From the NCBI GenBank assembly GCA_022750295.1, contig JAKIVZ010000007.1, forward strand, positions 21,808-85,807: a stretch of 64,000 nucleotides of DNA. Direction: 5' to 3'. Both the position numbers and the translations under genes were made by a program. The first letter of the stretch is position 1. Each line of letters begins with the position of its first letter. This stretch comes from Candidatus Lutacidiplasma silvani (GTDB lineage Archaea > Thermoplasmatota > Thermoplasmata > Lutacidiplasmatales > UBA184). Shown here piece by piece: positions 1 to 64,000 of this stretch. The notes below the pieces were generated by a model. That model worked only from the letters and a program-made list of their open reading frames with translations. It was not told where the DNA came from and ran no database searches.

Positions 1-57
1 GGACATGGAGGTGCTTCTGGTCGTGGTCCGGGTCGTCGGACGCGGCGGGAGGGGCCA
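1..57 (-). CDS. 5' end (19 codons) of an unidentified gene that runs off the window
   Basis: ATG at 57-55 opens MAPPAASDDPDHDQKHLHV..., which continues past position 1. A TATA-like GTTATAGC (reverse complement of 83-90) lies about 29 nt upstream, the spacing seen at other genes here. Confidence 0.25.
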
Positions 58-190
58 TCGGAGTTCGGATTCGGATGCGGGCTATAACTCCTCCCGGCGA
101 GATTCCCGCCGGGAACGGTGGTCCCCCTCCGGGAACGCCGCCCGGGGGCCACACTTCATCTAAGCGACGGGGCTTGCGCCGGTCGTTCCC

Positions 191-553
191 GTGTACGACC
201 CGTCGGCTCCCTCGACCCCTACGTTCTCCGGCTCGGCCTCGTCCGCGCGGTACGCCTACCTCGTCGGCCGCCTCCGGGGCCGGCAGATCACGATGGAAGA
301 AGCCACCGAGCTGTTCGCGATCCAGCAGACGATGATCAGCCGGGCCAGCGTGATGAACCAAGTGCCTCCCCCGCCGCCTCCTCCGGATGTCGACGCGAAC
401 GCGCCTCCCGCCGTGCCATCCAACCCGTCGACCGGGGGCTCGCTCTTTTCGGACGAGAACCTCGCCATGACCCTGCTCGCCATGGGCGTCGGCGCCGGCC
501 TCCTCGCCGCCGTCGTCAAGCGCGCCCGGGAAGGACCGAAGCCCACCGGGTAG
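191..553 (+). CDS. small membrane protein, unknown function
   Basis: The 120-aa frame has protein-like composition, unlike the overlapping Arg-rich frames. It has a helical N-half, a PPPPPPP linker and a C-terminal TM helix (LAMTLLAMGVGAGLLAAVV then KRAREG). Its stop is 9 nt before the mre11 start. Confidence 0.55.
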   Translation: MYDPSAPSTPTFSGSASSARYAYLVGRLRGRQITMEEATELFAIQQTMISRASVMNQVPPPPPPPDVDANAPPAVPSNPSTGGSLFSDENLAMTLLAMGVGAGLLAAVVKRAREGPKPTG

Positions 554-561
554 GGGCCTCC

Positions 562-1848
562 GTGACCGGGAGGCCGTTTCGATTCGCCCACCTCGCCGAC
601 GCCCACGTCGGCGCCTGGTCGCGGGACGTCGCCGTCCGGGACGCCCTTCGCGAGAGCGTCCTGCGCGCGCTCCGGACCGTCGGGGAGCGCGACTGCGACT
701 TTCTCCTGATCTCCGGGGACCTGTTCCATACCCCGGTTCCCGACCCGGCCGAGGTCGCCCCGGTCGCCGCCGCCCTGAAGGAACTCGTCGACGCCGGTCG
801 CCGAATCTACACGATCTACGGCTCGCACGACTACGTGGCCCACCGGACCAGCTGGCTCGACGTCCTCGCCGAGACCGGCCTGTTTCTCCGGGCGGCCCCC
901 GAGGCGGTGCGGGCCGAGGGGGACCGGTGGACCTTGCCGTACTTGACCGACGAGGCGACGGGGGCCCGGATCGCGGGGATCTCGGGACGCTCGCACGGAC
1001 TCGACCGGAGCTACTTCCTCGCCGTGGACTCAGAGGCGTTCCGCGCCGCGTCCGGGTTCAAGATCTTCCAGTTCCATGCCGCCGTGGAGGAGTACCTCCC
1101 GGATCATCTCCGCCCGCACATCCGGGGGGTCTCGCTCGACGACCTCCCGGGCGGATGCGACTACTACGCGGGCGGCCACATCCATCGGTCGTACACGGGG
1201 AAGGGTCCCGGGGGGAGCGGCCTGCTCGTCAACCCGGGGGCCGTGTTCGGTACCGCGATCCCGGACATCGAGGACGGGGTCGCCGGCCGTTCCCACCGGG
1301 GGCTCGTCATCGTCGAGGTCCGGGACGGCCACCCCACCCTCGAATGGGTCGAGACCGCCTCGTCGATTCCGATGAAGGTGTTCGACATCGACGTCGCCGG
1401 CCGGACCGCCGACGCCGCCCACTCGGAGATCCAGGCGGCCGTCGCCCGGGCGTCGACGCCGGGCGCTCTTCTCTTCCCGCGGGTCCACGGGACCCTCGCC
1501 GACGGCTCGATCGGCTCGCTTGGGTTGGGGCATTGGCGGGCCGACCCCGGCCGAGGAGCCGCCTCGGTCCACTGGGACCTCGCCGATGCGCAATCGGCGT
1601 CCCCCGGGGACGATGCGTTCGACGGCGATGAGGCGCGGCTCGAGACCGACTCGTTCCACCGGCTCTCGGCCGACGACGCCACCCGACTCCCGTCGCTGCA
1701 AGGTCCGGAGGGGGAGCGTCGCCTCCGCGAGCTGCTCGAGGCGCTCGGGACGCCCCGGTCCGAGGGCGAGGCCAAGGCCGATTACGAGCGGCTCCGCCTC
1801 CTCGGCGCCCTGCACGCCCTCGGTCTCGATCCCTCGGAGGCGCCGTGA
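562..1848 (+). CDS. mre11: Mre11 DNA double-strand-break repair nuclease
   Basis: Calcineurin-like phosphoesterase motifs occur in order: HLADAHVG, LISGDLFH, IYGSHD, FHAAV, GGHIHRS. An in-frame GTG at 562 precedes motif I. The upstream part of ORF 118-1848 is Arg-rich junk overlapping the better frame 191-553. Confidence 0.9.
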   Translation: MTGRPFRFAHLADAHVGAWSRDVAVRDALRESVLRALRTVGERDCDFLLISGDLFHTPVPDPAEVAPVAAALKELVDAGRRIYTIYGSHDYVAHRTSWLDVLAETGLFLRAAPEAVRAEGDRWTLPYLTDEATGARIAGISGRSHGLDRSYFLAVDSEAFRAASGFKIFQFHAAVEEYLPDHLRPHIRGVSLDDLPGGCDYYAGGHIHRSYTGKGPGGSGLLVNPGAVFGTAIPDIEDGVAGRSHRGLVIVEVRDGHPTLEWVETASSIPMKVFDIDVAGRTADAAHSEIQAAVARASTPGALLFPRVHGTLADGSIGSLGLGHWRADPGRGAASVHWDLADAQSASPGDDAFDGDEARLETDSFHRLSADDATRLPSLQGPEGERRLRELLEALGTPRSEGEAKADYERLRLLGALHALGLDPSEAP

Positions 1849-4469
1849 CGCTCCAGCTGGGAACGCTGACCCTCCGCAACGTCCGCAGCTACGAGTCGGC
1901 CGCCCTCACGTTCGGACCCGGGGTCACGGTCCTCACCGGCGACGTCGGCTCGGGGAAAACGAGCCTCCTTCACGCCGTCGAGATGGCCCTCTTCGGGTTC
2001 GCCGAGGTCGAGGCGCCCTACCTCGTCCGGCATCGGACGGGGGAGGCGTCGGTCTCGCTGACGTTGACCGACGAGGAGCACACGTACGAACTGGCCCGTA
2101 CGTTCCGTCGGAAGACTCGCCGGGGCCGGGAGGTGTTCGACGCCGAGGAACCGTCGTTCCGGGTCGACGGCGAGCTGCGGACGTACTCCCTGACTGAATT
2201 CCGTCAGCGGGTCATCGAGCTCCTCGGGTTTCCCGACAATCCGAATCCGCGGTCGAGGTCGGACCTGTGGCGATGGGCGGTCTACACCCCCCAGGAGCGG
2301 ATGCGGGAGATCCTCTACGACGACGAGGCCGACGCCCGCCTCGCCACGATCCGCAAGGCGCTCGGCCTCGAGCGGTACCGGCTCGCGGCCGACAACTCCG
2401 AGACCGTCGCGACCGCCCTTCGGTCCCGGGCCCGCTCGCATTCGGACGTGGCCGTCGGGTTGCAACATTTCGAGACCGACCTCGCCGTCGCGGAGGCCGA
2501 CCACGCCTCGGCCCGGGTGGCGTCTTCGCTGGCGGAGGCGGCGGCCGCCGACGGCCGACGGGAGTCGGCCACGGTCGACGAGCGGGTGGCGACCTCCGAG
2601 CGGGAACTTCGCCGTCGGGAGGGGGACCGACGGCATCTGGAGCAGCTCCGGGACGACGCGAACCGGATGGAGGCGGCGGTCGTCGCGGCCGCTCGGCGGG
2701 CCGCGGAGGCGCGAGCCGAGACCGAAGCGGCGCTCCGGGCCATCGCGGCGGCCGAGGTCGATCCGTCGTCCTTACGGTCAGCCGAGTCGGACCTGGCGGA
2801 GGCGGAGGGGGAGCTCGCAGCCGCCCGGAAGGCCGCCGACGAATCCGACCGTCTCGCCCGGGAGTGGGAGCGAAGCCGGGCCGCCGTGGAGTCGGCTCGA
2901 CGGGCCATCGCGGACCTCGAACGCGCGGTGGCCGCCGATACCACCGAACGGACCCGGGCCGAAGCGGAGCTCGCCACCGCGGAGGCGCGGGGACCCGTCC
3001 GCGAACCGACCCCCCCGACGCCGAGGTCGACGGACGAGATCGCCACCGAGCTCGCGTCGGTCCGGGTCGAGGAGCGGGCGGCGGGCGAGCTCTGGAGCGT
3101 ACGGAGGGCCGAACTCCGCGAGGTCACCGACCTCCTGGCAGCCGGACGGTGCCCGACGTGCCATCAATCGGTTCGCCCGGAGGAGTTCGCGTCGCACCAC
3201 GCGGAGGCGGAACGAGCGGCCGCCGGGGCCCGTTCCGCCGCGGAAGGGCTCGGCCAGCGCGTCGGCGCCCTCGAATCCGAGCGGTCGTCACGGGAACGGT
3301 TTGATCGGGTGCGCCAAAGCTGGCTCGGCCGCGAGGAACTCCGAGTCGCTGCGAGAGACTCGCTCGACCGGTCGCTCGCCCGCCTCGCCGATCGCACGGT
3401 GCAGCTGCAGCAGGCCGGAGCGCAGCTCGCGATCGCTCAGAGCGCGGAAGGCTCGGCCCGGTCCCTCGCCGGGGCGTTCGAGGGTGCGGTCGCGCGACGG
3501 GCGTCCGCCGAGGCGGGACGGGACCGCGCGCGGGAGGCGCTGCTCGGCCTCCAGCGGGCGATCACGACCGTCGAGGCGCTCCGGACGGCGGCGGCAACCT
3601 CCCAATCCCACGCTGCGCGGGAGGGCGAGCGACTTCGGGAACTCGAGCAGCAACGGGAGGAGATTCGCGGGGCGATCCGGTCGTTCACGGAGGGGCTCGC
3701 CGGGGCGGTCGACGCCGACCGGACCCACGCTGAGCTCCTCGCCCGGCGGGACGAGGTTCGCCGCCGGGAACTGGCGACCCATGCGGCGGCGACGGCCGCC
3801 GCCGAGCGACTCCGGTTCGCAGAGGAACGGCGGACGGCCGCGGAGCGCGGCGTGACGGAGCGACGCCACCACGTGGCGGCCGCCGAACTGCACGGTCGGA
3901 CGGCCGCGTTCGTGGCCGGCCCGTTCCGGGACGCCCTGCTCGACCTGGAACGCCGGCTGCTCGGCCGGGCCCAGGTGACGTTCGAGCGGTCGTTCGCGAA
4001 ATCGTTCTCGGCGCTCGTCGAGGACCCGGGGCTCCTCGCCCGGTGCAGCCCCACGTTCGTCCCGTACGTCGAGATCGACGGCGAGATGACGCCCGCCGAG
4101 GCGCTCAGCGGAGGGGAACGGACGGCCCTCGCCCTCGCCTTCCGGCTGGCCCTCGGGGAAGTGGTCCGGGCGGCCGGCCGCCTGCGGCTCGACACGGTCG
4201 TCCTCGACGAACCGACGGACGGGTTCTCTCCGGAACAAGTCGTCCGGATGGGCGAACTCCTTCGGGAATTGCCGTGGGGCCAGGTCGTGGTCGTCACTCA
4301 CGAAGCCGGGTTGGCGGGGATCGCCGACGCCTCGGTCCGGGTCCGGAAGGACGGCGGAGTGTCGCGGCTCGAGGGGGCGGGGACCGTCCCGGCCGGGCCG
4401 GAGCCGGTGGTCCGACGGCCTCGTCGTCGCACGACGCGGGTCGACGCGCCGTCGCCGTCGGCTACGTGA
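1845..4469 (+). CDS. rad50: Rad50 SMC-like ATPase
   Basis: Walker A GDVGSGKTSLL, a central zinc hook CPTCHQ inside a long Ala/Glu/Arg coiled coil, signature LSGGERTALALAFRLAL and Walker B VVLDEPTDGF. Its GTG start overlaps the mre11 stop (GTGA). Confidence 0.95.
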   Translation: MTLQLGTLTLRNVRSYESAALTFGPGVTVLTGDVGSGKTSLLHAVEMALFGFAEVEAPYLVRHRTGEASVSLTLTDEEHTYELARTFRRKTRRGREVFDAEEPSFRVDGELRTYSLTEFRQRVIELLGFPDNPNPRSRSDLWRWAVYTPQERMREILYDDEADARLATIRKALGLERYRLAADNSETVATALRSRARSHSDVAVGLQHFETDLAVAEADHASARVASSLAEAAAADGRRESATVDERVATSERELRRREGDRRHLEQLRDDANRMEAAVVAAARRAAEARAETEAALRAIAAAEVDPSSLRSAESDLAEAEGELAAARKAADESDRLAREWERSRAAVESARRAIADLERAVAADTTERTRAEAELATAEARGPVREPTPPTPRSTDEIATELASVRVEERAAGELWSVRRAELREVTDLLAAGRCPTCHQSVRPEEFASHHAEAERAAAGARSAAEGLGQRVGALESERSSRERFDRVRQSWLGREELRVAARDSLDRSLARLADRTVQLQQAGAQLAIAQSAEGSARSLAGAFEGAVARRASAEAGRDRAREALLGLQRAITTVEALRTAAATSQSHAAREGERLRELEQQREEIRGAIRSFTEGLAGAVDADRTHAELLARRDEVRRRELATHAAATAAAERLRFAEERRTAAERGVTERRHHVAAAELHGRTAAFVAGPFRDALLDLERRLLGRAQVTFERSFAKSFSALVEDPGLLARCSPTFVPYVEIDGEMTPAEALSGGERTALALAFRLALGEVVRAAGRLRLDTVVLDEPTDGFSPEQVVRMGELLRELPWGQVVVVTHEAGLAGIADASVRVRKDGGVSRLEGAGTVPAGPEPVVRRPRRRTTRVDAPSPSAT

Positions 4470-5568
4470 GCCAGCCGCGGAACGCGACCTCGTCCCACGG
4501 GGGGACGTCCGCAAGCTGCAGGTTCTCCGCGAGATGTTCCGGGGTCTTCTGCCCGACGAGCGCGCCCAAGGTTCCGGGGGCCGACCGGGCGAATTGGAGC
4601 GCCGTCTGGGCGGTGGTGAGTGGCCCGGCGGTCGGACCCTCGCGGGTCAACTGGCCCTGATACAGCGGGACGCTCGTGAACGCCCCGAGGCCGAGACGCT
4701 GGACCGCCTCGAACGCGGTCCCCCGGGTCCCGTCGACCGTCTGCGTCCGGAGCACGGCCGCTTCGGTCATGGCGAAATTGAACGGGAATTGGACGAACCC
4801 GAACCCGTGGTCGGCGCCCCCGACCTTCCGGGCGGTCCGGACGACGTCCTCGAGGGAGAGATGGCCGGGCTCGCTCTTCGGGACCCGGAGACAGTCCCAG
4901 GTGGCGAGTCCGTACGCGCCGAGATGGCCCTCGTCCCGGAGCGTCTCGTACAATCGGAACGCCTCGGAGAGCCGCGCGAGGAACTCGTCCCGGCCCACGA
5001 CGGGGAGTTGAGCGTCGGCCGCGTTGTGGAGATACAGGAGGTCGATCGCCTCGAGCCCGAGGTTCGTCCGGGTGCGCTCGAACTGGTCGGCGAGGAACGA
5101 ACGGCTCATCGCGTGGCTCCCATCGACGATGTCGGCGGGCCGGAGGACGTTCGAGCGGACGAGCTCCCGTTCGATCCACGCCTCGGCGGCGAGCGACGAC
5201 TCCCCGTCCGGCGCGAGGTATCCGTTCTTCGACGCCACGAAGACGGCCTCGCGGGAAACCTTCCCGCCGGCGAGAGCGCGCGCGAGCGCCCGTCCGACCG
5301 ACCGCTCGGCCCGCTGGTGGCGGTAGTTGATGGCCGTGTCGAGGACGTTCACCCGGCCGGACGCGAGGCAGAGGGAGACCGCCTGCTCCACGGCGAGGTC
5401 GGTCGGCCCGTCCGGGCGGCCGATGTACGTGCCGAGACCGATCGACGAGACCTGCCGACCGGCGGGGTCGGCCCGAAAGTGCGAGGTCGGGACCTTTCGA
5501 CCCTCGAGCGCCCGCTCGCGAAACACGGTGGTCCCTTCCACCGTGGCGAGGCCGGGGATCCGAGCCAC
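4462..5568 (-). CDS. aldo/keto reductase family oxidoreductase
   Basis: AKR hallmarks are present: SSIGLGTYIG, VLDTAINYRHQRAERSVGRAL, FVASKNGYL, YLHNA and a C-terminal QTALQFARSAPG...LVGQKTPEHLAENL. It converges on rad50 with an 8-nt overlap. Confidence 0.9.
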   Translation of the reverse strand: MARIPGLATVEGTTVFRERALEGRKVPTSHFRADPAGRQVSSIGLGTYIGRPDGPTDLAVEQAVSLCLASGRVNVLDTAINYRHQRAERSVGRALARALAGGKVSREAVFVASKNGYLAPDGESSLAAEAWIERELVRSNVLRPADIVDGSHAMSRSFLADQFERTRTNLGLEAIDLLYLHNAADAQLPVVGRDEFLARLSEAFRLYETLRDEGHLGAYGLATWDCLRVPKSEPGHLSLEDVVRTARKVGGADHGFGFVQFPFNFAMTEAAVLRTQTVDGTRGTAFEAVQRLGLGAFTSVPLYQGQLTREGPTAGPLTTAQTALQFARSAPGTLGALVGQKTPEHLAENLQLADVPPWDEVAFRGWLT

Positions 5569-5817
5569 GCGCCCTCGTGCCGCGGTCGCTCAAAAGGACG
5601 GTCCCCGCGCGGGGTTGAATAATCCGCTCCGGTTCGGTGCCCGATCTCGGCGATGCCGCGCAGGAAGTACGGTCGGCTCCGAAAACCGATCCCTCCCGTC
5701 CCGCTCGAGAAATGTCGATTCTGCCGGCTACGACGACGCTGCCCGACGCACCCGCCCCGCAGCGAGTGAACTTCGGCGCCCGTCCGTCGAGCGACATCGC
5801 GCCCGAGCCGACGGAAT

Positions 5818-5825
5818 CCTTATCG
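5818..5825 (+). promoter_or_regulatory. TATA-like box for the Kelch/PKD gene
   Basis: CCTTATCG is centred about 30 nt upstream of the ATG at 5851, implying a leaderless or very short leader. Confidence 0.35.
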
Positions 5826-5850
5826 TCGTGACGCCCCAGATGCCGTCCGA

Positions 5851-8052
5851 ATGACGCGGGACTCGAACCTCCGCCCGCGCGCCCGGTCGTTCCGACGGCT
5901 CCTCACGCTGAGCGTGGCGACGGGGGTTCTCCTCGTCCTGTCCTCCGGTGGGTTCGGACTTCCCCCGGCATCGTCCGGGACGGGACCGCACGTGGGGCCG
6001 TCGACGTCCGGTCTCCCCGCAACCCACCCGCTGCCGACTCGGCCCACCGCGACCGGGACGGGTGCGAATGCCTCCTTGCCAGAGTGGAAATCGGTCGCCC
6101 CTCCGACGTCCCTCCCCGCCCGCGCCGATGCCGCCGTCGGGTTCGACCCCGTCCTGAATCGGACCGTGGTCTTCGGCGGATACTTCACCGGCGGATCCTG
6201 TCCGGTCCTCACGGACTGCGCGCTCAACGACACGTGGGAGTTCGATGGTCTGAGTTGGACGAACGTGACCCCTCTCCACCCCACCGCCACCACGAACCCC
6301 GCGGCCCGATGGGGCGCCTCGATGGTCTACGACCCCACCACCGGCGGACTCCTCCTCTTCGGAGGCACGACCTCCGCGGCCACGGGGCTCAACAACCCGG
6401 CCCTGAACGACACCTGGGAGTTCGGCGCGACGGGGTGGACCGAGGTGTGCCGGGCGGCGTGCTCCGCTCCCCCGCCGCGGTGGGACGCCTCGTTCGCGTA
6501 CAGCCTGGAGATCGGGGCTCCGGTCCTTTTCGGAGGAGAAACGACGAATTCGGGAACAACCGCAGACCTGGCGGACACGTGGACGTTCTCCCCCTCAACG
6601 AACTGGACCCAGCTCTCCCCGGTCGTCGCGCCGACCGGCCGGGCCGGGGCCACGGCCGCCTGGGACGGACAACTCGGCGGCGTGATCGTCTTTGGCGGAA
6701 TCCCGGCCAACGACCAGACCTGGCTGTATCACAACCAGAGTTGGCACGAACTGTCGCCGGCCGCCTCGTCGGGGATGCCTCCGGCTCGGGCGGGGGTGGC
6801 CCTGGCCAACGACCCGCTGAATGGGTCGGTGGAGCTGTTCGGAGGCTGCGCCACGCTTCCCTGCGCCGCCGGAGGCGACTCGGACACGTGGGTCCTCGCG
6901 GGGACGAACTGGTACAACCTCACCGGACGAATCGGCGCCGCGCCCCCCGGCCGGGGCCAGGCCGGTCTGGTCCCGGCGGGACCCCGCGGCGCGCTCCTCC
7001 TCGTTGGAGGTGCGGGCACGGGCCCGCTCAACGATTCGTGGCGGATCGCCCACGTTGAAGTGTCCGTGATCTCGGCGGCGCCGGCCACCCTCGATGTCGG
7101 TCGGACGACGGCGCTTTCCCTCGTGGCGGGGGGCGGGCTCGGCCCCCTGACGATCGCGTGGATCGATCTCCCCGCGGGCTGCGTGTCCGCGAACGTCAGC
7201 GCGCTGAACTGCACTCCGACCGGCGCGGCCTCGACCGCCGTGTTCGTCCGAGTCACCGACCCGGCGGGCGAACTGGTCAATTCGAGCTCGACCGCGCTGG
7301 TCGTCAATCCGGTTCCGACGGTCTCGCTCCTCGCGACCCCGGCGAGCGGGGTGGCGCCCCTCCTGGTTTCGTTCGCGGCCAGCGTCCGGGGGGGGACCGG
7401 GCCGATCGCGGTCGCGTGGGAGTTCGGGGACGGCTCTCAAGGGGTGGGCGTCGACGTCAATCACACGTACTCGCGCGGAGGGACGTTCCTCGCGACGGTC
7501 TGGGCCAACGACTCCGACGGCGCGAGCGGGACGGCCCGATCGAACGTGAGCGTGGTCGACACCCTCACCGCGGCAGCCACGTTCGCGCCCTCCTCGATCG
7601 TGCTCGGAAACTCCTCGGTCCTTACGGTCACCGTCACGGGCGGAACCGCTCCGTACGTCGTCCGCGCCCTCGGTCCCACTCCCGGGTGCGCGGCCAACGA
7701 CTCGGCGCCGGCCAACGCCCCGGCGTTCTCGTGCACGCCCACCGACGTGGGCATGTACCCGGTCGCCCTGCGGGTGACCGATGCATCCAACCAGTCCATG
7801 GAGGTAAACGCGACTCTCACGGTGACGGCCCCGGTCGGCACGGGTCACGGAGGCGGGTCAGGTTCGAGTTCGGGACCGCTCTCTCCCACGCAGGAACTCT
7901 GGATCGTGGCCGGGGGGATCGTGGCCGTGCTCTTGCTGCTCGCGGTCCTGCTCCGCCGACGCGGGCAGACCCCCGTCCTGCCGCCGGTCGGCCCGGAGTT
8001 TCCGGTGCCGCCCGCCAATCTGTACGTCCCACCCGAAGACGCCCACCGGTAA
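5851..8052 (+). CDS. secreted Kelch-repeat beta-propeller + PKD/Ig-like repeat surface protein, C-terminally membrane anchored
   Basis: N-terminal signal/TM (LLTLSVATGVLLVLSS). Repeated Kelch signatures (ARWGASMVYDP..GGLLLFGG, LNDTWEF x3). A PKD motif (VAWEFGDGSQG...HTYSRGGTFLATVWANDSDG). C-terminal TM LWIVAGGIVAVLLLLAVLL + RRRG. Confidence 0.85.
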   Translation: MTRDSNLRPRARSFRRLLTLSVATGVLLVLSSGGFGLPPASSGTGPHVGPSTSGLPATHPLPTRPTATGTGANASLPEWKSVAPPTSLPARADAAVGFDPVLNRTVVFGGYFTGGSCPVLTDCALNDTWEFDGLSWTNVTPLHPTATTNPAARWGASMVYDPTTGGLLLFGGTTSAATGLNNPALNDTWEFGATGWTEVCRAACSAPPPRWDASFAYSLEIGAPVLFGGETTNSGTTADLADTWTFSPSTNWTQLSPVVAPTGRAGATAAWDGQLGGVIVFGGIPANDQTWLYHNQSWHELSPAASSGMPPARAGVALANDPLNGSVELFGGCATLPCAAGGDSDTWVLAGTNWYNLTGRIGAAPPGRGQAGLVPAGPRGALLLVGGAGTGPLNDSWRIAHVEVSVISAAPATLDVGRTTALSLVAGGGLGPLTIAWIDLPAGCVSANVSALNCTPTGAASTAVFVRVTDPAGELVNSSSTALVVNPVPTVSLLATPASGVAPLLVSFAASVRGGTGPIAVAWEFGDGSQGVGVDVNHTYSRGGTFLATVWANDSDGASGTARSNVSVVDTLTAAATFAPSSIVLGNSSVLTVTVTGGTAPYVVRALGPTPGCAANDSAPANAPAFSCTPTDVGMYPVALRVTDASNQSMEVNATLTVTAPVGTGHGGGSGSSSGPLSPTQELWIVAGGIVAVLLLLAVLLRRRGQTPVLPPVGPEFPVPPANLYVPPEDAHR

Positions 8053-8061
8053 CGTCGCGCG

Positions 8062-9495
8062 TCAGGTGACGGGGGGGTCCGCCTTCCGACCGAGCAAGAT
8101 GGGTGTCACGACCCGGTGGTGGAGGGCGTCGGCGGCGCCCGAGATCCCGTCCAAGACCGGGGGCGGAAGCTTGCCGCGAACCTTCGAGAGCGAGGCCGCC
8201 AGCTCGAACCGTGCCTGCGACCACCGGTACAGGCTCTCCGGGTAGACGGCTTCGTAGAGGAGGGTGCGTCCACCTCCGTTCTTCGCGAGGGGGCGACGGG
8301 ACCGCGTGAGCCGGTCCTTGACGGCCTCGTAGAACCGAGTCCCGGGGACCGGCACCGCGATCGAGACGGAGTACTCCTCGGGGCTGAACTTCCGGAACAG
8401 CTTCAGCGTCGCCTCGATGTCGTCCATCGTCTCCCCGGGGTATCCCAACATCAGGAACCAGAACTGCCGGATCCCCTCGGCCCGGAGCGCCTCGGCCGCC
8501 CGTTCGACCTGGGAGAGCTTGGTTCCCCGGTTCATCGTGTCGAGCATCCGTTGGCTGCCGGACTCGACCCCCACGTAGACCCGCTCGAGGCCGGCCCGCC
8601 GCATCCGGGCGAGGAGGTCGGGCTTCAGAAGGTCGACACGGGCGAGGCACTCGAACCGGAGGCCGAGCTCTTCGCCCAGCATCCGGTCGAGGAGGTCTTC
8701 GAGCCAGCTCCGCTGGATCCCGAACACATCGTCGCAGAATCGGACGTAGTCCACGTGATACCGGTCCCGGAGCGCCCGGAGCTCCTCGACGACGCGGCCG
8801 ACCGATTGCTGGCGGAACGACCGGCCGAACGTCGGCTTCGAGCACCACGCGCAGTCGAACGGGCACCCCCGGGAGGTGAGGACCGCCATCCGGCGATCGC
8901 CCGTTCCCTTCTGCCAGACCGAGAGGTACCGCTCGAGGTCGATCATGTCCCACGCCGGAAGGGGGAGGTCGTCGAGCGAGGGGAGAAAGGGGCGGGGCGG
9001 GCCACGGACGACCCGTCCCGCGCGCCGGACTGCGAGGCCGGCGATCCCGCGGGCGTCGGCGCCGGCCCCCACGCACCGGGCCAGCTCGGTGAGCGTTTCC
9101 TCGCCCTCGGCCAAGGCGACCGCGTCGAACGCGGACGCGAGATAGGTCTCAGGACGGGTCGCGGCGTCGGGCCCACCCGCCACCGTGTACGCCCCGGCGG
9201 CGTGGGCGAGCCGTCCCACCGCGAGCGCGCGCTCTATGGTGAGGGTCTTGGTGTGGACGCCGACGATGTCGGGGGCGAATTTCCGGATCGCGGCGGAAAC
9301 CGGTCGCGTGTCGCGGGCGAATGTCAGGTCGACGACCGCGACCTCGATCCGTCGGGCTCGGAGGTACGCCGCGAGGGTCAAGATGCCGAGCGACGGGTAG
9401 AGCTCGACGAACCTCCGTTCCATCGGGTCGTCCCGGGCGAGGTACGGATCGACGAGGAGGACCCGCGGAGAACGGGACTCGCCACTACCCGGCAC
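8062..9495 (-). CDS. B12-binding-domain radical SAM protein (class B-like), function unknown
   Basis: N-terminal cobalamin-binding-like Rossmann segment (VLLVDP...LGILTLAAYLRARRIEVAVVDL...VAGGPDAT) followed by the radical-SAM cluster motif SRGCPFDCAWCSKP. Its start overlaps the ferredoxin stop. Confidence 0.9.
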   Translation of the reverse strand: MPGSGESRSPRVLLVDPYLARDDPMERRFVELYPSLGILTLAAYLRARRIEVAVVDLTFARDTRPVSAAIRKFAPDIVGVHTKTLTIERALAVGRLAHAAGAYTVAGGPDAATRPETYLASAFDAVALAEGEETLTELARCVGAGADARGIAGLAVRRAGRVVRGPPRPFLPSLDDLPLPAWDMIDLERYLSVWQKGTGDRRMAVLTSRGCPFDCAWCSKPTFGRSFRQQSVGRVVEELRALRDRYHVDYVRFCDDVFGIQRSWLEDLLDRMLGEELGLRFECLARVDLLKPDLLARMRRAGLERVYVGVESGSQRMLDTMNRGTKLSQVERAAEALRAEGIRQFWFLMLGYPGETMDDIEATLKLFRKFSPEEYSVSIAVPVPGTRFYEAVKDRLTRSRRPLAKNGGGRTLLYEAVYPESLYRWSQARFELAASLSKVRGKLPPPVLDGISGAADALHHRVVTPILLGRKADPPVT

Positions 9496-9691
9496 GCCGA
9501 CCCCCGGCCCGCGCGACCTTTCCGGCGGGCATCGCGAGCGCGCCCACGGGACAGTACGGGATGCACCAACCGCAATCGGTGCAGTGATCGAGGACGGCGA
9601 GGCGGGTCGGGTCCAGCTCGAGCGCGTTGGGGGGACACACCCCCGTGCAGAGGCCGCAGAGGACGCAGCAGTCGGGGTCGACGACGATCAC
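9485..9691 (-). CDS. 2x[4Fe-4S] ferredoxin (about 68 aa)
   Basis: Two CxxCxxCxxxCP motifs (CVLCGLCTGVCP, CTDCGWCIPYCP). An in-frame GTG at 9691 overlaps the upstream gene's TGA (GTGA). The longer ORF to 9787 would overlap that gene. Confidence 0.8.
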   Translation of the reverse strand: MIVVDPDCCVLCGLCTGVCPPNALELDPTRLAVLDHCTDCGWCIPYCPVGALAMPAGKVARAGGRRAG

Positions 9692-10110
9692 GCGGGGGTC
9701 GCGCCTCCCGCCTCCCACGTCGCCTCGGTGGGCGCCGCGGTTCCCGAGAGGGCGCGGCCGAGCGCGGCGTACCCGGTCAGCGCGCACTTCACGCGGACGG
9801 GGGAGAGCGGGATCGCAACCAGCTTCAGGACGTCGTCCCGACTGATCTTGCGGACCTCCTCGAGCGTACGTCCGGCGATCTTGGTCGTCAACATCGAGGC
9901 GCTGGCCATGCTGATGGCGCAGCCGTCGCCATGGAACCGGATCTCGGTGACCGATTGCTTGGTCTCGTCGAGCTTGAGCTGGAACGTGAGGTGGTCGCCG
10001 CAGTTCGGATTGCTCTCCTCCCCGGAGAGGTCCGGGTGGGCCAGCTCGCCGAAGTTCTTCGGGGCCCGGTAATGTTGGAGAATGATCTCCTGGTACATGT
10101 CGTAAGCCAC
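9688..10110 (-). CDS. NifU/IscU/SufU-family Fe-S scaffold / sulfur-transfer protein
   Basis: ILQHYRAPKNFG and three conserved Cys contexts: NPNCGD, GDGCAISMASASMLT (SufU-like wording), VRVKCAL. The start is GTG 10110 or ATG 10098. Confidence 0.9.
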   Translation of the reverse strand: MAYDMYQEIILQHYRAPKNFGELAHPDLSGEESNPNCGDHLTFQLKLDETKQSVTEIRFHGDGCAISMASASMLTTKIAGRTLEEVRKISRDDVLKLVAIPLSPVRVKCALTGYAALGRALSGTAAPTEATWEAGGATPA

Positions 10111-10255
10111 GCCACTCCCTCCGGGAGGGAAGTCGCCGCGACGACTATAACAGCTTCCGGGACCGGCGGTATCCTCCTGGCCCCGGGGAAATCTCGGCGG
10201 ACCGATCTCGTGCGGGTCGATTCGACCGGTCGGCAGGGCCCGCGCCGGATCGCCC

Positions 10256-10939
10256 CTAGGTCGCGGCGCCGAGGCGGATCGGGGATGCCACGGCCTCGAG
10301 ATCGTCTGGGGAGGTCGGCCCGTCCGGAACGGCGAGCGTCGTGCGGCGCCGCGGGAGTACCTTCGGGCCGGCGGGTCGCTCGGGGACCTGGTTCAGCGAG
10401 AGCAGGCCGGCCGACTGGAGTTCGTGCCCGATCTTCTCGACGGCGAGCGCGAGGTCGCGGGGGCGACGGGCGCCCGTGCACACCATCTTGCCGCTCGAAA
10501 AGAGGAGGAGGACCACTCGCGGGTCGTCGATCCGGTAGACCAGTCCGGGGAACTGCTCGGGCTCGTACTCGACCCGGTCCAGTCCGAGCGTGACCGCAAC
10601 GATGTTCAGATCCAACTCCGAGCCGAGGTCGGACGTCGCCACGATGTTCTGAATCTCGATCTTCGGGTTCCGCACAACCGGGACCTTCCCCTTCCGGAGC
10701 TGCGCGGAGATCGCCTGGATTGACCGCTCAACCTGACTCGAGCTCTTCCCACCGGTACAGACGAGTTTGCCGGAGTGGAAGAGGAGGATCGCGGTCTTCG
10801 GGTCCTTCATCCGATAAATCAGCCCGGGGAATTGGGCGGGGTCGTACTCGGCCCCGTCCAGTTGGAAGGCGATCGTCAACAGGTCGAGCTCGGGCCCGAG
10901 CGAGGTCGAGGCGACCACGTTCTCGATACGAATTCGCAT
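10256..10939 (-). CDS. tbp: TATA-box binding protein with an extended C-terminal tail
   Basis: Two direct TBP repeats: IENVVASTSLG..EYDPAQFPGLIYRM..LLFHSGKLVCTG and IQNIVATSDLG..EYEPEQFPGLVYRI..LLFSSGKMVCTG. About 45 extra non-conserved residues follow the second repeat. Confidence 0.95.
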   Translation of the reverse strand: MRIRIENVVASTSLGPELDLLTIAFQLDGAEYDPAQFPGLIYRMKDPKTAILLFHSGKLVCTGGKSSSQVERSIQAISAQLRKGKVPVVRNPKIEIQNIVATSDLGSELDLNIVAVTLGLDRVEYEPEQFPGLVYRIDDPRVVLLLFSSGKMVCTGARRPRDLALAVEKIGHELQSAGLLSLNQVPERPAGPKVLPRRRTTLAVPDGPTSPDDLEAVASPIRLGAAT

Positions 10940-10980
10940 GATGGCAGTATATAGACTATATAAGATGCTATTTAAGGGGG
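10940..10980. promoter_or_regulatory. AT-rich island with several TATA-like elements upstream of tbp
   Basis: GATGGCAGTATATAGACTATATAAGATGCTATTTAAGGGGG stands out in otherwise roughly 70% GC DNA. On the minus strand TTAAATAG, TTATATAG and CTATATAC lie 10-40 nt upstream of the tbp ATG (10939). Confidence 0.6.
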
Positions 10981-11207
10981 GCGACTCGCGAGCCTCCGTT
11001 CAACGACCTTCGGCGACCCCCCCAGGGAAGCCCGGTGACCTCCCTTCCCATCGGGCTCGCCGATGCGGACCTCGGTCGTCGCCCGAACATCCTGAGAACG
11101 CGCGGCCCGGTTTCGCCTAAGCTGCGTACCCGGAACGAACCGAATTCCTCTTCTCCGGCGACGTACAGCGATTCAGCAAGTTTCCGGAGCCCGCCCTCCC
11201 CGGACGC

Positions 11208-11214
11208 TTTATAG
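11208..11214 (+). promoter_or_regulatory. TATA-like box for sufD
   Basis: TTTATAG is centred about 28 nt upstream of the ATG at 11239. Confidence 0.45.
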
Positions 11215-11238
11215 CCACCTTTCCGTGACTAATTCCGA

Positions 11239-12633
11239 ATGGCCGTCGCGGCGAATCGGTACGAAGACTGGCTGTCGGCCCAACAGGTCGACCGACTCTC
11301 CCAAGATCGCGGCGAGCCCAGTTCGTTCACCACGCGCCGTCGCGAGGCCTTCGAGCGCTTCCTCGAGCTCCCTCTCGAGCCGAACCCGCTCTATCGGAAG
11401 TACGGGTACTTTTCCGGCGTCGACCTCACGGGGCTCGACCTCTCCGTCCACGGATCGCCCGTCGAGGGCGTCTCCGCTGCCCCGCGGACGATCACGGTAC
11501 TTCACGACGTCGCCGGCAGCCGCTTCGATGTCCCCGAAGAGCTCCACCGCGACGGGGTCCGGTTGGACCCGATCGAGCAAGTGGCCCGCGCCGGCGGCGA
11601 GGAGCTCGCCGCGTTCTTGGGTGGCGACGAGCCCGCCGCCGACCGACTCACCGCGTTCGCGTTCGCGACCACGAACCGGGGGTACCGTCTGACACTTCCG
11701 GACCGGCTCGCCGCCCCGGTCCGACTCCGGGACATCACTATTCTCTCCGCCCCCCACGAGGCGCTCTCGGTCCGCCGTGCGATCCGGGCAGGGTCCGGTA
11801 CCCGGCTCCTCGTCAGCGAAGAAGCCCTCTCCACGGAGGACGACCCGGGTCATCAGCGTCTCCTTGCCTCGACGACCCGCGTCGAGGTGGGCGCCGAGGC
11901 CCATGTCGCGTACTCGACGCTGCACGCCCCCGACCGCCGCGCGATCTCGGTGTTTCAACGGAGCGCCACCGTCGGTCCGTCGGCCAGGCTGGCCTGGGTC
12001 TGGGCCGGGTTCGGGGGGTTCCGAACGAAAGCCCGGAACTCGTCGACGCTCGCCGGGACCGGCGCCGACCTCCAGGACCTCCAGGCGTTCTACGGCTGCG
12101 GACCGCAGGCCTACGATAGCGGGGTGACGATGACGCACGTCGGGACCGACACCCACGGCGAGTCGATCACTCGTGGAGTCTTCACCGACGAAGCGCGTGG
12201 GATGAGCCGGGGGATGGTGCGGATCGAGAAGGACGCCCGGAAGACCCTGAGCTTCCTTTCCGAGCACGCGATGCTGCTCTCCCGAGGCGCCCGGTCCGAC
12301 ACGATCCCAATCCTCGAGATTCTCTGCCGGGACGTCAAGGCGACCCATTCGTCGTCGGTCGCGCCGGTCGACCCGGAGAAGGTGTTCTACCTCGAATCCC
12401 GCGGCTTCCCCCGGACCGAGGCGGTCCGGTTGATCGGAGAGGGGTTCCTCTCCCACGTCCTCGAGCGGGCTCCGGTCCGGGGCCTTCGCGACCTCCTGTA
12501 TCCGTACCTCGCGGCCCGATGGGAGGGACGCCCCATCGTTTGGGGCGGCGACTCGGCGCGCGCGCTCCCTCCGCTCGAATTCGCCGGCCCCACCGGGGCC
12601 GACGAGTGGCGGTTCGACGCCAAGCTCCGATAG
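11239..12633 (+). CDS. sufD: Fe-S cluster assembly protein SufD
   Basis: SufB/SufD-family C-terminal beta-helix wording: RGVFTDEARGMSRGMVRIEKDARKT, AMLLSRGARSDTIPILEILCRDVKATHSSSVAPVDPEKVFYLESRGFPRTEAVRLIGEGF. It lacks the SufB-specific N-terminal region. Confidence 0.85.
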   Translation: MAVAANRYEDWLSAQQVDRLSQDRGEPSSFTTRRREAFERFLELPLEPNPLYRKYGYFSGVDLTGLDLSVHGSPVEGVSAAPRTITVLHDVAGSRFDVPEELHRDGVRLDPIEQVARAGGEELAAFLGGDEPAADRLTAFAFATTNRGYRLTLPDRLAAPVRLRDITILSAPHEALSVRRAIRAGSGTRLLVSEEALSTEDDPGHQRLLASTTRVEVGAEAHVAYSTLHAPDRRAISVFQRSATVGPSARLAWVWAGFGGFRTKARNSSTLAGTGADLQDLQAFYGCGPQAYDSGVTMTHVGTDTHGESITRGVFTDEARGMSRGMVRIEKDARKTLSFLSEHAMLLSRGARSDTIPILEILCRDVKATHSSSVAPVDPEKVFYLESRGFPRTEAVRLIGEGFLSHVLERAPVRGLRDLLYPYLAARWEGRPIVWGGDSARALPPLEFAGPTGADEWRFDAKLR

Positions 12634-12644
12634 GGACCGCGCCG

Positions 12645-13052
12645 ATGCCCCTCGTCCTCGACCCCGAGGCGCACTCGGTCGAGCGGCTCCGGGAGTTGCT
12701 CGACGACCAGCGGTCCGGTCTCGAGAGCCTCCTCCCGCGATTCCAAGATGCGGCGCCCGGTTACCGCGACCCAATCAGTCTCCGCACGGCCGCTGACCTC
12801 GTCGCGGACGCGCTCCGCGCGGTGGACCGGCTCGCGGGGCCCGACGCCACCCGGGACGAGCTCGCGGCGGCGGTGAACCTCGCCTACTCGACGGTCGTCG
12901 CCGGGATCGACCTTTGGAAGACGCACTCGGGGGGTCCGCTGGTCCCCCGGGGCCGAGCGGCGAAACCCACCAAAGGAACGCAGGCGGGCGGCCCCGCCCG
13001 TCGACGACGGACGGCGCCTAGCCGACCGCGCCGGTCATCTCGAGCTGGATAA
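12645..13052 (+). CDS. hypothetical helical protein with a basic C-terminal tail
   Basis: The ATG is 12 nt after the sufD stop. The first roughly 100 aa are protein-like (LDPEAHSVERLRELLDDQRSGLESLL...AAAVNLAYSTVVAGIDLW). The last roughly 35 aa are Arg/Pro-rich and overlap the sufB 3' end, so the true end or the reality of the ORF is uncertain. Confidence 0.4.
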   Translation: MPLVLDPEAHSVERLRELLDDQRSGLESLLPRFQDAAPGYRDPISLRTAADLVADALRAVDRLAGPDATRDELAAAVNLAYSTVVAGIDLWKTHSGGPLVPRGRAAKPTKGTQAGGPARRRRTAPSRPRRSSRAG

Positions 13053-14430
13053 GACGGTTGAGCTCGAGCGCGTAGTCGACGGGGAGCTCCTTCGAGAACT
13101 CGGCAAGGAACCCCATCAGGATCAGGTGGATCGCGTCCGACTCGTTGAGGCCGCGGCTCATCAGGTAGAAGATCTGCTCTTCGCCGATCTTCCCGACGAC
13201 GGCCTCGTGCGTGATCGTGGCGTCCTCCTCGTGGATCTCGTTGTACGGGTACGTGTCGGAGCGGCTCTCCTCGTCGGGGAGTAGCGCGTCGCACCGGACC
13301 GCCGCCTTGACGCCGGTGGCGCCTGGTGCGACATGGAGGAGTCCCCGGTAGCTGGTCTGGCCCCCGCGGATCGCGATCGACTTCGCGATGATCTTGCTCG
13401 AGGTGTCCGGGGCCGAGTGGACCGCTTTCGCGCCGGAGTCGATGATCTGCCCGGCGGAGGCGAAGGCGACCGACAGGATGTCGGCGCGGGCCCCGCGTCC
13501 GCGGAGGTACACCGACGGGTACTTCATCGTGATCTTGCTGCCGAGGTTCCCGTCGACCCATTCGACGAGCGAGTTCTCGTAAGCGACCGCCCGCTTCGTC
13601 ACCAGGTTGTAGACGTTCTTCGACCAGTTCTGGACGGTCGTGTACCGGACCTTCGCGTACGGCTCGGCGACGACCTCGACGACGGCCGCGTGGAGCGAAT
13701 CGGTCGAGTAGACCGGAGCCGTACACCCTTCAATATAGTGGATCTTCGAGCCCGTGTCCCCGATGATCAGCGTCCGCTCGAACTGGCCGACGTTCTTCGC
13801 GTTGATCCGGAAGTACGCCTGGAGCGGAATCCCCGCGTCGACACCGGGCGGGATGTAGACGAAGCTCCCGCCGGACCAGACGGCGCTGTTCAACGCCGAG
13901 AACTTGTTGTCGTTGTAGGGGACGATCTTTCCGAAGTACTTTCGGACGATGTCCGGGTACTCCTTCACCGCCGTATCGGTGTCGGTGAAGACGACCCCCT
14001 TCGCCGCGAGGTCCTCCCGGATCTTGTGGTAGACGGTGCCGCTGTCGTACTGGGCGCCGACGCCGCCGAAGAACTCCCGCTCGGCCTTCGGGATCCCGAG
14101 CTTGTCGAACGTGTTCTTGATGTCGGCGGGGAGGTCGTCCCAGCTCTTCTTCGTGTCCCCCTCGGCGAGGGGGTTCGCGTAGTAGGTGTAGGCGTCGAAA
14201 TCGATCTCGTCGAGGGAAGGGCCCCAGTCTGGCATCGGCCGGGACACGAAGTGGTCGTACGCGCGAAGCCGATACTCGCGCAGCCACTCGGGCTCGTTCT
14301 TCAGGTCGCTGATCTTCTGGACGATCTCGCGGCTGAGCCCCTTGGCCGTCCGGACCTTGTACGTCTCCGGGTCCTTGAAATCGTACCGTGTATAATCGAG
14401 GGGTTGAAAGGTGGGGGAGGTCTGCGCCAT
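13018..14430 (-). CDS. sufB: Fe-S cluster assembly protein SufB
   Basis: Full-length SufB wording: YDFKDPETYKVRTAKGLS, EPEWLREYRLRAY, AVWSGGSFVYIPPGV, GDTGSKIHYIEGCTAP, RCDALLPDEESRSDTYPYNEI, EEQIFYLMSRGL. Confidence 0.95.
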   Translation of the reverse strand: MAQTSPTFQPLDYTRYDFKDPETYKVRTAKGLSREIVQKISDLKNEPEWLREYRLRAYDHFVSRPMPDWGPSLDEIDFDAYTYYANPLAEGDTKKSWDDLPADIKNTFDKLGIPKAEREFFGGVGAQYDSGTVYHKIREDLAAKGVVFTDTDTAVKEYPDIVRKYFGKIVPYNDNKFSALNSAVWSGGSFVYIPPGVDAGIPLQAYFRINAKNVGQFERTLIIGDTGSKIHYIEGCTAPVYSTDSLHAAVVEVVAEPYAKVRYTTVQNWSKNVYNLVTKRAVAYENSLVEWVDGNLGSKITMKYPSVYLRGRGARADILSVAFASAGQIIDSGAKAVHSAPDTSSKIIAKSIAIRGGQTSYRGLLHVAPGATGVKAAVRCDALLPDEESRSDTYPYNEIHEEDATITHEAVVGKIGEEQIFYLMSRGLNESDAIHLILMGFLAEFSKELPVDYALELNRLIQLEMTGAVG

Positions 14431-14460
14431 GATGTCCTCACCGATTCCATCACACCTACG

Positions 14461-14469
14461 TATTTAAAT
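14461..14469 (-). promoter_or_regulatory. TATA-like box for sufB
   Basis: ATTTAAATA on the minus strand, centred about 35 nt upstream of the sufB ATG (14430), inside the 187-nt sufS-sufB spacer. Confidence 0.45.
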
Positions 14470-14603
14470 GGTGAGTCGCGGGCGCCGCGACAGGTGACCC
14501 CCCGTCAGCCGGCGTGACACGGATGCGAAGTTGTCGGTCGCCGTGCGACAACCTTGAACCGTCGTCCAATGCGAGGTCCGCCCGGACGTGAGTGCGACGA
14601 CGG

Positions 14604-14630
14604 GTTCGCGACCCGTCTCAGGTCGCGAAC
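14604..14630 (-). other. perfect 10-bp hairpin spanning the sufS stop codon
   Basis: GTTCGCGACC-cgtctca-GGTCGCGAAC. The loop contains the TGA (14620-14618) of sufS. Confidence 0.3.
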
Positions 14631-15847
14631 ACGGTCACGACCTTGCCGATCGCATCCAGGAACGCGTCGATCTCTTCGGCCGTGTTGTAGAGGTACGGGC
14701 TGGCGCGCGAGAGCGCGGGAACTCCAAGTCGTTCCATCAATGGTTGGGCGCAGTGATGGCCGGAGCGGATGGCGACTCCCTCGGCGTCCAGGATGCTGGC
14801 GACATCGTGCGGGTGGACACCTTCCAGGGAGAACGACAGCACCGCCTCCCGGTTCGGCCCGAGCGGAGGGCCGTAGAACCGGACCTTCGACCCGAACCGG
14901 TCTCGGGAGCCGCGGACCGCACGCTCGGCGAGCGCCTGCTCGTGGGCCGCGAGCTCGGGCCAACCGACGCCTTCGAGATAATCGAGGGCGGCCCCGAGGG
15001 CGATGGCGCCTCCGACGTTCGGGGTCCCGGCCTCGAACCGGCCTGGCGGGTCCCGGTACGTCACGCGGTCCTGGTGGACTTCGCGGATCATTTCCCCGCC
15101 TCCCATGTACGGGGGCATCTTCTGCAGGAGATCCTTGCGGCCCCAGAGGACCCCGATCCCGGTCGGGCCGAGCGTCTTGTGGCCGGAAAACGCCACGAAG
15201 TCGGCTCCGAGTTCTTGGACGTCGACCCGCCGGTGGGGCGCGGACTGCGCCGCGTCGACGACCACGAGCGCCCCGGCGTCGTGGGCGCGTTCCGCGATCT
15301 CCCGGACCGGATTGACCGTGCCGAGCACGTTGGAGACGTGGGTGAGCGTCACGACCTTGGTGGGTTTCTCCAGTCGGACGGCGAGGTCGTCCATTCGGAG
15401 TCGCCCGGCGTCGTCGATGTCGACGAACTCGAGGTCGATCCCGACCTCGCTCCGCAGGAGATGCCATGGGACGATGTTCGAGTGGTGCTCCATCACCGTG
15501 GTGAGGACCCGGTCGCCTCGATGCAGGTAGCCGCGGCCAAGTCCGTGCGCGACGAGGTTGATCGCCTCGGTCGCGCCGCGGACGAAGACGATCTCCTCCG
15601 GGTCGTCGGCGTGGAGGAACTTGGCCACGCGGGCCCGGGCGGCCTCGTACGCGGCGGTCGCCCCTTCGCTCAGCTCGTACGCGCCCCGGTGGACGTTCGC
15701 ATTCTGGGTGCGATAGTACGCGTCTTCGGTCGCGAGGACGCTGACCGGCTTCTGGCTCGTCGCGGCCGAATCGAGATAGACGAGCGGATGCCCGTGGGCG
15801 GTCCGGGTGAGGATCGGGAAGTCGCTTCGACAGCGCGCGAGGTCCAT
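14618..15847 (-). CDS. sufS: cysteine desulfurase, SufS-type (class V aminotransferase)
   Basis: YLDSAATSQKP, PLP-lysine context FSGHKTLGPTGIGVLWGR, and the catalytic Cys loop RSGHHCAQPLM typical of group II desulfurases. Confidence 0.95.
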   Translation of the reverse strand: MDLARCRSDFPILTRTAHGHPLVYLDSAATSQKPVSVLATEDAYYRTQNANVHRGAYELSEGATAAYEAARARVAKFLHADDPEEIVFVRGATEAINLVAHGLGRGYLHRGDRVLTTVMEHHSNIVPWHLLRSEVGIDLEFVDIDDAGRLRMDDLAVRLEKPTKVVTLTHVSNVLGTVNPVREIAERAHDAGALVVVDAAQSAPHRRVDVQELGADFVAFSGHKTLGPTGIGVLWGRKDLLQKMPPYMGGGEMIREVHQDRVTYRDPPGRFEAGTPNVGGAIALGAALDYLEGVGWPELAAHEQALAERAVRGSRDRFGSKVRFYGPPLGPNREAVLSFSLEGVHPHDVASILDAEGVAIRSGHHCAQPLMERLGVPALSRASPYLYNTAEEIDAFLDAIGKVVTVFAT

Positions 15848-15872
15848 CGGGATCGAGACGGCGGTCCGGCCG

Positions 15873-16658
15873 TCAGCTCCCTTCCCGGGCGTCGGCGCGG
15901 ACCCAGTCGTACCCTTTCGCCTCGAGCTCGATCGCGAGTTCGCGGCCCCCCGACATCGCGACGACGCCGTCGACCATCACGTGGACGGCGTCCGGTTGGA
16001 GGTACTTCAGGATCCGTTGGTAGTGGGTGATCACGAGGATCCCGGAGTCAGCCCGGTGGAGCTGGTGGAGCTTCGCGACTGTCTCGCCGACCGCTTTCAC
16101 GGCATCGATGTCGAGGCCGCTGTCCGGCTCGTCCAGGATCGAGAACGTGGGGGTCAGCGTCGCCATCTGGAGGACCTCGACCCGCTTCTTCTCCCCGCCA
16201 GAGAACCCTTCGTTCAACGACCGCTTCAGCAGCGCCTCGTCCATCCCGAGGAATCCGAGGTGGGTTGTGAGGTCCTGCCCGAACTGGTCCGAGTCGGCGT
16301 TCTCCGGAGTGTGGCGTTGCATGTAGGCGGTCCAGAGGAACTTCGAGAGCGAGAGCCCCGAGACCTCCTGCGGGTACTGGAATCCGAGGAACAGCCCCGC
16401 GCGGGACCGCTGGTCGACGGGGAGTTTGAGAAGGTCGTTGCCGTCGAGGAGCGCTTCCCCCGTCGTGACTTTGTACTTCGGGTGTCCCATTAGGGCGTAG
16501 GCGAGGGTGCTCTTGCCCGAACCGTTCGGGCCCATGAGCGCGGTGAGTTCGCCGGCGCGCAGGGTCAGGTTGACCCCCTTCAAGATCTCCTTGCCGGCGA
16601 CCTCAACGTGGAGGTTTCGGACGTCGAGCGTATGCTTCGGAGGTGCATCGGCGGGCAT
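15873..16658 (-). CDS. sufC: Fe-S cluster assembly ATPase SufC
   Basis: Walker A GPNGSGKSTLAYALMGHPKY, NEGFSGGEKKRVEVLQM, Walker B ILDEPDSGLDIDA, and ITHYQRIL. It lies 25 nt upstream of sufS. Confidence 0.95.
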   Translation of the reverse strand: MPADAPPKHTLDVRNLHVEVAGKEILKGVNLTLRAGELTALMGPNGSGKSTLAYALMGHPKYKVTTGEALLDGNDLLKLPVDQRSRAGLFLGFQYPQEVSGLSLSKFLWTAYMQRHTPENADSDQFGQDLTTHLGFLGMDEALLKRSLNEGFSGGEKKRVEVLQMATLTPTFSILDEPDSGLDIDAVKAVGETVAKLHQLHRADSGILVITHYQRILKYLQPDAVHVMVDGVVAMSGGRELAIELEAKGYDWVRADAREGS

Positions 16659-16693
16659 GGGAACGGTTCTCCGGGTCGAACGAGCCGATACCC

Positions 16694-16702
16694 TTATTTA
16701 AG
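16694..16702. promoter_or_regulatory. TATA-like box in the divergent sufC / regulator intergenic region
   Basis: TTATTTAAG lies about 40 nt from the sufC ATG (16658) and about 60 nt from the regulator ATG (16760). It is the only AT-rich element in the spacer. Confidence 0.4.
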
Positions 16703-16759
16703 CATGGCGCGGTGTGTAATTCTGTCAGGCCCGAATCGGGTGGCGCGGAGCGGTTGGCG

Positions 16760-17407
16760 ATGGCCGTAGGCGAGATGCGGGTCGGCGAAGGTACCCGCGG
16801 ACGGATCATCGAAGAACTCGCCGTCTCGCCGAAGACCGCGCGCGACCTGGCGCTCACCCTCGGGATTCAGGAGTCGGCCGCCCGAGGCCATCTTGACCGG
16901 CTCGAGGAACGTGGGCTGGTCGTCCCGACGTTCCGTCGGGAAGGAGTGGGCCGCCCCCGCAAACGGTACCTTCTCACCCCCCAGGGCCAGGAGCTGTTCC
17001 CCCGTCGGTACGAGCTGCTTCTCGATTCCGTCATGGAGGAGCTGCTCTCGTCGAAAGGGGAGGCGTTCGTATCGGAGTTGTTCGCCGACGCGGCCCGCCG
17101 GATGGCGAAGCAGATCGCCCGCGAGGTGCCGAACGATGCGTCCCCGCACGACCGGGCGCAAGCGTTGGCGGGCGCCTTGAACCACCTCGGGTTCCGATGC
17201 ACGGTCGAGTCGACGCCCGAAGGCGCCCTCAAGATCGTTCGGACCAACTGCGTGTTCCGGCACAGCGCCCTCACGCACTCGTACCTCCTCTGCGATGTTT
17301 TCGACAAGCACCTCACCGAGGAACTCCTCGGGCAGGTGGGGCTCGACCTCCAAGATTCGATCACGCGGGGCGGGATGCGGTGCACGCACCTCATTCAACT
17401 TCGCTAG
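16760..17407 (+). CDS. ArsR-type winged-helix regulator with a Cys-containing C-terminal domain (SufR-like)
   Basis: wHTH: GRIIEELAVSPKTARDLALTLGIQESAARGHLDRLEERGLV...GRPRKRYLLT. The C-terminal domain has four Cys (FRCTVE, TNCVFRH, LLCDVF, MRCTHL). It is divergent from sufCS. The start could also be 16775. Confidence 0.8.
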   Translation: MAVGEMRVGEGTRGRIIEELAVSPKTARDLALTLGIQESAARGHLDRLEERGLVVPTFRREGVGRPRKRYLLTPQGQELFPRRYELLLDSVMEELLSSKGEAFVSELFADAARRMAKQIAREVPNDASPHDRAQALAGALNHLGFRCTVESTPEGALKIVRTNCVFRHSALTHSYLLCDVFDKHLTEELLGQVGLDLQDSITRGGMRCTHLIQLR

Positions 17408-17445
17408 CGTTGCCCCGTAGGGACCCGGCGGGGACCTCAGCCGAC

Positions 17446-17946
17446 GTGCGAAGTCGACCGGGACGACCCGACCGGGACCCGCTCGCGGCAGGATTCGTCA
17501 CGTTCGCGCCCGGGGCCGCCCACCAGCTCTTCGGTATCGCAAAGCGCCGGGGGCCCCTCGAGACCGGGGGTCTCCTCATCGGTGCGTCTCTCGCCGGCCC
17601 GGCATGGTCGGTGACGGGAGTCCTCGAACTCCGAGATCCCGAAGCAACGGATCGGCATTACCGGGCTCGGGCGTACGAGGTCTGGACGGAGATCTCGCGG
17701 ACCCGCAGGAATCGGAGGAGCGTGGTCGGAATGTTCCACACCCACCCGGGGGGACTCGCCCGACCGTCCGCGCTCGATTCGAGGGCCGCTTCGTCGGGAA
17801 TTCTTCACGCCATCGTCGGGCGCGGCGCAACCGGTCCCTCACTTCGCGTCTTTCGACGGTCCGACCCGCGCTCCCCTCTCCGAGAAGTGGTCGTGGCTCG
17901 TGGCGCCCGGCGCCGGGGCCCACGGGCCGGGACGGAACGACCTTGA
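17446..17946 (+). CDS. JAMM/MPN+ (JAB) metalloprotease
   Basis: Complete JAMM signature: ETGGLLIG ... HTHPGGLARPSALD (E, HxH, x7, SxxD). The start is assigned to the in-frame GTG at 17446, after the regulator stop. The stop overlaps the next gene. Confidence 0.85.
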   Translation: MRSRPGRPDRDPLAAGFVTFAPGAAHQLFGIAKRRGPLETGGLLIGASLAGPAWSVTGVLELRDPEATDRHYRARAYEVWTEISRTRRNRRSVVGMFHTHPGGLARPSALDSRAASSGILHAIVGRGATGPSLRVFRRSDPRSPLREVVVARGARRRGPRAGTERP

Positions 17947-19397
17947 GCGACTCTCCGAAGGGAACGCTGGTGGAACTGCCGCCCTCCCTCCGGGAACTCC
18001 TCGAGGAGCCCCCCGATGAGATCCGACTGGTCGGGACGACGGTGGAGGAGGTCCTCCACGCGCTGGTCGACCAGTTCCCCGTCCTTCAGCATCACGTGTT
18101 CGCCCCGGCCGGGACCCTTCGGACCAGCGTGATCGTGCTGGTGAACGACGACGACATCCGGTACCGCCAGCGAGGCCGCACCCCGGTGGGGCCGAAGGAC
18201 CGGATCGTCCTCGTCCCCGCCCTCGCCGGGGGGGCCCCGGCGGCGCGCCGACCCCGGCGACGGACGGCGGAACTTTCCTCCGAAGAGCGGCACCGGTACA
18301 GTCGGCACCTCCTGCTCCCCGAGGTCGGGGAATCCGGGCAACGCAAACTCCGCCGTGCGAGGGTGCTGCTCGTAGGGGCCGGAGGACTCGGATCGCCGGC
18401 GGGGCTCTACCTCGCGGCCGCGGGGGTGGGCACGATCGGGATCGTGGACAGCGACTCGGTCGAGACGTCGAACCTCCAGCGCCAGGTGCTGTACGATGTG
18501 GCGTCGGTCGGGCGCTCGAAAGTGACCCGCGCCACCACCCGGCTCCGCGAACTCAATCCCCACGTCCGCGTGGTGCCCCACCGCGTCCGGTTGACGTCCC
18601 AGAATGCGCTCCGGATCCTCCGAGGGTACGACGTCGTCGTGGACGGGACCGACAACTTCCCGACCCGGTACCTCGTCAGCGACGCGTGCGCCCTGCTCGG
18701 GAAACCGGACGTCTTCGGTTCGGTCTACCGATTCGAGGGCCAGGTCTCGGTGTTCGACGCCCGCCGCGGCCCGTGCTACCGGTGCCTCTTTCCCGAGCCG
18801 CCTCCGCCGGAGCTCGTCCCGTCGTGCGCCGAGGGGGGCGTCCTCGGGGTGGTGCCCGGGCTCGTCGGGCTCTGCCAGGCGACCGAGGTCCTGAAACTGA
18901 TCCTCGGGATCGGCGAACCGCTCGTCGGCCGCCTTTGGCTCCTCGACACGTTGGCCGGGAGCTCCCGCGAGGTCCGGGTTCGCAAGAATCCCCGGTGCCC
19001 GGTGTGCGGCCGACATCCGACGCAGCGTGCCCTGATCGATTATCCCGCGTTCTGCGGAGTCGCGGGATCTTCCGAACGGGTTCCCGAGGTTACTCCGCTC
19101 GCGCTCGCCCGAGAACTGGAGCGCGAGCACCCTCCGGTGTTGGTCGACGTTCGGGAGCCCGGTGAGTGGGCGATCGCTCACCTCCCCCGGGCGAGACTCG
19201 TGCCGAAAGGGTCCCTTGCCGAACGAGTCGACGGCCTTCCTCGGCGGCGCCCGATCGTCGTCTACTGCAAGTCGGGTTCCCGGTCGGCGACCGCGGTCCG
19301 ATTTCTCCTCGACCACGGATTCGTCGATGTTCGCTCCCTCTCCGGCGGGATCGACCGGTGGGCCGAGCAGGTCGAGCCAACGATGCCCCGATACTGA
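17943..19397 (+). CDS. fusion protein: MoaD/ThiS/SAMP-like beta-grasp (ends ...ALAGG) - linker - MoeB/ThiF/UbaA-type E1 adenylyltransferase - rhodanese
   Basis: No stop occurs between the ubiquitin-like part (IRLVGTTVEEVLHALVDQFPVL...IVLVPALAGG, GG codons 18228-18233) and the E1 (RYSRHLLLPEVGESGQRKL, LVGAGGLGSP, CYRC + CPVC). The C-terminal rhodanese has VVYCKSGSRS. The start is TTG 17943 (TTGA overlap with the JAMM stop) or GTG 17970. Confidence 0.9.
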   Translation: MSDSPKGTLVELPPSLRELLEEPPDEIRLVGTTVEEVLHALVDQFPVLQHHVFAPAGTLRTSVIVLVNDDDIRYRQRGRTPVGPKDRIVLVPALAGGAPAARRPRRRTAELSSEERHRYSRHLLLPEVGESGQRKLRRARVLLVGAGGLGSPAGLYLAAAGVGTIGIVDSDSVETSNLQRQVLYDVASVGRSKVTRATTRLRELNPHVRVVPHRVRLTSQNALRILRGYDVVVDGTDNFPTRYLVSDACALLGKPDVFGSVYRFEGQVSVFDARRGPCYRCLFPEPPPPELVPSCAEGGVLGVVPGLVGLCQATEVLKLILGIGEPLVGRLWLLDTLAGSSREVRVRKNPRCPVCGRHPTQRALIDYPAFCGVAGSSERVPEVTPLALARELEREHPPVLVDVREPGEWAIAHLPRARLVPKGSLAERVDGLPRRRPIVVYCKSGSRSATAVRFLLDHGFVDVRSLSGGIDRWAEQVEPTMPRY

Positions 19398-19447
19398 ACC
19401 CGCGCGGCCGCCCGGGCCCCTCGGTAGGGGGCGTCGACCGGGCCGTC

Positions 19448-19993
19448 TCAGGCGCCCATGGCGCTCGCGGGGGCGAACTGGGAGATCCCGACCGACGGAC
19501 TGTACGAGCGGACCCGGCGCGAGAGCTCCTGTCCGAACTCGACGGGGTGCTTCGGCGAAATGAACAGCGGATAGTCGCCGGCCGTGACGAGGACTCCGGC
19601 CGAGATCGTGTGGATCGAGTCGAACGTGTGGATGAGCGGGCTCCACATCCGGCCGCGCCACCCCCACCCGCCGAAGAAGCTCACCGGCCCGAGGTCCCGG
19701 AGGTTCGCGAACTCGACCCGACGGACCTCCTCGAGGGGAACGGTGCGGGAGCCGAACAGGCGACGAGCGTGCAACGCGCGGTCGTCGAGCACGTAGTACG
19801 TCGAGGCGTACCGGGCGAGGAAGAGGAAGATCACGCCGATCAAGAACTCGGGCACGAGCGCGTTCGAAGTGAACGACGAGTGGACGGTCGCGTACACGAT
19901 CAGGAGGGCGAGGACGATGTACATCGCGACGACCGCGATCGAGATCGGCGCGCCGACCCGGACCCGGCCGCGAGAATCGGGGGTCAGGGCCAT
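19448..19993 (-). CDS. membrane protein with bacterial-PH-like (YdbS/bPH) domain
   Basis: Two N-terminal TM helices (ISIAVVAMYIVLALLIVYA, FLIGVIFLFLARYA) then YYVLDDRALHARRLFGSRTVPLEEVRRVEF, typical of membrane-tethered PH-like domains. Confidence 0.7.
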   Translation of the reverse strand: MALTPDSRGRVRVGAPISIAVVAMYIVLALLIVYATVHSSFTSNALVPEFLIGVIFLFLARYASTYYVLDDRALHARRLFGSRTVPLEEVRRVEFANLRDLGPVSFFGGWGWRGRMWSPLIHTFDSIHTISAGVLVTAGDYPLFISPKHPVEFGQELSRRVRSYSPSVGISQFAPASAMGA

Positions 19994-20084
19994 CCGAGGC
20001 GCCGACGCGGGACGCTCCCCATAAGGATTTCAATCGACCTCGGCAGCGTTGAGGCCGGGGTGTCCGCGACGGCGGCGGACGGGA

Positions 20085-20444
20085 TTACTTCGCGGACTTC
20101 TTCGGCAGCCGGCGGCCGTACTCCAGGGCGCGATTGACCCAGCCCTCGACCGCCGGAAGATCGGCGAGGAGGCGGGTCGGGAGCTCGACGTACTCCCGCA
20201 TGGGGCGACCGGGCATCGGCTCGAACGCAATCGCCCCGAGGTCCTTCAACGCCGACGCCCGGTCGGCCTCGGACAAACGCACGATCAGGTGGTTTCCGAA
20301 GACGCTGAAGAACATGTTCCCGTCGACGAACACCGCGGGTTGCCCGAACACCAGCCGCCGGGTCACCCCCGCCACCTTCGGAACGAGGGAATCGAACGCG
20401 GCGACGGTTTCGGCCGCCGGCTTCGGCATTCCCGTTCCCGGCAC
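20085..20444 (-). CDS. TfoX N-terminal-domain family protein
   Basis: RRLVFGQPAVFVDGNMFFSVFGNHLIVRLSEADR...FEPMPGRPMREYVELP matches the TfoX_N pattern from memory. The start is GTG 20444 or ATG 20429. Confidence 0.7.
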   Translation of the reverse strand: MPGTGMPKPAAETVAAFDSLVPKVAGVTRRLVFGQPAVFVDGNMFFSVFGNHLIVRLSEADRASALKDLGAIAFEPMPGRPMREYVELPTRLLADLPAVEGWVNRALEYGRRLPKKSAK

Positions 20445-20508
20445 GCTCAGGCCAGCGCTCGCAGCGCATTACGCCGACGGTAGGGCCTGTCCATCGCGAG
20501 CGAATCCG

Positions 20509-21063
20509 CTAGACGCCCGCGGGCCGAAGGGAACGGGCGCGTCGCGCTTGCGCCTCGGTCAGCCCGAAGGCGCGGGTCCATCCGTAGCGGCTGGGCGCGA
20601 TGACGAGGCCGCTGCCCACGACGGCAGGATGGGTCCACGGGACGACCCGGCAGGTGTCGACGGTCCGGACGCTGATTCCGACGGGCGAGACTCCGAGCAG
20701 GTCGACCGGGGTCGGCCGCCAGATCTTGAACAGTTGAATCGCGGCCGCGCAGACGAGTCCGGATCCGAGCAGGACGAGGATCCCGAGCGCATGGCTCGCC
20801 CCGAGAGGAGAGTCGGTGGGGGACGGGAGTTCGTAGGCGAGGATGAAGGCGATCAGCGGGATTTGGGAAAGAAGCCCCACAACGACCCGTCCGGGGTGGC
20901 GGCGGAGCGTCCGGGGGCCGGGGACGAACTCAAAGGGCGGAGCGGTCCGCCAGTCTGGCATCGGGGTCAGGTGCAGCCGCTCGACCGCCATGTTCGCCGC
21001 GCCGGGGACAACCGAGCGTCTCGCCGGTCGGCCCGGGGGGGCCATCGCCGCATTCCCTTTCAA
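20509..21063 (-). CDS. hypothetical membrane protein
   Basis: Two hydrophobic helices (VVVGLLSQIPLIAFILAY, ALGILVLLGSGLVCAAAIQLF) followed by a small soluble domain. No recognisable family, and the start is uncertain. Confidence 0.5.
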   Translation of the reverse strand: MKGNAAMAPPGRPARRSVVPGAANMAVERLHLTPMPDWRTAPPFEFVPGPRTLRRHPGRVVVGLLSQIPLIAFILAYELPSPTDSPLGASHALGILVLLGSGLVCAAAIQLFKIWRPTPVDLLGVSPVGISVRTVDTCRVVPWTHPAVVGSGLVIAPSRYGWTRAFGLTEAQARRARSLRPAGV

Positions 21064-21090
21064 AGTTGTCGCGAAACGGGATCGGCGTCC

Positions 21091-22866
21091 CTACGCCGCG
21101 GCCTCGTAGTAGAACTCGCCGCGTTCCCGCTGCTCGCGGTCGAGGACCGACCCCTCGCGATTGATCCGGGGTCGGAGCGTCTCGGCGTCGCGCCGGAACG
21201 TGACCTGGACGTCCTTGAGGAGCTGGTTCATCCCGCCCCGCATCGGAAACGGGCCGGCGCCGGATCCCGAAACCCCGTCGTCCCCGGCCCGGAATACCAT
21301 CAGGGCATCGCAGGCGAGGTCGAGGAAGTAGACATCGTGGTCGACCACGAGCGCCCCGACCGCCTGGCGCTCGACCTGGCGGCGAATGAGCTTCGCCATG
21401 GCGATCCGCTCGTCGGCGTCGAGATACGCGGACGGCTCGTCGAGAAGGTAGAGGGTCGCGGGGCGGGCGAGCGCGAGGGCGACCGCGGCCCGCTGCAGCT
21501 CGCCGCCCGACAGGTCCGGGAGGCCGACGTCCAGGAGGTCGTCGAGGTGGAGCCCGGGGACCAGCTCTCGCTCGAAGACCCCCACGTCGAATGTCGGGTC
21601 GCCCCGCAGCGCGTCGAGCCGTTCCCGGAGGCTCGCCGAGCTCGTCGCCTTCAGGTACTGCGGTTTGTAGCTGACCGAGACGCCGGCCGGGGGGGTCCCC
21701 ACCGTCGCCGGCTCCGCCCCCGCGAGCATCCGGACGAACGTCGTCTTGCCGGTCGCGTTGGGGCCGACGATGCCGATCGTCTCCCCCTTGGCAATCTCAC
21801 CGGCGCCGACGGTCAGGTGGAAGTTCGGGAACCGTTTCTCGAGCGGGGGGAACGCGACGAGGGCGTTCCGCTGGGTGGCGAGCTTCGGCGGGTGGGCGAC
21901 GAACCGGACCGGCTCGGTCCGGAACCGGACGTTCTCGTCCTTCAGGTAGCCGGTCAGGTAGGTGTTGATGGCGCTCCGCATCGCGATCGGATGGGAGATC
22001 ACGCCGAACGCCGCCTCCTCGCCGTAGACGAGGTGCGCCTGATCCGCGAGATAGTCGAGGAGGGCGAGGTCGTGCTCGACGACGACCACGCTCTTCGTTT
22101 CCCCCAGCCGTCGGAGGAGCCGGGCGATCTCGAGCCGGTGGACGATGTCGAGGTAGCTCGACGGCTCGTCGATCAGGTAGAGGTCGGCGTCGGTGGCGAC
22201 GGTCCGGGCGATCGCGAGGAGCTGGAGCTCGCCCCCCGAGAGCTCCGCGACGGGGCGCGAGGCGCGGCGCTCCAGGCCGACCGAGCGGAGCGCGGCGTCG
22301 GCGTCGACCCCGGACCGGGTCAGGAACTCGGTGGCGGTGCCCGCTTCCTCCGAGAACCGGTCGACGTACTGGGGCTTGAACACCGCCCGGAGGGTCCCGT
22401 TCGCGATCTTCTGGAAGTGGGCGTGGAGCGACGTCCCTCGGTATCGTTCCAAGACCGCCTCCCACGTGGACGGGGTGTCGTACTTCCCTAAGTTGGGGAC
22501 CTCGACCCCCGCCAGTACCCGGAGCGCGGTCGATTTCCCCGTTCCGTTCGGGCCGAGGATCCCCGTGATCCCCTTCGTCGGAGGCAGCGGCAGTCGGTAG
22601 AGCCGGAAGCCGTTGTACCCGTACCGGTGAACGATCTCCGTCTCGTCGGCCTCGGGGGTGTTGAGGATCTTGATCGCGTCGAACGGGCACTTGTGGACGC
22701 AGATGCCGCACCCGATGCAGAGCGTCTCGGAGATCACCGGTCGACCGTCGGTCCCCTCGACAATGCACTCCTGGCCCATCCGGACCGGGGGGCAGTAGGC
22801 CTGGCATTCCCACTGGCACTCCTTCGGGTGGCACCGGTCGCGGAGGAGGATCGCGATCCGGGCCAC
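21091..22866 (-). CDS. abce1: ABCE1 / RNase L inhibitor-type ribosome-recycling ATPase
   Basis: N-terminal FeS domain (DRCHPKECQWECQAYCPPV...CIGCGICVHKCPFDAI) plus two ABC cassettes (GPNGTGKSTAL, LSGGELQ; GPNATGKTTFV, LSGGELQRAAVA). The GTG start directly follows the upstream TAG. Confidence 0.95.
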   Translation of the reverse strand: MARIAILLRDRCHPKECQWECQAYCPPVRMGQECIVEGTDGRPVISETLCIGCGICVHKCPFDAIKILNTPEADETEIVHRYGYNGFRLYRLPLPPTKGITGILGPNGTGKSTALRVLAGVEVPNLGKYDTPSTWEAVLERYRGTSLHAHFQKIANGTLRAVFKPQYVDRFSEEAGTATEFLTRSGVDADAALRSVGLERRASRPVAELSGGELQLLAIARTVATDADLYLIDEPSSYLDIVHRLEIARLLRRLGETKSVVVVEHDLALLDYLADQAHLVYGEEAAFGVISHPIAMRSAINTYLTGYLKDENVRFRTEPVRFVAHPPKLATQRNALVAFPPLEKRFPNFHLTVGAGEIAKGETIGIVGPNATGKTTFVRMLAGAEPATVGTPPAGVSVSYKPQYLKATSSASLRERLDALRGDPTFDVGVFERELVPGLHLDDLLDVGLPDLSGGELQRAAVALALARPATLYLLDEPSAYLDADERIAMAKLIRRQVERQAVGALVVDHDVYFLDLACDALMVFRAGDDGVSGSGAGPFPMRGGMNQLLKDVQVTFRRDAETLRPRINREGSVLDREQRERGEFYYEAAA

Positions 22867-23568
22867 CTAGGCCTCCCGCACATCGGACGCGACCTTGCCG
22901 TCGGCCATCGTGAGGTGCCGGCGGGCCCGCCGGGCCACGGCTGGGTTGTGCGTCACGAGGACCAGCGTCGCGCCGGTCCTACGCTGCGCCTCGACGAGGA
23001 CGTCGAGGACCGACTCGGTGTTCGCCCGGTCGAGCTCTCCGGTCGGTTCGTCCGCCAGGAGGAGCCCGGGGTCGTTGGCCAGCGCGCGCGCGATCGCGAC
23101 CCGCTGCTCCTCGCCCCCGGAAAGCTGGTGCGGGCGAGAGTTGCGCCGCTCCGTCAGGCCGACCGAGGCGAGGAGATCCCGGGTGCGGGCCACCCGCTCG
23201 GCGGCCGACCGGCCCGCGCCGCGCATCGGCAGGGCCACGTTCTCCTCGGCGGTCAAGGTCGGGAGAAGATAGAACCGTTGAAAGATGAAGCCGACTCCCG
23301 TCAGGCGACGCCGGGCGCGGTCCCGTTCGGGGAGCCGCGCGACCGGGCTGCCGTCGAACTCGATCGTCCCCTCCGTCGGCTGGTCGAGGAGGCCGAGGAG
23401 GTTGAGGAGGGTCGTCTTGCCGCACCCGGACGGACCCTCGACCGATACGAACTCCCCGGGAGCGATCGCGAGGTCGACTCCATCGAGGGCACGAACCGCT
23501 CCGGAGCCGCTTCCGTACGTCTTCCGGACTCCCGACAACCGGATCGCGGGAGGCTGGACCCCTCTCAT
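22867..23568 (-). CDS. ABC transporter ATP-binding protein (MacB/LolD-like)
   Basis: GPSGCGKTTLLNLLGLLD, FIFQRFYLLPTLTAEENV, LSGGEEQRVAIARAL, LLADEPTGELD. Confidence 0.95.
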   Translation of the reverse strand: MRGVQPPAIRLSGVRKTYGSGSGAVRALDGVDLAIAPGEFVSVEGPSGCGKTTLLNLLGLLDQPTEGTIEFDGSPVARLPERDRARRRLTGVGFIFQRFYLLPTLTAEENVALPMRGAGRSAAERVARTRDLLASVGLTERRNSRPHQLSGGEEQRVAIARALANDPGLLLADEPTGELDRANTESVLDVLVEAQRRTGATLVLVTHNPAVARRARRHLTMADGKVASDVREA

Positions 23569-24809
23569 CGCAACGCCTCCGCGAGTGGGAGCCGAAGGGC
23601 GGCACGGGCCGCGAATCCGCTCGCCAATACGCAGAGGGCGACGGTCCCGACGGCGAGTTCGAGGAGGGTTCGCGGGTCGAACACGGCCAACGCCGCAATC
23701 GCGGGGACTTCGCCGCTCCCGTAGGTCTGGAGGACCTGGACGGTGAGGTACCCCGCCACGATCCCTCCCGCGACCCCCGCGGTGGCCAAAACGGTCGCCC
23801 GACCAACGAAGCGTCCGACGATCCCGAGTGCCGGGAGCCCGATCGCCCGCCGGATCCCGATCGAGCGACGCTCCGCCTCGACCCGCCGGAGGAGGACCAT
23901 GGTGAGGAAGATCAGCCCGATCGCCACGGCGGTCGAGGAGAGGGCGAGATAGAAGCCCGTCAGCACCGCGCCGGCCTGATCGAGCTGGGCCACTTCGTCG
24001 GAGAGGGTCGTCACGCCAAAGTACGGGACGAGCGCCTGGATGGCGGACGCCGCCTGCGCGACGGCCGCCGGGTTGGCCCCGGCCGACCCGGCGAGCGAGA
24101 CCTCGACCGAGTCGGCCTGGTCGAGGAGCAGGCCGCTCGTTCCGTTCTCCCGGGCCGTACCCGTCAGGAGTTGGAGGTCACTCAGAGACAGAACGACGGC
24201 GAACCCGGCGATCGGACCGAGCGGACCTCCGGGGGCGCCGAAGACGCCCGTGACCGCGTACGGGGTCGAGGCGGAAACGTTCGGCCCGTTCGCGATCCGG
24301 AGCGTGGAGCCGAGCGAAACGTTCAGGGCGGCGGCGAGAGGGCTCGCGACGAGCACGTCGTCGGTCGCCGGGCCCGCGTACGTCCCGTTCGCGAAATGGA
24401 TCGCGTCGTTCGGGTCGCCGAGCGGAAGCGGTGTGGGGAAGGCGCCAGACTCCTCGGGGCTGAGCGTGGCCGCGAACGCGGCCGGGATCACGCCCTCGGC
24501 CAGAGCCGGCTCGGTCGCTCCTCCCGGGCCGAACAGGTCGATCGGGGCACTCAGGACCGGCGACGCGGCCGAAACGTTCGGGATCCCGTCGATCTGACGG
24601 GCCAACGCGTGCGCGTCCCCGATCCCGTGAGTGCCGGGGGCCGAGACCGTGATCTCGAACCCCGAGCTCTGCAAGGCCGATCGCTCGTGCGCCGAGACGC
24701 CTCCTCCCACCGAGAGCAGGAGGACGGGGAGGGCGACCGCCGTCGCGATCGCGGCGACGGCGAGGAGGTCCTGGAGGGCCGTGTGCGAGAGCCGGGTCGT
24801 CCGGCTCAT
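23565..24809 (-). CDS. ABC transporter permease, FtsX/MacB-like (large extracytoplasmic loop)
   Basis: The start ATG at 24809 overlaps the upstream stop (ATGA). N-terminal TM LLAVAAIATAVALPVLLL, a long loop, and a C-terminal FtsX-type bundle with RRSIGIRRAIGLP. The upstream part of ORF 23565-25835 is an off-frame overlap. Confidence 0.85.
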   Translation of the reverse strand: MSRTTRLSHTALQDLLAVAAIATAVALPVLLLSVGGGVSAHERSALQSSGFEITVSAPGTHGIGDAHALARQIDGIPNVSAASPVLSAPIDLFGPGGATEPALAEGVIPAAFAATLSPEESGAFPTPLPLGDPNDAIHFANGTYAGPATDDVLVASPLAAALNVSLGSTLRIANGPNVSASTPYAVTGVFGAPGGPLGPIAGFAVVLSLSDLQLLTGTARENGTSGLLLDQADSVEVSLAGSAGANPAAVAQAASAIQALVPYFGVTTLSDEVAQLDQAGAVLTGFYLALSSTAVAIGLIFLTMVLLRRVEAERRSIGIRRAIGLPALGIVGRFVGRATVLATAGVAGGIVAGYLTVQVLQTYGSGEVPAIAALAVFDPRTLLELAVGTVALCVLASGFAARAALRLPLAEALR

Positions 24810-26113
24810 GGGGCCCGGAGCTCCTCGGCGATCGGAAGCCGCATCGCCTGCACCGCCGGGAGTGCCGACGCGGCGAGGCCGATCGCCAAGACTTCCACGA
24901 TCGCGCTCAGAACGACGGTCGCGTCGAACGAGACGAAGGAAAAGCCGCTCGGCAACCCGGCGAGTAGCCCGACGAGAAACCGATTGAGCAGGAACGCCCC
25001 GGCGAAGCCGCCCGAGATCCCGATGGCGAGGCCGAGCACGGCCAGGAGCAGCGCCTCCTCGACGATGTACCGGCCGATCGTGACCCGTCCGAACCCGATG
25101 GCGCGCAAGGTGGCGAGCTCTCGGCTCCGGTCGTCGACCGACATCGTGAGGACCGTCGTCGCGAAGAGCGCGGCGACGAGGATGGCGACGAGGCCGATCA
25201 ACGTCCCGAACGTCCGGTACAGGTCGACGACCGACTGGACCGCCCCGAGGATGTTGGCGAGGGTGAACACGGTGAGCGTCGGATACGCCCGCTCGAGCGC
25301 GCTCTGGTCGGCCCCGGGCGACGAGGGGTCGGTCAGGTGGACGAGCACGACCGACGCCTGGTCGTCGGTCACCGCGGCTCCTCCGAGGAGGGTCTGCGCC
25401 TCGGAGAGGTAGAAGAATCCGAGCAGCGCCGACGGGATCAGGAAGAACGGACCGGAGATCCCGACGACGCGGAAGGGGGTCGCGTTCCCGAACCACGCGT
25501 GAACGCTGGCCGGGCCGGGAAGCGACTGAACGCTCACGTACACGACGCTCCCGACCGACGCATGGAGCACGCCGGCGAGACCGTCGTCCAGCACCACCTC
25601 GTGGGTGAACGTTCCCGTGTACGTCCCATTCGCGTAGTGGGGGTCGCCCGGGTTGGAGAAGCCGGGGCCGGTCGCGACGGTCGGCGCATCTAGGCCGGTG
25701 TTGGCGCCGGGGATCCACCCGACGGCTTCGGCGCTCGCGGGGCCCCACCCGGCCGGGATCCCCGACCCGCTCGGGGAGGCGTTCGCCGCCGCGTCGAGCG
25801 AGCTGTTCGCGAAGACGAACGACGTGACGAGCCACGGGCTCGCGGTCGCGACGTTCGAGTCCGCGCGGGCGAATCCGGCGGGGACTCCGTGCGCGTGCTC
25901 GAGCGGCGGGAACGTCTCGCTGCTGAGCGAGGTGTTCGCGCTGGTCGCGATCAGGTCGACTCCACTGGCCGTCGCGAGACGGGACGCGCTCTCCTGGACC
26001 CCCGCCGAGAGCGCGAGGAGGACGGTGACGAGGCCGGTGGCAAGGCCGATCCCGAGCGCCGTGAGCGCCGACCGCCCCGGACGCCGTCGGATGCCGTCGA
26101 GGGCGTACCGCAT
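24806..26113 (-). CDS. ABC transporter permease, FtsX/MacB-like
   Basis: MRYALDGIRRRPGRSALTALGIGLATGLV, a long loop, and a C-terminal bundle with SRELATLRAIGFGR...AMRLPIAEELR. Confidence 0.85.
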   Translation of the reverse strand: MRYALDGIRRRPGRSALTALGIGLATGLVTVLLALSAGVQESASRLATASGVDLIATSANTSLSSETFPPLEHAHGVPAGFARADSNVATASPWLVTSFVFANSSLDAAANASPSGSGIPAGWGPASAEAVGWIPGANTGLDAPTVATGPGFSNPGDPHYANGTYTGTFTHEVVLDDGLAGVLHASVGSVVYVSVQSLPGPASVHAWFGNATPFRVVGISGPFFLIPSALLGFFYLSEAQTLLGGAAVTDDQASVVLVHLTDPSSPGADQSALERAYPTLTVFTLANILGAVQSVVDLYRTFGTLIGLVAILVAALFATTVLTMSVDDRSRELATLRAIGFGRVTIGRYIVEEALLLAVLGLAIGISGGFAGAFLLNRFLVGLLAGLPSGFSFVSFDATVVLSAIVEVLAIGLAASALPAVQAMRLPIAEELRAP

Positions 26114-26134
26114 GGTCGGGACGTCGCTCCCCGC

Positions 26135-27040
26135 CTATCCGACGGTCGCGCGGAGCTCGCCGAGCGTCGACTCGTGGGACGACGTGACGTCGTACTTGTG
26201 GATCGACTCTTCCGAGACGGTCCGAACCTGGACCCCGGTCGCATCCGGGAGCGAAGGGAACTTGGCCGGGAGTGACGCCAGCAGGTCGCGAACGACGTCC
26301 TCCACGAACTTCGGATGCCGGTGCGCGGCGAGGACGACGTCGGCCTCGTCGCCGCGCTTCAGGATCGCATACGTCGGCGACGACTGGGCCGCCTCGATCG
26401 CCTCGAGGAGCTCGTCGACCTCGACCTCGGCGCCGTCGGGAAGGTCGAGCGTCAGCCGCGTCCGGTTCCGCTGGTTGTGCGTGACGATCGGCAGGTTCCG
26501 TAGCGATGGGTCCGCGAGCAGGGGAAACTCGGCCGTCAGCTTCTCCCGGGCGGTCTCCATCGCGCAGGGGCAGGCGGTCATCCCGACCGCTTCGCCCGCG
26601 ACCGACCGGGCGACCGAGAGCGAGTCCGGACCCTCCCGGTGGGCGGTCGCCCGGGCGAACAGCCCGAAATTCTCGAGGGAGCGTCGGGCGGGGGAGACTC
26701 CCCGGGTCGCGAAGTACTCCGCCTGCGCCTCAACCTCGGAACGGGTCGCGTATGGGTGACGGACCAGAAGCTCGCGAGCGATGGAGGCGCAGGCCGATTC
26801 CAGGCTCGAGACCGGTCGTTGCGAGGTCCAGTCCACGACCTCGGCGAGGAGCTCGGCGTTCCGGGAGAGATCGGACCCTTTCCGGGTCGACGGAAGGTCG
26901 ACCGCGACCGCAAACGCCACCGTCAGGGTCACCTGTCGGCCGGGACGCTGCACGACGAGCGGCTTCTTGACGGCCGCGACTCCGACGCGATGGAGCCCGA
27001 GCCGGTCGTGGGCGGGGGCGAGCGCGTGGACGTCCCGCAT
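26135..27040 (-). CDS. mptA: GTP cyclohydrolase MptA / FolE2 family (type IB/IV)
   Basis: DVH...LHRVGV, KGSDLSRN, GMTACPCA, THNQRN and EESIHKYDV follow the FolE2/MptA motif order. Start taken at MRDVH (27040); an upstream ATG at 27091 is possible. Confidence 0.8.
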   Translation of the reverse strand: MRDVHALAPAHDRLGLHRVGVAAVKKPLVVQRPGRQVTLTVAFAVAVDLPSTRKGSDLSRNAELLAEVVDWTSQRPVSSLESACASIARELLVRHPYATRSEVEAQAEYFATRGVSPARRSLENFGLFARATAHREGPDSLSVARSVAGEAVGMTACPCAMETAREKLTAEFPLLADPSLRNLPIVTHNQRNRTRLTLDLPDGAEVEVDELLEAIEAAQSSPTYAILKRGDEADVVLAAHRHPKFVEDVVRDLLASLPAKFPSLPDATGVQVRTVSEESIHKYDVTSSHESTLGELRATVG

Positions 27041-27111
27041 CGGCCGGCCACGGCGGGGTGCGCTTTTCAGCTTGTCCGTCGGCGGCCGCATCGGCCCTCG
27101 GGTCGCGGTGA

Positions 27112-27120
27112 ACTTATACC
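27112..27120 (+). promoter_or_regulatory. TATA-like box for the DUF59 gene
   Basis: ACTTATACC is centred about 26 nt upstream of the GTG at 27142. Confidence 0.35.
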
Positions 27121-27141
27121 GCGAAGGGAGCTCTCCGGACC

Positions 27142-27582
27142 GTGAGCGAAAGTTTCTCGGCCCCCTCCTCCCCGCCCGCGACGCCCGCCCCGCCGTCCTC
27201 GGCGCCCGCGACCCCGGCGGCGCCCGCGTTCGTCCCGCCCCCGAAGGGAGGCGCCCCGACGCCCGCCCCCGGCCCGCACATGGAGACCGAGGTGCTCATC
27301 ATCAAGGAACTGAAGAAGATCTACGACCCCGAGATCCCGATGAACATCGTGGACCTCGGCCTTGTCTACAGTTTCGAGTGGGGACCGTCGGACGACGTCG
27401 TCCTCCACATGACGCTCACCGCCCCGGGATGTCCGGTGGCGGGGATCCTCGCCGACGAGATCCAGGGGGCCGTCGAGAAGGTCCCGAATGTGGCGAAGGC
27501 AAAGGTCGACTACATCTGGGACCCGCCATGGACCCCCGAGCGGATGAGCGATTTCGCGAAGCGGCAGTTCGGGTATCTCTAG
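27142..27582 (+). CDS. DUF59 / SufT-like (MIP18 family) Fe-S assembly protein with a Pro/Ala-rich N-extension
   Basis: LKKIYDPEIPMNIVDLGLVY...LTAPGCPVAG...DPPWTPERMS is the classical DUF59 core. A 46-aa PAPP-rich leader precedes an internal Met (27280), which is an alternative start. Confidence 0.85.
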   Translation: MSESFSAPSSPPATPAPPSSAPATPAAPAFVPPPKGGAPTPAPGPHMETEVLIIKELKKIYDPEIPMNIVDLGLVYSFEWGPSDDVVLHMTLTAPGCPVAGILADEIQGAVEKVPNVAKAKVDYIWDPPWTPERMSDFAKRQFGYL

Positions 27583-30011
27583 CCGCGCCGTCGCGCCCAG
27601 TAGAGGGCGATCGCCACGACGACGCCCAGAATCGCGATCCCGATCAGCCCGAGTTCGAGGAGCCCGAGCGGCAGCGCGGTCCCCATCGAGGGCGGGGCGG
27701 GACCCGCGTTCACCGCGAACGGCTGCGACGCATGCGCCGCGTCGCCGACGCTGTCGGTCGCCGTGACCGCGATCGAGAAGTTTCCGGTCGAAGTCACGAC
27801 GCAGGAGACCTCGTTGCTCGTATCTCCGGGGCATCCGGTGGGGAGCCCGCTCCAGGTGTAGACAAACGCGCCGGAACCGCCCGACGTCGTCGCCGTGAAG
27901 TTGACGAGCGCTCCGATCGCCGCCGGGGACGCACCGACCGAGAGGACGACCGCCGGAGCCGCGGATCCCTCGACCGTCGCGACGTTGGAATCGGCGGTCT
28001 CCCCGAGCGAGTCCCGGACGGCGACCGAGACCGTCGAGTCACCGGACGACCCGAGCGTGCAGTTGGCGACCGGTCCGACCGGAACGCAGCCGGCCGGGAG
28101 CCCGGCCCAAACGTAGGCGAACGGAGCCGTGCCTCCGGTCACGTCGACCGAGAGGTGGAACGGGAACCCGACGTCCGCCGGGACGAGGGCGGTCGCCAGA
28201 TCCGCGCCCAGGGGCCCGTGGACCTCGACGACGCCCCCGGACGGGGCGAACCACGCTCCGACCGAGTCGGAGACGTTGAGGAATACGATCAGATTCCCCG
28301 CGAGCGTCGGTTGGCAGTCGACCGTGGGCCCGCGGCCCGAGCAGACCGAGGGCAGGGACCAGGCGTAGACGTACCCCCCGGACCCACCCGAGACGTCGGC
28401 CTGGAAGGCGACCCCCTGGCCGACGTCGACGGCGCTCCGATTCGCCCCGATCGAAGCCGCGAGCTTCGGAAACACCACGTAGGCCAGCGAGCCCGAATCC
28501 ACCACCGAACCGTTCGCATCGCGGACCGACACGCTGAGGTTCGTCGCCCCGGCGGCGGTCGGCGCGCACGAGACCCCCGTCGCATTCGCGGGGTTGCACC
28601 CGGCCGGGAGCCCGGACCACGTCACCACGTAGTACCCGAACCCGCCCGAGACCGTGACGTTGAACGCCGCCTCGAAGCCGACGTCGTCGCCGGCCGCCGG
28701 GTCCGCCGTCACTCCGCTGACCGCGAGAGGTCCGGGGACCGTGATGGTGACCGTCGAGGAGGGGCCGTCGACGTCGGATTGTTTGTCAAACCCGTAGGCG
28801 GCGAGGTGGTAGACCCCCGGTCCCCCGGCCGTCCAGTTCCACGTTTGGTTCACGAACCCCTGCAGGACTCCGTTGAGCGACCAGAGCGCCCGGTAGGGGG
28901 CGACGCCCCCGAGGATCGTGGCGGTCAGGTTGACGACGCTCCCGGCCGGCGGGGTGGTCGGAGTGGCGTTCAGGGTCACCGAGGTCATCGGCTTCGGGTC
29001 GGTCTCGAACCGGAATCCGTAGGCGGGGTCCACCATCGAGAAGTTCTGTCCGTCGGCCCACCGCGGTCCGTATCCGGTCCCCGCGGCCGTGTCCACGTAG
29101 AAACTCTGCGGGACCCCGGGTCCGATCGCTTGTTCGGATTCGCTGGAGGCGTAGCACATCGTCGAGGTCTGGTAGTCGAACTCATCGGACCACGGGGTGT
29201 ACGCGGTGATGTATGTGCCGTTCGCGTAGAGGTAGTCGAGTCGGGGGAGATGGGTGTAATCCGGGCACGAAGTGGCCGTGAGGTTGACGGTCTCGGTCAT
29301 CGGCCCCGTGTAGTACCCGTTCGAGTTCGCATTCTGGCCGAGGAAGATCCACGAGGTCCCGCCGCTATCGGGCTGCGTCTGGCAGTCGGTCGTGGAGTGG
29401 CCGGAGGTGATGTCGTCGAGCTCGAGGCACCCGTCGCCGGAGCTGAAGTAGAGCGTGAATTCAACCAGGTCGCCGAGCGAGAGCGAGACCGTGCTCGTGC
29501 AGTTCACGGGCCCGCTCCCCTGGGCGTCGTTCCACACCTCGGTGACCTCCTCGAACCCCGAGTTGCATCCGGGCCAGTTGTCTCCCACGACGATCTGCCA
29601 CCAGTCGCCGCTGTTGGTGAGGCCGTTCAGCTCGTAGCCGGTGCTGTACGGGCTATTGACGAGTTTCACGTACTCCGAGATCCGCTTCATTCCCGTCGCC
29701 GAGCTGTCGTTGAGCTGGGCGAACGTCGCCCCCTCCTGGGTGTACCACGTCTCCGATTGGGCGGGTCGAGGAACCGCGCTCGCCAGGGCGTTCCCGAACC
29801 CGAGCGGAGGCGGTCGGCGAACGTCGGGGGGTGGGGCAACCGAGGAGGTGCGGGGGGAGGCGCCCACCGCCGGGGCCGGGCCGACCGTCGTGGGGCGTTC
29901 CCCGACGGCGGCGGGAATCGACGACCCGAGGACCAAGGCCGCCAGCAGGAGTGCGAGAACGCCGCCGGTGCGGACGAGCGGGCGACGAGCGGAGAGCATG
30001 GGGCGATCCAT
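27579..30011 (-). CDS. large secreted surface protein: N-terminal beta-sandwich-like domain + at least 5 Cys-bracketed PKD/Ig-like repeats + C-terminal TM anchor
   Basis: Signal peptide MDRPMLSARRPLVRTGGVLALLLAALVLGSSIPAAVG. Repeats of the type GGxxxYxxxWxGLPAGC...C.P...G....V.V.D..G. The C-terminus is LGLIGIAILGVVVAIALYWARRRG. Its stop shares a CTAG with the DUF59 gene stop. Confidence 0.85.
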   Translation of the reverse strand: MDRPMLSARRPLVRTGGVLALLLAALVLGSSIPAAVGERPTTVGPAPAVGASPRTSSVAPPPDVRRPPPLGFGNALASAVPRPAQSETWYTQEGATFAQLNDSSATGMKRISEYVKLVNSPYSTGYELNGLTNSGDWWQIVVGDNWPGCNSGFEEVTEVWNDAQGSGPVNCTSTVSLSLGDLVEFTLYFSSGDGCLELDDITSGHSTTDCQTQPDSGGTSWIFLGQNANSNGYYTGPMTETVNLTATSCPDYTHLPRLDYLYANGTYITAYTPWSDEFDYQTSTMCYASSESEQAIGPGVPQSFYVDTAAGTGYGPRWADGQNFSMVDPAYGFRFETDPKPMTSVTLNATPTTPPAGSVVNLTATILGGVAPYRALWSLNGVLQGFVNQTWNWTAGGPGVYHLAAYGFDKQSDVDGPSSTVTITVPGPLAVSGVTADPAAGDDVGFEAAFNVTVSGGFGYYVVTWSGLPAGCNPANATGVSCAPTAAGATNLSVSVRDANGSVVDSGSLAYVVFPKLAASIGANRSAVDVGQGVAFQADVSGGSGGYVYAWSLPSVCSGRGPTVDCQPTLAGNLIVFLNVSDSVGAWFAPSGGVVEVHGPLGADLATALVPADVGFPFHLSVDVTGGTAPFAYVWAGLPAGCVPVGPVANCTLGSSGDSTVSVAVRDSLGETADSNVATVEGSAAPAVVLSVGASPAAIGALVNFTATTSGGSGAFVYTWSGLPTGCPGDTSNEVSCVVTSTGNFSIAVTATDSVGDAAHASQPFAVNAGPAPPSMGTALPLGLLELGLIGIAILGVVVAIALYWARRRG

Positions 30012-30255
30012 CCGGACGGAATTCAACGTCGGGCGGGGATGATAAGCATACGCCCGAGCTCCCGAATTGGGGACCGTCGGCGAGTCGGGGAATCCCCGGC
30101 GCTGGGCCCACCGTCGCAGGGGAGCGCCGGGCGGGCGCGTCCGTCGACCGCGGCGGAAGCACCTCCACTCCACGAGCGACTCCCGCGCGCCGGCTACTCC
30201 GCAGGACGGACGTTAAGAGACGGCCGCCCTCGGCGGCCCGAGGAACGGGGAGCCG

Positions 30256-30969
30256 ATGAGCGAGTATCTCGATGAGCTCGAGACCGAGCGGACGATGAAA
30301 GATCAGTTCATGGCCCGGCACGCCGAGTCGCCGTTCGTCCAGGCATCGATGTACGACTTCCAGGGCCTCCTGTACTTTCCCCCGGACGAGAAGTACCGGA
30401 TTCCCGCGTCGCTCGAGCGCCTGAAGGAGCCGAAAGAGGCGTTCCTCCGCACGAACCGCGATGGGCAAGCGGCGATGCGCTGGCTCGGGGACCTCCGGTT
30501 CACGTTGGGAGGACGCGCCCTTCGGCTGCGAGTCTACCACGCCGGCGAAGGCGTCGGAACCTCCGTGTTCATTCCGTTCCGGGACGGGACGAGCGGCCGC
30601 GAGTCCTATGGCCCCGGGCGCTACCTCACCCTCGAGCTCAGCGAGTCCGACACCTACGAACTGGACTTCAATCGGGCGTTCAATCCGTATTGCGCGTACA
30701 CCGACACGTTCGAGTGCGGCTTCCCGCCCGCGGAGAACGACCTGCCGATCCCGATCCGGGCCGGGGAAAAGGTCTGGTCCGCCGAGCGGAACCCCCGGAC
30801 CCCGTCGAGCGCCGTGATCGCGCTCCTTCCCCCACGACCGGCCGCGAAGAAGCTCCCAGCGAAGGCGCCGGCGGCCCCGAAGGCGAAGCGCGCGCCACCG
30901 AAGCGGCGGACGACCGCCCGTCGTGCGTCGCCGCCCGCCAAGAAGCCCGCGCGCAAGGGCCGCCGCTGA
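30256..30969 (+). CDS. DUF1684-family protein with a Lys/Ala/Pro-rich basic tail
   Basis: YFPPDEKYRIPA, TLGGRALRLRVY, FIPFRDGTSGRESYGPGRYL and FNRAFNPYCAY match the DUF1684 pattern. The last roughly 50 aa are AKKLPAKAPAAPKAKRAPPKRR...KKPARKGRR. Confidence 0.8.
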   Translation: MSEYLDELETERTMKDQFMARHAESPFVQASMYDFQGLLYFPPDEKYRIPASLERLKEPKEAFLRTNRDGQAAMRWLGDLRFTLGGRALRLRVYHAGEGVGTSVFIPFRDGTSGRESYGPGRYLTLELSESDTYELDFNRAFNPYCAYTDTFECGFPPAENDLPIPIRAGEKVWSAERNPRTPSSAVIALLPPRPAAKKLPAKAPAAPKAKRAPPKRRTTARRASPPAKKPARKGRR

Positions 30970-31608
30970 TCACAGGTGCGGCGCGACGGCGAAGATGCCG
31001 TCGAGCACGAACTGGACGCCGACCGCCGCGAGGACCAGCCCGAGGACGCGCGTCAGCGCCATGACGCCGACCCGCCCGAGGGCGCGAAGGATCCCGGCCC
31101 CGTACCGGAGGACCACGAACGTCGCAGCGGTCGTGATCCCGATGGCCACGAACGTGGCGAGGATCGAGAGCGGGTTCCCGCCCGCCGACCCCTCGTAGAT
31201 CATCACGGTCGAAATCGCCCCGGGGCCTGCGAGAAGCGGGATGCCCAGCGGAACGACCGCCACTTCATCGCGCCGGGCCAGCGCGTCGGCCCGGTCGGCC
31301 TCCCCGAGCCGGGTGCGGGTCAGTTCTCCGTTCAACATCTCGAAGGCGACCCAGAAGAGGAGGATCCCGCCCGCGATCTCGAAGGCGCCAAGGGAGAACC
31401 CGAACGCGAGGAACAGGAATCGCCCGGCGATGGCAAAGACGGTCAGGATCGTCCCCAGGACCATCACCGCGCGTCGGAGGACGATCTGGCGGTCGGCCGG
31501 CGAGAACCCCTCGGTCAGCGCGACGAAGAACGGCAAGGTCCCGATCGGGTCGACGATCGCGAAGACGCTGACGACGACCGCGATGAAGAAGCCGGCCTCG
31601 GTGTCCAT
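30970..31608 (-). CDS. MarC-family (UPF0056) integral membrane protein
   Basis: FAIVDPIGTLPFFVALT, six hydrophobic segments, about 210 aa. Its stop abuts the DUF1684 stop with no spacer. Confidence 0.9.
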   Translation of the reverse strand: MDTEAGFFIAVVVSVFAIVDPIGTLPFFVALTEGFSPADRQIVLRRAVMVLGTILTVFAIAGRFLFLAFGFSLGAFEIAGGILLFWVAFEMLNGELTRTRLGEADRADALARRDEVAVVPLGIPLLAGPGAISTVMIYEGSAGGNPLSILATFVAIGITTAATFVVLRYGAGILRALGRVGVMALTRVLGLVLAAVGVQFVLDGIFAVAPHL

Positions 31609-31727
31609 CGCTCGGCCGGTCGGATACGGGCGGGTCTATAGGCTCTCCGGAGTCCCCGCTCGACGTCGGGCGGTCCTCGGGAGTCTTTCCGTATGGACTA
31701 TCTACCGGATGGAAGGCTCGGTACGCC

Positions 31728-32141
31728 GTGGGAGGCGGGGACGGCCGCGAGGCAGGGTCCCCGGAGCGCCGGTACAAGGGCTACCGGGTCTACGCCTACA
31801 TCGCGCTGGCGCGCCTCTTCGCCGAATTGAACCTTGACCTCGAGCAGCCCGACCTCGCCGAACGGGTCGGCGTTGCGCTCGGAAACTACCAGGGCCGCGT
31901 CACGAAGGAAGAGATCCTCCACGCGATCCGGTCGAACTCCCACATGACCGAGAAGGTCCTCTCGTACCTGGCCGGCGAGGGGTTCGCGAGCGTCGGGAGG
32001 GACGACCGGGGGTACGACGTCCGGATCACCCCCGCCGGAGCGGAGCACCTCCGCCGGTACCACCGGCTCTATCGCGAGCTGTACGGTCGCGAGCTCGCGG
32101 AGCACTACCGGTACGTCCGGTCGCCCGAATGGCTCGGATGA
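31728..32141 (+). CDS. hypothetical winged-helix-like protein
   Basis: Protein-like composition and a wHTH-like segment (EKVLSYLAGEGFASVGRDDRGYDVRITPAGAEHL). A TATA-like ACTATCTA lies about 28 nt upstream of the GTG at 31728. Confidence 0.55.
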   Translation: MGGGDGREAGSPERRYKGYRVYAYIALARLFAELNLDLEQPDLAERVGVALGNYQGRVTKEEILHAIRSNSHMTEKVLSYLAGEGFASVGRDDRGYDVRITPAGAEHLRRYHRLYRELYGRELAEHYRYVRSPEWLG

Positions 32142-32148
32142 GCGCGGA

Positions 32149-32961
32149 TTAGGGAACGCCGAGGACGTACGGCACGAAGTCGTACGTCCCGTCGGGGCCC
32201 TCGGAGATGATCTCCGTGGCGACCCGGTAGCGCGAGAACCCCCGCGAGAGGAACGCGGGCCGGCCCACGGCCCACTCGTAGACGTCCTCGGGGAGCGGGA
32301 TCGCGCCGGTCCGGAGCAAAATGAGCCGGACCGGGACGGCCGAGAGTCGCCCGACCACGGCTTGCGCGTCCTCGGCGAGCCGCCCGAGGTCGGCGGTGGT
32401 CGGGGCGTCGGGGCCGACCCTCGCGAGAACGGCGAAGCCGGGGTCGCCTCGCCCCAACGCGCGCCACAGCACCCCGCCCGGGCGCTCAATGACGAGCTCG
32501 AACGCCACCGAGCGGCCCCGACCGGGATACTCGACGCGGTAGCGCAGCGCCTCGGGATGGTCTTCGAGGAATTTTTGGATCGTCGGGCTCGACTGCGCGA
32601 GATACCGGCCGAGCCGTTCGACCGGGGTCCTCCCGGCCGGGACCTTCACGACGGGGTCGGCCTCGCGAAGGAGCCGGATCGCCCGATGACGGAGCACGAA
32701 CGTCCGGAAGAATCCGTCCGTTTCCCGCACCAGGATGAGGGCGATCACTCCGGCGATGAGACCGATCACCGAGAGGATCGCGATGGTGACATCGTGGCCG
32801 AACGTGATCAACGTCACGAAGGCGAGGAGGACGATCCACAGGACGAGGATGGTCGCCGTGTATCGGTACATCCGGCGGACCGTCGGCGCGAGCTGGGCCA
32901 CGCGGTCGGACAGGTCGAAGATCGCCGAGATCGGGTCTTCGACGCCTCGGGGCGGATTCAC
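32149..32961 (-). CDS. hypothetical membrane protein with a cytoplasmic C-terminal domain
   Basis: Two long TM helices (ATILVLWIVLLAFVTLITF, IAILSVIGLIAGVIALILV) then a roughly 190-aa soluble domain of unknown family. Confidence 0.6.
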   Translation of the reverse strand: MNPPRGVEDPISAIFDLSDRVAQLAPTVRRMYRYTATILVLWIVLLAFVTLITFGHDVTIAILSVIGLIAGVIALILVRETDGFFRTFVLRHRAIRLLREADPVVKVPAGRTPVERLGRYLAQSSPTIQKFLEDHPEALRYRVEYPGRGRSVAFELVIERPGGVLWRALGRGDPGFAVLARVGPDAPTTADLGRLAEDAQAVVGRLSAVPVRLILLRTGAIPLPEDVYEWAVGRPAFLSRGFSRYRVATEIISEGPDGTYDFVPYVLGVP

Positions 32962-33097
32962 ACCGTTCGCTCTGGGCCGGGATAGATAAACCCCTCCGAA
33001 AGAAAGGCGACTGGCAGCGCAGGGGCGGAGTCCCTCCCTTTTCAGCGCGGGAACGGGTTCGTCGTTTCGCCGAAGCGTCGAGCGCCGGTCGGCCGGC

Positions 33098-33493
33098 TCA
33101 CGACGGGACCGCGGCGGTCACGACCTTGCGGGCCGGGTCGACGAGGTACAGGAGGCCCGCCAGGAAGACGAACAGCGCTCCGAGGAACGCGAGCAAGTTC
33201 GCCCCGAGGCCCAGCATCGCCCAACCGACCACCGACACCACGATCAGCAGGACCCCCGCGACGGCGGAGCCGTCCGTCCCTTCGCGCCGCCCGAGGCTCG
33301 CGAAGACGACCGCGAGCGCCGCGACCACGAACAGGACGAGCGCGGTGCCGGCCGCATCGATCGCCGCGAACGGGTGGCCGAGCGCGCCGAGCACCGTCCC
33401 GAAGGCGAGCGCCACGACCGCCCCGAGCGCGAAGAGCCCGGCGCCGAGCCAGGCGAAGAGGTGGCCAAGTCCTTTCCAGCTAGTTTCTGACAT
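33098..33493 (-). CDS. small polytopic membrane protein (4 predicted TM)
   Basis: From the internal ATG MSETSWKGLGHLFAWLGAGLFALGAVVALAF... the sequence is almost entirely hydrophobic helices. The upstream part of the ORF is not protein-like. Confidence 0.6.
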   Translation of the reverse strand: MSETSWKGLGHLFAWLGAGLFALGAVVALAFGTVLGALGHPFAAIDAAGTALVLFVVAALAVVFASLGRREGTDGSAVAGVLLIVVSVVGWAMLGLGANLLAFLGALFVFLAGLLYLVDPARKVVTAAVPS

Positions 33494-33816
33494 TTGAGTA
33501 TTCACCCCCTGATGATTGGCTCCGCACCGAGAATCCCCGGGAGGTGGGGGCCGATGCGGGCGTTTCCGTCCCAAGGTTTGCCGGAATCGTACTTGAATCT
33601 ATGTGCCGGCCGTACGCTAGCACGTGCCGGATGGAACGGATTCTCCGACAGGGCGGATCCACCGGATCCCTCGGTCCGGCCGCCGACCTCGTGCGAGCCG
33701 GCCTCCCAAGACCGGTATCGGATCCGGGCCGCCCGTATCGCCAAATAAACCCCCCAGTAAGAGTGGGCGGACCGATTCGTCCGTGGCCCACGATGCCACG
33801 GGTCGACCTCGCAGGG

Positions 33817-35268
33817 ATGGTGAACCCCATGCGAGCCCCGCCGAACCGAACGCCGCACCTGCCTGCGCCGACTGCCCGACCGTCCGCGGTGAAGCGGCGT
33901 CCGTTCGCCACGGGAGCGATCCTCGCCCTGGCCACCGCGGTGCTCCTGCTCCCGGGAACGCTCGCGTCCGCCGGTGCCAGCCCGAGCGCCGCGCCGACAA
34001 CGCTGGCGAACGTCGCGAACCCCGGTCCGAGCGAAAGTTGGGCCTGGGGCGCCCTCGCCAACTTCTCCGCCTCCGTCGAGTACGTGGGGGCCTACAACAA
34101 TTCGATGAACCTCACCGGCGGAAATCTGACGAGCTCCGGCGCGTACGTGGCGCTCTCGGAGTCCGTCGGCGTCGAATACGCGACCTTCGTGGTCGTCAAC
34201 GCGACGACGCCGACGGCCGGGAACCGGTACGTGCAGGTGGAGGCGGCCGAGCTCCGCGCGGAGCACATCGCGGTCGCGGCATCGGGCACCTTCCCGGTCG
34301 CCGGCAACTACACCGCGAACGCGACGATCCCGCTCGCGAACCAGAACTTCTCGCTGGCGGCCTCGGTCGAGGTGCTGGACCTCGCGGCGGCGTACCTGAA
34401 CTTCACGACCGGGTCGAACGGCTCGCTTGCCCTGGCGAACGAGCACATCGCCTACGTGGAGGGGGTCAACGTCTCGCTCGCCGCGCGCGAGTTCCCCAAC
34501 GTGACGTCCGGCGCCGCGGGGGACCTGGCGATCAAATACGTCACCGGGACGATCGCCGCGAGCGCGTGGCTCGCGGAGAACCTCACCGCGACGTTCTCCC
34601 CGGCGCTCCCGCTCGTCGAGGGACCCCTCTTCGTCGGGAAGAGCTGGAATGCGACGTCGAACGCCTCGTTCGCCGGCACCGTCGCGTGGGCGGAGACCAC
34701 GCACGTCCTCACGGCGAGCGGAGCGACCGCGTCGAGCTCGACCGCCGGGTCGGCTTCGGCGAACGCCACCGTGCCCGTCGCCCTCGACTGCACGGTTCTC
34801 GGCACCACGGTGGTCCGCGACCCGAACGGCACTCCCGAGACCGACGACGTCATCGCGTGCGCCAATGCGACAGGGAGCGAGGCGTACCTCGCCGCCAACG
34901 GGCTGCTCGTCCTTCCGACGGCGAACCCGAGCGGGACGTCCGGCCTCGACGCCGCCGTTCCCGAGCACCCGGCGACGGCGCCGGCCGAACCGGCGGCGCA
35001 AGCCCGTGGCGAATCGCTCTATTCGCCCGCGCGCGGTCTCGCAGCGTCGGAGCGGGCCTCGCCCGCCTCCGGGGATGCGGTCACCGCGAGCCCGATGACC
35101 CCCGCGGCGGCCCACGCGGCGATGCGAACTCTCGGCGCCCCCGTCCGCCCCGCCCCAGCCCCCTGGTTCCCATCGGACGGGCTCCTCGTGGCCGTGGTCA
35201 TGGTCTCGGCACTGGGGACGATCGGTGCGATCGCCATCCACGCGCGGCGGAGCCGGAGAATCCCGTAA
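33817..35268 (+). CDS. heavily N-glycosylation-sequon-rich surface protein with a C-terminal TM anchor
   Basis: Signal-like FATGAILALATAVLLLPGTLASAGA. I count 18 N-x-S/T sequons. C-terminal TM LLVAVVMVSALGTIGAIAI + HARRSRR. The start could be 33793, 33817 or 33829. Confidence 0.7.
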   Translation: MVNPMRAPPNRTPHLPAPTARPSAVKRRPFATGAILALATAVLLLPGTLASAGASPSAAPTTLANVANPGPSESWAWGALANFSASVEYVGAYNNSMNLTGGNLTSSGAYVALSESVGVEYATFVVVNATTPTAGNRYVQVEAAELRAEHIAVAASGTFPVAGNYTANATIPLANQNFSLAASVEVLDLAAAYLNFTTGSNGSLALANEHIAYVEGVNVSLAAREFPNVTSGAAGDLAIKYVTGTIAASAWLAENLTATFSPALPLVEGPLFVGKSWNATSNASFAGTVAWAETTHVLTASGATASSSTAGSASANATVPVALDCTVLGTTVVRDPNGTPETDDVIACANATGSEAYLAANGLLVLPTANPSGTSGLDAAVPEHPATAPAEPAAQARGESLYSPARGLAASERASPASGDAVTASPMTPAAAHAAMRTLGAPVRPAPAPWFPSDGLLVAVVMVSALGTIGAIAIHARRSRRIP

Positions 35269-35402
35269 GGACCGGACCGAAACCCTTCCGGGGGAGGGGC
35301 GGTCCGCTCCTCCCCCGATCTCAAGACGGGCCGGAACGCTCGAGGCCAACGCCGAGCGAGGTCAAGGGAACGAAGGGGTTGGCCCGCGCGGCGAGACTCC
35401 CG

Positions 35403-35561
35403 TTACGGGTGCTTCGCCATCTTGAGGACGGCGTCCTGCGTGAAGTCCTCGTTGTGCTTGTGCTTCCCGTGCCACTGCACCAGGGAGACCAGCTCGTGCT
35501 GGTCGCTCGACACAACCTCGAATCCGTCCGCGCACGCGACCTTCCATTTTCCACAGCCCAT
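35403..35561 (-). CDS. DUF1059-like small protein
   Basis: MGCGKWKVACADGFEVVSSDQHELVSLVQWHGKHKHNEDFTQDAVLKMAK resembles the DUF1059 pattern. A GGGGAGG Shine-Dalgarno-like element lies about 7 nt upstream. Confidence 0.65.
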   Translation of the reverse strand: MGCGKWKVACADGFEVVSSDQHELVSLVQWHGKHKHNEDFTQDAVLKMAKHP

Positions 35562-35654
35562 GTTCGTTCCTCCCCGTCCTAAGACGGGCAATCTCCCACT
35601 CCCGCTCGGGGGGGTGAACCCTTGTAACCCCCGGGTACCACAACCGACCGGGGC

Positions 35655-36179
35655 CTAGGGGACGCCCGGGGGCCGCACGGGCGATCCCGATCCCCCCGAC
35701 GCGGCCCGGGGGGCCGCGGACCCTTCGGCCCGTCCCAGGAACGCCCGCTTCGCGGCGGTCACGTGGACCCCGGGGCGGATCGAATCGACGACCTGGAGGA
35801 CCCGGCCGGCCTCGTCGAGGAGAAACGTGACCCGGCGGGCGTGTCCGAACGCGCCGAGGACGCCGAAGCGCCGTGCGATCGCCTGGTCGCTGTCGGCGAC
35901 GAGCGGAAACGGGAGGGAGCACGTCTCGAGGAACTTGCGCTGGTCGACGAGCGAGTCGACGCTGACGCCGACGACGGAGACCCCCCGCTCGCGGAACGAC
36001 GTATGTTCCTTCGCGAACCCGATCGATTCGTAGGTGCAACCGAGGCTGCCCGCCCGGGGGTAGAAGTAGAGGACGACGGGCCCCCCACGGAGGGACGAGA
36101 GCCGGAATCCGGAACCCTGGGTGGAGATCCCCTCGAACTCCGGGGCCAGGTCGCCGGGCTGGATCATCGACTCTACCAC
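35655..36179 (-). CDS. bcp: peroxiredoxin, Bcp/AhpC-TSA family
   Basis: GDLAPEFEG, VVLYFYPRAGSLGCTYE (peroxidatic Cys context), GVSVDS, LPFPLVADSD. An Ala/Gly/Pro-rich tail follows the fold. Confidence 0.9.
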   Translation of the reverse strand: MVESMIQPGDLAPEFEGISTQGSGFRLSSLRGGPVVLYFYPRAGSLGCTYESIGFAKEHTSFRERGVSVVGVSVDSLVDQRKFLETCSLPFPLVADSDQAIARRFGVLGAFGHARRVTFLLDEAGRVLQVVDSIRPGVHVTAAKRAFLGRAEGSAAPRAASGGSGSPVRPPGVP

Positions 36180-36215
36180 GGAGGCGCCCCTACTTGAAAT
36201 CGAACGGTCGTCTCG

Positions 36216-37043
36216 TCAATCGGCCCTCCGCGGGAGGTCGCCGGTCGACAGCCGCTCGAGTTCGGCGTCGGCGAGCGGAGCGATCTCGAGCGGGCGTCCG
36301 AACGCCGCGACCTGGGCGAGGTCTCGGAACCGAACGGACGGGATGGCGCCGATCGCCCAGGCGAACGCCACCGCCGCCTGCGGCAACGTCCGACGACGAG
36401 ACTCGGTGAGGAACCGCAGCGCGAGGACCGGCGCATACGCGCGCTCGATTTCCCGGAAGTCGACCGGGTGCGTCCGCCGGGAGTCGATGCCGAGGCCATC
36501 GTTCAACCAGAGCCCATCGAGCCGTCCGTCGGCGTGAGGGTTCGTGAGCAGGAGCTCCGCCCCGGCGCGGCGCGCGAGGGGCGCGAGGGAGATGAGCCGA
36601 GGGGCCGCGAGGAGGCTCCCCGGGACGGCGACCCAGCGAGCCCCGGCCGACGCCGCCGCGGCGATTCCGGCTTCCGCCGCCCCGAGTTCGGAGAACCGGA
36701 CCCCGGATTCCGGGTTCCGCGCGGCTCCCGTCCCCGGCGCCGGGGCGTTCGGACGGACGACCGCGACCCGCGCCGGCGCCGGACTCCCGGGCTCGCCGGT
36801 CGGGGCCTCGGCCACGACGACGGTCAGGTCCGTCCACAGCTCCGCCGCGGCGTCCCGAGCGAACTCCCAAGCGGTCGCCGGCCCGGGCGTATCGGTGAGG
36901 TCGAGGATCCGGAGTCCCGAGCGGAGCGCGCCGGCGATCGTAGCCGCCCGGCGGACCCGGAGCGGCCCCGCCAGGGGAATCGGGGCGGGGCCGAGCGAGA
37001 CCGCGATTCGGCCCGAGCCATCGCTCGACATACGAGACGTCAC
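36216..37043 (-). CDS. divergent aldo/keto-reductase-like protein
   Basis: The overall AKR-like order is kept (LRSGLRILDLTD; LLLTNPHADGRLDG; RTLPQAAVAFAWAIGAIPSV...LADAELERL), but canonical catalytic motifs are not evident. Confidence 0.45.
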   Translation of the reverse strand: MTSRMSSDGSGRIAVSLGPAPIPLAGPLRVRRAATIAGALRSGLRILDLTDTPGPATAWEFARDAAAELWTDLTVVVAEAPTGEPGSPAPARVAVVRPNAPAPGTGAARNPESGVRFSELGAAEAGIAAAASAGARWVAVPGSLLAAPRLISLAPLARRAGAELLLTNPHADGRLDGLWLNDGLGIDSRRTHPVDFREIERAYAPVLALRFLTESRRRTLPQAAVAFAWAIGAIPSVRFRDLAQVAAFGRPLEIAPLADAELERLSTGDLPRRAD

Positions 37044-37091
37044 CAGACCCCCAGACGACCTCCCTTTATCGGGTCCGGGCTAGCGACCCTC

Positions 37092-38798
37092 GTGGGGGCC
37101 GCCGAACCGAAAACTCCGGAGGACGAACGCCCCCTCTCCGACCGGCTCCGGCCGGCGCGCCTCTCCGAGGTCGTCGGGAACCCCCGGGTCCTCGCCCGCT
37201 TCCTCGAATGGGGACGGTCGTGGGCCACCGGCACGGCGCCCCCTCGATTCCGGGCCGCGGTCCTCGCCGGTCCCCCGGGGGTCGGCAAGACGACCTCGGC
37301 GCTCGCCCTCGCCGCCGAGTTCGGATGGACGGTCGTCGAGATGAACGCCTCCGACGCCCGGAACCAGGGCGCGATCGACCAGGTCGCCGGACGGGCGGCC
37401 ATCACCCACACCCTGGGGGACTCCGGAAAATTCCGTTCGCCGAAGGACGGCGGTCGCACCCTGATCCTCCTCGACGAAGCGGACTGCCTCACGGGTCGGG
37501 CGACCGAGGACGCGGCCCGGAAGCCGTCCCCCCTCTCGCTCCGCGACTTCCTCCGGGGCCGGTACGGCTCCGTCGAGGCGCTCAACCGGGGCTGGCACCT
37601 CGGCGAGACCGGCCGGGCGGCCGCATTCGGCGCATGGTCCGACGTCCCGACCTCCGCGGGTCGGGCCGCGTTCACGAAACTCGCCGAGGCCCAAGCGGAC
37701 ATCGCCGACTGGCGGGGGAGCTCGAAGAGCTCCGACACGAGCGACCGCGGGGGGCTCGGGGCGATCGCCCGATTGGTCCGAGAGACACGGCAGCCGCTCG
37801 TGCTCACGGTCAACGACGAGCGGACTCTCACCCGGTACTCGCCGGTGTTCCGCTCGGGCGTCGTCCGACTTCCGTTCGAACGCTTGTCCGACCGCGACAT
37901 GCTCGCGTTCGTCCGACGGATCGCCCTCGCCCAGTCGTTCGCCGTCTCCCCGAAGGCGCTCGAGGCGATCGTCCGTCGCAGCCGCGGGGACTTGCGGGCC
38001 GCGACCAACGACCTCGAGGCGATCGCCCCGCTTCCCGTCGGACCCCTCCAGGAGTCGGTCCTCGGGGCGCGCGACGTCGGGGGTGAGGTGGGGGAGCTCG
38101 CCGAAGAGGTCCTCGCGACGCCGCGGTTCTATCGCTCCGTCGAGTTGCGAAACCGGGTCGATGCGACGCCGGACGACCTCCTCCCATGGTTCGAGGAGAA
38201 CGCCGTTCGATTCGCCCGGACCTCCGCGGGGCTCTCCGCCGGGATCGACGCCATCGCCCGGGCCGAGCGACACCTGGCCCGTGCCCGTCGGTATCGGGTG
38301 TACGGGCTGTGGAGCTATGCGACCGAGCTGATGACCGGCGGAACGGCGGTCGCCCTCGCGGAGGCCGGCGGAGTCCGGATCGCCTCGGCGAGATTTCCCG
38401 AATTTCTCGGCGAGATGGGGCGCTCGAGATCGGTCCGGGCGCTCCGCGTCTCGGCCCTCACCAAAGCCGGTCACCACCTCCACCTCTCGCGTCGGAAAGG
38501 GGCGGAGTCGACCCTGCCGTTCCTGGAAGCGGCGTTCTCGGCGGGCGGGGTCCGCGACGGGCCGGTGTTCGACCTCCGCCGCGGGATCGTCCACGATCTC
38601 GAGCTCACCCCCGAGGAGGTCGGGTACCTCGCCCAGGTCGAGCCCGATGCCGAAGGGATCCAGGCCCTGTTTCCACCGGCTCCCGAGGACCGTGCCGAAC
38701 GAGAATTGGCGGCTCCTGCGGAACCCGAGCCGACCCCGCCCCCGGCTCCCGCGCCCGAAGCCCGCAAACGGGTTCAGCGCTCGTTGGGCGAGTTCTAA
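37092..38798 (+). CDS. rfcL: replication factor C large subunit
   Basis: LRPARLSEVVGNPRV, Walker A LAGPPGVGKTTSA, NASDARN, Walker B LILLDEADCL, a sensor region, and a C-terminal QRSLGEF PIP-like box. In-frame GTG at 37092; the upstream ORF portion is antisense overlap. Confidence 0.85.
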   Translation: MGAAEPKTPEDERPLSDRLRPARLSEVVGNPRVLARFLEWGRSWATGTAPPRFRAAVLAGPPGVGKTTSALALAAEFGWTVVEMNASDARNQGAIDQVAGRAAITHTLGDSGKFRSPKDGGRTLILLDEADCLTGRATEDAARKPSPLSLRDFLRGRYGSVEALNRGWHLGETGRAAAFGAWSDVPTSAGRAAFTKLAEAQADIADWRGSSKSSDTSDRGGLGAIARLVRETRQPLVLTVNDERTLTRYSPVFRSGVVRLPFERLSDRDMLAFVRRIALAQSFAVSPKALEAIVRRSRGDLRAATNDLEAIAPLPVGPLQESVLGARDVGGEVGELAEEVLATPRFYRSVELRNRVDATPDDLLPWFEENAVRFARTSAGLSAGIDAIARAERHLARARRYRVYGLWSYATELMTGGTAVALAEAGGVRIASARFPEFLGEMGRSRSVRALRVSALTKAGHHLHLSRRKGAESTLPFLEAAFSAGGVRDGPVFDLRRGIVHDLELTPEEVGYLAQVEPDAEGIQALFPPAPEDRAERELAAPAEPEPTPPPAPAPEARKRVQRSLGEF

Positions 38799-38805
38799 GC
38801 TCGCG

Positions 38806-40941
38806 CTACTCGAACCGCCCGAGGGCGGGGCCGCCGCCTTCCCGCGACGCCTTGTCGAACTTCGACGAAGCCTTGGCGGTCGACATCGCGGCGACCTGCA
38901 TCGCGATCGGCTTGTTGCGCATCGAAACGCGCACGAACCCGGCGCCGAGGAACCCGGCCGCGGCGGCGTTCAGCGACACGTTAGCGACCCCCACCGTCGT
39001 CGTGGTCGCCACGGGCGAGAGCACGGGGACCGTTGGCGCGACCGGAACGGCGATTCCGGGCGGGGCCGGGGGAAGCGGCGGGGGCCCGACGCCGGCGGGC
39101 GCGCCGGTTCCGGTGAGCTCGACGTCGATCGTCGCGAGAGGGAACGACTGGTAGACGGACGAGAGGTTCGCGCGCGGCACGTAGTACGCCCACGTGTAGA
39201 ATCCGCTCTCCGCCGTGCTTCCGCCGGCCCTGCACCCGGGGGCGATGCACGCATCGACGGGCACCACGTCGAGGGGAGGACCGGCGGTGACGATGTTGAA
39301 CGACGCGGTCCAGGTATCCCCGACGTAGAGGACGTTGTCGGCCCGGATCGTGGAGAAGTTCCACTCGAGCGTGTCGACGCCGTTGACCGTCTCGACCGTC
39401 GGCGTGTGCTGGCACCCGGGCACGGGCAGGCCGCTCGGTTGTTGGCACGACGCGGAGAACCCGGGAGTGGGGGCGACGCGGACGCTGCCGAACGGTTGGT
39501 ACTGGAACATCGGGGCGTCCGACCCGTTGGCGACGAGCGTTTGGTAGACGGGCCCGAATCCCACCTGGCGCAGCGCCGCGAAGAGGGTCGGGTTGTTGGT
39601 GTTCGGCGTCATGACCGGACCGTGCGGAACGTAGGCGAGGGAGCCGGTCTCTCCATTCGGGCAACTCGCGAACGACGGACCGTCCCACGTCCCCCCGGTC
39701 GCGGCGGCGATGTCGCAGCCGGCGTCGATGACGTGCTGCGCGTTGGTGACGACCACCGAACCGCCCGGGCCGCTTCCCGCCACGCCGAGACCGGTCGGCC
39801 AACCGGCGGAGAGCGGGTCGTCCGGCGTATCCCAGAGGTCGATGTCGTCGATCGTGCACGTGTGGCCGACCGAGTCCACGCACGTCGGCGCGGTGTGCGC
39901 GAGGGCGGCGATCGAGTCGTTCGGGTTACCGTTCTGGGACCGGACCCACCCTTCACAGTTCGGCATGACGCCGTCGGAGAACGTGTACGCGGGTTCGCAG
40001 GTCCACCCGTCCGGTTGCGAGCCGGAGCAGCACGTGTCGAACGGACTTACGGCGTAGTTCTCCAGGTACGACGGGTCGCGCGGGGCGGTCGAGCCGATCA
40101 GGACGATCACGTGGTGGGTGTTCGGCGACCAGTCGAGGCCGCTCCCAATGATCGTCCCGTACAGCGCGGTGATCGACGGGCTGTGGAGGAAGTTGTCGTC
40201 GAGCCCGACGATGCTGATGAATCCCCCGCCGAACGTCCCATCCGAGTACGACTGCTGCACGGCGCCCCCGAACGACGCGGCGGGGATGAACTGCGGAATG
40301 TCGACGTCGTACTTCGACGAATCCCCACAGTCGTCCCAGTCCCCGCAGTCGGTCCCGAAGAAGTCGACCATCGCGAAGCTGACCTTCGAGTGCGGGTTAG
40401 CGGTCGAGATCTCGTTCGCGATCTGCTGGGCGTTCGCGATGAAGAACGGCCCACCGTTCGATTCCTCGCACGGAGGATCCTGGCCGCCGCCGGCGAGGGC
40501 GCACTTGTCCTTCCCGGGGTAGCCGTAGTAGTGGTAGTAGAATCCGTCGTAGGCGGTCGTCTCGATCACGAACGCCACTTGGACGTTCGGCCAGTACGGC
40601 GTGGGGGCCGTCTCGGCGTCGGCGCTCAGCGTGACGCGACTGATGCCGGTGCCCGCGGGACAATTGTCCAGACCGGCGGCGCAGATCGTGTCGGGCGTGG
40701 CCGAGACGCCGAGCGAGAGGGAGGAGCCGAGCGACGCGACGGGGCGGGCAACCTCGGAGACCGGAGTCGCGGCGGCCCGCACGGAGTGGATGAAGGGCGA
40801 AGTATCGAGGTGCAGGGGGGGCACCAGGATAGTCACGAGGACCGCGACGAACGCAATGGCCAACGCGAGGCCCAGTCGTAGTGCCGTCCCCCGACCCGGA
40901 CCGTGGGAGGGAGCGGAGGGGACGCCCGACGACCGTGCCAT
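38806..40941 (-). CDS. Cys-rich extracellular protein with a vWA-like alpha/beta core, N-terminal signal-anchor and C-terminal TM
   Basis: N-terminal TM LRLGLALAIAFVAVLVTILV. vWA-like strand pattern (VQVAFVIETTAYDG, KVSFAMVDFFG, HHVIVLIGSTAPRD) without a canonical DxSxS MIDAS motif. Many Cys, a Pro-rich stalk and a C-terminal hydrophobic AAAAGFLGAGFV. Confidence 0.65.
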   Translation of the reverse strand: MARSSGVPSAPSHGPGRGTALRLGLALAIAFVAVLVTILVPPLHLDTSPFIHSVRAAATPVSEVARPVASLGSSLSLGVSATPDTICAAGLDNCPAGTGISRVTLSADAETAPTPYWPNVQVAFVIETTAYDGFYYHYYGYPGKDKCALAGGGQDPPCEESNGGPFFIANAQQIANEISTANPHSKVSFAMVDFFGTDCGDWDDCGDSSKYDVDIPQFIPAASFGGAVQQSYSDGTFGGGFISIVGLDDNFLHSPSITALYGTIIGSGLDWSPNTHHVIVLIGSTAPRDPSYLENYAVSPFDTCCSGSQPDGWTCEPAYTFSDGVMPNCEGWVRSQNGNPNDSIAALAHTAPTCVDSVGHTCTIDDIDLWDTPDDPLSAGWPTGLGVAGSGPGGSVVVTNAQHVIDAGCDIAAATGGTWDGPSFASCPNGETGSLAYVPHGPVMTPNTNNPTLFAALRQVGFGPVYQTLVANGSDAPMFQYQPFGSVRVAPTPGFSASCQQPSGLPVPGCQHTPTVETVNGVDTLEWNFSTIRADNVLYVGDTWTASFNIVTAGPPLDVVPVDACIAPGCRAGGSTAESGFYTWAYYVPRANLSSVYQSFPLATIDVELTGTGAPAGVGPPPLPPAPPGIAVPVAPTVPVLSPVATTTTVGVANVSLNAAAAGFLGAGFVRVSMRNKPIAMQVAAMSTAKASSKFDKASREGGGPALGRFE

Positions 40942-41050
40942 CGGAACCGGGCATCCTCTCGAAGGGAGATACGCCTTTGCCGCGACCGGTCGTCGGGAGA
41001 ATCGGTCGGGGCGCTCGGCTCGCCCACCTAACGCCGGGGTAACCGACGCT

Positions 41051-41057
41051 CTATAGG
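41051..41057 (+). promoter_or_regulatory. TATA-like box for the wHTH gene
   Basis: CTATAGG is centred about 27 nt upstream of the ATG at 41081. Confidence 0.4.
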
Positions 41058-41080
41058 CCGCGCGGGGCCTCCCGAGGTCG

Positions 41081-41683
41081 ATGACCGGTTGGCCGGACTT
41101 ACCCGATGGAGCCCCACTCGACGACCGGGTCGTCGAGTTCCTCTCAGAACGTCCAGGCCGGGTGGCGTTCAATGGGCTCCGTCGCGCCCTCGACGCGCAT
41201 CCGGAGTCACTGGTCCGGTCGCTCCGCCGCCTCGAGCGCCACGGGGTCGTCCGACACGACTCCGACGGATACGCCCTCGCGGAACGGCCGGTGCTTGGCG
41301 CGCCCCCGGCTCTCCGCCACCACCAATCGTTCGCCGAGGTCACGCTCATGCCGGGCGTTGCGCGGACCGACCTGTTCGGCCGCCTTGCGGGACGGTGGTT
41401 CGGCCGATTGCGTTGGGTCGGGGTCTACGAACCTTCGGATGGTCCGTGGTTAGTCTGGTCGGTCGAGGGGAGGCCCGGCGACCAAGTCGGGTTGGGAATC
41501 CGCCGGGGTCGACTCCTCGTGCAGATCGACCGAGAACCGGGCGCCCCCGACGATGGCCGGGCGGAGGACGCCGCACGGCGTCTTCTCCGGCACGCGATCG
41601 ACGCCCTCGCCCCGACGGAACCGGCGGACCCGTACCTTCCCACGATAGCGGCCGCTCCGCCGATGCTGGGATACGCCGGATAG
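41081..41683 (+). CDS. winged-helix (ArsR-like) putative regulator
   Basis: VVEFLSERPGRVAFNGLRRALDAHPESLVRSLRRLERHGVVRHDSDGYAL is a wHTH pattern. It is divergent from the vWA-like gene. Confidence 0.6.
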   Translation: MTGWPDLPDGAPLDDRVVEFLSERPGRVAFNGLRRALDAHPESLVRSLRRLERHGVVRHDSDGYALAERPVLGAPPALRHHQSFAEVTLMPGVARTDLFGRLAGRWFGRLRWVGVYEPSDGPWLVWSVEGRPGDQVGLGIRRGRLLVQIDREPGAPDDGRAEDAARRLLRHAIDALAPTEPADPYLPTIAAAPPMLGYAG

Positions 41684-41846
41684 CAAATCAGAACGCCGGC
41701 CCTCCTCGGCGTTCGGGCGCCTCGGCGGGAGACGCGCGGCGGTTCCACCCCGAACGCGACGGCTCGAACCTCACGGAAAGGGCGGAAGTCGGGCACAACC
41801 GGCGCCGTCTTCTCGGCTCACGGTGGCCCTGCACAGCGACTTGGGG

Positions 41847-42593
41847 TCACAGGTTGGCGCAGCCTTGGACCGGGGTCGCGCCGACGTCCCCCACTACGCA
41901 GAGGGCGAGGGAGGTGCCAGAAAGCGCGGGGTTGGCCAACAGGAGAAGGGTCGACCCGTTCGGGATCGAGGCGCTTGCCGCGTGGTTGAGGATCAGCCAA
42001 TTTGTCGAGTAGCTGAAGACCGCCACGTTGTCTCCGGACGGCGCACGAAGGACTGCATACCAGCTCGGGGCGGCGGTCAAGGGCGCGCCGGCGCATACGG
42101 ACGTGGCGGTCACCGCGGGGGTGGGTTCGGGTCCCCCGTCGAGGTCACCGTCGAGCTGCTCGACCACCTCGAGAAACACCTGGCTTGTAAGGGGGGGTGT
42201 CCCGGCACCCACCCAAGGGAGCGACTCAACCGTGGCGTTCCGTCCGTCCCCGCAGGTCGTTGAATGCTGCGTCGCGGTTCCGAACGAGACGTTGTCGGCG
42301 GCGGCGCCGCCGGGACCGGCGACGGGAGCGAGGGGACTCCCACTCGCACCCGGCCCACTCGCGTTCAGGGCGTAGTACCCCGCGAGGTTCAGGATCCCGA
42401 GCACGAGCAAGCCGAAGAGGCCGGTGTTAATCTGGGACTGGCGGCGGTCCCTTCGACGTCGGTAGGCCCGGGCCGGGGACGAGTCCGAGGACTCCGATGG
42501 CAGGTTCGTCCCACGGGAATCGGATCCGGCATCGGATCCGAAGTCAGGGGAGTTCGGGGTGGGCGACTCGGGCTCGGTCGACAGAGGTTTCAT
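41847..42593 (-). CDS. membrane-anchored extracellular protein, unknown family
   Basis: Ser/Asp-rich cytoplasmic N-terminus, a TM (GLFGLLVLGILNLAGYYAL), then a roughly 170-aa domain with 4 Cys. Its start is 3 nt after the ABC ATPase stop. Confidence 0.6.
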   Translation of the reverse strand: MKPLSTEPESPTPNSPDFGSDAGSDSRGTNLPSESSDSSPARAYRRRRDRRQSQINTGLFGLLVLGILNLAGYYALNASGPGASGSPLAPVAGPGGAAADNVSFGTATQHSTTCGDGRNATVESLPWVGAGTPPLTSQVFLEVVEQLDGDLDGGPEPTPAVTATSVCAGAPLTAAPSWYAVLRAPSGDNVAVFSYSTNWLILNHAASASIPNGSTLLLLANPALSGTSLALCVVGDVGATPVQGCANL

Positions 42594-42596
42594 CGG

Positions 42597-43529
42597 CTAC
42601 GCCTCGCGGTCCGGGGCGTCCGTGATGACTTGCCTGTAGACCGCTTCAAGTGCGGGAACGGAGGGCGTGAAGCTCAGGAGGGGGCCGACTCGTCCGCACT
42701 CCTCGAGAAGTCTCGACAATGTCTCTTCTTGGCCGTCGAATCGGAACCGGTACCTACGGTCGCCGAGCCGGACCGACTTGCGGACCCACGGCTGGAGTCC
42801 CTCGAGCGCCGCGAGCTCGGTCGGACGAACGAACTCCACGTCTACGGCATCGACGCGGACGAGCGATGCGACCTCGTCGGCGGAGGCCCGGAGCCGGATC
42901 TTTCCGCGGTCGAGGAATATCAAGCGGTCGCAGATTGCCGAGACGTCGGCGATCAGGTGCGAGCTCATCAGGATCAAGTGGTCGCGCTTCAACCGCTTCA
43001 GAAATCCCCGGACTTCGACGCGTTCGGCTGGGTCCATCCCGTTCGTCGGTTCGTCGAGGAGGAGCACCGCGGGGTCCCCGAGGCAGGCGGCAGCCAAGAC
43101 GACCCGCTGTCGTTCTCCCTTCGAAAGCCAGCCGCACGGCCACTCCAGCGGGGGCAGGTGCAGTTCCCGGTGGCACCGGTCGATCTCGTCGTCGATCCCC
43201 GACGCGTCCAGTCCCCGCAGCGCACCGACTCGCTCGAGCGCATCGTAGATCGTTTCCGAAGGATACGGTTCCGGGCTCTCGACGATTGCCCCGACGCGCG
43301 CCAGGGCCCTCCGCCGGTCTTGCGCGGGGTCGAGGTCGTTGAGGCGCACCGAACCGGCGGACGGCTGCAACAGACCGAGCAGGAGCTTCAGGGTCGTCGT
43401 CTTTCCCGCTCCGTTCGGACCGAGGTACCCGACCGCCCCGCACCCCTCCTCGCGGAAGCTGACGTCGTCGAGGATGGGGGACCCCGGAACATACCACTTC
43501 GTGAGATGGCTGACCTCGATCGACCCCAT
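42597..43529 (-). CDS. ABC transporter ATP-binding protein (ABC-2 type)
   Basis: GPNGAGKTTTLKLLLGLL, LSKGERQRVVLAAACLGDPAVLLLDEPTNGMD, and a C-terminal accessory domain. Confidence 0.9.
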   Translation of the reverse strand: MGSIEVSHLTKWYVPGSPILDDVSFREEGCGAVGYLGPNGAGKTTTLKLLLGLLQPSAGSVRLNDLDPAQDRRRALARVGAIVESPEPYPSETIYDALERVGALRGLDASGIDDEIDRCHRELHLPPLEWPCGWLSKGERQRVVLAAACLGDPAVLLLDEPTNGMDPAERVEVRGFLKRLKRDHLILMSSHLIADVSAICDRLIFLDRGKIRLRASADEVASLVRVDAVDVEFVRPTELAALEGLQPWVRKSVRLGDRRYRFRFDGQEETLSRLLEECGRVGPLLSFTPSVPALEAVYRQVITDAPDREA

Positions 43530-43532
43530 CGC

Positions 43533-44477
43533 CTAGCCCCGTGACTCCTTCCGCTGGTACAGGACCACCGTGAACGCGAAGAACATCGCGACGTAGGCGG
43601 CCATGATGCTCGCGCCTTCCTGCGCGGTCGCCGCCCAGGACTGGATGTACTGACCGCCGCCCACGGGAATCGTCTGCTGCGCCACGAACTGCCAGTCTAG
43701 AACGTTCGCGATCGAGCCTCCCGCGTAGTAGAGCGACCACCACGGTTCCAACCCCGCCATCTCGGCAACCCCCTGCACCGTGCTCAGCGCGACGAACAGG
43801 ACGAGGACGGTCACGAGCACCCCAGTGGCCGGCGTCCGGAAGACGGCACTGAAGCAAAACGCCACGCTGACGGCCGCGAGGGCGAAGAGGACCGAGAGTC
43901 CGAAGGAAAGCCCGAGCGGGCCCCAGGGGAGCGAACCCGGCCCGAAGGCGTAGGTGGCCCCCAGGATCCCGAACAAGTCGTAAAACACAACGACCCCAAG
44001 GGTGACGGACAGCGCCGAGGCGTATCGGCCGGCGAGCAGGACGCTGCGGTTGACGGGCAGGACCAAGGTGTAGTACCCCGTGCCGCTGTGGAAGTCGACG
44101 CTGAGTGCGTCGCCGCCGAAACAGGCGGCTGCGAGGATGATCCAGAGCGGGAGGGTCTGGGCGTAGTCGGTGAGGAACTCGGAAACGGAGTTGAGGAAGC
44201 TGAGCTGGACGAGCCCCCGACCCGAGGCGACGAGGAGGACCAGCCAGAGGACGGAGACGATTCCGACGAACGTCACGAGACCGATAAACCGGTAAGTTCG
44301 GACGTAGTGCCGAATCTGGCTCCGCGCAACAATGACCCACTGGGAGTACGGCGACGGAAGGTACGGCTCCGCCCCTTCCGGCACGTCTGAGTCAGGTCGG
44401 ACAACGAATGATAACGCTTGCTGCGCGGAATATCTGGGCTCAGTTGGAATCCCTTGGGAGCGTCCATCCCGGTTCAA
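43533..44477 (-). CDS. ABC-2-type transporter permease
   Basis: Six hydrophobic segments (e.g. FIGLVTFVGIVSVLWLVLLV, LPLWIILAAACFG, LSVLFALAAVSVAFCF). It ends 3 nt before the ATPase start. The exact start is uncertain. Confidence 0.7.
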   Translation of the reverse strand: MNRDGRSQGIPTEPRYSAQQALSFVVRPDSDVPEGAEPYLPSPYSQWVIVARSQIRHYVRTYRFIGLVTFVGIVSVLWLVLLVASGRGLVQLSFLNSVSEFLTDYAQTLPLWIILAAACFGGDALSVDFHSGTGYYTLVLPVNRSVLLAGRYASALSVTLGVVVFYDLFGILGATYAFGPGSLPWGPLGLSFGLSVLFALAAVSVAFCFSAVFRTPATGVLVTVLVLFVALSTVQGVAEMAGLEPWWSLYYAGGSIANVLDWQFVAQQTIPVGGGQYIQSWAATAQEGASIMAAYVAMFFAFTVVLYQRKESRG

Positions 44478-44600
44478 TCTGACCTGGCCGGGACGGGTCG
44501 GCCGTTCCCTCGCTCACGCCCAGATGAGGCCGATTCTCGACGCCGCAGAGGGGCGGCAGGTGCCGTATCGACCGCCGCCGTACGGACCCGGCGGCGGCCG

Positions 44601-45773
44601 TCACACGTACGTCGCGGTGAGCGTGGCATTGTAGTAGAGGGTCGCGTTCGTTGGCGACTTCTTCGGGGCGACGAAGGACATCCCCCCGCCGGACTGGGAC
44701 CAGGAATGGAACGTGAGTCCCGGGCAAGATGGCGCTTGCAGGACTACCGGTCCGACGGGAAACGTCGAGTTGGTCCCGTTCGCCACGACCGTCCCGTTCA
44801 CCGAGACGGATCCGCAGGATCCGGGGCTCACGAGGACGGTAACGGTTCCGGTCGCTGGCAGGAACAAATGCACGGTGATGCTGAAGATGATTGCCCCGTG
44901 TGGGGTATGGACGTGAACGAGGTACTGACCCGCCGGGAGTCGCCTTCCCGGCGTCTCCATCGGAAGTGTGGCGTTGAAGTAGCTAGTGGTGCCATTGGGG
45001 CCCCACTCGTGAACCTGCGTCGTCACGCTCCCGTTGGGATACTCCATCTCGAGGAGCCACTCTCCTTGGTTGGTGACAATCCCCTCCATCCGGGCGGTGA
45101 ACACGCCCCCCACCGTCACGGTCCGCACCGTCGTGGAGGCGAGCCTCACCAGGGGGGACGGCGTAATCAGATCCTGGTGGTGGGGGCCCTCCGAGTTGTT
45201 GCTCCAGTTCCCGACCGTGGTGGCGTTGAGGTTCGGCTTCCAGATGCTCCACTGCCAACGGAACTCGAGCCGGAACGTCCCGTACGAGACGTTCGACATC
45301 ACTGCGATCCGCTGGGTCGATAGGTAGGAGAGTTTCGTCGAGAAAAAGAAGTGCGTCGTGATGAGCCTCGAATCCGTTGCGAGGGATGCGTTCGACCATC
45401 CCGGACCGGCGATGGTCTCGTTGCGCTGCGTGAGGTCGATGATGAGGTTCGGGTGCTTGATGACCGTGAAATTCATCACAATCGAAGGGATGTGAATCAG
45501 CACCCCCGCATCCGCAAGGTGAAACGTGGGAATCTCCCATTCGTAGGTCACGTTCACCAGATCTCCCGGGTTGACTCCCTCCGTCGGTGCTGGGTTTGTG
45601 ATGTACAGGGCCTCCGGCACGCAACCGCAAGTGTTGTTGCCTGCGACCGCGAACGACGCAGGGCCAATCGACGCCAGCCGGGAAGTCGCGAAGGCGTTCG
45701 GGGCAACGAGAATAGGGCCCAGCGAGAGGATTGCCACGACCGCAAGGACGGGGACGAGTAGGGAAACCTTCAC
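44601..45773 (-). CDS. secreted glycoprotein, uncharacterised 'family A' (paralog of 61840-63141)
   Basis: Signal peptide MKVSLLVPVLAVVAILSLGPILVAPNAFA. I count 17 N-x-S/T sequons. Motifs shared with 61840-63141 include RWQW, LEME.P.GSV, AG.YL.H.H and C.G..FH.W. Confidence 0.75.
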   Translation of the reverse strand: MKVSLLVPVLAVVAILSLGPILVAPNAFATSRLASIGPASFAVAGNNTCGCVPEALYITNPAPTEGVNPGDLVNVTYEWEIPTFHLADAGVLIHIPSIVMNFTVIKHPNLIIDLTQRNETIAGPGWSNASLATDSRLITTHFFFSTKLSYLSTQRIAVMSNVSYGTFRLEFRWQWSIWKPNLNATTVGNWSNNSEGPHHQDLITPSPLVRLASTTVRTVTVGGVFTARMEGIVTNQGEWLLEMEYPNGSVTTQVHEWGPNGTTSYFNATLPMETPGRRLPAGQYLVHVHTPHGAIIFSITVHLFLPATGTVTVLVSPGSCGSVSVNGTVVANGTNSTFPVGPVVLQAPSCPGLTFHSWSQSGGGMSFVAPKKSPTNATLYYNATLTATYV

Positions 45774-46014
45774 AATTCGTGGCTCCGGCCCAGCGGCTCT
45801 GGCTCGGAGTCCGCGAGGGCGCCACCGTATTAGACTGCTCCCGGGGGCCCGATCGGGGGCTCGTACCGATCCGTCCGCTTAGGTGCAGTCGGAGGTATCC
45901 CCCGCGGCAAAATACGCAGGGCACCCCCGCGCGGCCTGAGCCCGTCGCCCGCCGTTCTCCGGAGGGGATACGTTCTAAAAGGGCTCAGGGTTCCCAAGGT
46001 GCGAGGGCAAAGCG

Positions 46015-47520
46015 ATGGCCGCGATTCCCCCGGAGCAATTCAGGGTTCGCAGTCCATCCGAGGTTCGCGGACCGGATCGGCGCCCGAACGCAGGACTCCT
46101 GAAGAGCCTCGCGATTCTGACCATCGCTACCCTCGTCCTCACTGCGCCGTCGTTCGGTGCGGACGCCAAGGTTCGCCTCGTTCCTGCGCATACTCCATCC
46201 GCCCTCGCGACGTTCTCCACCCACATCCAGCACATCGTCGTCGTGATGTTGGAGAACCACGCATTTGACAACTATTTCGGGACGTACTGCCAACTGACCG
46301 GGCCGTACTGCCCGGCGAGTGTCGCGGGAATCCCGAACAACACCTGCGTGCCCGAAGATCCTCACGTCGCGCCGACGCCTTGCATCCAACCGTGGGCGTT
46401 TACCGACAAGAATTGGTCCGTTCACTCGGCGATGCTCCACGGGTACAACTCCACGATCGGGTCCTGGGACAATGGCTCGATGGACGGGTTTTACCATGCG
46501 GAGCATGCCGGGTTGGACCCGTTCGGATACTACGACGGGTCAACGATCCCGACCTTCTGGGACCTCGCCGAGGAGTACGGACTGGGCGACGATTTTTTCT
46601 CGACAGCCCAGACGTATTCGCTCGCAAACCACTGGGATTTGGTCGCCGGTCGCGCGCCCGCGGCGATCATGGTGCAGGGTCTGGAAGGCAAGCGAGCGGT
46701 CGGGAGCGGAAACAAGACGATCTACCTTCAGGAGTCCCAGAACACGACGTCCATCGAGGATCTCCTGAGCGTGCACCCGGCGGTTTCGTGGAAGTACTAC
46801 GATTACGCGCTGACGAGCTGGGCGACCATGTCGAACCTCTCGGAGCCTGGGGGGCCGGCGAGCCACGACGCGTTCGACTACTGGAATCCCCAAGCCGCGA
46901 AGCAGGAATCGTACTCCGCCCCGCTTCTCAAGCACTTTGTGGGCCAGAACATGTTCTTCGCGGACGCCATGAACGGCTCGCTCCCCGACCTCTCCTGGCT
47001 GATCCCGTTCTTCCCGGAGTCCGACCACCCCGATGCGAACACGACCGCCGCCGAGAGCTGGATCGCCAGCGTCGTAGATTCCCTCGAGACCTCGCCCGAT
47101 TGGAACTCGACCGCGCTATTCGTCACGTTTGACGAGTACGGTGGATTCTACGATCACGTGCCGCCGCCGGTCGTTGGGGGGGTGCAGCTCTCGTTTCGAG
47201 TTCCGCTCCTCGTGATCAGCCCGTACGTCCGGGCCGGTACAGTCGTCTCCCATGAGGGAGACTTCGGCTCGCTCCTCCGGCTGATGGAGTGGCGCTACGG
47301 AATGAAGTGCCTCGCGTCGATCGACTGCAACGCCACCCTGCCCCTCGGCTACTTCGACTTCGGCATGACGCCGCGCGCGCCGATGTTGTTCAATACGAAT
47401 CCCCTGAACACGAACTACCCGATTCCCGTCCAGAAACGGTCGAACTGGGCGGCGCTCGATTTCACCGTTCCGGAGAGCTACCTCACATATCCGGCCGATC
47501 CGCCGCCGTTCGTGGACTAG
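46015..47520 (+). CDS. phosphoesterase-family protein (phospholipase C / AcpA acid phosphatase family), secreted
   Basis: Signal-like [79 protein letters not shown]. Confidence 0.9.
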   Translation: MAAIPPEQFRVRSPSEVRGPDRRPNAGLLKSLAILTIATLVLTAPSFGADAKVRLVPAHTPSALATFSTHIQHIVVVMLENHAFDNYFGTYCQLTGPYCPASVAGIPNNTCVPEDPHVAPTPCIQPWAFTDKNWSVHSAMLHGYNSTIGSWDNGSMDGFYHAEHAGLDPFGYYDGSTIPTFWDLAEEYGLGDDFFSTAQTYSLANHWDLVAGRAPAAIMVQGLEGKRAVGSGNKTIYLQESQNTTSIEDLLSVHPAVSWKYYDYALTSWATMSNLSEPGGPASHDAFDYWNPQAAKQESYSAPLLKHFVGQNMFFADAMNGSLPDLSWLIPFFPESDHPDANTTAAESWIASVVDSLETSPDWNSTALFVTFDEYGGFYDHVPPPVVGGVQLSFRVPLLVISPYVRAGTVVSHEGDFGSLLRLMEWRYGMKCLASIDCNATLPLGYFDFGMTPRAPMLFNTNPLNTNYPIPVQKRSNWAALDFTVPESYLTYPADPPPFVD

Positions 47521-47732
47521 GGGCCCCCCGGCCCGTCGGGCGGCCGACCGGTTCAGGCCGCCTCGATGTGCCGCCGAAGGACACAGACCGGCGCGACGCT
47601 CATCGGATTGCTCTGCCGAGCCGGGGCACCCTGGCCCGAGCGGCGCTAGATGTGACCGGACCTGCTCAGGTCCGCTCAATATCCCCCGCCGCGCGGTAGG
47701 TCGTTCGGCCGAACCGGCCAAGGAACCAGCAC

Positions 47733-47981
47733 ATGACACACGACGAAGGAAACGACGAGGGACCGAGCTACGGACCGTGGGTGTGGAGCGCGTACAAGGC
47801 ATACAACGAGCTTCTCCGGGAGAAGATCAAGAAGAAGTTCGAGGCGAAGGAAGGGCCCTGGATGGACAAGCTGGCCGACCAGCTGGTCCAGCTCGTCGAC
47901 GCCCGCTGGGAAGGCGGGCGCCAGGGCGAGAAGGCCGAGGCCGAGATCCGCGCGAAGATCGACGCGCTCCTCGCCGAGTAG
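47733..47981 (+). CDS. small charged helical protein, unknown function
   Basis: The 82 aa have a Lys/Glu-rich helical composition atypical of artefactual ORFs in this GC-rich DNA (YKAYNELLREKIKKKFEAKEGPWMDKLADQLVQLVD). Confidence 0.5.
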   Translation: MTHDEGNDEGPSYGPWVWSAYKAYNELLREKIKKKFEAKEGPWMDKLADQLVQLVDARWEGGRQGEKAEAEIRAKIDALLAE

Positions 47982-48059
47982 GACCGATGGCCCCCCTCCG
48001 ACCGACCACCCCGGGCCCAGAGCCCCGGCCGACTCCGAACCCGGGGGTACCTTTTCCAT

Positions 48060-48081
48060 GGCCCGGCCCGTAGGCCGGGCC
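48060..48081 (+). other. 9-bp GC hairpin between the small ORF and the HtrA gene
   Basis: GGCCCGGCC-cgta-GGCCGGGCC, preceded by CTTTTCC and ending 12 nt before the GTG at 48093. Confidence 0.3.
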
Positions 48082-48092
48082 TCCCGAGGCCC

Positions 48093-49061
48093 GTGGCGCT
48101 CGCAGCCCAGCAGGACGAACTCGTCGCGGCCGTCGCGACCTTGACCCCGAGCGTCGTCCGGATCGTCCGGACGACCGAGCGACGGAGGCACCACCGACTT
48201 GGAGAAGAGGTCGCGGCCGGCACCGGGTTCGTCGTCGACGACCGGGGCCACGTCGTGACCAACTACCATCTCGTCCGGGGCGGCGGCGTCCTCCAGGTGA
48301 CCTACGCCGACGGGTCGGCCCTCACGGGCGAGCTGGTGGGGTCCGACCCGCTCACCGACCTTGCGCTCCTCCGCGTCGTCCGGAAGGGGCCGGCGCCCGT
48401 CGGGTTCGCCGACTCCGACCGGCTCCGCGTCGGCCAGTTCGCCCTCGCGATCGGAAACTCGCTCGGCCTACCGGGGTCGCCGTCGGTCTCGTTGGGAGTG
48501 GTCAGCGCGGTCGGTCGTCCTCTCCCGTGGGCGAGCCACGTCCTCGAGGGGCTGGTCCAGACCGACGCGGCGATCAATCCCGGCAACAGCGGGGGTCCGC
48601 TCGCCGACCTCGCCGGGAAAGTCATCGGGGTCAACACGGCGATCGTGCCGTTCGCCCAGGGGGTCGGGTTCGCGATCCCCTCGAACACCGTCCGCTATGT
48701 GGTCGATGCGATCCTCGAGCGGGGTCGCGTGGTTCGACCGTGGCTCGGGATCCAGGCGGTGACCCGTCTCGACGGCGACGGGAGCCATGGGCGGCCCGTC
48801 GGAGTCTACGTCGCCGAAGTCGTCGAACGCGGTCCGGCGGGGCAAGCCGGGATCCAGCCGGGCGATGTGATCGTCCGGATCGGGCCGTACCCGGTCCTGC
48901 AGCTCCACGACCTCCTCGTGGCCCTCAGTCGCGTGCCGATCGGCGGCGCGGTCGACGTCACGATCCGGCGGGGAGCTGCGGAACACACGACGATCGTCCG
49001 GATCGTCGAGGCGCCGGCGACCGAGGCTGCGGCGGCGACGGCGGAGGCCGGGTCCGGTTGA
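48093..49061 (+). CDS. HtrA/DegP-family serine protease with PDZ domain
   Basis: GTGFVVDDRGHVVTNYHLV (His), DLALL (Asp), TDAAINPGNSGGPL (Ser), then a PDZ (GVYVAEVVERGPAGQAGIQPGDVIVRIG). No obvious signal peptide. Confidence 0.9.
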   Translation: MALAAQQDELVAAVATLTPSVVRIVRTTERRRHHRLGEEVAAGTGFVVDDRGHVVTNYHLVRGGGVLQVTYADGSALTGELVGSDPLTDLALLRVVRKGPAPVGFADSDRLRVGQFALAIGNSLGLPGSPSVSLGVVSAVGRPLPWASHVLEGLVQTDAAINPGNSGGPLADLAGKVIGVNTAIVPFAQGVGFAIPSNTVRYVVDAILERGRVVRPWLGIQAVTRLDGDGSHGRPVGVYVAEVVERGPAGQAGIQPGDVIVRIGPYPVLQLHDLLVALSRVPIGGAVDVTIRRGAAEHTTIVRIVEAPATEAAAATAEAGSG

Positions 49062-49067
49062 ACCGCG

Positions 49068-49505
49068 TTACTCCAGGGTGGCGTGGACCGAGATCGCCAC
49101 GTTGCCATGGAGCGCGCCCGAGATCGGGCACCCCGTGCTCGCGGCCTTCGCGAGCTCGGCGAACTTCTCGGCGGTGATGCCGGGGACCTTCCCCTTGACG
49201 ACGAGCTCGCTCGTCGTGACCTTCCACCCGTCGCCGACTTTGTCGAACGTGACCGTGGCGCTGACGTTCAGGCGTTCGGGCGGCGTGCCGGCCCGACCGA
49301 GGCCGGCGGCGAACGCCATCGAGAAGCAGCTCGCGTGCGCGGCCGCGAGGAGCTCTTCCGGGCTGGTCCGCCCGTCCGACGATTCGGTGCGCGAGCCCCA
49401 GGTGACCTCGGTGTCCGGGAGGCCGCCGCTCAGCCCCTTGACGTGGCCGTGGCCCTTCACCAGGTCGTGCTCCCAGACCGCTTCCGACGTTCGCTTCGCC
49501 GCCAT
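49068..49505 (-). CDS. osmC: OsmC-family peroxiredoxin
   Basis: From the internal ATG: SPEELLAAAHASCFSMAF ... ASTGCPISGAL, the two conserved Cys contexts of OsmC. The upstream ORF portion is not protein-like. Confidence 0.9.
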   Translation of the reverse strand: MAAKRTSEAVWEHDLVKGHGHVKGLSGGLPDTEVTWGSRTESSDGRTSPEELLAAAHASCFSMAFAAGLGRAGTPPERLNVSATVTFDKVGDGWKVTTSELVVKGKVPGITAEKFAELAKAASTGCPISGALHGNVAISVHATLE

Positions 49506-49607
49506 GGAGCCGCCGAGACGCCACTCGACATAACGTCCGCCGGCGTTCCCGGCGTGGGTCCGGTCCCGAGCCGTTTTCTGCCCGCGCCGGCTAGTTAGGA
49601 CCGAACG

Positions 49608-50006
49608 ATGCCGATTGCGCTCACCGAGCTTCCCCGCTACGTCGTCCTCGAACCGGGCGGGGGGGTTCGGCTCGAGATGCGGCTCGAGGCGACGGCGTGC
49701 GAGTTCGACCTCGCGCTGCAGAATCCCAAACCCGGCCGGAGTTTCATCGCGATGATCGGCCATCGCGCCGGCACGATTGTCCAGCGGGTCCGCCTCGCGG
49801 GCACCGCCCGGATCCTGTTCGACCCGGAGGCGCCGGGCGACTACACGCTCGTCCTCACGAACCCGATGACCGAGGCCGCCGTCGTCCGGTTGAAGGCGAC
49901 GGCGCTCGCGCGCCGACGGGGAGCCGCGAAGACCCGGCCCGCAACGAAGCGCAGCGTGACCGGGACCCGTCGGCGGAAGTCCGGCTCGGCGAAGCGCTCC
50001 TCCTGA
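49608..50006 (+). CDS. hypothetical small protein with a basic tail
   Basis: The roughly 95-aa core is beta-rich-looking (YVVLEPGGGVRLEMRLEATACEFDLAL...DYTLVLTNP) and is followed by ARRRGAAKTRPATKRS...RRRKSGSAKRSS. Confidence 0.45.
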   Translation: MPIALTELPRYVVLEPGGGVRLEMRLEATACEFDLALQNPKPGRSFIAMIGHRAGTIVQRVRLAGTARILFDPEAPGDYTLVLTNPMTEAAVVRLKATALARRRGAAKTRPATKRSVTGTRRRKSGSAKRSS

Positions 50007-50010
50007 GGTC

Positions 50011-50017
50011 TATATAC
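50011..50017 (+). promoter_or_regulatory. TATA box for the beta-eliminating lyase gene
   Basis: TATATAC lies about 25 nt upstream of the in-frame TTG at 50039. Confidence 0.45.
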
Positions 50018-50038
50018 GGGGCCCCCGGTCCGCGGCCA

Positions 50039-51424
50039 TTGGCGCCCGGTCCCCGCGAGCTCCGTCCCCCGGTCGAACCGTACCGGGTGAAGGTCGTTGA
50101 GCGGATCCGCCTCCCACCCCCCGAGGAACGCGAGGCGGCGCTCCGGAAGGCGGGATACAATCTGTTCCAGCTCCAGTCCGACGACGTCTACATCGACCTC
50201 CTGACCGATTCGGGAACGTCGGCGATGAGCGACCGCCAGTGGGCGGCCATGATGCTCGGCGACGAGTCGTACGCCGGGAGCCGGAACTTCGCCCACTTCG
50301 AGTCGACCGTCCGCGAACTCACCGGCTTCCCGCACATCATCCCGGCCCACCAGGGCCGCGCTGCCGAGAACCTCCTGTTCTCGATGATGGCGAAACCCGG
50401 TACGATCGTGCCGAACAACATGCACTTCGACACGACGCGCGCGCATGTCGAACGGAACGGGGCGAAGGCGGTCAACCTCGCGATCGCCGAAGCGTACGAC
50501 CTCCAGAGCCCGTACCCGTTCAAGGGCAACGTCGACGTCCCTCGACTCGAGCAACTGCTCGCCCACGAGGGGGCGGCGAAGGTCCCGCTCGTCATGGTCA
50601 CGCTCACGAACAACACCGGGGGCGGCCAGCCGGTCTCGCTCGCGAATCTGATCGAAGTCCAACGGGCGTGTCGGGTGGCGGGCGTTCCGCTCTACCTCGA
50701 CATGTGCCGATGGGCGGAGAACGCGTTCTTCATCCGGGAGCGCGAACCCGGGATGGGCGCGGTTTCGATCCCCGAGATCGGGCGGAGGGTGTTCGACCTC
50801 GCCGAAGGGGCCACGATGAGCGCGAAGAAGGACGGCCTCGTCAACATCGGAGGCTTCGTCGCCACGCGCGACGCGGCGCTCGCCGGCCGCCTCAAGGAGC
50901 AACTGATCCTCTTCGAGGGGTTCCCGACGTACGGGGGGCTGGCCCGCCGCGACCTCGAGGCCGCCTCGGTCGGTCTCCGGGAGGCGTGCGACCTTGACTA
51001 CCTGACCCACCGGATCGGCCAGGTCCGGTACCTCGCGGCGCTTCTGGAGGCGGAGGGGGTCCCCTTCGTTCGACCCCCCGGCGGCCACGGGATCTACCTG
51101 GACGTGGCCCGATTCCTCCCCCACCTCCCGACGAGCGAGCTCCCGGGCCAATCGCTCGTCATTGAACTCTACCGGGAGGGGGCGGTCCGGACCGTGGAGG
51201 TCGGCGCGGTGATGTTCGGCGACGGGGAGAGCGACGGGCACGCCCCACTTGAGCTCGTCCGACTCGCGATTCCCCGGCGGGTCTATACGTCCGCCCATCT
51301 CGCCTACGTCGCCGACGTCGTCCGCCGGGTCTGGGAACGGCGCGACCAGGTGCGCGGGGTGCGGATGGTCGAGGCGCCGGAACGACTCCGGCATTTCCTC
51401 GCGAAGTTCGCCCCGGCCGTCTGA
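50039..51424 (+). CDS. tryptophanase / tyrosine phenol-lyase family (beta-eliminating lyase), PLP-dependent
   Basis: EPYRVKVVERI, AGYNLFQLQSDDVYIDLLTDSGTSAMS, HQGRAAE, NNTGGGQPVSLANL and MSAKKDGLVNIGGF (PLP Lys). The start must lie upstream of EPYRVKVVE, so TTG 50039 is proposed. Confidence 0.88.
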   Translation: MAPGPRELRPPVEPYRVKVVERIRLPPPEEREAALRKAGYNLFQLQSDDVYIDLLTDSGTSAMSDRQWAAMMLGDESYAGSRNFAHFESTVRELTGFPHIIPAHQGRAAENLLFSMMAKPGTIVPNNMHFDTTRAHVERNGAKAVNLAIAEAYDLQSPYPFKGNVDVPRLEQLLAHEGAAKVPLVMVTLTNNTGGGQPVSLANLIEVQRACRVAGVPLYLDMCRWAENAFFIREREPGMGAVSIPEIGRRVFDLAEGATMSAKKDGLVNIGGFVATRDAALAGRLKEQLILFEGFPTYGGLARRDLEAASVGLREACDLDYLTHRIGQVRYLAALLEAEGVPFVRPPGGHGIYLDVARFLPHLPTSELPGQSLVIELYREGAVRTVEVGAVMFGDGESDGHAPLELVRLAIPRRVYTSAHLAYVADVVRRVWERRDQVRGVRMVEAPERLRHFLAKFAPAV

Positions 51425-51604
51425 CCCGGGGGTTTCCAGGCCTCCCCACCGAACTTCCCGCGGATGCGAGGATCCGCAGAGCCCCGGCCCCACGGGCCAA
51501 GGGAGCTCGAACGGCCGGGCAAAGTGAGGTACCGCCGCTGCGGATGGGAACGTATAGATACGTCGTCCGCGTGGCGCGCCCGTCTCGACCACCGGGAATC
51601 GAAG

Positions 51605-53152
51605 ATGCAGCAACCCCATCGAACGGTCGTGTGCCACGCCGCGAATCGCCGCGCGCCGAACGTCCGAACGTCGCGGGTGCTCCTCGTCGCCTCCGTCGTG
51701 GTTGCGACCGCGCTGGCGCTGCCGTCTCTTCTGCCGGGGTCGGGAACGACGGCGGTTCCGACGTCGACGATCGCCCAGGGGACCGCATTGAGCTCCTCGA
51801 CCGGCGGCTCCGATTGGACGATGTACATGTCCTCCGTGACCCACACCGGAATCGAGGCGCACGAGAGCGCCTTGTCGGCGGCGACCGCCCCAAACCTGAC
51901 GGAACTATGGAATTTCACCACGGGCGGACGGATCGTCGAGCAGCCGGTGGTGGTCGGCGGTTCGGTCTACATCGGCTCGTGGGACGGGAACGAATACTCC
52001 GTGAGTCTCTCGAACGGCTCGCTCCAATGGAAGACGTACGTCGGACAGACCGCCGGGTGCGGGTTTACCGTGCCTCGGGGGCCCGCGTCGACCGCCGAGG
52101 ATCTCAACGGCACCCTCTACTTCACCGGGGGGGACGGATACTTCTACGCGCTCGACGCCGCCAACGGCTCGGTGGAGTGGCGAACGTTCCTGATGAACAA
52201 TTCCCCGACCGTCGGATTCTACGGCTGGGCGAGCGCAATGATCCACAACGGCGCCGCGTACGTCGGTCTGGCAAGCGGGTGCTCGAACCCGAACATTGTC
52301 GGAGGCGTCGCGAAGATCCGTCTGTCGAACCACACGATCGTCCAGCGGCTGGACACGGCACCCCCCGGCACGCTCGGCGCCGACGTTTGGGGAACTCCGA
52401 CCTGGGACCCGGTCACGAGTTCGATCTTCATCTCGACCGGCAACGGGCCGATCAACAACAGTCTCGACGAAGGTCAACTCCAGTTGAATCCGAAGACCCT
52501 GGCGATCGAGTCGAACTGGACCGTGCCGGTCGCCCTTCGAGTGCCGGACGGGGACTTCGGAACGACCCCGGTCCCGGTGGTCACGGCGAAGGGGGTTCCC
52601 CTTGTCGTGGCGGCGAACAAGGACGGGATTCTATTCGCCTTCAACCGGACCAACCTCGGCCTCGGCCCACTTTGGGCGACGCGGATCTCGACAGGGCCGA
52701 CGTTCTCCTCCGCCTCGTTCGCGAAGGGGATGATCTTCGTCGGGAGCACCGCGACGACTAAGGGGACGCAAACGATCAACGGCTCCGTTCGGGCGATCCG
52801 CCCCGGAACCGGTAAGGTCCTCTGGGAGACCCCAATGCCCGGCGCGGTCTTCGGCTCCATCTCTTCTGCCAACGGACTCATAGCGACCGCAGGCGGCGAC
52901 GAGATCGCCTTGCTCAACGCGACGTCGGGCGCCGTCGTGTGGAGCTACATCACGAACACAACGTTCCAGGGTGCCCCGAGCTTTGCCCACGGGATGCTGT
53001 TCGAGGGCGGAGTCGACGGGACCTTGTTCGCCTTCGCGCTTCCGGCCGGGCACGGGAAGGGCCACACGTCCGGCCTCGCGTCGCTCCTCGAGCCGATCTC
53101 TCTTGCCCGCGAGCTCGGGCTCGCGACCCGTCGAGTCGTCTCCGTGCTCTGA
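51605..53152 (+). CDS. secreted PQQ-like repeat beta-propeller protein
   Basis: Signal anchor VLLVASVVVATALALPSLL. Repeats of the type VVVGGSVYIGSWDGNEYSVSLSNGSLQWK, LYFTGGDGYFYALDAANGSVEWR, GDEIALLNATSGAVVWS. Confidence 0.85.
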   Translation: MQQPHRTVVCHAANRRAPNVRTSRVLLVASVVVATALALPSLLPGSGTTAVPTSTIAQGTALSSSTGGSDWTMYMSSVTHTGIEAHESALSAATAPNLTELWNFTTGGRIVEQPVVVGGSVYIGSWDGNEYSVSLSNGSLQWKTYVGQTAGCGFTVPRGPASTAEDLNGTLYFTGGDGYFYALDAANGSVEWRTFLMNNSPTVGFYGWASAMIHNGAAYVGLASGCSNPNIVGGVAKIRLSNHTIVQRLDTAPPGTLGADVWGTPTWDPVTSSIFISTGNGPINNSLDEGQLQLNPKTLAIESNWTVPVALRVPDGDFGTTPVPVVTAKGVPLVVAANKDGILFAFNRTNLGLGPLWATRISTGPTFSSASFAKGMIFVGSTATTKGTQTINGSVRAIRPGTGKVLWETPMPGAVFGSISSANGLIATAGGDEIALLNATSGAVVWSYITNTTFQGAPSFAHGMLFEGGVDGTLFAFALPAGHGKGHTSGLASLLEPISLARELGLATRRVVSVL

Positions 53153-53558
53153 GGGCGCCGAGCCGTCGATTCCGAATTTCTGCCCAGAATCGGCTGCCAA
53201 CTCAGTCCCGACTCGCTCTCCGCCACGCTCCCCCCGAACTCGGGCACGCGATCCGAAGCGGGGTCGCGGCAGCCGAGTCTCTCGGTCCAGACCCCGGAGA
53301 ACTACGGGCGTGTTCCCGCTCGCCAGGAACGAGCTGCTCGACGTAAGACCGAGGGAGAAGGGCGTGCTGCCGGAGTCGGTGAATCGCCGACGGCCCCTCG
53401 TGCATGCGGCGGGCCGATTGGTTCGCTCGAGCCCGACAAGTGCGCCTCTCCGAGAGACCCGCTCGGCATCCGCTGCCGGTGCGACCCTGCCGATCTGGGC
53501 CAACACCGGCCCGGATTGTCCCATTAACGGGCCAGTTCGTTCCGGCGCCGACTTGAGG

Positions 53559-53567
53559 TTAATATAC
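53559..53567. promoter_or_regulatory. strong TATA-like element in the 0.5-kb non-coding gap
   Basis: TTAATATAC lies about 105 nt upstream of the ATG at 53669. This is too far for the leaderless spacing seen elsewhere, and its orientation is ambiguous. Confidence 0.35.
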
Positions 53568-53668
53568 GATGTCGGGCCATCGTAGTGAGTGCTCGCTGCT
53601 TCACCTAGTCGCACACGGAAACCCGTCGGGAACCCCGAACCGGCCCGCGTACGCGTCGTTTTCAACTG

Positions 53669-55981
53669 ATGCCCTTCGACACCACCGCACTGATGGAGTC
53701 CGCCAGTACGGCTCGTCTGGTGGAGGAACACGCGTCGTCGTTCTCATCGAGCCCCCGACGGCGGGCGACGTGGGGGATCATCGGGATCGCGGTGTCACTG
53801 GTCGTTCTAATTGGAGCCGGGTTAGGGAACCTTGTCGGTGGACCGGCCGGGGGGGCATCGGCCTCCGACCCGGTCAAGACCTCTAGCCTACTCGCGCTCC
53901 CGGTCTTGGGGGACGACCTCAGTCTCAACATCACGGTCGGGGCGGTCCATTCGCTCCTCAAGGACACGATCTCGTACGGGAGCGGCGACACAAGTCACCG
54001 CTCGTACACGGTCCGTGTCACAGCGACGATCGCGCTGCCGCTGGTCCCAATTTTGCTCTCGACGACCCCGCTGACCGAGTGGGCCTATCCGCAACAACTC
54101 CCCGGTGGGGCCGACGCCCTTCCCCCGCTATCCGACTGGAACTGGACGGTCCGCCTCGCCACCGGCCCCTCCGACACCGCCAATTGGTCGGTCTCCAAGT
54201 TCGGGTCGGACCTCGAGCGGACGATTTCCTGGGTCAACGCGGTCTACGAGGTGGTCGGGGTCTCGACTCCGACGTACTCGGTCTCGGCATGGGCGCCGAG
54301 GACCGGGGGCCTCGAGTCGCCCGTCGGTGCACTCGTCCTCAATCCGGGCGGCACATGGTCGGGCCCCGCCTTCCCCTCGTACGACCCGAACTATCCGAAG
54401 CTGATCGATTCCCTCTCCCCCCAGTTCGTCCGATTCTCGATATTGCAGGGGACGTTCAGCCACTGGGACGTCAAGACGAAGCAGCCTATCTTCAATTTCT
54501 CTGGGGTCGACCAGTCATTCGGCCTCGCCCAGTCGACGGGGGTGGGCGTGTTCTTCTCCCTCGCCGTCGGGACGTGGGGGGACGGGAACCTGCTCCCAAA
54601 GGGGATGCCACTCGATACCGCCCTCCCGATCCTTGGCGTGACTGGCCCCGGGTTCCTGCCGACGCCATTCGCCTACCAGAAGTACATCAGCACGATCGTC
54701 GCCCATGTCGCGGCCGCCAACGAGTCGGTCCTGTACTGGTGCGTTGGGAACGAGATGCCGCTGATGAACCGCACGGTGGTGCTCGCGTTCGTGCAGTTGT
54801 TCAACATCGCCCAGCGAATCATCCACGCAACGTTCCCGACCGCGAGCGTCGGGACGGACGTCATGATGAACCGGACCTACCTCACGACGTTCGCGAACCT
54901 CTCCCGCGACGTCGGGTTCCTTTCGTTCCACTTCTATCCGGACATCGGGATCTGTGTTCACAACGGGAGCTACTGCCCCCCGCAGGGGAACCCGAACGGA
55001 AGCCTCGACAAGACGCTCTGGGAGTCGTACGCCACGATGGCGGATAACCACCGATTCTATCCTCCCGCGGTTGCGCAATCGGAGTGGCACAACCTCACGG
55101 GCAGGTGGGTCCCCGTCCTCGACAGCGAGTCGAATCTTGATGGAGTGGGTGGCAGCCCGAATTCGAATGCGAACGGGACCGACCCCCGACAACAGACCCT
55201 GCTCGGCGCCGTCTGGCTCGCCTCCACCCTCATTGAGGCCGCCGCGGAGAACGTTTCCTCGCTAGCGTACTTCACCCTGACCGGGCAGAACGGTACCCCG
55301 CCGACGATCACGGGCCCGTACGGCGGGTTCGGGTACGGGATGACGAGCGAACTCCCGAACGGGGCCCACACTCTTTTCGCCCCGTACTGGGCGATGCGGC
55401 TGTTCGACAAGAACTTCCCCGTCGGATCGTCCGGTGCGGTACTCCCGGTACCCGACTCCTCGGCGCTCCGCGCGTACGCCGTCCACACCTCGAAAGGGAT
55501 GTCCGTCCTGATCGTGAATCTCAACGCGGTTCGCGTCCGAATCCTTCTGACCGACAACGTGTCGGGCATGCAGCCATCCCACCTCAAGACGCTGGACCGC
55601 CGGTCGTATCTTGAGAAGTACAGTGCTACCTCCGACTCGACAATCGTCCAGAAGTCCGGTGTTCGGAATGTGGCGCTGAGCGCGATCTTGTCGACGGTTC
55701 CGGTCACACTGTACGGCTACGGAATGGCCGTTGTCCACTACGTCTTCGTGAAGGGCGCCGGGACCCCGATGGGCGCCCCAGCCTTGTCCGCCCCGAGCCT
55801 CCCGTCGTTCCGCCCGGCCCGCGCCGCGGCCGTGGGACCGACGGTGCCGGGGGAGACGGGGGCTCCGCTTGCCGCGGACCCGGGACTTGCCCTCGCATTG
55901 GAATTCGAAGTCAGCAGGTCCGGTCTCTCGACGGTGACCGGGATCCTCGTCGCCGCGACTGCCCCGTCTCGCCGTGCGTAG
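53669..55981 (+). CDS. membrane-anchored clan GH-A-like (beta/alpha)8 glycoside-hydrolase-like protein with a novel N-terminal domain
   Basis: N-terminal TM WGIIGIAVSLVVLIGAGL. YWCVGNEMP (NE acid/base context), FLSFHFYP, PVLDSESN (nucleophile context). Paralog of 56170-58545. Confidence 0.8.
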   Translation: MPFDTTALMESASTARLVEEHASSFSSSPRRRATWGIIGIAVSLVVLIGAGLGNLVGGPAGGASASDPVKTSSLLALPVLGDDLSLNITVGAVHSLLKDTISYGSGDTSHRSYTVRVTATIALPLVPILLSTTPLTEWAYPQQLPGGADALPPLSDWNWTVRLATGPSDTANWSVSKFGSDLERTISWVNAVYEVVGVSTPTYSVSAWAPRTGGLESPVGALVLNPGGTWSGPAFPSYDPNYPKLIDSLSPQFVRFSILQGTFSHWDVKTKQPIFNFSGVDQSFGLAQSTGVGVFFSLAVGTWGDGNLLPKGMPLDTALPILGVTGPGFLPTPFAYQKYISTIVAHVAAANESVLYWCVGNEMPLMNRTVVLAFVQLFNIAQRIIHATFPTASVGTDVMMNRTYLTTFANLSRDVGFLSFHFYPDIGICVHNGSYCPPQGNPNGSLDKTLWESYATMADNHRFYPPAVAQSEWHNLTGRWVPVLDSESNLDGVGGSPNSNANGTDPRQQTLLGAVWLASTLIEAAAENVSSLAYFTLTGQNGTPPTITGPYGGFGYGMTSELPNGAHTLFAPYWAMRLFDKNFPVGSSGAVLPVPDSSALRAYAVHTSKGMSVLIVNLNAVRVRILLTDNVSGMQPSHLKTLDRRSYLEKYSATSDSTIVQKSGVRNVALSAILSTVPVTLYGYGMAVVHYVFVKGAGTPMGAPALSAPSLPSFRPARAAAVGPTVPGETGAPLAADPGLALALEFEVSRSGLSTVTGILVAATAPSRRA

Positions 55982-56169
55982 GGCCCGTCCAATCGACCCG
56001 CGGACCGATCGTCCGGCGCTACCCTCTCCGAACGATTTGTCCAGGAGCCAAGTCGAGATCACCGACCCTTCTCTTCGAGCATCATTTCGGAAGACTCGGC
56101 CGATCGGTAGCGCCGGCCGGCGATCCACCGAACCTCGTATCTCAGCGGGTCGTGGTCGCTGATTCGGTC

Positions 56170-58545
56170 CTAGCGCCGAGACGTGGGCGCCGGGCGCTTC
56201 ACGTTCGCGATTGGAGCGGGCGGTTGGGGCGGGCGGCCGACGATTTGCCCCCCCGAGGAACCTCCGCTCTTCCAAGCCGCGACAACGACGAGGCCAGCGA
56301 GGATGAGCAGACCGGCCGAGAACCCCTCTTGGAGCGCCGCCGGCCCGGGGAGCGCCCCGGACGAGGCGGGGAACCCTCCTGAGGTCGCGTGCCGGGAGTG
56401 GGTCGGGTCCGAGCCGGTCTGGGCCGTGGAGTTCTCCGGGGAAGGCGTGCTGGAATTCGAGGGCGACGTCGGTTGGGGTGGGTCGCCCGACTGGTTAGCT
56501 CCCCCCCCTCCCCCGGTCGTGTTCGACGGCGGCGCCGCCGCCTCGACGATCTCGGCGACCCCATACCCGGAGATCGTGAACCCGCTGGCAGCGGCGGTCG
56601 GGGAAAGGAGCCGCACCGAGTCGTTTCCGAGCGTCACGTCCGCGGCGCCAGCATGGTATGTCTCGGTGTAGCTTCGGTTGTCGAGCACTACCACGGTGGT
56701 CGGAATGTAGTTCGCGCCCGTGACGGCGAAGCGGACGTGGAGCGGAACGTCGACCTGGTTCACGATGACGGCCGAGAGGTTCGTCCCGTCGACCGCTGCG
56801 TACCCGGCCGACGTCGCCGGGTCGACTCCCGAAAGCGAGACCCCGGTCGACTCCGAGGGGAACGCGTCAGCCCACATCTTCAGCGCGAGGTACGGGGCGT
56901 ACGGGATGTCCCCGCCCGAACCGCCGGACCCGATCAGGCCGAATCCCCACCCTCCGTACGGCCCCGAGACGGTCCGGGGGACCCCCGCCGGGCTGGAGAG
57001 CATGAAGTACGTCAGCTCCGAGAGGTTCGCGAACGTCCCGTCGATGAGCGTCGAATCGATCCACGCCGCCCCGAAGAGCGATTGCAGACGGGGGTCGGTC
57101 CCCGACGAATAGGTCGACATGGACCCGCCGACCGCATTCAGATTCGACTCAGTGTCGAGAATGGGAACCTCGATCCCCGTCGAACTCTTCCACATCTCCT
57201 GCGCCTGCGCCGGTGGAACGAACCCCTGGTGGTTGAGCCCGGCGTACAGCGTCCACAAGCGAGGGTCCGGAGTCCCGAGCCCGGTGGAGTTCGGGGCGCA
57301 GTACGTACCGTTCACCTCGCAGATTCCCGTCGCGGGGTAGTAATGGAACGAAAGGAATCCGACGCCCCGGGCGCCGCTCGCGAACTGGGAAAAATACGTC
57401 CGGTTCGTCATCGAATCGCTTCCGACGAGCGCGGCGGGCAATACGGAGTGGATCGTCGTCTCGGCGATGTTGAACAGCTGGATGTACTCGGCGACGATGC
57501 TGGCGTTGACGAGAGGCATCTCGTTGCCGATCAACCAGTACTGGACTGGGTCCGACGTCGTCTTCACGTGCTGGACCACGACCCCGACGTAACTCGCATA
57601 GGCCGCTTCGGTCGGGAAGTACCCGACCCCCCCACCGTACGGGATCGGCATTGAGAGGTCGAGGGGCATCCCGTTCGGCAGGAGATTCCCGTCGCCCCAG
57701 GTCCCGACCGGTAGGTTGAGGGCGATCGTCGCCCCGGCGGCCGCGCTGAAGTTCGCCGTGAGGTCAAAGTTCGTGAAGTCGAATTTGGCGGTCTCCGTGG
57801 CGTTGTTCCAGGAAGTCCCACTCCCGACCGAGGTGACGCCGAATCGGGTGACCGCCGGGTGGAGGGCGGCCGTCATCCGGGCGAGTTGCGGGTCGGAGGT
57901 GTTGAGCCCGCCGCCCAGGCCGCCGTTGTTGACGTTGAACCCGAGGTGCGTCGGGGTGGTCCCGTCGGGGAGAGTGGGGTCGGCGGAGAGCGCGAGCGAG
58001 AGGGGGGTGAACCCGACCACGAGGAACGAGGCGTTCTCCCACGGCACCGAGCGAGAGATCTCGCCGTGGGATTCGTTGACAATCCAATTCGTCGAGTCAT
58101 TGGCGGCCCCGAAGTAGACGGCGTACTGCCACTCGGGGAGCGGCGGGAGCGCCTCGGCACCCCACGGGAACGCGGCGGGGAACTCCCAGTTCGCGACCGG
58201 GTATGTCCAGACTCGGAGGGAGACGTTCTCGAGAGGGAGCGTGACCGTGAGATTGAGGAAATACGCCCGGCCGTTCGAAGTCTCGCCCGCCGCCGCCTCC
58301 CGGTCGGTGATCGTGCTCTCGGGCGACCCAGTGCCGTTGAACGTCAGCGTTCCACCGTCCAAGATGTTCCAAGCCCCGGCGGTCCGGGCGGCGACGTGGA
58401 GGACGCCCCACCCTCGGATGACTTCGGGGGAGCTCGCGGAAGGAATCGCCACCGGGAGCAGGAGCGCCACCAGAGCGATCGTGGCCCAGGGGAGTGTGCG
58501 ATGCCGCGGGCGGTTACCGACACCGGTGTGGCTGCGGACGTTCAT
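56170..58545 (-). CDS. secreted clan GH-A-like glycoside-hydrolase-like protein, S/T/P stalk + C-terminal TM (paralog of 53669-55981)
   Basis: Signal LPWATIALVALLLPVAIPSASS. YWLIGNEMP, FLSFHYYP, PILDTESN. C-terminal PSNSSTPSPENST stalk and GLLILAGLVVVAAW. Confidence 0.8.
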   Translation of the reverse strand: MNVRSHTGVGNRPRHRTLPWATIALVALLLPVAIPSASSPEVIRGWGVLHVAARTAGAWNILDGGTLTFNGTGSPESTITDREAAAGETSNGRAYFLNLTVTLPLENVSLRVWTYPVANWEFPAAFPWGAEALPPLPEWQYAVYFGAANDSTNWIVNESHGEISRSVPWENASFLVVGFTPLSLALSADPTLPDGTTPTHLGFNVNNGGLGGGLNTSDPQLARMTAALHPAVTRFGVTSVGSGTSWNNATETAKFDFTNFDLTANFSAAAGATIALNLPVGTWGDGNLLPNGMPLDLSMPIPYGGGVGYFPTEAAYASYVGVVVQHVKTTSDPVQYWLIGNEMPLVNASIVAEYIQLFNIAETTIHSVLPAALVGSDSMTNRTYFSQFASGARGVGFLSFHYYPATGICEVNGTYCAPNSTGLGTPDPRLWTLYAGLNHQGFVPPAQAQEMWKSSTGIEVPILDTESNLNAVGGSMSTYSSGTDPRLQSLFGAAWIDSTLIDGTFANLSELTYFMLSSPAGVPRTVSGPYGGWGFGLIGSGGSGGDIPYAPYLALKMWADAFPSESTGVSLSGVDPATSAGYAAVDGTNLSAVIVNQVDVPLHVRFAVTGANYIPTTVVVLDNRSYTETYHAGAADVTLGNDSVRLLSPTAAASGFTISGYGVAEIVEAAAPPSNTTGGGGGANQSGDPPQPTSPSNSSTPSPENSTAQTGSDPTHSRHATSGGFPASSGALPGPAALQEGFSAGLLILAGLVVVAAWKSGGSSGGQIVGRPPQPPAPIANVKRPAPTSRR

Positions 58546-59017
58546 GGGGAGAAGTGGAAGGAAGGGAGGTCGTCACGTGTAAATGCGCATCTGGACGTAT
58601 TTATGAATTCCGACCAAATTTGGGCGGTGGCGGTCCCCAGCCTCCCCGGGGCCTTCGGGAAGCTTGGTCCAGCGGCGGGACGCCCGCGGCTCGCTCTCCT
58701 TCCCCCGCTCTGCCACCGGAGCGTCCGAACTCTGCCGGCGGCTCCCGGTGGGAGTTGGCTCGGGGATGGAAGAACTTCCGGCAGTGAGGGCCCTCGAAGT
58801 CGCACCCGATGATGGGGGGCCGAGACCCGCGTGCCGAGGTTAACTAGTCCGGAGGGCCGTCCCCCCCGAGCCGCCGGGGGAAGCCGCTCGGCTCCTCAAG
58901 TCGCGCTCCAGGAGCTTTCATGCGAAACCCATACCTGGTCGGTTCTGTCGCATTCCCCGGTTGGGCCGGCGCGCCGTCTTGCGTCCACCCCGGGTGGGTG
59001 TCGGAGGTCCGACTCAG

Positions 59018-60820
59018 GTGAGCGCTCTGGTACGTCGGCTCCCCTCGACGGAGCTCTCCCTAACTGCCCTCCTCCTCGTGGTCGAGACCTCTTTGCTCCT
59101 TCTCCTTCCGGCCGGCGCCGTCGGAGCCGGAATTGGTGTCGTCCATCCATTCGAGGTGGCGACTTCGAACAGCACTGCCGGGGTCGCGTACTTCGCACCA
59201 CCTCCAAGTCCCTCGAGCGTCCCGATCAAGCATGTGGTCATCCTGATGATGGAGAATCACGCGTTCGACAACTACTTCGGAACGTACTGCCAGAACCTGA
59301 GCGGAGTCTGCCAGTATCAAGTCAATGGGATTCCACCGGGCACGTGCGTCCCGATGAATCCGAGCAAGCCCGGGCTGGGATGCGTCGTTCCGTTCACGTT
59401 TGCGAACGGTTCATCGATGTACCGCGACCAACCGCACAGCTGGGCATCCTCCCACAAGGCCTACGACAACGGCTCGATGGACGGCTTTTACCAAGCCGAA
59501 GGATCCGGCGACCTTCCCTTCGGCCACTGGAACGGGAGTTCAATACCGGGGGACTGGGACTATGCGGAGGAGTACGGCCTCGGGGACGACTTCTTCTCGA
59601 GCACCCTCTCCTATTCCTTACCGAACCACTGGTTCCTCGTCGCCTCCGACTCCCCGTCCATCGCGGAAAACTACAGCGTCGAGACGGCCCCGGGTGGTGG
59701 CCTCACCTCCAACCAGGTGACATACTTGCACGAAGCGAACGCCACGCCCGCGATCGACTCGGAGCTTGTGAACAGTTCGATCAGCTGGAAGTTCTACGAC
59801 TGGCAGCTCCAGCAAAGCTACGATGCGGCCGTCGGCCTCCACATGTCCGACGGCACCTTCGCGTTCTGGAATCCGCTCGCTTCCCAGGCGAAGGCGTACG
59901 TGGCGCCGTATAGCTCGCACTTCGTCGGGCGGAACGACTTCTACTCCGACGCGAAGAAGGGCACCCTCCCCAACGTGTCGTACATCATCCCGTCCGCCTT
60001 GGCCTCCGACCACCCGCCGTACAACGTCACGGTCGGGATGGGGTTCATCATGCAGATCCTAAACGCGGTCGAGACCTCCCCGGAATGGAACTCCACGGCG
60101 GTGTTCGTCACTTGGGACGAGTACGGCGGCTTCTACGACCACGTTGCCCCACCCCAGATCGACGCGCTGGGGCTCGGGTTCCGCGTCCCGCTCCTCGTCA
60201 TCAGCCCGTATGCCCGCGAGGGCTACGTCGGCTCCCAGCTCGGCTACTTTGACTCCCTGCTGAAGTTCGTCCAGTGGAGGTTCGGGCTCGGGACGCTCGA
60301 TGTCCGGGACGCCGACGCGCCCCTCCCCCTCAGCTACTTTGACTTCTCCGCCTCCCCACGTTCGCCCCTGCTGCTCTCCAACGCGTCATCGATCACGTAC
60401 CCCGCGAAACCGCAATCCCTTGCGGCACCCCCGCCGGTCACCAATTTCTCGGCGACGGTCGGCACCGGTTTCGTTAATCTCAGCTGGACCCCGCCGGTCG
60501 GCGGCTCGCCCGTGACGTTTTACCGCCTGCACTATGGACCGCAGAACAATCCGACTGAGTTCACGGTTCGCGTGGACGGCGCGGCGGTGGGATATCGGGT
60601 GAAGGGCCTCGCTAGCGGCAGTTCCTTGCGGTTTATCCTCCGCTCGGTAGCCGATTCCCACTTTTCGGCGTTTGCGTCCCTCAATGCCACCCCTCTCGCC
60701 CCCGTGGGGGGATTGCGGGTGCTCGACGTCGCCGGGACGGCGAATGGCCAGCCGCTACTCGTGCCGGTCCGCTCCGAAGAGTTCCTCTCGCCAGCTCCTC
60801 GCGGCCCATTCGTTCGGTAG
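59018..60820 (+). CDS. phosphoesterase-family protein (PLC/AcpA family) fused to a C-terminal fibronectin-III-like domain
   Basis: Signal-like [80 protein letters not shown], then [23 protein letters not shown]...TFYRLHYG (FN3-like). Confidence 0.9.
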
Positions 60821-60926
60821 ACCGAGACCGGGGGGCCCCGGCAACCACCTTGCCGGAGCTGGAGCGTCGAAGTCGACCGGGACTGCGAGCGCAGGAGACC
60901 GCTACGGCGCGGAATTCGGTCGCGGT

Positions 60927-61721
60927 TCAGGCGACGTCGGCGACGCTCGCGACGAACGCGGAGGTGAACTCGAAGTGAACGGAGGATCCTCCGTCCTCTG
61001 CGCAGACCAGAAGGTCGTAGTTCTGGCCTCCTGCGAAGGTATCCACGTAGCCACCGCCTGTGGTGGTACCGGAACTCCACGCGATCTGGCTCTCCGTGGG
61101 AGAGCTGTTCGCCGGAAGCGAGCCCGTCGTGAAGTTTCCTCCGACGTACGAAACGAAGCCCGTCGAGTTGAGGAGGTAGATCCGAACCGCCCCGATCGAG
61201 GAGTACGAGCCCTCGAGTTCACTCTCCTCTCCGACGGAAAACCATCTGGCCTCGAACGCATGGGATGGAATCGACCAGTCGGTCCCGTTCTTGACCAACA
61301 CTTGGGCCCCACCGTCGCCTCCGCCGTCGCCTCCGCCCCCGCTGCCCGGTGGGGATCCGGCGCTGTGCGGGGCCGTCGCGGGGGGCGGTACGGGGAAGGT
61401 CCCGAAGATGAGAACTCCCGACAGCAAGAGGAGCAGGCCCACCGCGACTGCGGTCGCTAGCCACGATCCGAGGCTGCGTTTCCTCGGGGGACGCGCGGCC
61501 GGGGCAGCGGCCGAGTCCGGGTCCGGCGGGCCGCTCCCGACGGCCTCGTCCGCCTCAGCGCTCGACTCCACGGGTACCGGCTCCAGCGCGCCTGGCGGCG
61601 CGCGACCTAGGCGAGGGTCGAACGGAAGATACGGTTGTCGGCACGAGGCCACGCCAAGCCTGTTGCATCTCCCAAGGAAGCCCCCGCCGGGCACCCCGGG
61701 CCCATCGAGGCGACGTGCCAT
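60927..61721 (-). CDS. membrane-anchored hypothetical protein
   Basis: TM WLATAVAVGLLLLLSGVLIF, a Gly-rich linker, then a roughly 140-aa beta-rich-looking domain. Start uncertain (ATG 61721 chosen), and the N-terminal region is low complexity. Confidence 0.45.
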   Translation of the reverse strand: MARRLDGPGVPGGGFLGRCNRLGVASCRQPYLPFDPRLGRAPPGALEPVPVESSAEADEAVGSGPPDPDSAAAPAARPPRKRSLGSWLATAVAVGLLLLLSGVLIFGTFPVPPPATAPHSAGSPPGSGGGGDGGGDGGAQVLVKNGTDWSIPSHAFEARWFSVGEESELEGSYSSIGAVRIYLLNSTGFVSYVGGNFTTGSLPANSSPTESQIAWSSGTTTGGGYVDTFAGGQNYDLLVCAEDGGSSVHFEFTSAFVASVADVA

Positions 61722-61839
61722 CGAACGCAGTCGGGATTTCCGTCGGGCGCTCTCCGCCCCCCGGGCCAACGGAACCATTTATCAGCCCGCCCCGGGTGCC
61801 CCGGCCGCGCGAATCGCGCGGTCGCGGTGTTGCGGACAG

Positions 61840-63141
61840 ATGCATAAGCATATTCGGCGCCCACCTGTCCTTCCGCCTCCCCCGACCATCGATAGGACGG
61901 GTGCCGGCCCGACCCTCCGAGCGAGGACCCGAGACGCACGTCGCCCCAGCCGAGGCACCTGGGCGACGATTGGCGTTCTCGGAGTCGTCGCGATCTTTCT
62001 CTCGATCTCGGGCCCCACCCCCTCCTTGTCAACGTCAAACCTGGGGAGCACGGGAATCTCTGCCCCGCTGAGGACCGCCGCGTTCGGCCATTGCAACCCA
62101 GTCTCCACGAAGACTCCCTCGGCCCTCCTCCAAGGAGTCGCCGTTCCCGCGAAGAACGTCACCCCGAATGGGACCCTCTCCGCGGACATGGAAGTCGCGG
62201 CCCTCAACTGGTCCACTGTCGACGGGTCCATCTCGGTAATCTTTCCAAGCGTCTTCTTTGACTTCCCGCGGGCCTCGGGCGGCAACGAGCAGCTGTTCCT
62301 CTCGAACCGGTCGATCGCCATGAACTTCTCCGGATGGTCGACCCCGTCCTTCGGTGCAACTCGGAACTACACGTTCCCGACCGGCCTCCAATTCAAGACT
62401 AATGCGAAGGCGACCATCGACTCGATGAAACTGGCCGTCCAGGCGACGTCGGACTACGGTGGGATCACGATTGAGGTCCGGTGGCAGTGGATCTACACGC
62501 CCACCACCCCGGGGAAGGTCGTCCACGGTCCCTGGAGCGTTCCGACCAACCAGTCGAACTGGCCGAAGTCGGTTCCCTCAATCTTCTGGCCGGCCCCCTA
62601 CACGACGTTCCTCACGAGCTCCGGCACCGCGGCCGTCATCGGTACGAATTACACCGCCACGCTCGGCGGCGACGTGGCGAGTCGAACGTTCTTCCTCGAG
62701 ATGGAGACCCCCGCCGGGAGCGTGGTCCAGGACTTCAGCCAGACCGCTCCGGCGAACGCGACGACGTTCCTGGTCCGAATTCCGATGATCAACTACAATG
62801 GGAATCTCTCCGCGGGCGCCTACCTGATTCACATCCACGACGCGTGTGGCGCGATGATGTACAACAAGACGATCGACGCGTACTACGCTCCGTCCGCCTC
62901 GATCCGGTTCCTGCTGATCCCCTCAGCGTGCGCCGCCAGGTCGATCACCTTCAACGGCACGGCGTTCACGAACAACACGGTCGGCACGTTCGTGCCCGGA
63001 CCGACGCCATACTCGTTCGCGATCCCGGTGTGTTCGGGGCACTCGTTCCACAACTGGGTCACCACCGGAGCGCTCCACATCGAGTCGGGCTCGCAGATGC
63101 TCGTCAGCTACAACGGCACTTTTACCGTCGAGTACAACTGA
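61840..63141 (+). CDS. membrane/secreted glycoprotein, 'family A' paralog of 44601-45773
   Basis: Start at MHKHIRR. TM WATIGVLGVVAIFLSI. It shares RWQW, FFLEMETPAGSV, AGAYLIHIHD, CSGHSFHNW and the C-terminal NGTFTVEYN with the other copy. Confidence 0.75.
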   Translation: MHKHIRRPPVLPPPPTIDRTGAGPTLRARTRDARRPSRGTWATIGVLGVVAIFLSISGPTPSLSTSNLGSTGISAPLRTAAFGHCNPVSTKTPSALLQGVAVPAKNVTPNGTLSADMEVAALNWSTVDGSISVIFPSVFFDFPRASGGNEQLFLSNRSIAMNFSGWSTPSFGATRNYTFPTGLQFKTNAKATIDSMKLAVQATSDYGGITIEVRWQWIYTPTTPGKVVHGPWSVPTNQSNWPKSVPSIFWPAPYTTFLTSSGTAAVIGTNYTATLGGDVASRTFFLEMETPAGSVVQDFSQTAPANATTFLVRIPMINYNGNLSAGAYLIHIHDACGAMMYNKTIDAYYAPSASIRFLLIPSACAARSITFNGTAFTNNTVGTFVPGPTPYSFAIPVCSGHSFHNWVTTGALHIESGSQMLVSYNGTFTVEYN

Positions 63142-63163
63142 ACGGCCGCGGGGTCCCGGGGCG

Positions 63164-64000
63164 ATGCGATCGCAAGTCAGCTGGGCAAGTCGGCGGGTCG
63201 AGACGACGAGCTCAGTGATCCTCGTCCTGGCCGCACTGACCCTTTCGGGCCTCTCGGTCGGGGTCGGGGCGTCGCCGGTCGGACCGTCGGTCCGGATCGG
63301 GTCCGTTCCGGCCGCGACCCACACCCCCTCCGGACCAAATCCGTCCATCCAGCACGTGGTCGTCGTGCCGCTCGAGAACGAGGAGCTTTCCGAGGTGTGG
63401 GCGAACGGGCCGTACGAACGGTACCTCGCGGCGAACTACGGGAACGCCACGAACTACTACGCTGCCTGCCATCCGTCGGCCCCAAACTACCTCGGGATGT
63501 TCGCAGCCGTTGCCAACCAGTGCGGTTCGGACAGCTGGGCAAACTACACGAACGCGACACTCGCGGGCGAATTCGACGCCGCGAGCCTCACGTGGGGTCA
63601 GTACGCGGAAAGCCTGCCGGGGAACGCCTGTTCCAGCCCGGGCACTGCCACGGCCGGGATGTTCGCGACCCGCCACACCCCGGCCCTCTGGTTCGCATCG
63701 ATCCTAGGCAACCAGAGCTATTGCAATGCGCATGTTCTCAGCTCGAGCGCCTTCAATGGCTCGGTTGCGAACGGTACCCTGCGCAACTACTCTTACTACA
63801 CTCCGAACCTTTGCGACGACGGCCACAACGGGTGCGGCAACAACACGACGGACGCCCAGATGACACTCCAAGCCGACACGTGGCTGCGCGACTGGCTGAG
63901 CCCGATCCTCAATCACACCGGGGGGTACGACACGCCCGAGGAGGAGGAAACAATCAACCACACCGCCTTCATCCTGACGTGGGACGAGGGGACCGGGAGC
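63164..64000 (+). CDS. phosphoesterase-family protein, HPSxPNY subtype (3' end beyond the window)
   Basis: My own translation from the ATG at 63164: signal VILVLAALTLSGLSVGVGA; IQHVVVVPLENE, CHPSAPNYLGMF, TPNLCDDGHN, FILTWDEG. The frame is open to position 64000, and it is not in the ORF track because it has no stop. Confidence 0.8.
   Translation, partial: MRSQVSWASRRVETTSSVILVLAALTLSGLSVGVGASPVGPSVRIGSVPAATHTPSGPNPSIQHVVVVPLENEELSEVWANGPYERYLAANYGNATNYYAACHPSAPNYLGMFAAVANQCGSDSWANYTNATLAGEFDAASLTWGQYAESLPGNACSSPGTATAGMFATRHTPALWFASILGNQSYCNAHVLSSSAFNGSVANGTLRNYSYYTPNLCDDGHNGCGNNTTDAQMTLQADTWLRDWLSPILNHTGGYDTPEEEETINHTAFILTWDEGTGS

Follow-up and report, generated by a model that had tools for sequence, protein, structure and literature searches.

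Two overlapping forward-strand genes lie next to a suf gene cluster in the window, by which we mean the whole 64 kb stretch of DNA that was analysed. The first codes for a JAMM/MPN+ metalloprotease, and the second for a single 484 residue protein in which a ubiquitin-like (Ubl) domain, a short linker, an E1-type adenylation domain and a rhodanese domain follow one another (Table 1). The start codon of the JAMM gene is ambiguous (GTG 17446 or TTG 17410), and its stop codon, TGA 17944–17946, shares the 4 nt sequence TTGA with the TTG start of the fusion ORF at 17943. The frame of the fusion ORF, open since 17604, closes at the stop codon 19395–19397. A preliminary description of this DNA had reported this overlap, an uninterrupted four-part frame and Gly-Gly codons at 18228–18233, and all three are confirmed; Pfam matches to ThiS, ThiF and Rhodanese fall within the ORF together with the linker, and the JAMM gene matches Prok-JAB.

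Table 1. Features of the Ubl-E1-rhodanese locus and the adjoining suf genes (window coordinates).
Feature	Position	Strand	Basis
sufB	13018–14463	-	translation, Pfam SUFBD
sufS-like class-V aminotransferase	14618–15847	-	translation; homologous loci annotated Aminotran_5
sufC	15873–16658	-	translation; homologous loci annotated ABC_tran
SufR-like winged-helix regulator, 39 nt upstream on same strand, probable co-transcription partner	16760–17407	+	HTH_5/PadR/MarR_2
JAMM/MPN+ metalloprotease, Mec+/desampylase-like	17446–17946	+	Prok-JAB, invariant catalytic residues
Ubl + linker + E1 + rhodanese, 484-aa single ORF	17943–19397	+	open frame, Pfam, homologues
Ubl, ThiS/MoaD/CysO-type beta-grasp, residues 1–97, Gly96-Gly97 codons 18228–18233	17943–18233	+	Pfam, AF2, Foldseek, profile
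Arg/Pro/Ala-rich linker, residues 98–117 (20 aa)	18234–18293	+	AF2, homologue alignment
MoeB/ThiF/MoeZ-type adenylation (E1) domain, residues 118–373	18294–19061	+	Pfam, invariant residues, Foldseek
Rhodanese domain, residues 388–475, loop C442-KSGSRS, Cys codon 19266–19268	19104–19367	+	Pfam, invariant residues

The SufR-like regulator is divergent from sufC-sufS-sufB, and the whole length of the SufR_cyano model aligns with it, at a score that stays under the cut-off (E 1.7e-10). A SufR-like neighbour is also present in five related loci (L001, L002, L084, L085, L088). The SUF/SufR neighbourhood named in the preliminary description thus adjoins the module, and the suf genes (13018–16658, minus strand) are a possible source of persulfide sulfur. 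TBP and ABCE1 are encoded in the window, and the homologues are named Thermoplasmata, in agreement with the archaeal origin previously assigned to this DNA. Searches of the 64 kb by tblastn, HMMs and Pfam (the last on 30 further ORFs) detected no PALP/CysM, MoaE, NcsA/TtuA, ThiG or second Ubl.

Domains of the fusion protein and of the JAMM gene

The N-terminal domain matches Pfam ThiS at residues 30–97 (E 2.9e-8, 34.6 bits, cut-off 22.5), and the match ends at the last position of the profile, which is Gly97. The AF2 model of residues 1–97 (pLDDT 88.7) has 1v8c, CysO and SAMP1, including SAMP1 of M. acetivorans and of H. volcanii, as structural neighbours in Foldseek at TM about 0.8, with Urm1 at about 0.65–0.68; the beta-grasp fold predicted earlier for the first ~90 residues is thereby confirmed. 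A profile of the Ubl family (A2) finds CysO of M. tuberculosis (3dwg_C) as its best match at E 3.2e-21 and BexX/CysO as its second at 6e-19, and reaches the MoaD chain 1vjk at 1.4e-3. The window Ubl by itself matches CysO at E 1.8e-3 and 1v8c better, and the Ubl of locus L002 by itself reaches CysO at 2e-18. Within the clade to which the window belongs, Ubl sequences are 65–77% identical. AF2 pLDDT falls below 50 at residues 94–106, a disordered junction, and because ATG, GTG and TTG are all missing in frame from the linker, the E1 domain has no start from which it could be translated alone.

The E1 domain matches Pfam ThiF at residues 119–354 (E 3.8e-82) and carries the RYSRH Arg finger, the GAGGLG loop, two CxxC pairs (C278/C281 and C352/C355) and Cys295, all of them invariant in the homologue alignment (A1). 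Its structural matches to ThiF and MoeB lie at TM 0.95–0.97 (MoeB 1jw9_B, 0.95). The rhodanese domain (Pfam Rhodanese, residues 388–475, E 5.6e-18) has invariant C442 and R447. The full-length AF2 model (pLDDT 89.8, pTM 0.70) has Uba4 6yub as its best Foldseek match and also matches ThiF and MoeB. The ORF passes the NCBIfam MoeB model PRK08762 (473 bits, cut-off 449) and misses the NCBIfam MoeZ equivalog (445 bits, cut-off 647). Homologous proteins carry the label MoeB in database sources.

The ORF at 17446–17946 matches Pfam Prok-JAB at E 8.7e-14 (51.8 bits, cut-off 25). Residues E39, H98xH100, S108 and D111 are invariant across 12 aligned orthologues, so that the JAMM does possess every catalytic residue claimed for it. 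L001, L084, L085 and L088 each have a JAMM gene at the corresponding place, and L087 has a partial one. JAMM proteins of the window's clade share 39–51% identity with each other and 27–35% with the JAMMs of loci that contain cysM, and the HAWPWY motif of the latter is gone. GC content of the window JAMM gene is unusually flat across codon positions, with GC3 about 0.72.

Integrity of the fusion gene and its fused and split relatives

The Gly-Gly codons are enclosed in a G7C4 homopolymer, where an indel in sequencing or assembly could have joined two separate genes, and one homologue (P0011, contig L086) is visibly damaged by frameshifts. The chance that the fusion arose in this way is negligible on three counts. 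First, ThiS, ThiF and Rhodanese domains occur together, in proteins of 476–526 residues, in 117 of the 119 aligned homologues (55–86% identity), which come from many samples and sequencing platforms and all have different linkers; the other two are one assembly-damaged call and one partial sequence. Second, one coding frame runs on through the junction: GC3 is 0.82–0.94 in a single frame from the Ubl through the linker and along most of the E1 domain, which indicates that the frame is unchanged at the Ubl-E1 junction, and it drops to 0.72–0.76 at the rhodanese end (19050–19350) with the frame unchanged. Third, the nearest stop codon is 46 codons away in one shifted frame, and none occurs within 200 codons in the other. 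The homologues and the continuous frame rule out an indel artefact at the G7C4 run; the fusion gene is real. P0011 itself, a 654 residue call considered as a JAMM-Ubl-E1 quadruple fusion, was rejected as such, since its contig comes from a long-read assembly rich in errors, in which many genes are broken up.

Fused and split forms were compared in 45 loci, the window included, in which a Ubl lies beside an E1, as the preliminary description had proposed for relatives of this genome. The Ubl is fused in 27 and split in 18, and in the E1-rhodanese tree the two forms are interleaved as sister taxa (for example, L014 and L021). Several observations suggest that the Ubl must be freed after its Gly-Gly. 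Gly96-Gly97 is invariant among the aligned homologues and is followed by the disordered linker, which is hypervariable both in sequence and in length (12–34 residues). Of 118 homologues, 108 have Ala or Ser at P1', which also points to release at this bond, and 92 have Pro at P2'. Split Ubls of close relatives stop at the same Gly-Gly plus 0–18 residues (GG*, GGV*, GGMY*, GGTAR*, GGCCACCPLL*), consistent with trimming by a JAMM, and a JAMM is found within 24 of the 27 fused loci. None is present within the DNA examined at fused loci L047 and L051, so another protease may be responsible for the cut. Comparative evidence thus supports release of the Ubl after Gly-Gly, with Gly97/Ala98 as the predicted scissile bond in the window protein and the neighbouring JAMM as the likely protease.

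A protein that is never cut, in which the Ubl serves as a permanent cis domain that regulates or scaffolds the E1 and a free carrier encoded elsewhere is the substrate, is very unlikely given these same data. Such a cis role has been put forward for the Ubl that is fused to Campylobacter-type ThiF. Ubl-ThiF fusions have been noted to co-occur with solo ThiS proteins, and a different role for the fused Ubl was suggested (Iyer et al. 2006); the pTM of 0.70 would also fit a compact multidomain protein. However, the invariant Gly-Gly coincides with the end of the domain, split orthologues terminate within 18 residues of it, the linker is hypervariable and disordered, and the JAMM is kept even where cysM is gone. 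Moreover, no second Ubl is detected in the window or beside the fused genes.

A probable sulfur-carrier module related to CysO and MoeZ

A CysM-like PALP gene and a JAMM gene both lie directly upstream in 29 of the 45 loci. The order CysM-like cysteine synthase, JAMM, Ubl-E1-rhodanese is the conserved one among sister Thermoplasmata and many bacteria. Fusions of this kind also occur commonly in Acidobacteriota, Chloroflexota, Gemmatimonadota and other bacteria, and on the tree those of archaea nest among the bacterial genes. Thus, the module, first seen as archaeal, does reside in an archaeal host but is not an archaeal speciality. Its cysM-JAMM-Ubl context and the CysO-best profile point to the CysM/Mec+/CysO/MoeZ cysteine pathway as the setting of the family, probably in a form where CysO and MoeZ are one polypeptide; the earlier proposal of a sulfur-mobilisation role next to a SUF/SufR locus captured the local setting and missed this family context. 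We therefore favour, with a probability of about 0.7, the reading that a Thermoplasmata archaeon here carries a Mec+/CysO/MoeZ sulfur-carrier module of bacterial type, in which a CysO-like Ubl is fused to its own E1-rhodanese.

The chemistry of the CysO, CysM, Mec+ and MoeZR pathway has been described in M. tuberculosis (Burns et al. 2005; PMC3227635). The four protein types appear to be the same here, namely a CysO-like Gly-Gly beta-grasp protein, an E1-rhodanese, a JAMM and, in sister loci, a CysM-like PLP enzyme, and the sister loci have the gene order cysM-JAMM-Ubl. In contrast to M. tuberculosis, where moeZ is separate and unlinked, the Ubl is fused to the MoeZ-type E1. The present module also differs in its archaeal host, in its placement within a SufR/SUF locus and, for the window's clade, in the lack of a local cysM and in a diverged Ubl and JAMM.

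In the mechanism that we infer, translation would give a 484 residue precursor, from a transcript that probably also covers the SufR-like regulator and the JAMM gene. The JAMM would hydrolyse the Gly97-Ala98 bond to yield a 97 residue Ubl with a C-terminal Gly-Gly and a separate E1-rhodanese, whose E1 domain would then adenylate Gly97. A persulfide on Cys442, possibly supplied by the neighbouring SufS-like desulfurase, would convert the acyl-adenylate into a Ubl thiocarboxylate, which would pass its sulfur on to an acceptor enzyme. For sister Thermoplasmata and many bacteria, the CysM-like cysteine synthase encoded directly upstream would fill this role, and in such cysM-linked loci the JAMM would have a second task, hydrolysis of the Ubl-Cys adduct to free the cysteine, like Mec+ in M. 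tuberculosis.

The window's clade has lost cysM from the locus, and no PALP homologue is found there in L001, L084, L085 or L088. With no cysM at the locus and with a diverged Ubl and JAMM, the module of the window may pass its sulfur either to a CysM from another part of the genome or to some other acceptor. The contexts of four fused genes without cysM (L005, L037, L047, L051) show no shared alternative acceptor. A more specific proposal, possible though unlikely, is that the operon of this clade was stripped of cysM and re-purposed under the SufR-like regulator, such that the fused zymogen is silent until the JAMM cuts it, the Ubl serves a new acceptor (in a sulfur relay for Fe-S, tRNA or cofactors, or in sampylation-like protein conjugation) and maturation of the precursor is the one task left to the JAMM. 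Such a history would explain the divergence of the Ubl from CysO, its conservation within the clade, and the fast evolution of a JAMM that keeps its catalytic residues.

Two other functions have been considered for the released Ubl. The fusion may be a MoaD-MoeB(-rhodanese) protein of molybdenum cofactor (Moco) biosynthesis whose Ubl serves MoaE, a role suggested by the passed MoeB model, the name MoeB in sources and the placement of such fusions under MoaD-MoeBR in PMC11237513. This is improbable as the function of the locus: MoaE, MoaA, MoaC and MoeA are absent from the window and from the flanks of the fused loci examined, the conserved partner is instead a CysM-like enzyme, and the Ubl profile is far closer to CysO than to MoaD (3e-21 against 1.4e-3 for 1vjk). 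The Moco role and the cysteine pathway may coexist, since mycobacterial MoeZR serves both CysO and MoaD (PMC3227635). Sampylation-like conjugation, in which isopeptide bonds would join the Ubl to lysines of target proteins, with the JAMM as both maturase and deconjugase, likewise has a low probability. The two SAMP1 proteins are among the closest structural neighbours, there are weak matches to SAMP1, UbaA and desampylase, and the window's clade retained a well-conserved Ubl and its JAMM after loss of cysM. However, the NCBIfam cut-offs are all missed (SAMP1, 42.6 against 60; UbaA, 313.5 against 450; desamp_Halo, 27.4 against 130), the module derives from a bacterial cysteine-synthesis operon, and the fused rhodanese domain suggests sulfur transfer.

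Precedents and implications

The architecture, operon type and chemistry of the module are already described, and the fusion is a further example of them. The E1-rhodanese architecture is also that of eukaryotic Uba4/MOCS3, whose partner Urm1 is, by contrast, a separate gene product that ends in Gly-Gly and needs no JAMM maturation. In the QbsC/QbsD/QbsE and PdtF/G/H systems of Pseudomonas (thioquinolobactin and PDTC) and in HcyS/HcyD/HcyF of Wolinella, a JAMM reportedly trims a short C-terminal extension from the carrier. These likewise combine an E1-rhodanese, a JAMM and a Ubl precursor, and the split relatives of the present fusion carry tails of 1–18 residues after Gly-Gly; the extension is one or two residues in those systems, whereas here it is a whole 387 residue activating enzyme. 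Iyer et al. 2006, who predicted JAB/Ubl/E1-rhodanese operons, list this type in their row 4a.

Head-to-tail fusions of a Ubl with a partner enzyme, inactive until cut after Gly-Gly by a JAMM, are represented by Ubl-MoaE proteins. HvJAMM1 cuts linear SAMP1-MoaE exactly after Gly-Gly (PMC4443979), and other JAMM-linked Ubl-MoaE fusions include D. radiodurans DR0402/DRJAMM (PMC8832034) and M. tuberculosis MoaX (PMC4326299). Their partner is the downstream acceptor MoaE, whereas here it is the upstream-acting E1. Ubl-E1 fusions have also been catalogued: Ubl-E1-TBP proteins in Thaumarchaeota appear in the account of PMC2948915, and PMC11237513 (mSystems 2024) lists MoaD-MoeB and MoaD-MoeB-rhodanese fusions as clusters 356.1–356.3. 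Cluster 356.3, as listed there, is the same triple fusion with the same domain order in uncultivated Euryarchaeota; the tree placement found here agrees with the transfer from Acidobacteria to Archaea that is suggested in that text. In their entries on these fusions, the surveys assign Moco synthesis and draw no link to an adjacent JAMM or CysM. The literature searched contained no experimentally studied Ubl-E1 fusion and nothing relevant on CysO in Thermoplasmata.

If cleavage is shown, no earlier experimental case would exist of a Ubl carrier whose precursor form is a fusion with the E1 that activates it. It would be a prokaryotic parallel to eukaryotic ubiquitin fusion precursors, one that enforces 1:1 synthesis of carrier and enzyme. 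The comparison of fused and split forms suggests that once a Gly-Gly-cutting JAMM is present in an operon, anything encoded past Gly-Gly is tolerated and the stop codon comes and goes; such a rule would explain the many prokaryotic Ubl fusions. Genes of this kind are now labelled MoeB (molybdopterin synthase adenylyltransferase), and those with an adjacent cysM are better read as CysO::MoeZ fusions of a thiocarboxylate-dependent cysteine pathway, a change that affects metabolic reconstructions of uncultivated Thermoplasmata and Acidobacteriota.

Architecture of the fusion gene

An open plus-strand frame runs from 17604 to its stop codon at 19395–19397, and the start that agrees with homologues is TTG 17943, which overlaps the TGA stop (17944–17946) of the upstream JAMM metalloprotease gene by 4 nt (TTGA), as the preliminary description had read it. 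The 484 residue product contains three Pfam domains, each above its gathering score, and the last position of the ThiS profile falls on Gly97. It passes the NCBIfam MoeB model PRK08762 (473 bits, cut-off 449) and matches the MoeZ, UbaA and SAMP1 equivalogs, all under cut-off. GC3 is 0.82–0.94 in a single frame over the ubiquitin-like (Ubl) segment, the linker and most of the E1, and 0.72–0.76 over the rhodanese end, where the frame is unchanged. None of the 20 linker codons is ATG, GTG or TTG, and the E1 can therefore be made solely as part of the fusion. The Gly-Gly codons (18228–18233) lie within a G7C4 run that also covers the first linker codons, a site type that is indel-prone in long-read assemblies. 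At ~70% GC, very long spurious antisense ORFs occur in the window, including one of 742 aa opposite the fusion gene; here, ORF length alone is no evidence of a gene.

The fusion is genuine and conserved. ThiS, ThiF and Rhodanese domains occur together in 117 of 119 aligned homologues (55–86% identity, 476–526 aa), the other two being one frameshift-damaged call and one partial sequence; with the domain matches and the single frame, this confirms the Ubl-E1-rhodanese gene first noticed from the sequence. Invariant in the alignment are Gly96-Gly97, the E1 nucleotide loop, both CxxC zinc pairs, Cys295, and rhodanese Cys442 and Arg447. The segment from Gly-Gly to RYSRH is 12 to 34 residues long, rich in Ala, Pro, Ser and Arg, and lacks conserved sequence beyond its first two positions, which are Ala or Ser (P1’, 108 of 118 homologues) and Pro (P2’, 92 of 118). 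When residues 1–180 were compared with 1.84 billion cluster representatives, ~55 among the best 150 matches crossed the Ubl-linker-E1 junction in one alignment; the fusion is thus widespread. A 654 aa homologue without a recognisable Ubl (P0011) was rejected as a variant architecture, as it derives from an error-rich long-read assembly with SufS, SufC, ABCE1 and other genes of the contig (L086) all in fragments.

An AlphaFold2 model built on this alignment has a pLDDT of 89.8, with residues 94–106, the Gly-Gly tail and linker start, below 50. Its E1-rhodanese part superposes on Uba4 (6yub), ThiF and MoeB with TM scores of 0.95–0.97 relative to the target. Modelled alone, residues 1–97 (pLDDT 88.7) best match the Thermus thermophilus MoaD-related protein 1v8c, SAMP1, CysO and Urm1 (TM about 0.65–0.8), upholding the beta-grasp fold proposed for this segment. 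The closest solved structure, 1v8c (168 aa), carries its Gly-Gly internally (residues 86–87) with another domain after it, and is a further natural internal-GG fusion.

Features of the locus and other window genes (window positions unless stated)
Feature	Position	Strand	Evidence or remark
Mre11/Rad50-like genes	88–4469	+	
B12-binding radical SAM gene	8062–9687	-	
TBP gene	10256–10999	-	
SufR-like regulator	16760–17407	+	winged helix, Cys-containing C-terminal domain
JAMM (Prok-JAB protein)	17446–17946	+	GTG start; Pfam Prok-JAB E 8.7e-14
Fusion gene	17943–19397	+	
Ubl segment	17943–18233	+	
ThiS domain	residues 30–97		Pfam E 2.9e-8
ThiF domain	residues 119–354		Pfam E 3.8e-82
Rhodanese domain	residues 388–475		Pfam E 5.6e-18
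G7C4 homopolymer	18228–18238		
Spurious antisense ORF	17805–20033	-	
Small membrane protein	19448–19993	-	weak bacterial-PH-domain match
TfoX_N-domain protein	20085–20444	-	
ABCE1 gene	21091–22866	-	

The protease gene and its surroundings

The JAMM gene evolves much faster than the adjoining fusion gene, and every catalytic residue is kept: E39, H98, H100, S108 and D111, the E...HxHx7Sx2D motif, are invariant among 12 orthologues, in keeping with the complete active site ascribed to it earlier. Its codon-position GC is almost flat (GC3 about 0.72, versus about 0.88 in adjoining genes). All Thermoplasmata loci examined have a JAMM immediately before the fusion, often uncalled by gene finders (L001, L002, L003, L004, L013, L084, L085 and L088; L087 has only the C-terminal part).

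The SUF neighborhood also held up. The regulator, 39 nt upstream of the JAMM and fusion genes, aligns end to end with SufR_cyano (E 1.7e-10, under cut-off) and separates them from the divergent sufCSB genes, a position kept in all Thermoplasmata relatives. The arrangement opposite sufC-sufS-sufB is shared with L002, a locus that contains cysM, and co-regulation with Fe-S assembly is plausible. Just downstream of the fusion gene, and before ABCE1, come two minus-strand genes, for the small membrane and TfoX_N-domain proteins. A similar-sized gene (161–181 aa) occupies the first position in L002, L084, L085 and L088, Pfam bPH_5 being recorded for L002 alone; TfoX_N is present in L001, L084, L085 and L088, not in L002. 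The window is archaeal: the homologues carry Thermoplasmata names, and it encodes TBP, ABCE1 and Mre11/Rad50-like genes; these genes and the B12-binding radical SAM gene have no link to the fusion.

Related loci and processing after Gly-Gly

In a scan limited to a single genome for each species, 80 loci were recovered, and all fetched loci were searched by tblastn and iterated HMMs. Matches covering the Ubl extend beyond archaea to Acidobacteriota (many), Gemmatimonadota, Chloroflexota, Bacteroidota, Elusimicrobia, Verrucomicrobiota, Eisenbacteria, Thermodesulfobacteriota and two Firmicutes-labelled MAGs. The Ubl adjoins the E1 in 45 loci, the window included, as one ORF in 27 and with an intervening stop codon in 18. 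Fused loci comprise 18 with both JAMM and a CysM-like PALP gene, six with JAMM only and three with neither detected; the corresponding split loci number 11, one and six, several loci of the neither class being without available upstream sequence. The commonest order is PALP, JAMM, Ubl, E1-rhodanese. Among the fetched loci, unfused E1-rhodanese genes of Streptomyces, Planctomycetota and others have no PALP, JAMM or Ubl neighbors. The L051 locus (4842–9521) belongs to a MAG of low GC content labelled Ruminococcus. Its fused gene adjoins a hexapeptide-repeat transferase gene, one for an encapsulin shell of the SrpI-like type 2A kind (E 1e-94) and one for a class-V aminotransferase/cysteine desulfurase, and the fetched DNA contains neither JAMM nor cysM. 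L037 (Phototrophicaceae, Chloroflexota) has no cysM, and its JAMM and fused genes flank a gene for a separate tandem-rhodanese protein (5105–5941).

The PALP protein is CysM-like: in NCBIfam it scores highest against cysM (324 bits, cut-off 394, thus missed), and in the PDB against CysM of Escherichia coli and Salmonella. A profile of the Ubl domains best matches Mycobacterium tuberculosis CysO (3dwg_C, E 3.2e-21), followed by CysO from the BexX complex (6e-19), with SAMP1 and MoaD ranking lower. In the cysteine pathway that works through a protein thiocarboxylate, MoeZR both activates CysO and converts it to the thiocarboxylate; CysM then adds O-phosphoserine, and Mec+ hydrolyzes the CysO-Cys adduct (PMC3227635). 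By homology, PALP, JAMM, Ubl and E1-rhodanese constitute the gene set of this pathway.

Comparison of the loci supports processing after Gly-Gly. First, split Ubl genes stop 0 to 18 residues after it (GG*, GGV*, GGD*, GGC*, GGMY*, GGTAR*, GGCCACCPLL*). Second, fused and split forms are interleaved on a neighbor-joining tree of the E1-rhodanese part: fused L014 is sister to split L021, fused L019 and L023 group with split L046, and fused L010 and L011 are sister to split L042 and L058. The post-GG stop has therefore been repeatedly gained or lost, as would be expected if everything after Gly-Gly is removed. A JAMM that cuts a GG-Cys bond would have chemistry suited to cutting GG-Ala or GG-Ser. 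QbsD and HcyD trim extensions of one or two residues off their carriers. HvJAMM1 cleaves SAMP1-MoaE, a linear fusion, precisely after Gly-Gly, a cut needed for activity in vivo (PMC4443979). In L059, JAMM is present although the Ubl already ends in Gly-Gly; thus, JAMM in cysM-linked operons probably serves mainly in the Mec+ role, with precursor maturation at no extra cost.

A derived form in the window clade

On the same tree, Thermoplasmata sequences fall into a single group embedded among bacterial ones, in line with the suggestion in PMC11237513 of a transfer from Acidobacteria. Thermoplasmata members at about 60% identity (L002, L004, L013) retain the cysM-JAMM-fusion order, and in L003 the C-terminal third of a CysM-like gene persists as an 81-aa remnant ORF upstream of JAMM (5263–5505). 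The CysM-like gene of L002 (4518–5494) is broken by a frameshift; L002 and L003 come from one long-read sample, and the cysM damage is either real decay or assembly error. In the window, L001, L084, L085 and L088, the order is SufR-like regulator, JAMM, fusion, and cysM is absent from the locus; the 64-kb window has no PALP homologue anywhere, and no MoaE, NcsA/TtuA, ThiG or second Ubl.

Between the window and cysM-linked relatives (L002–L007, L013), identity is 57–68% for E1-rhodanese, 38–45% for the Ubl and 27–33% for JAMM; inside the window clade the ranges are 71–83%, 65–77% and 39–51%. The window Ubl alone matches CysO at E 1.8e-3, versus 2e-18 for that of L002, and window-clade JAMM proteins have ETGG in place of E[AC]CG and lack the HAWPWY motif. 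The window clade thus appears to be a derived form. Loss of cysM from the locus would have freed the surfaces serving CysM and Cys release from constraint, with carrier, E1 and protease activity all retained.

The proposed release mechanism stands as an inference from these comparisons; the novelty claimed for the locus was overstated. Operons combining JAB, ThiS/MoaD and E1-rhodanese, some including cysteine synthase and some lacking it, were described by Iyer, Burroughs and Aravind (2006), along with a different Ubl-ThiF fusion. Makarova and Koonin (2010; PMC2948915) noted Ubl-E1 fusions in Thaumarchaeota, and a 2024 survey (PMC11237513) records fusions of MoaD-MoeB-rhodanese type from uncultivated Euryarchaeota, for which it suggests an origin in Acidobacteria. 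No experimental study of any Ubl-E1 fusion was found in the literature searched. The fusion and operon type are already covered by these descriptions, and the locus is a further example. The MoeB/Moco annotation of these fusion genes is in need of correction.
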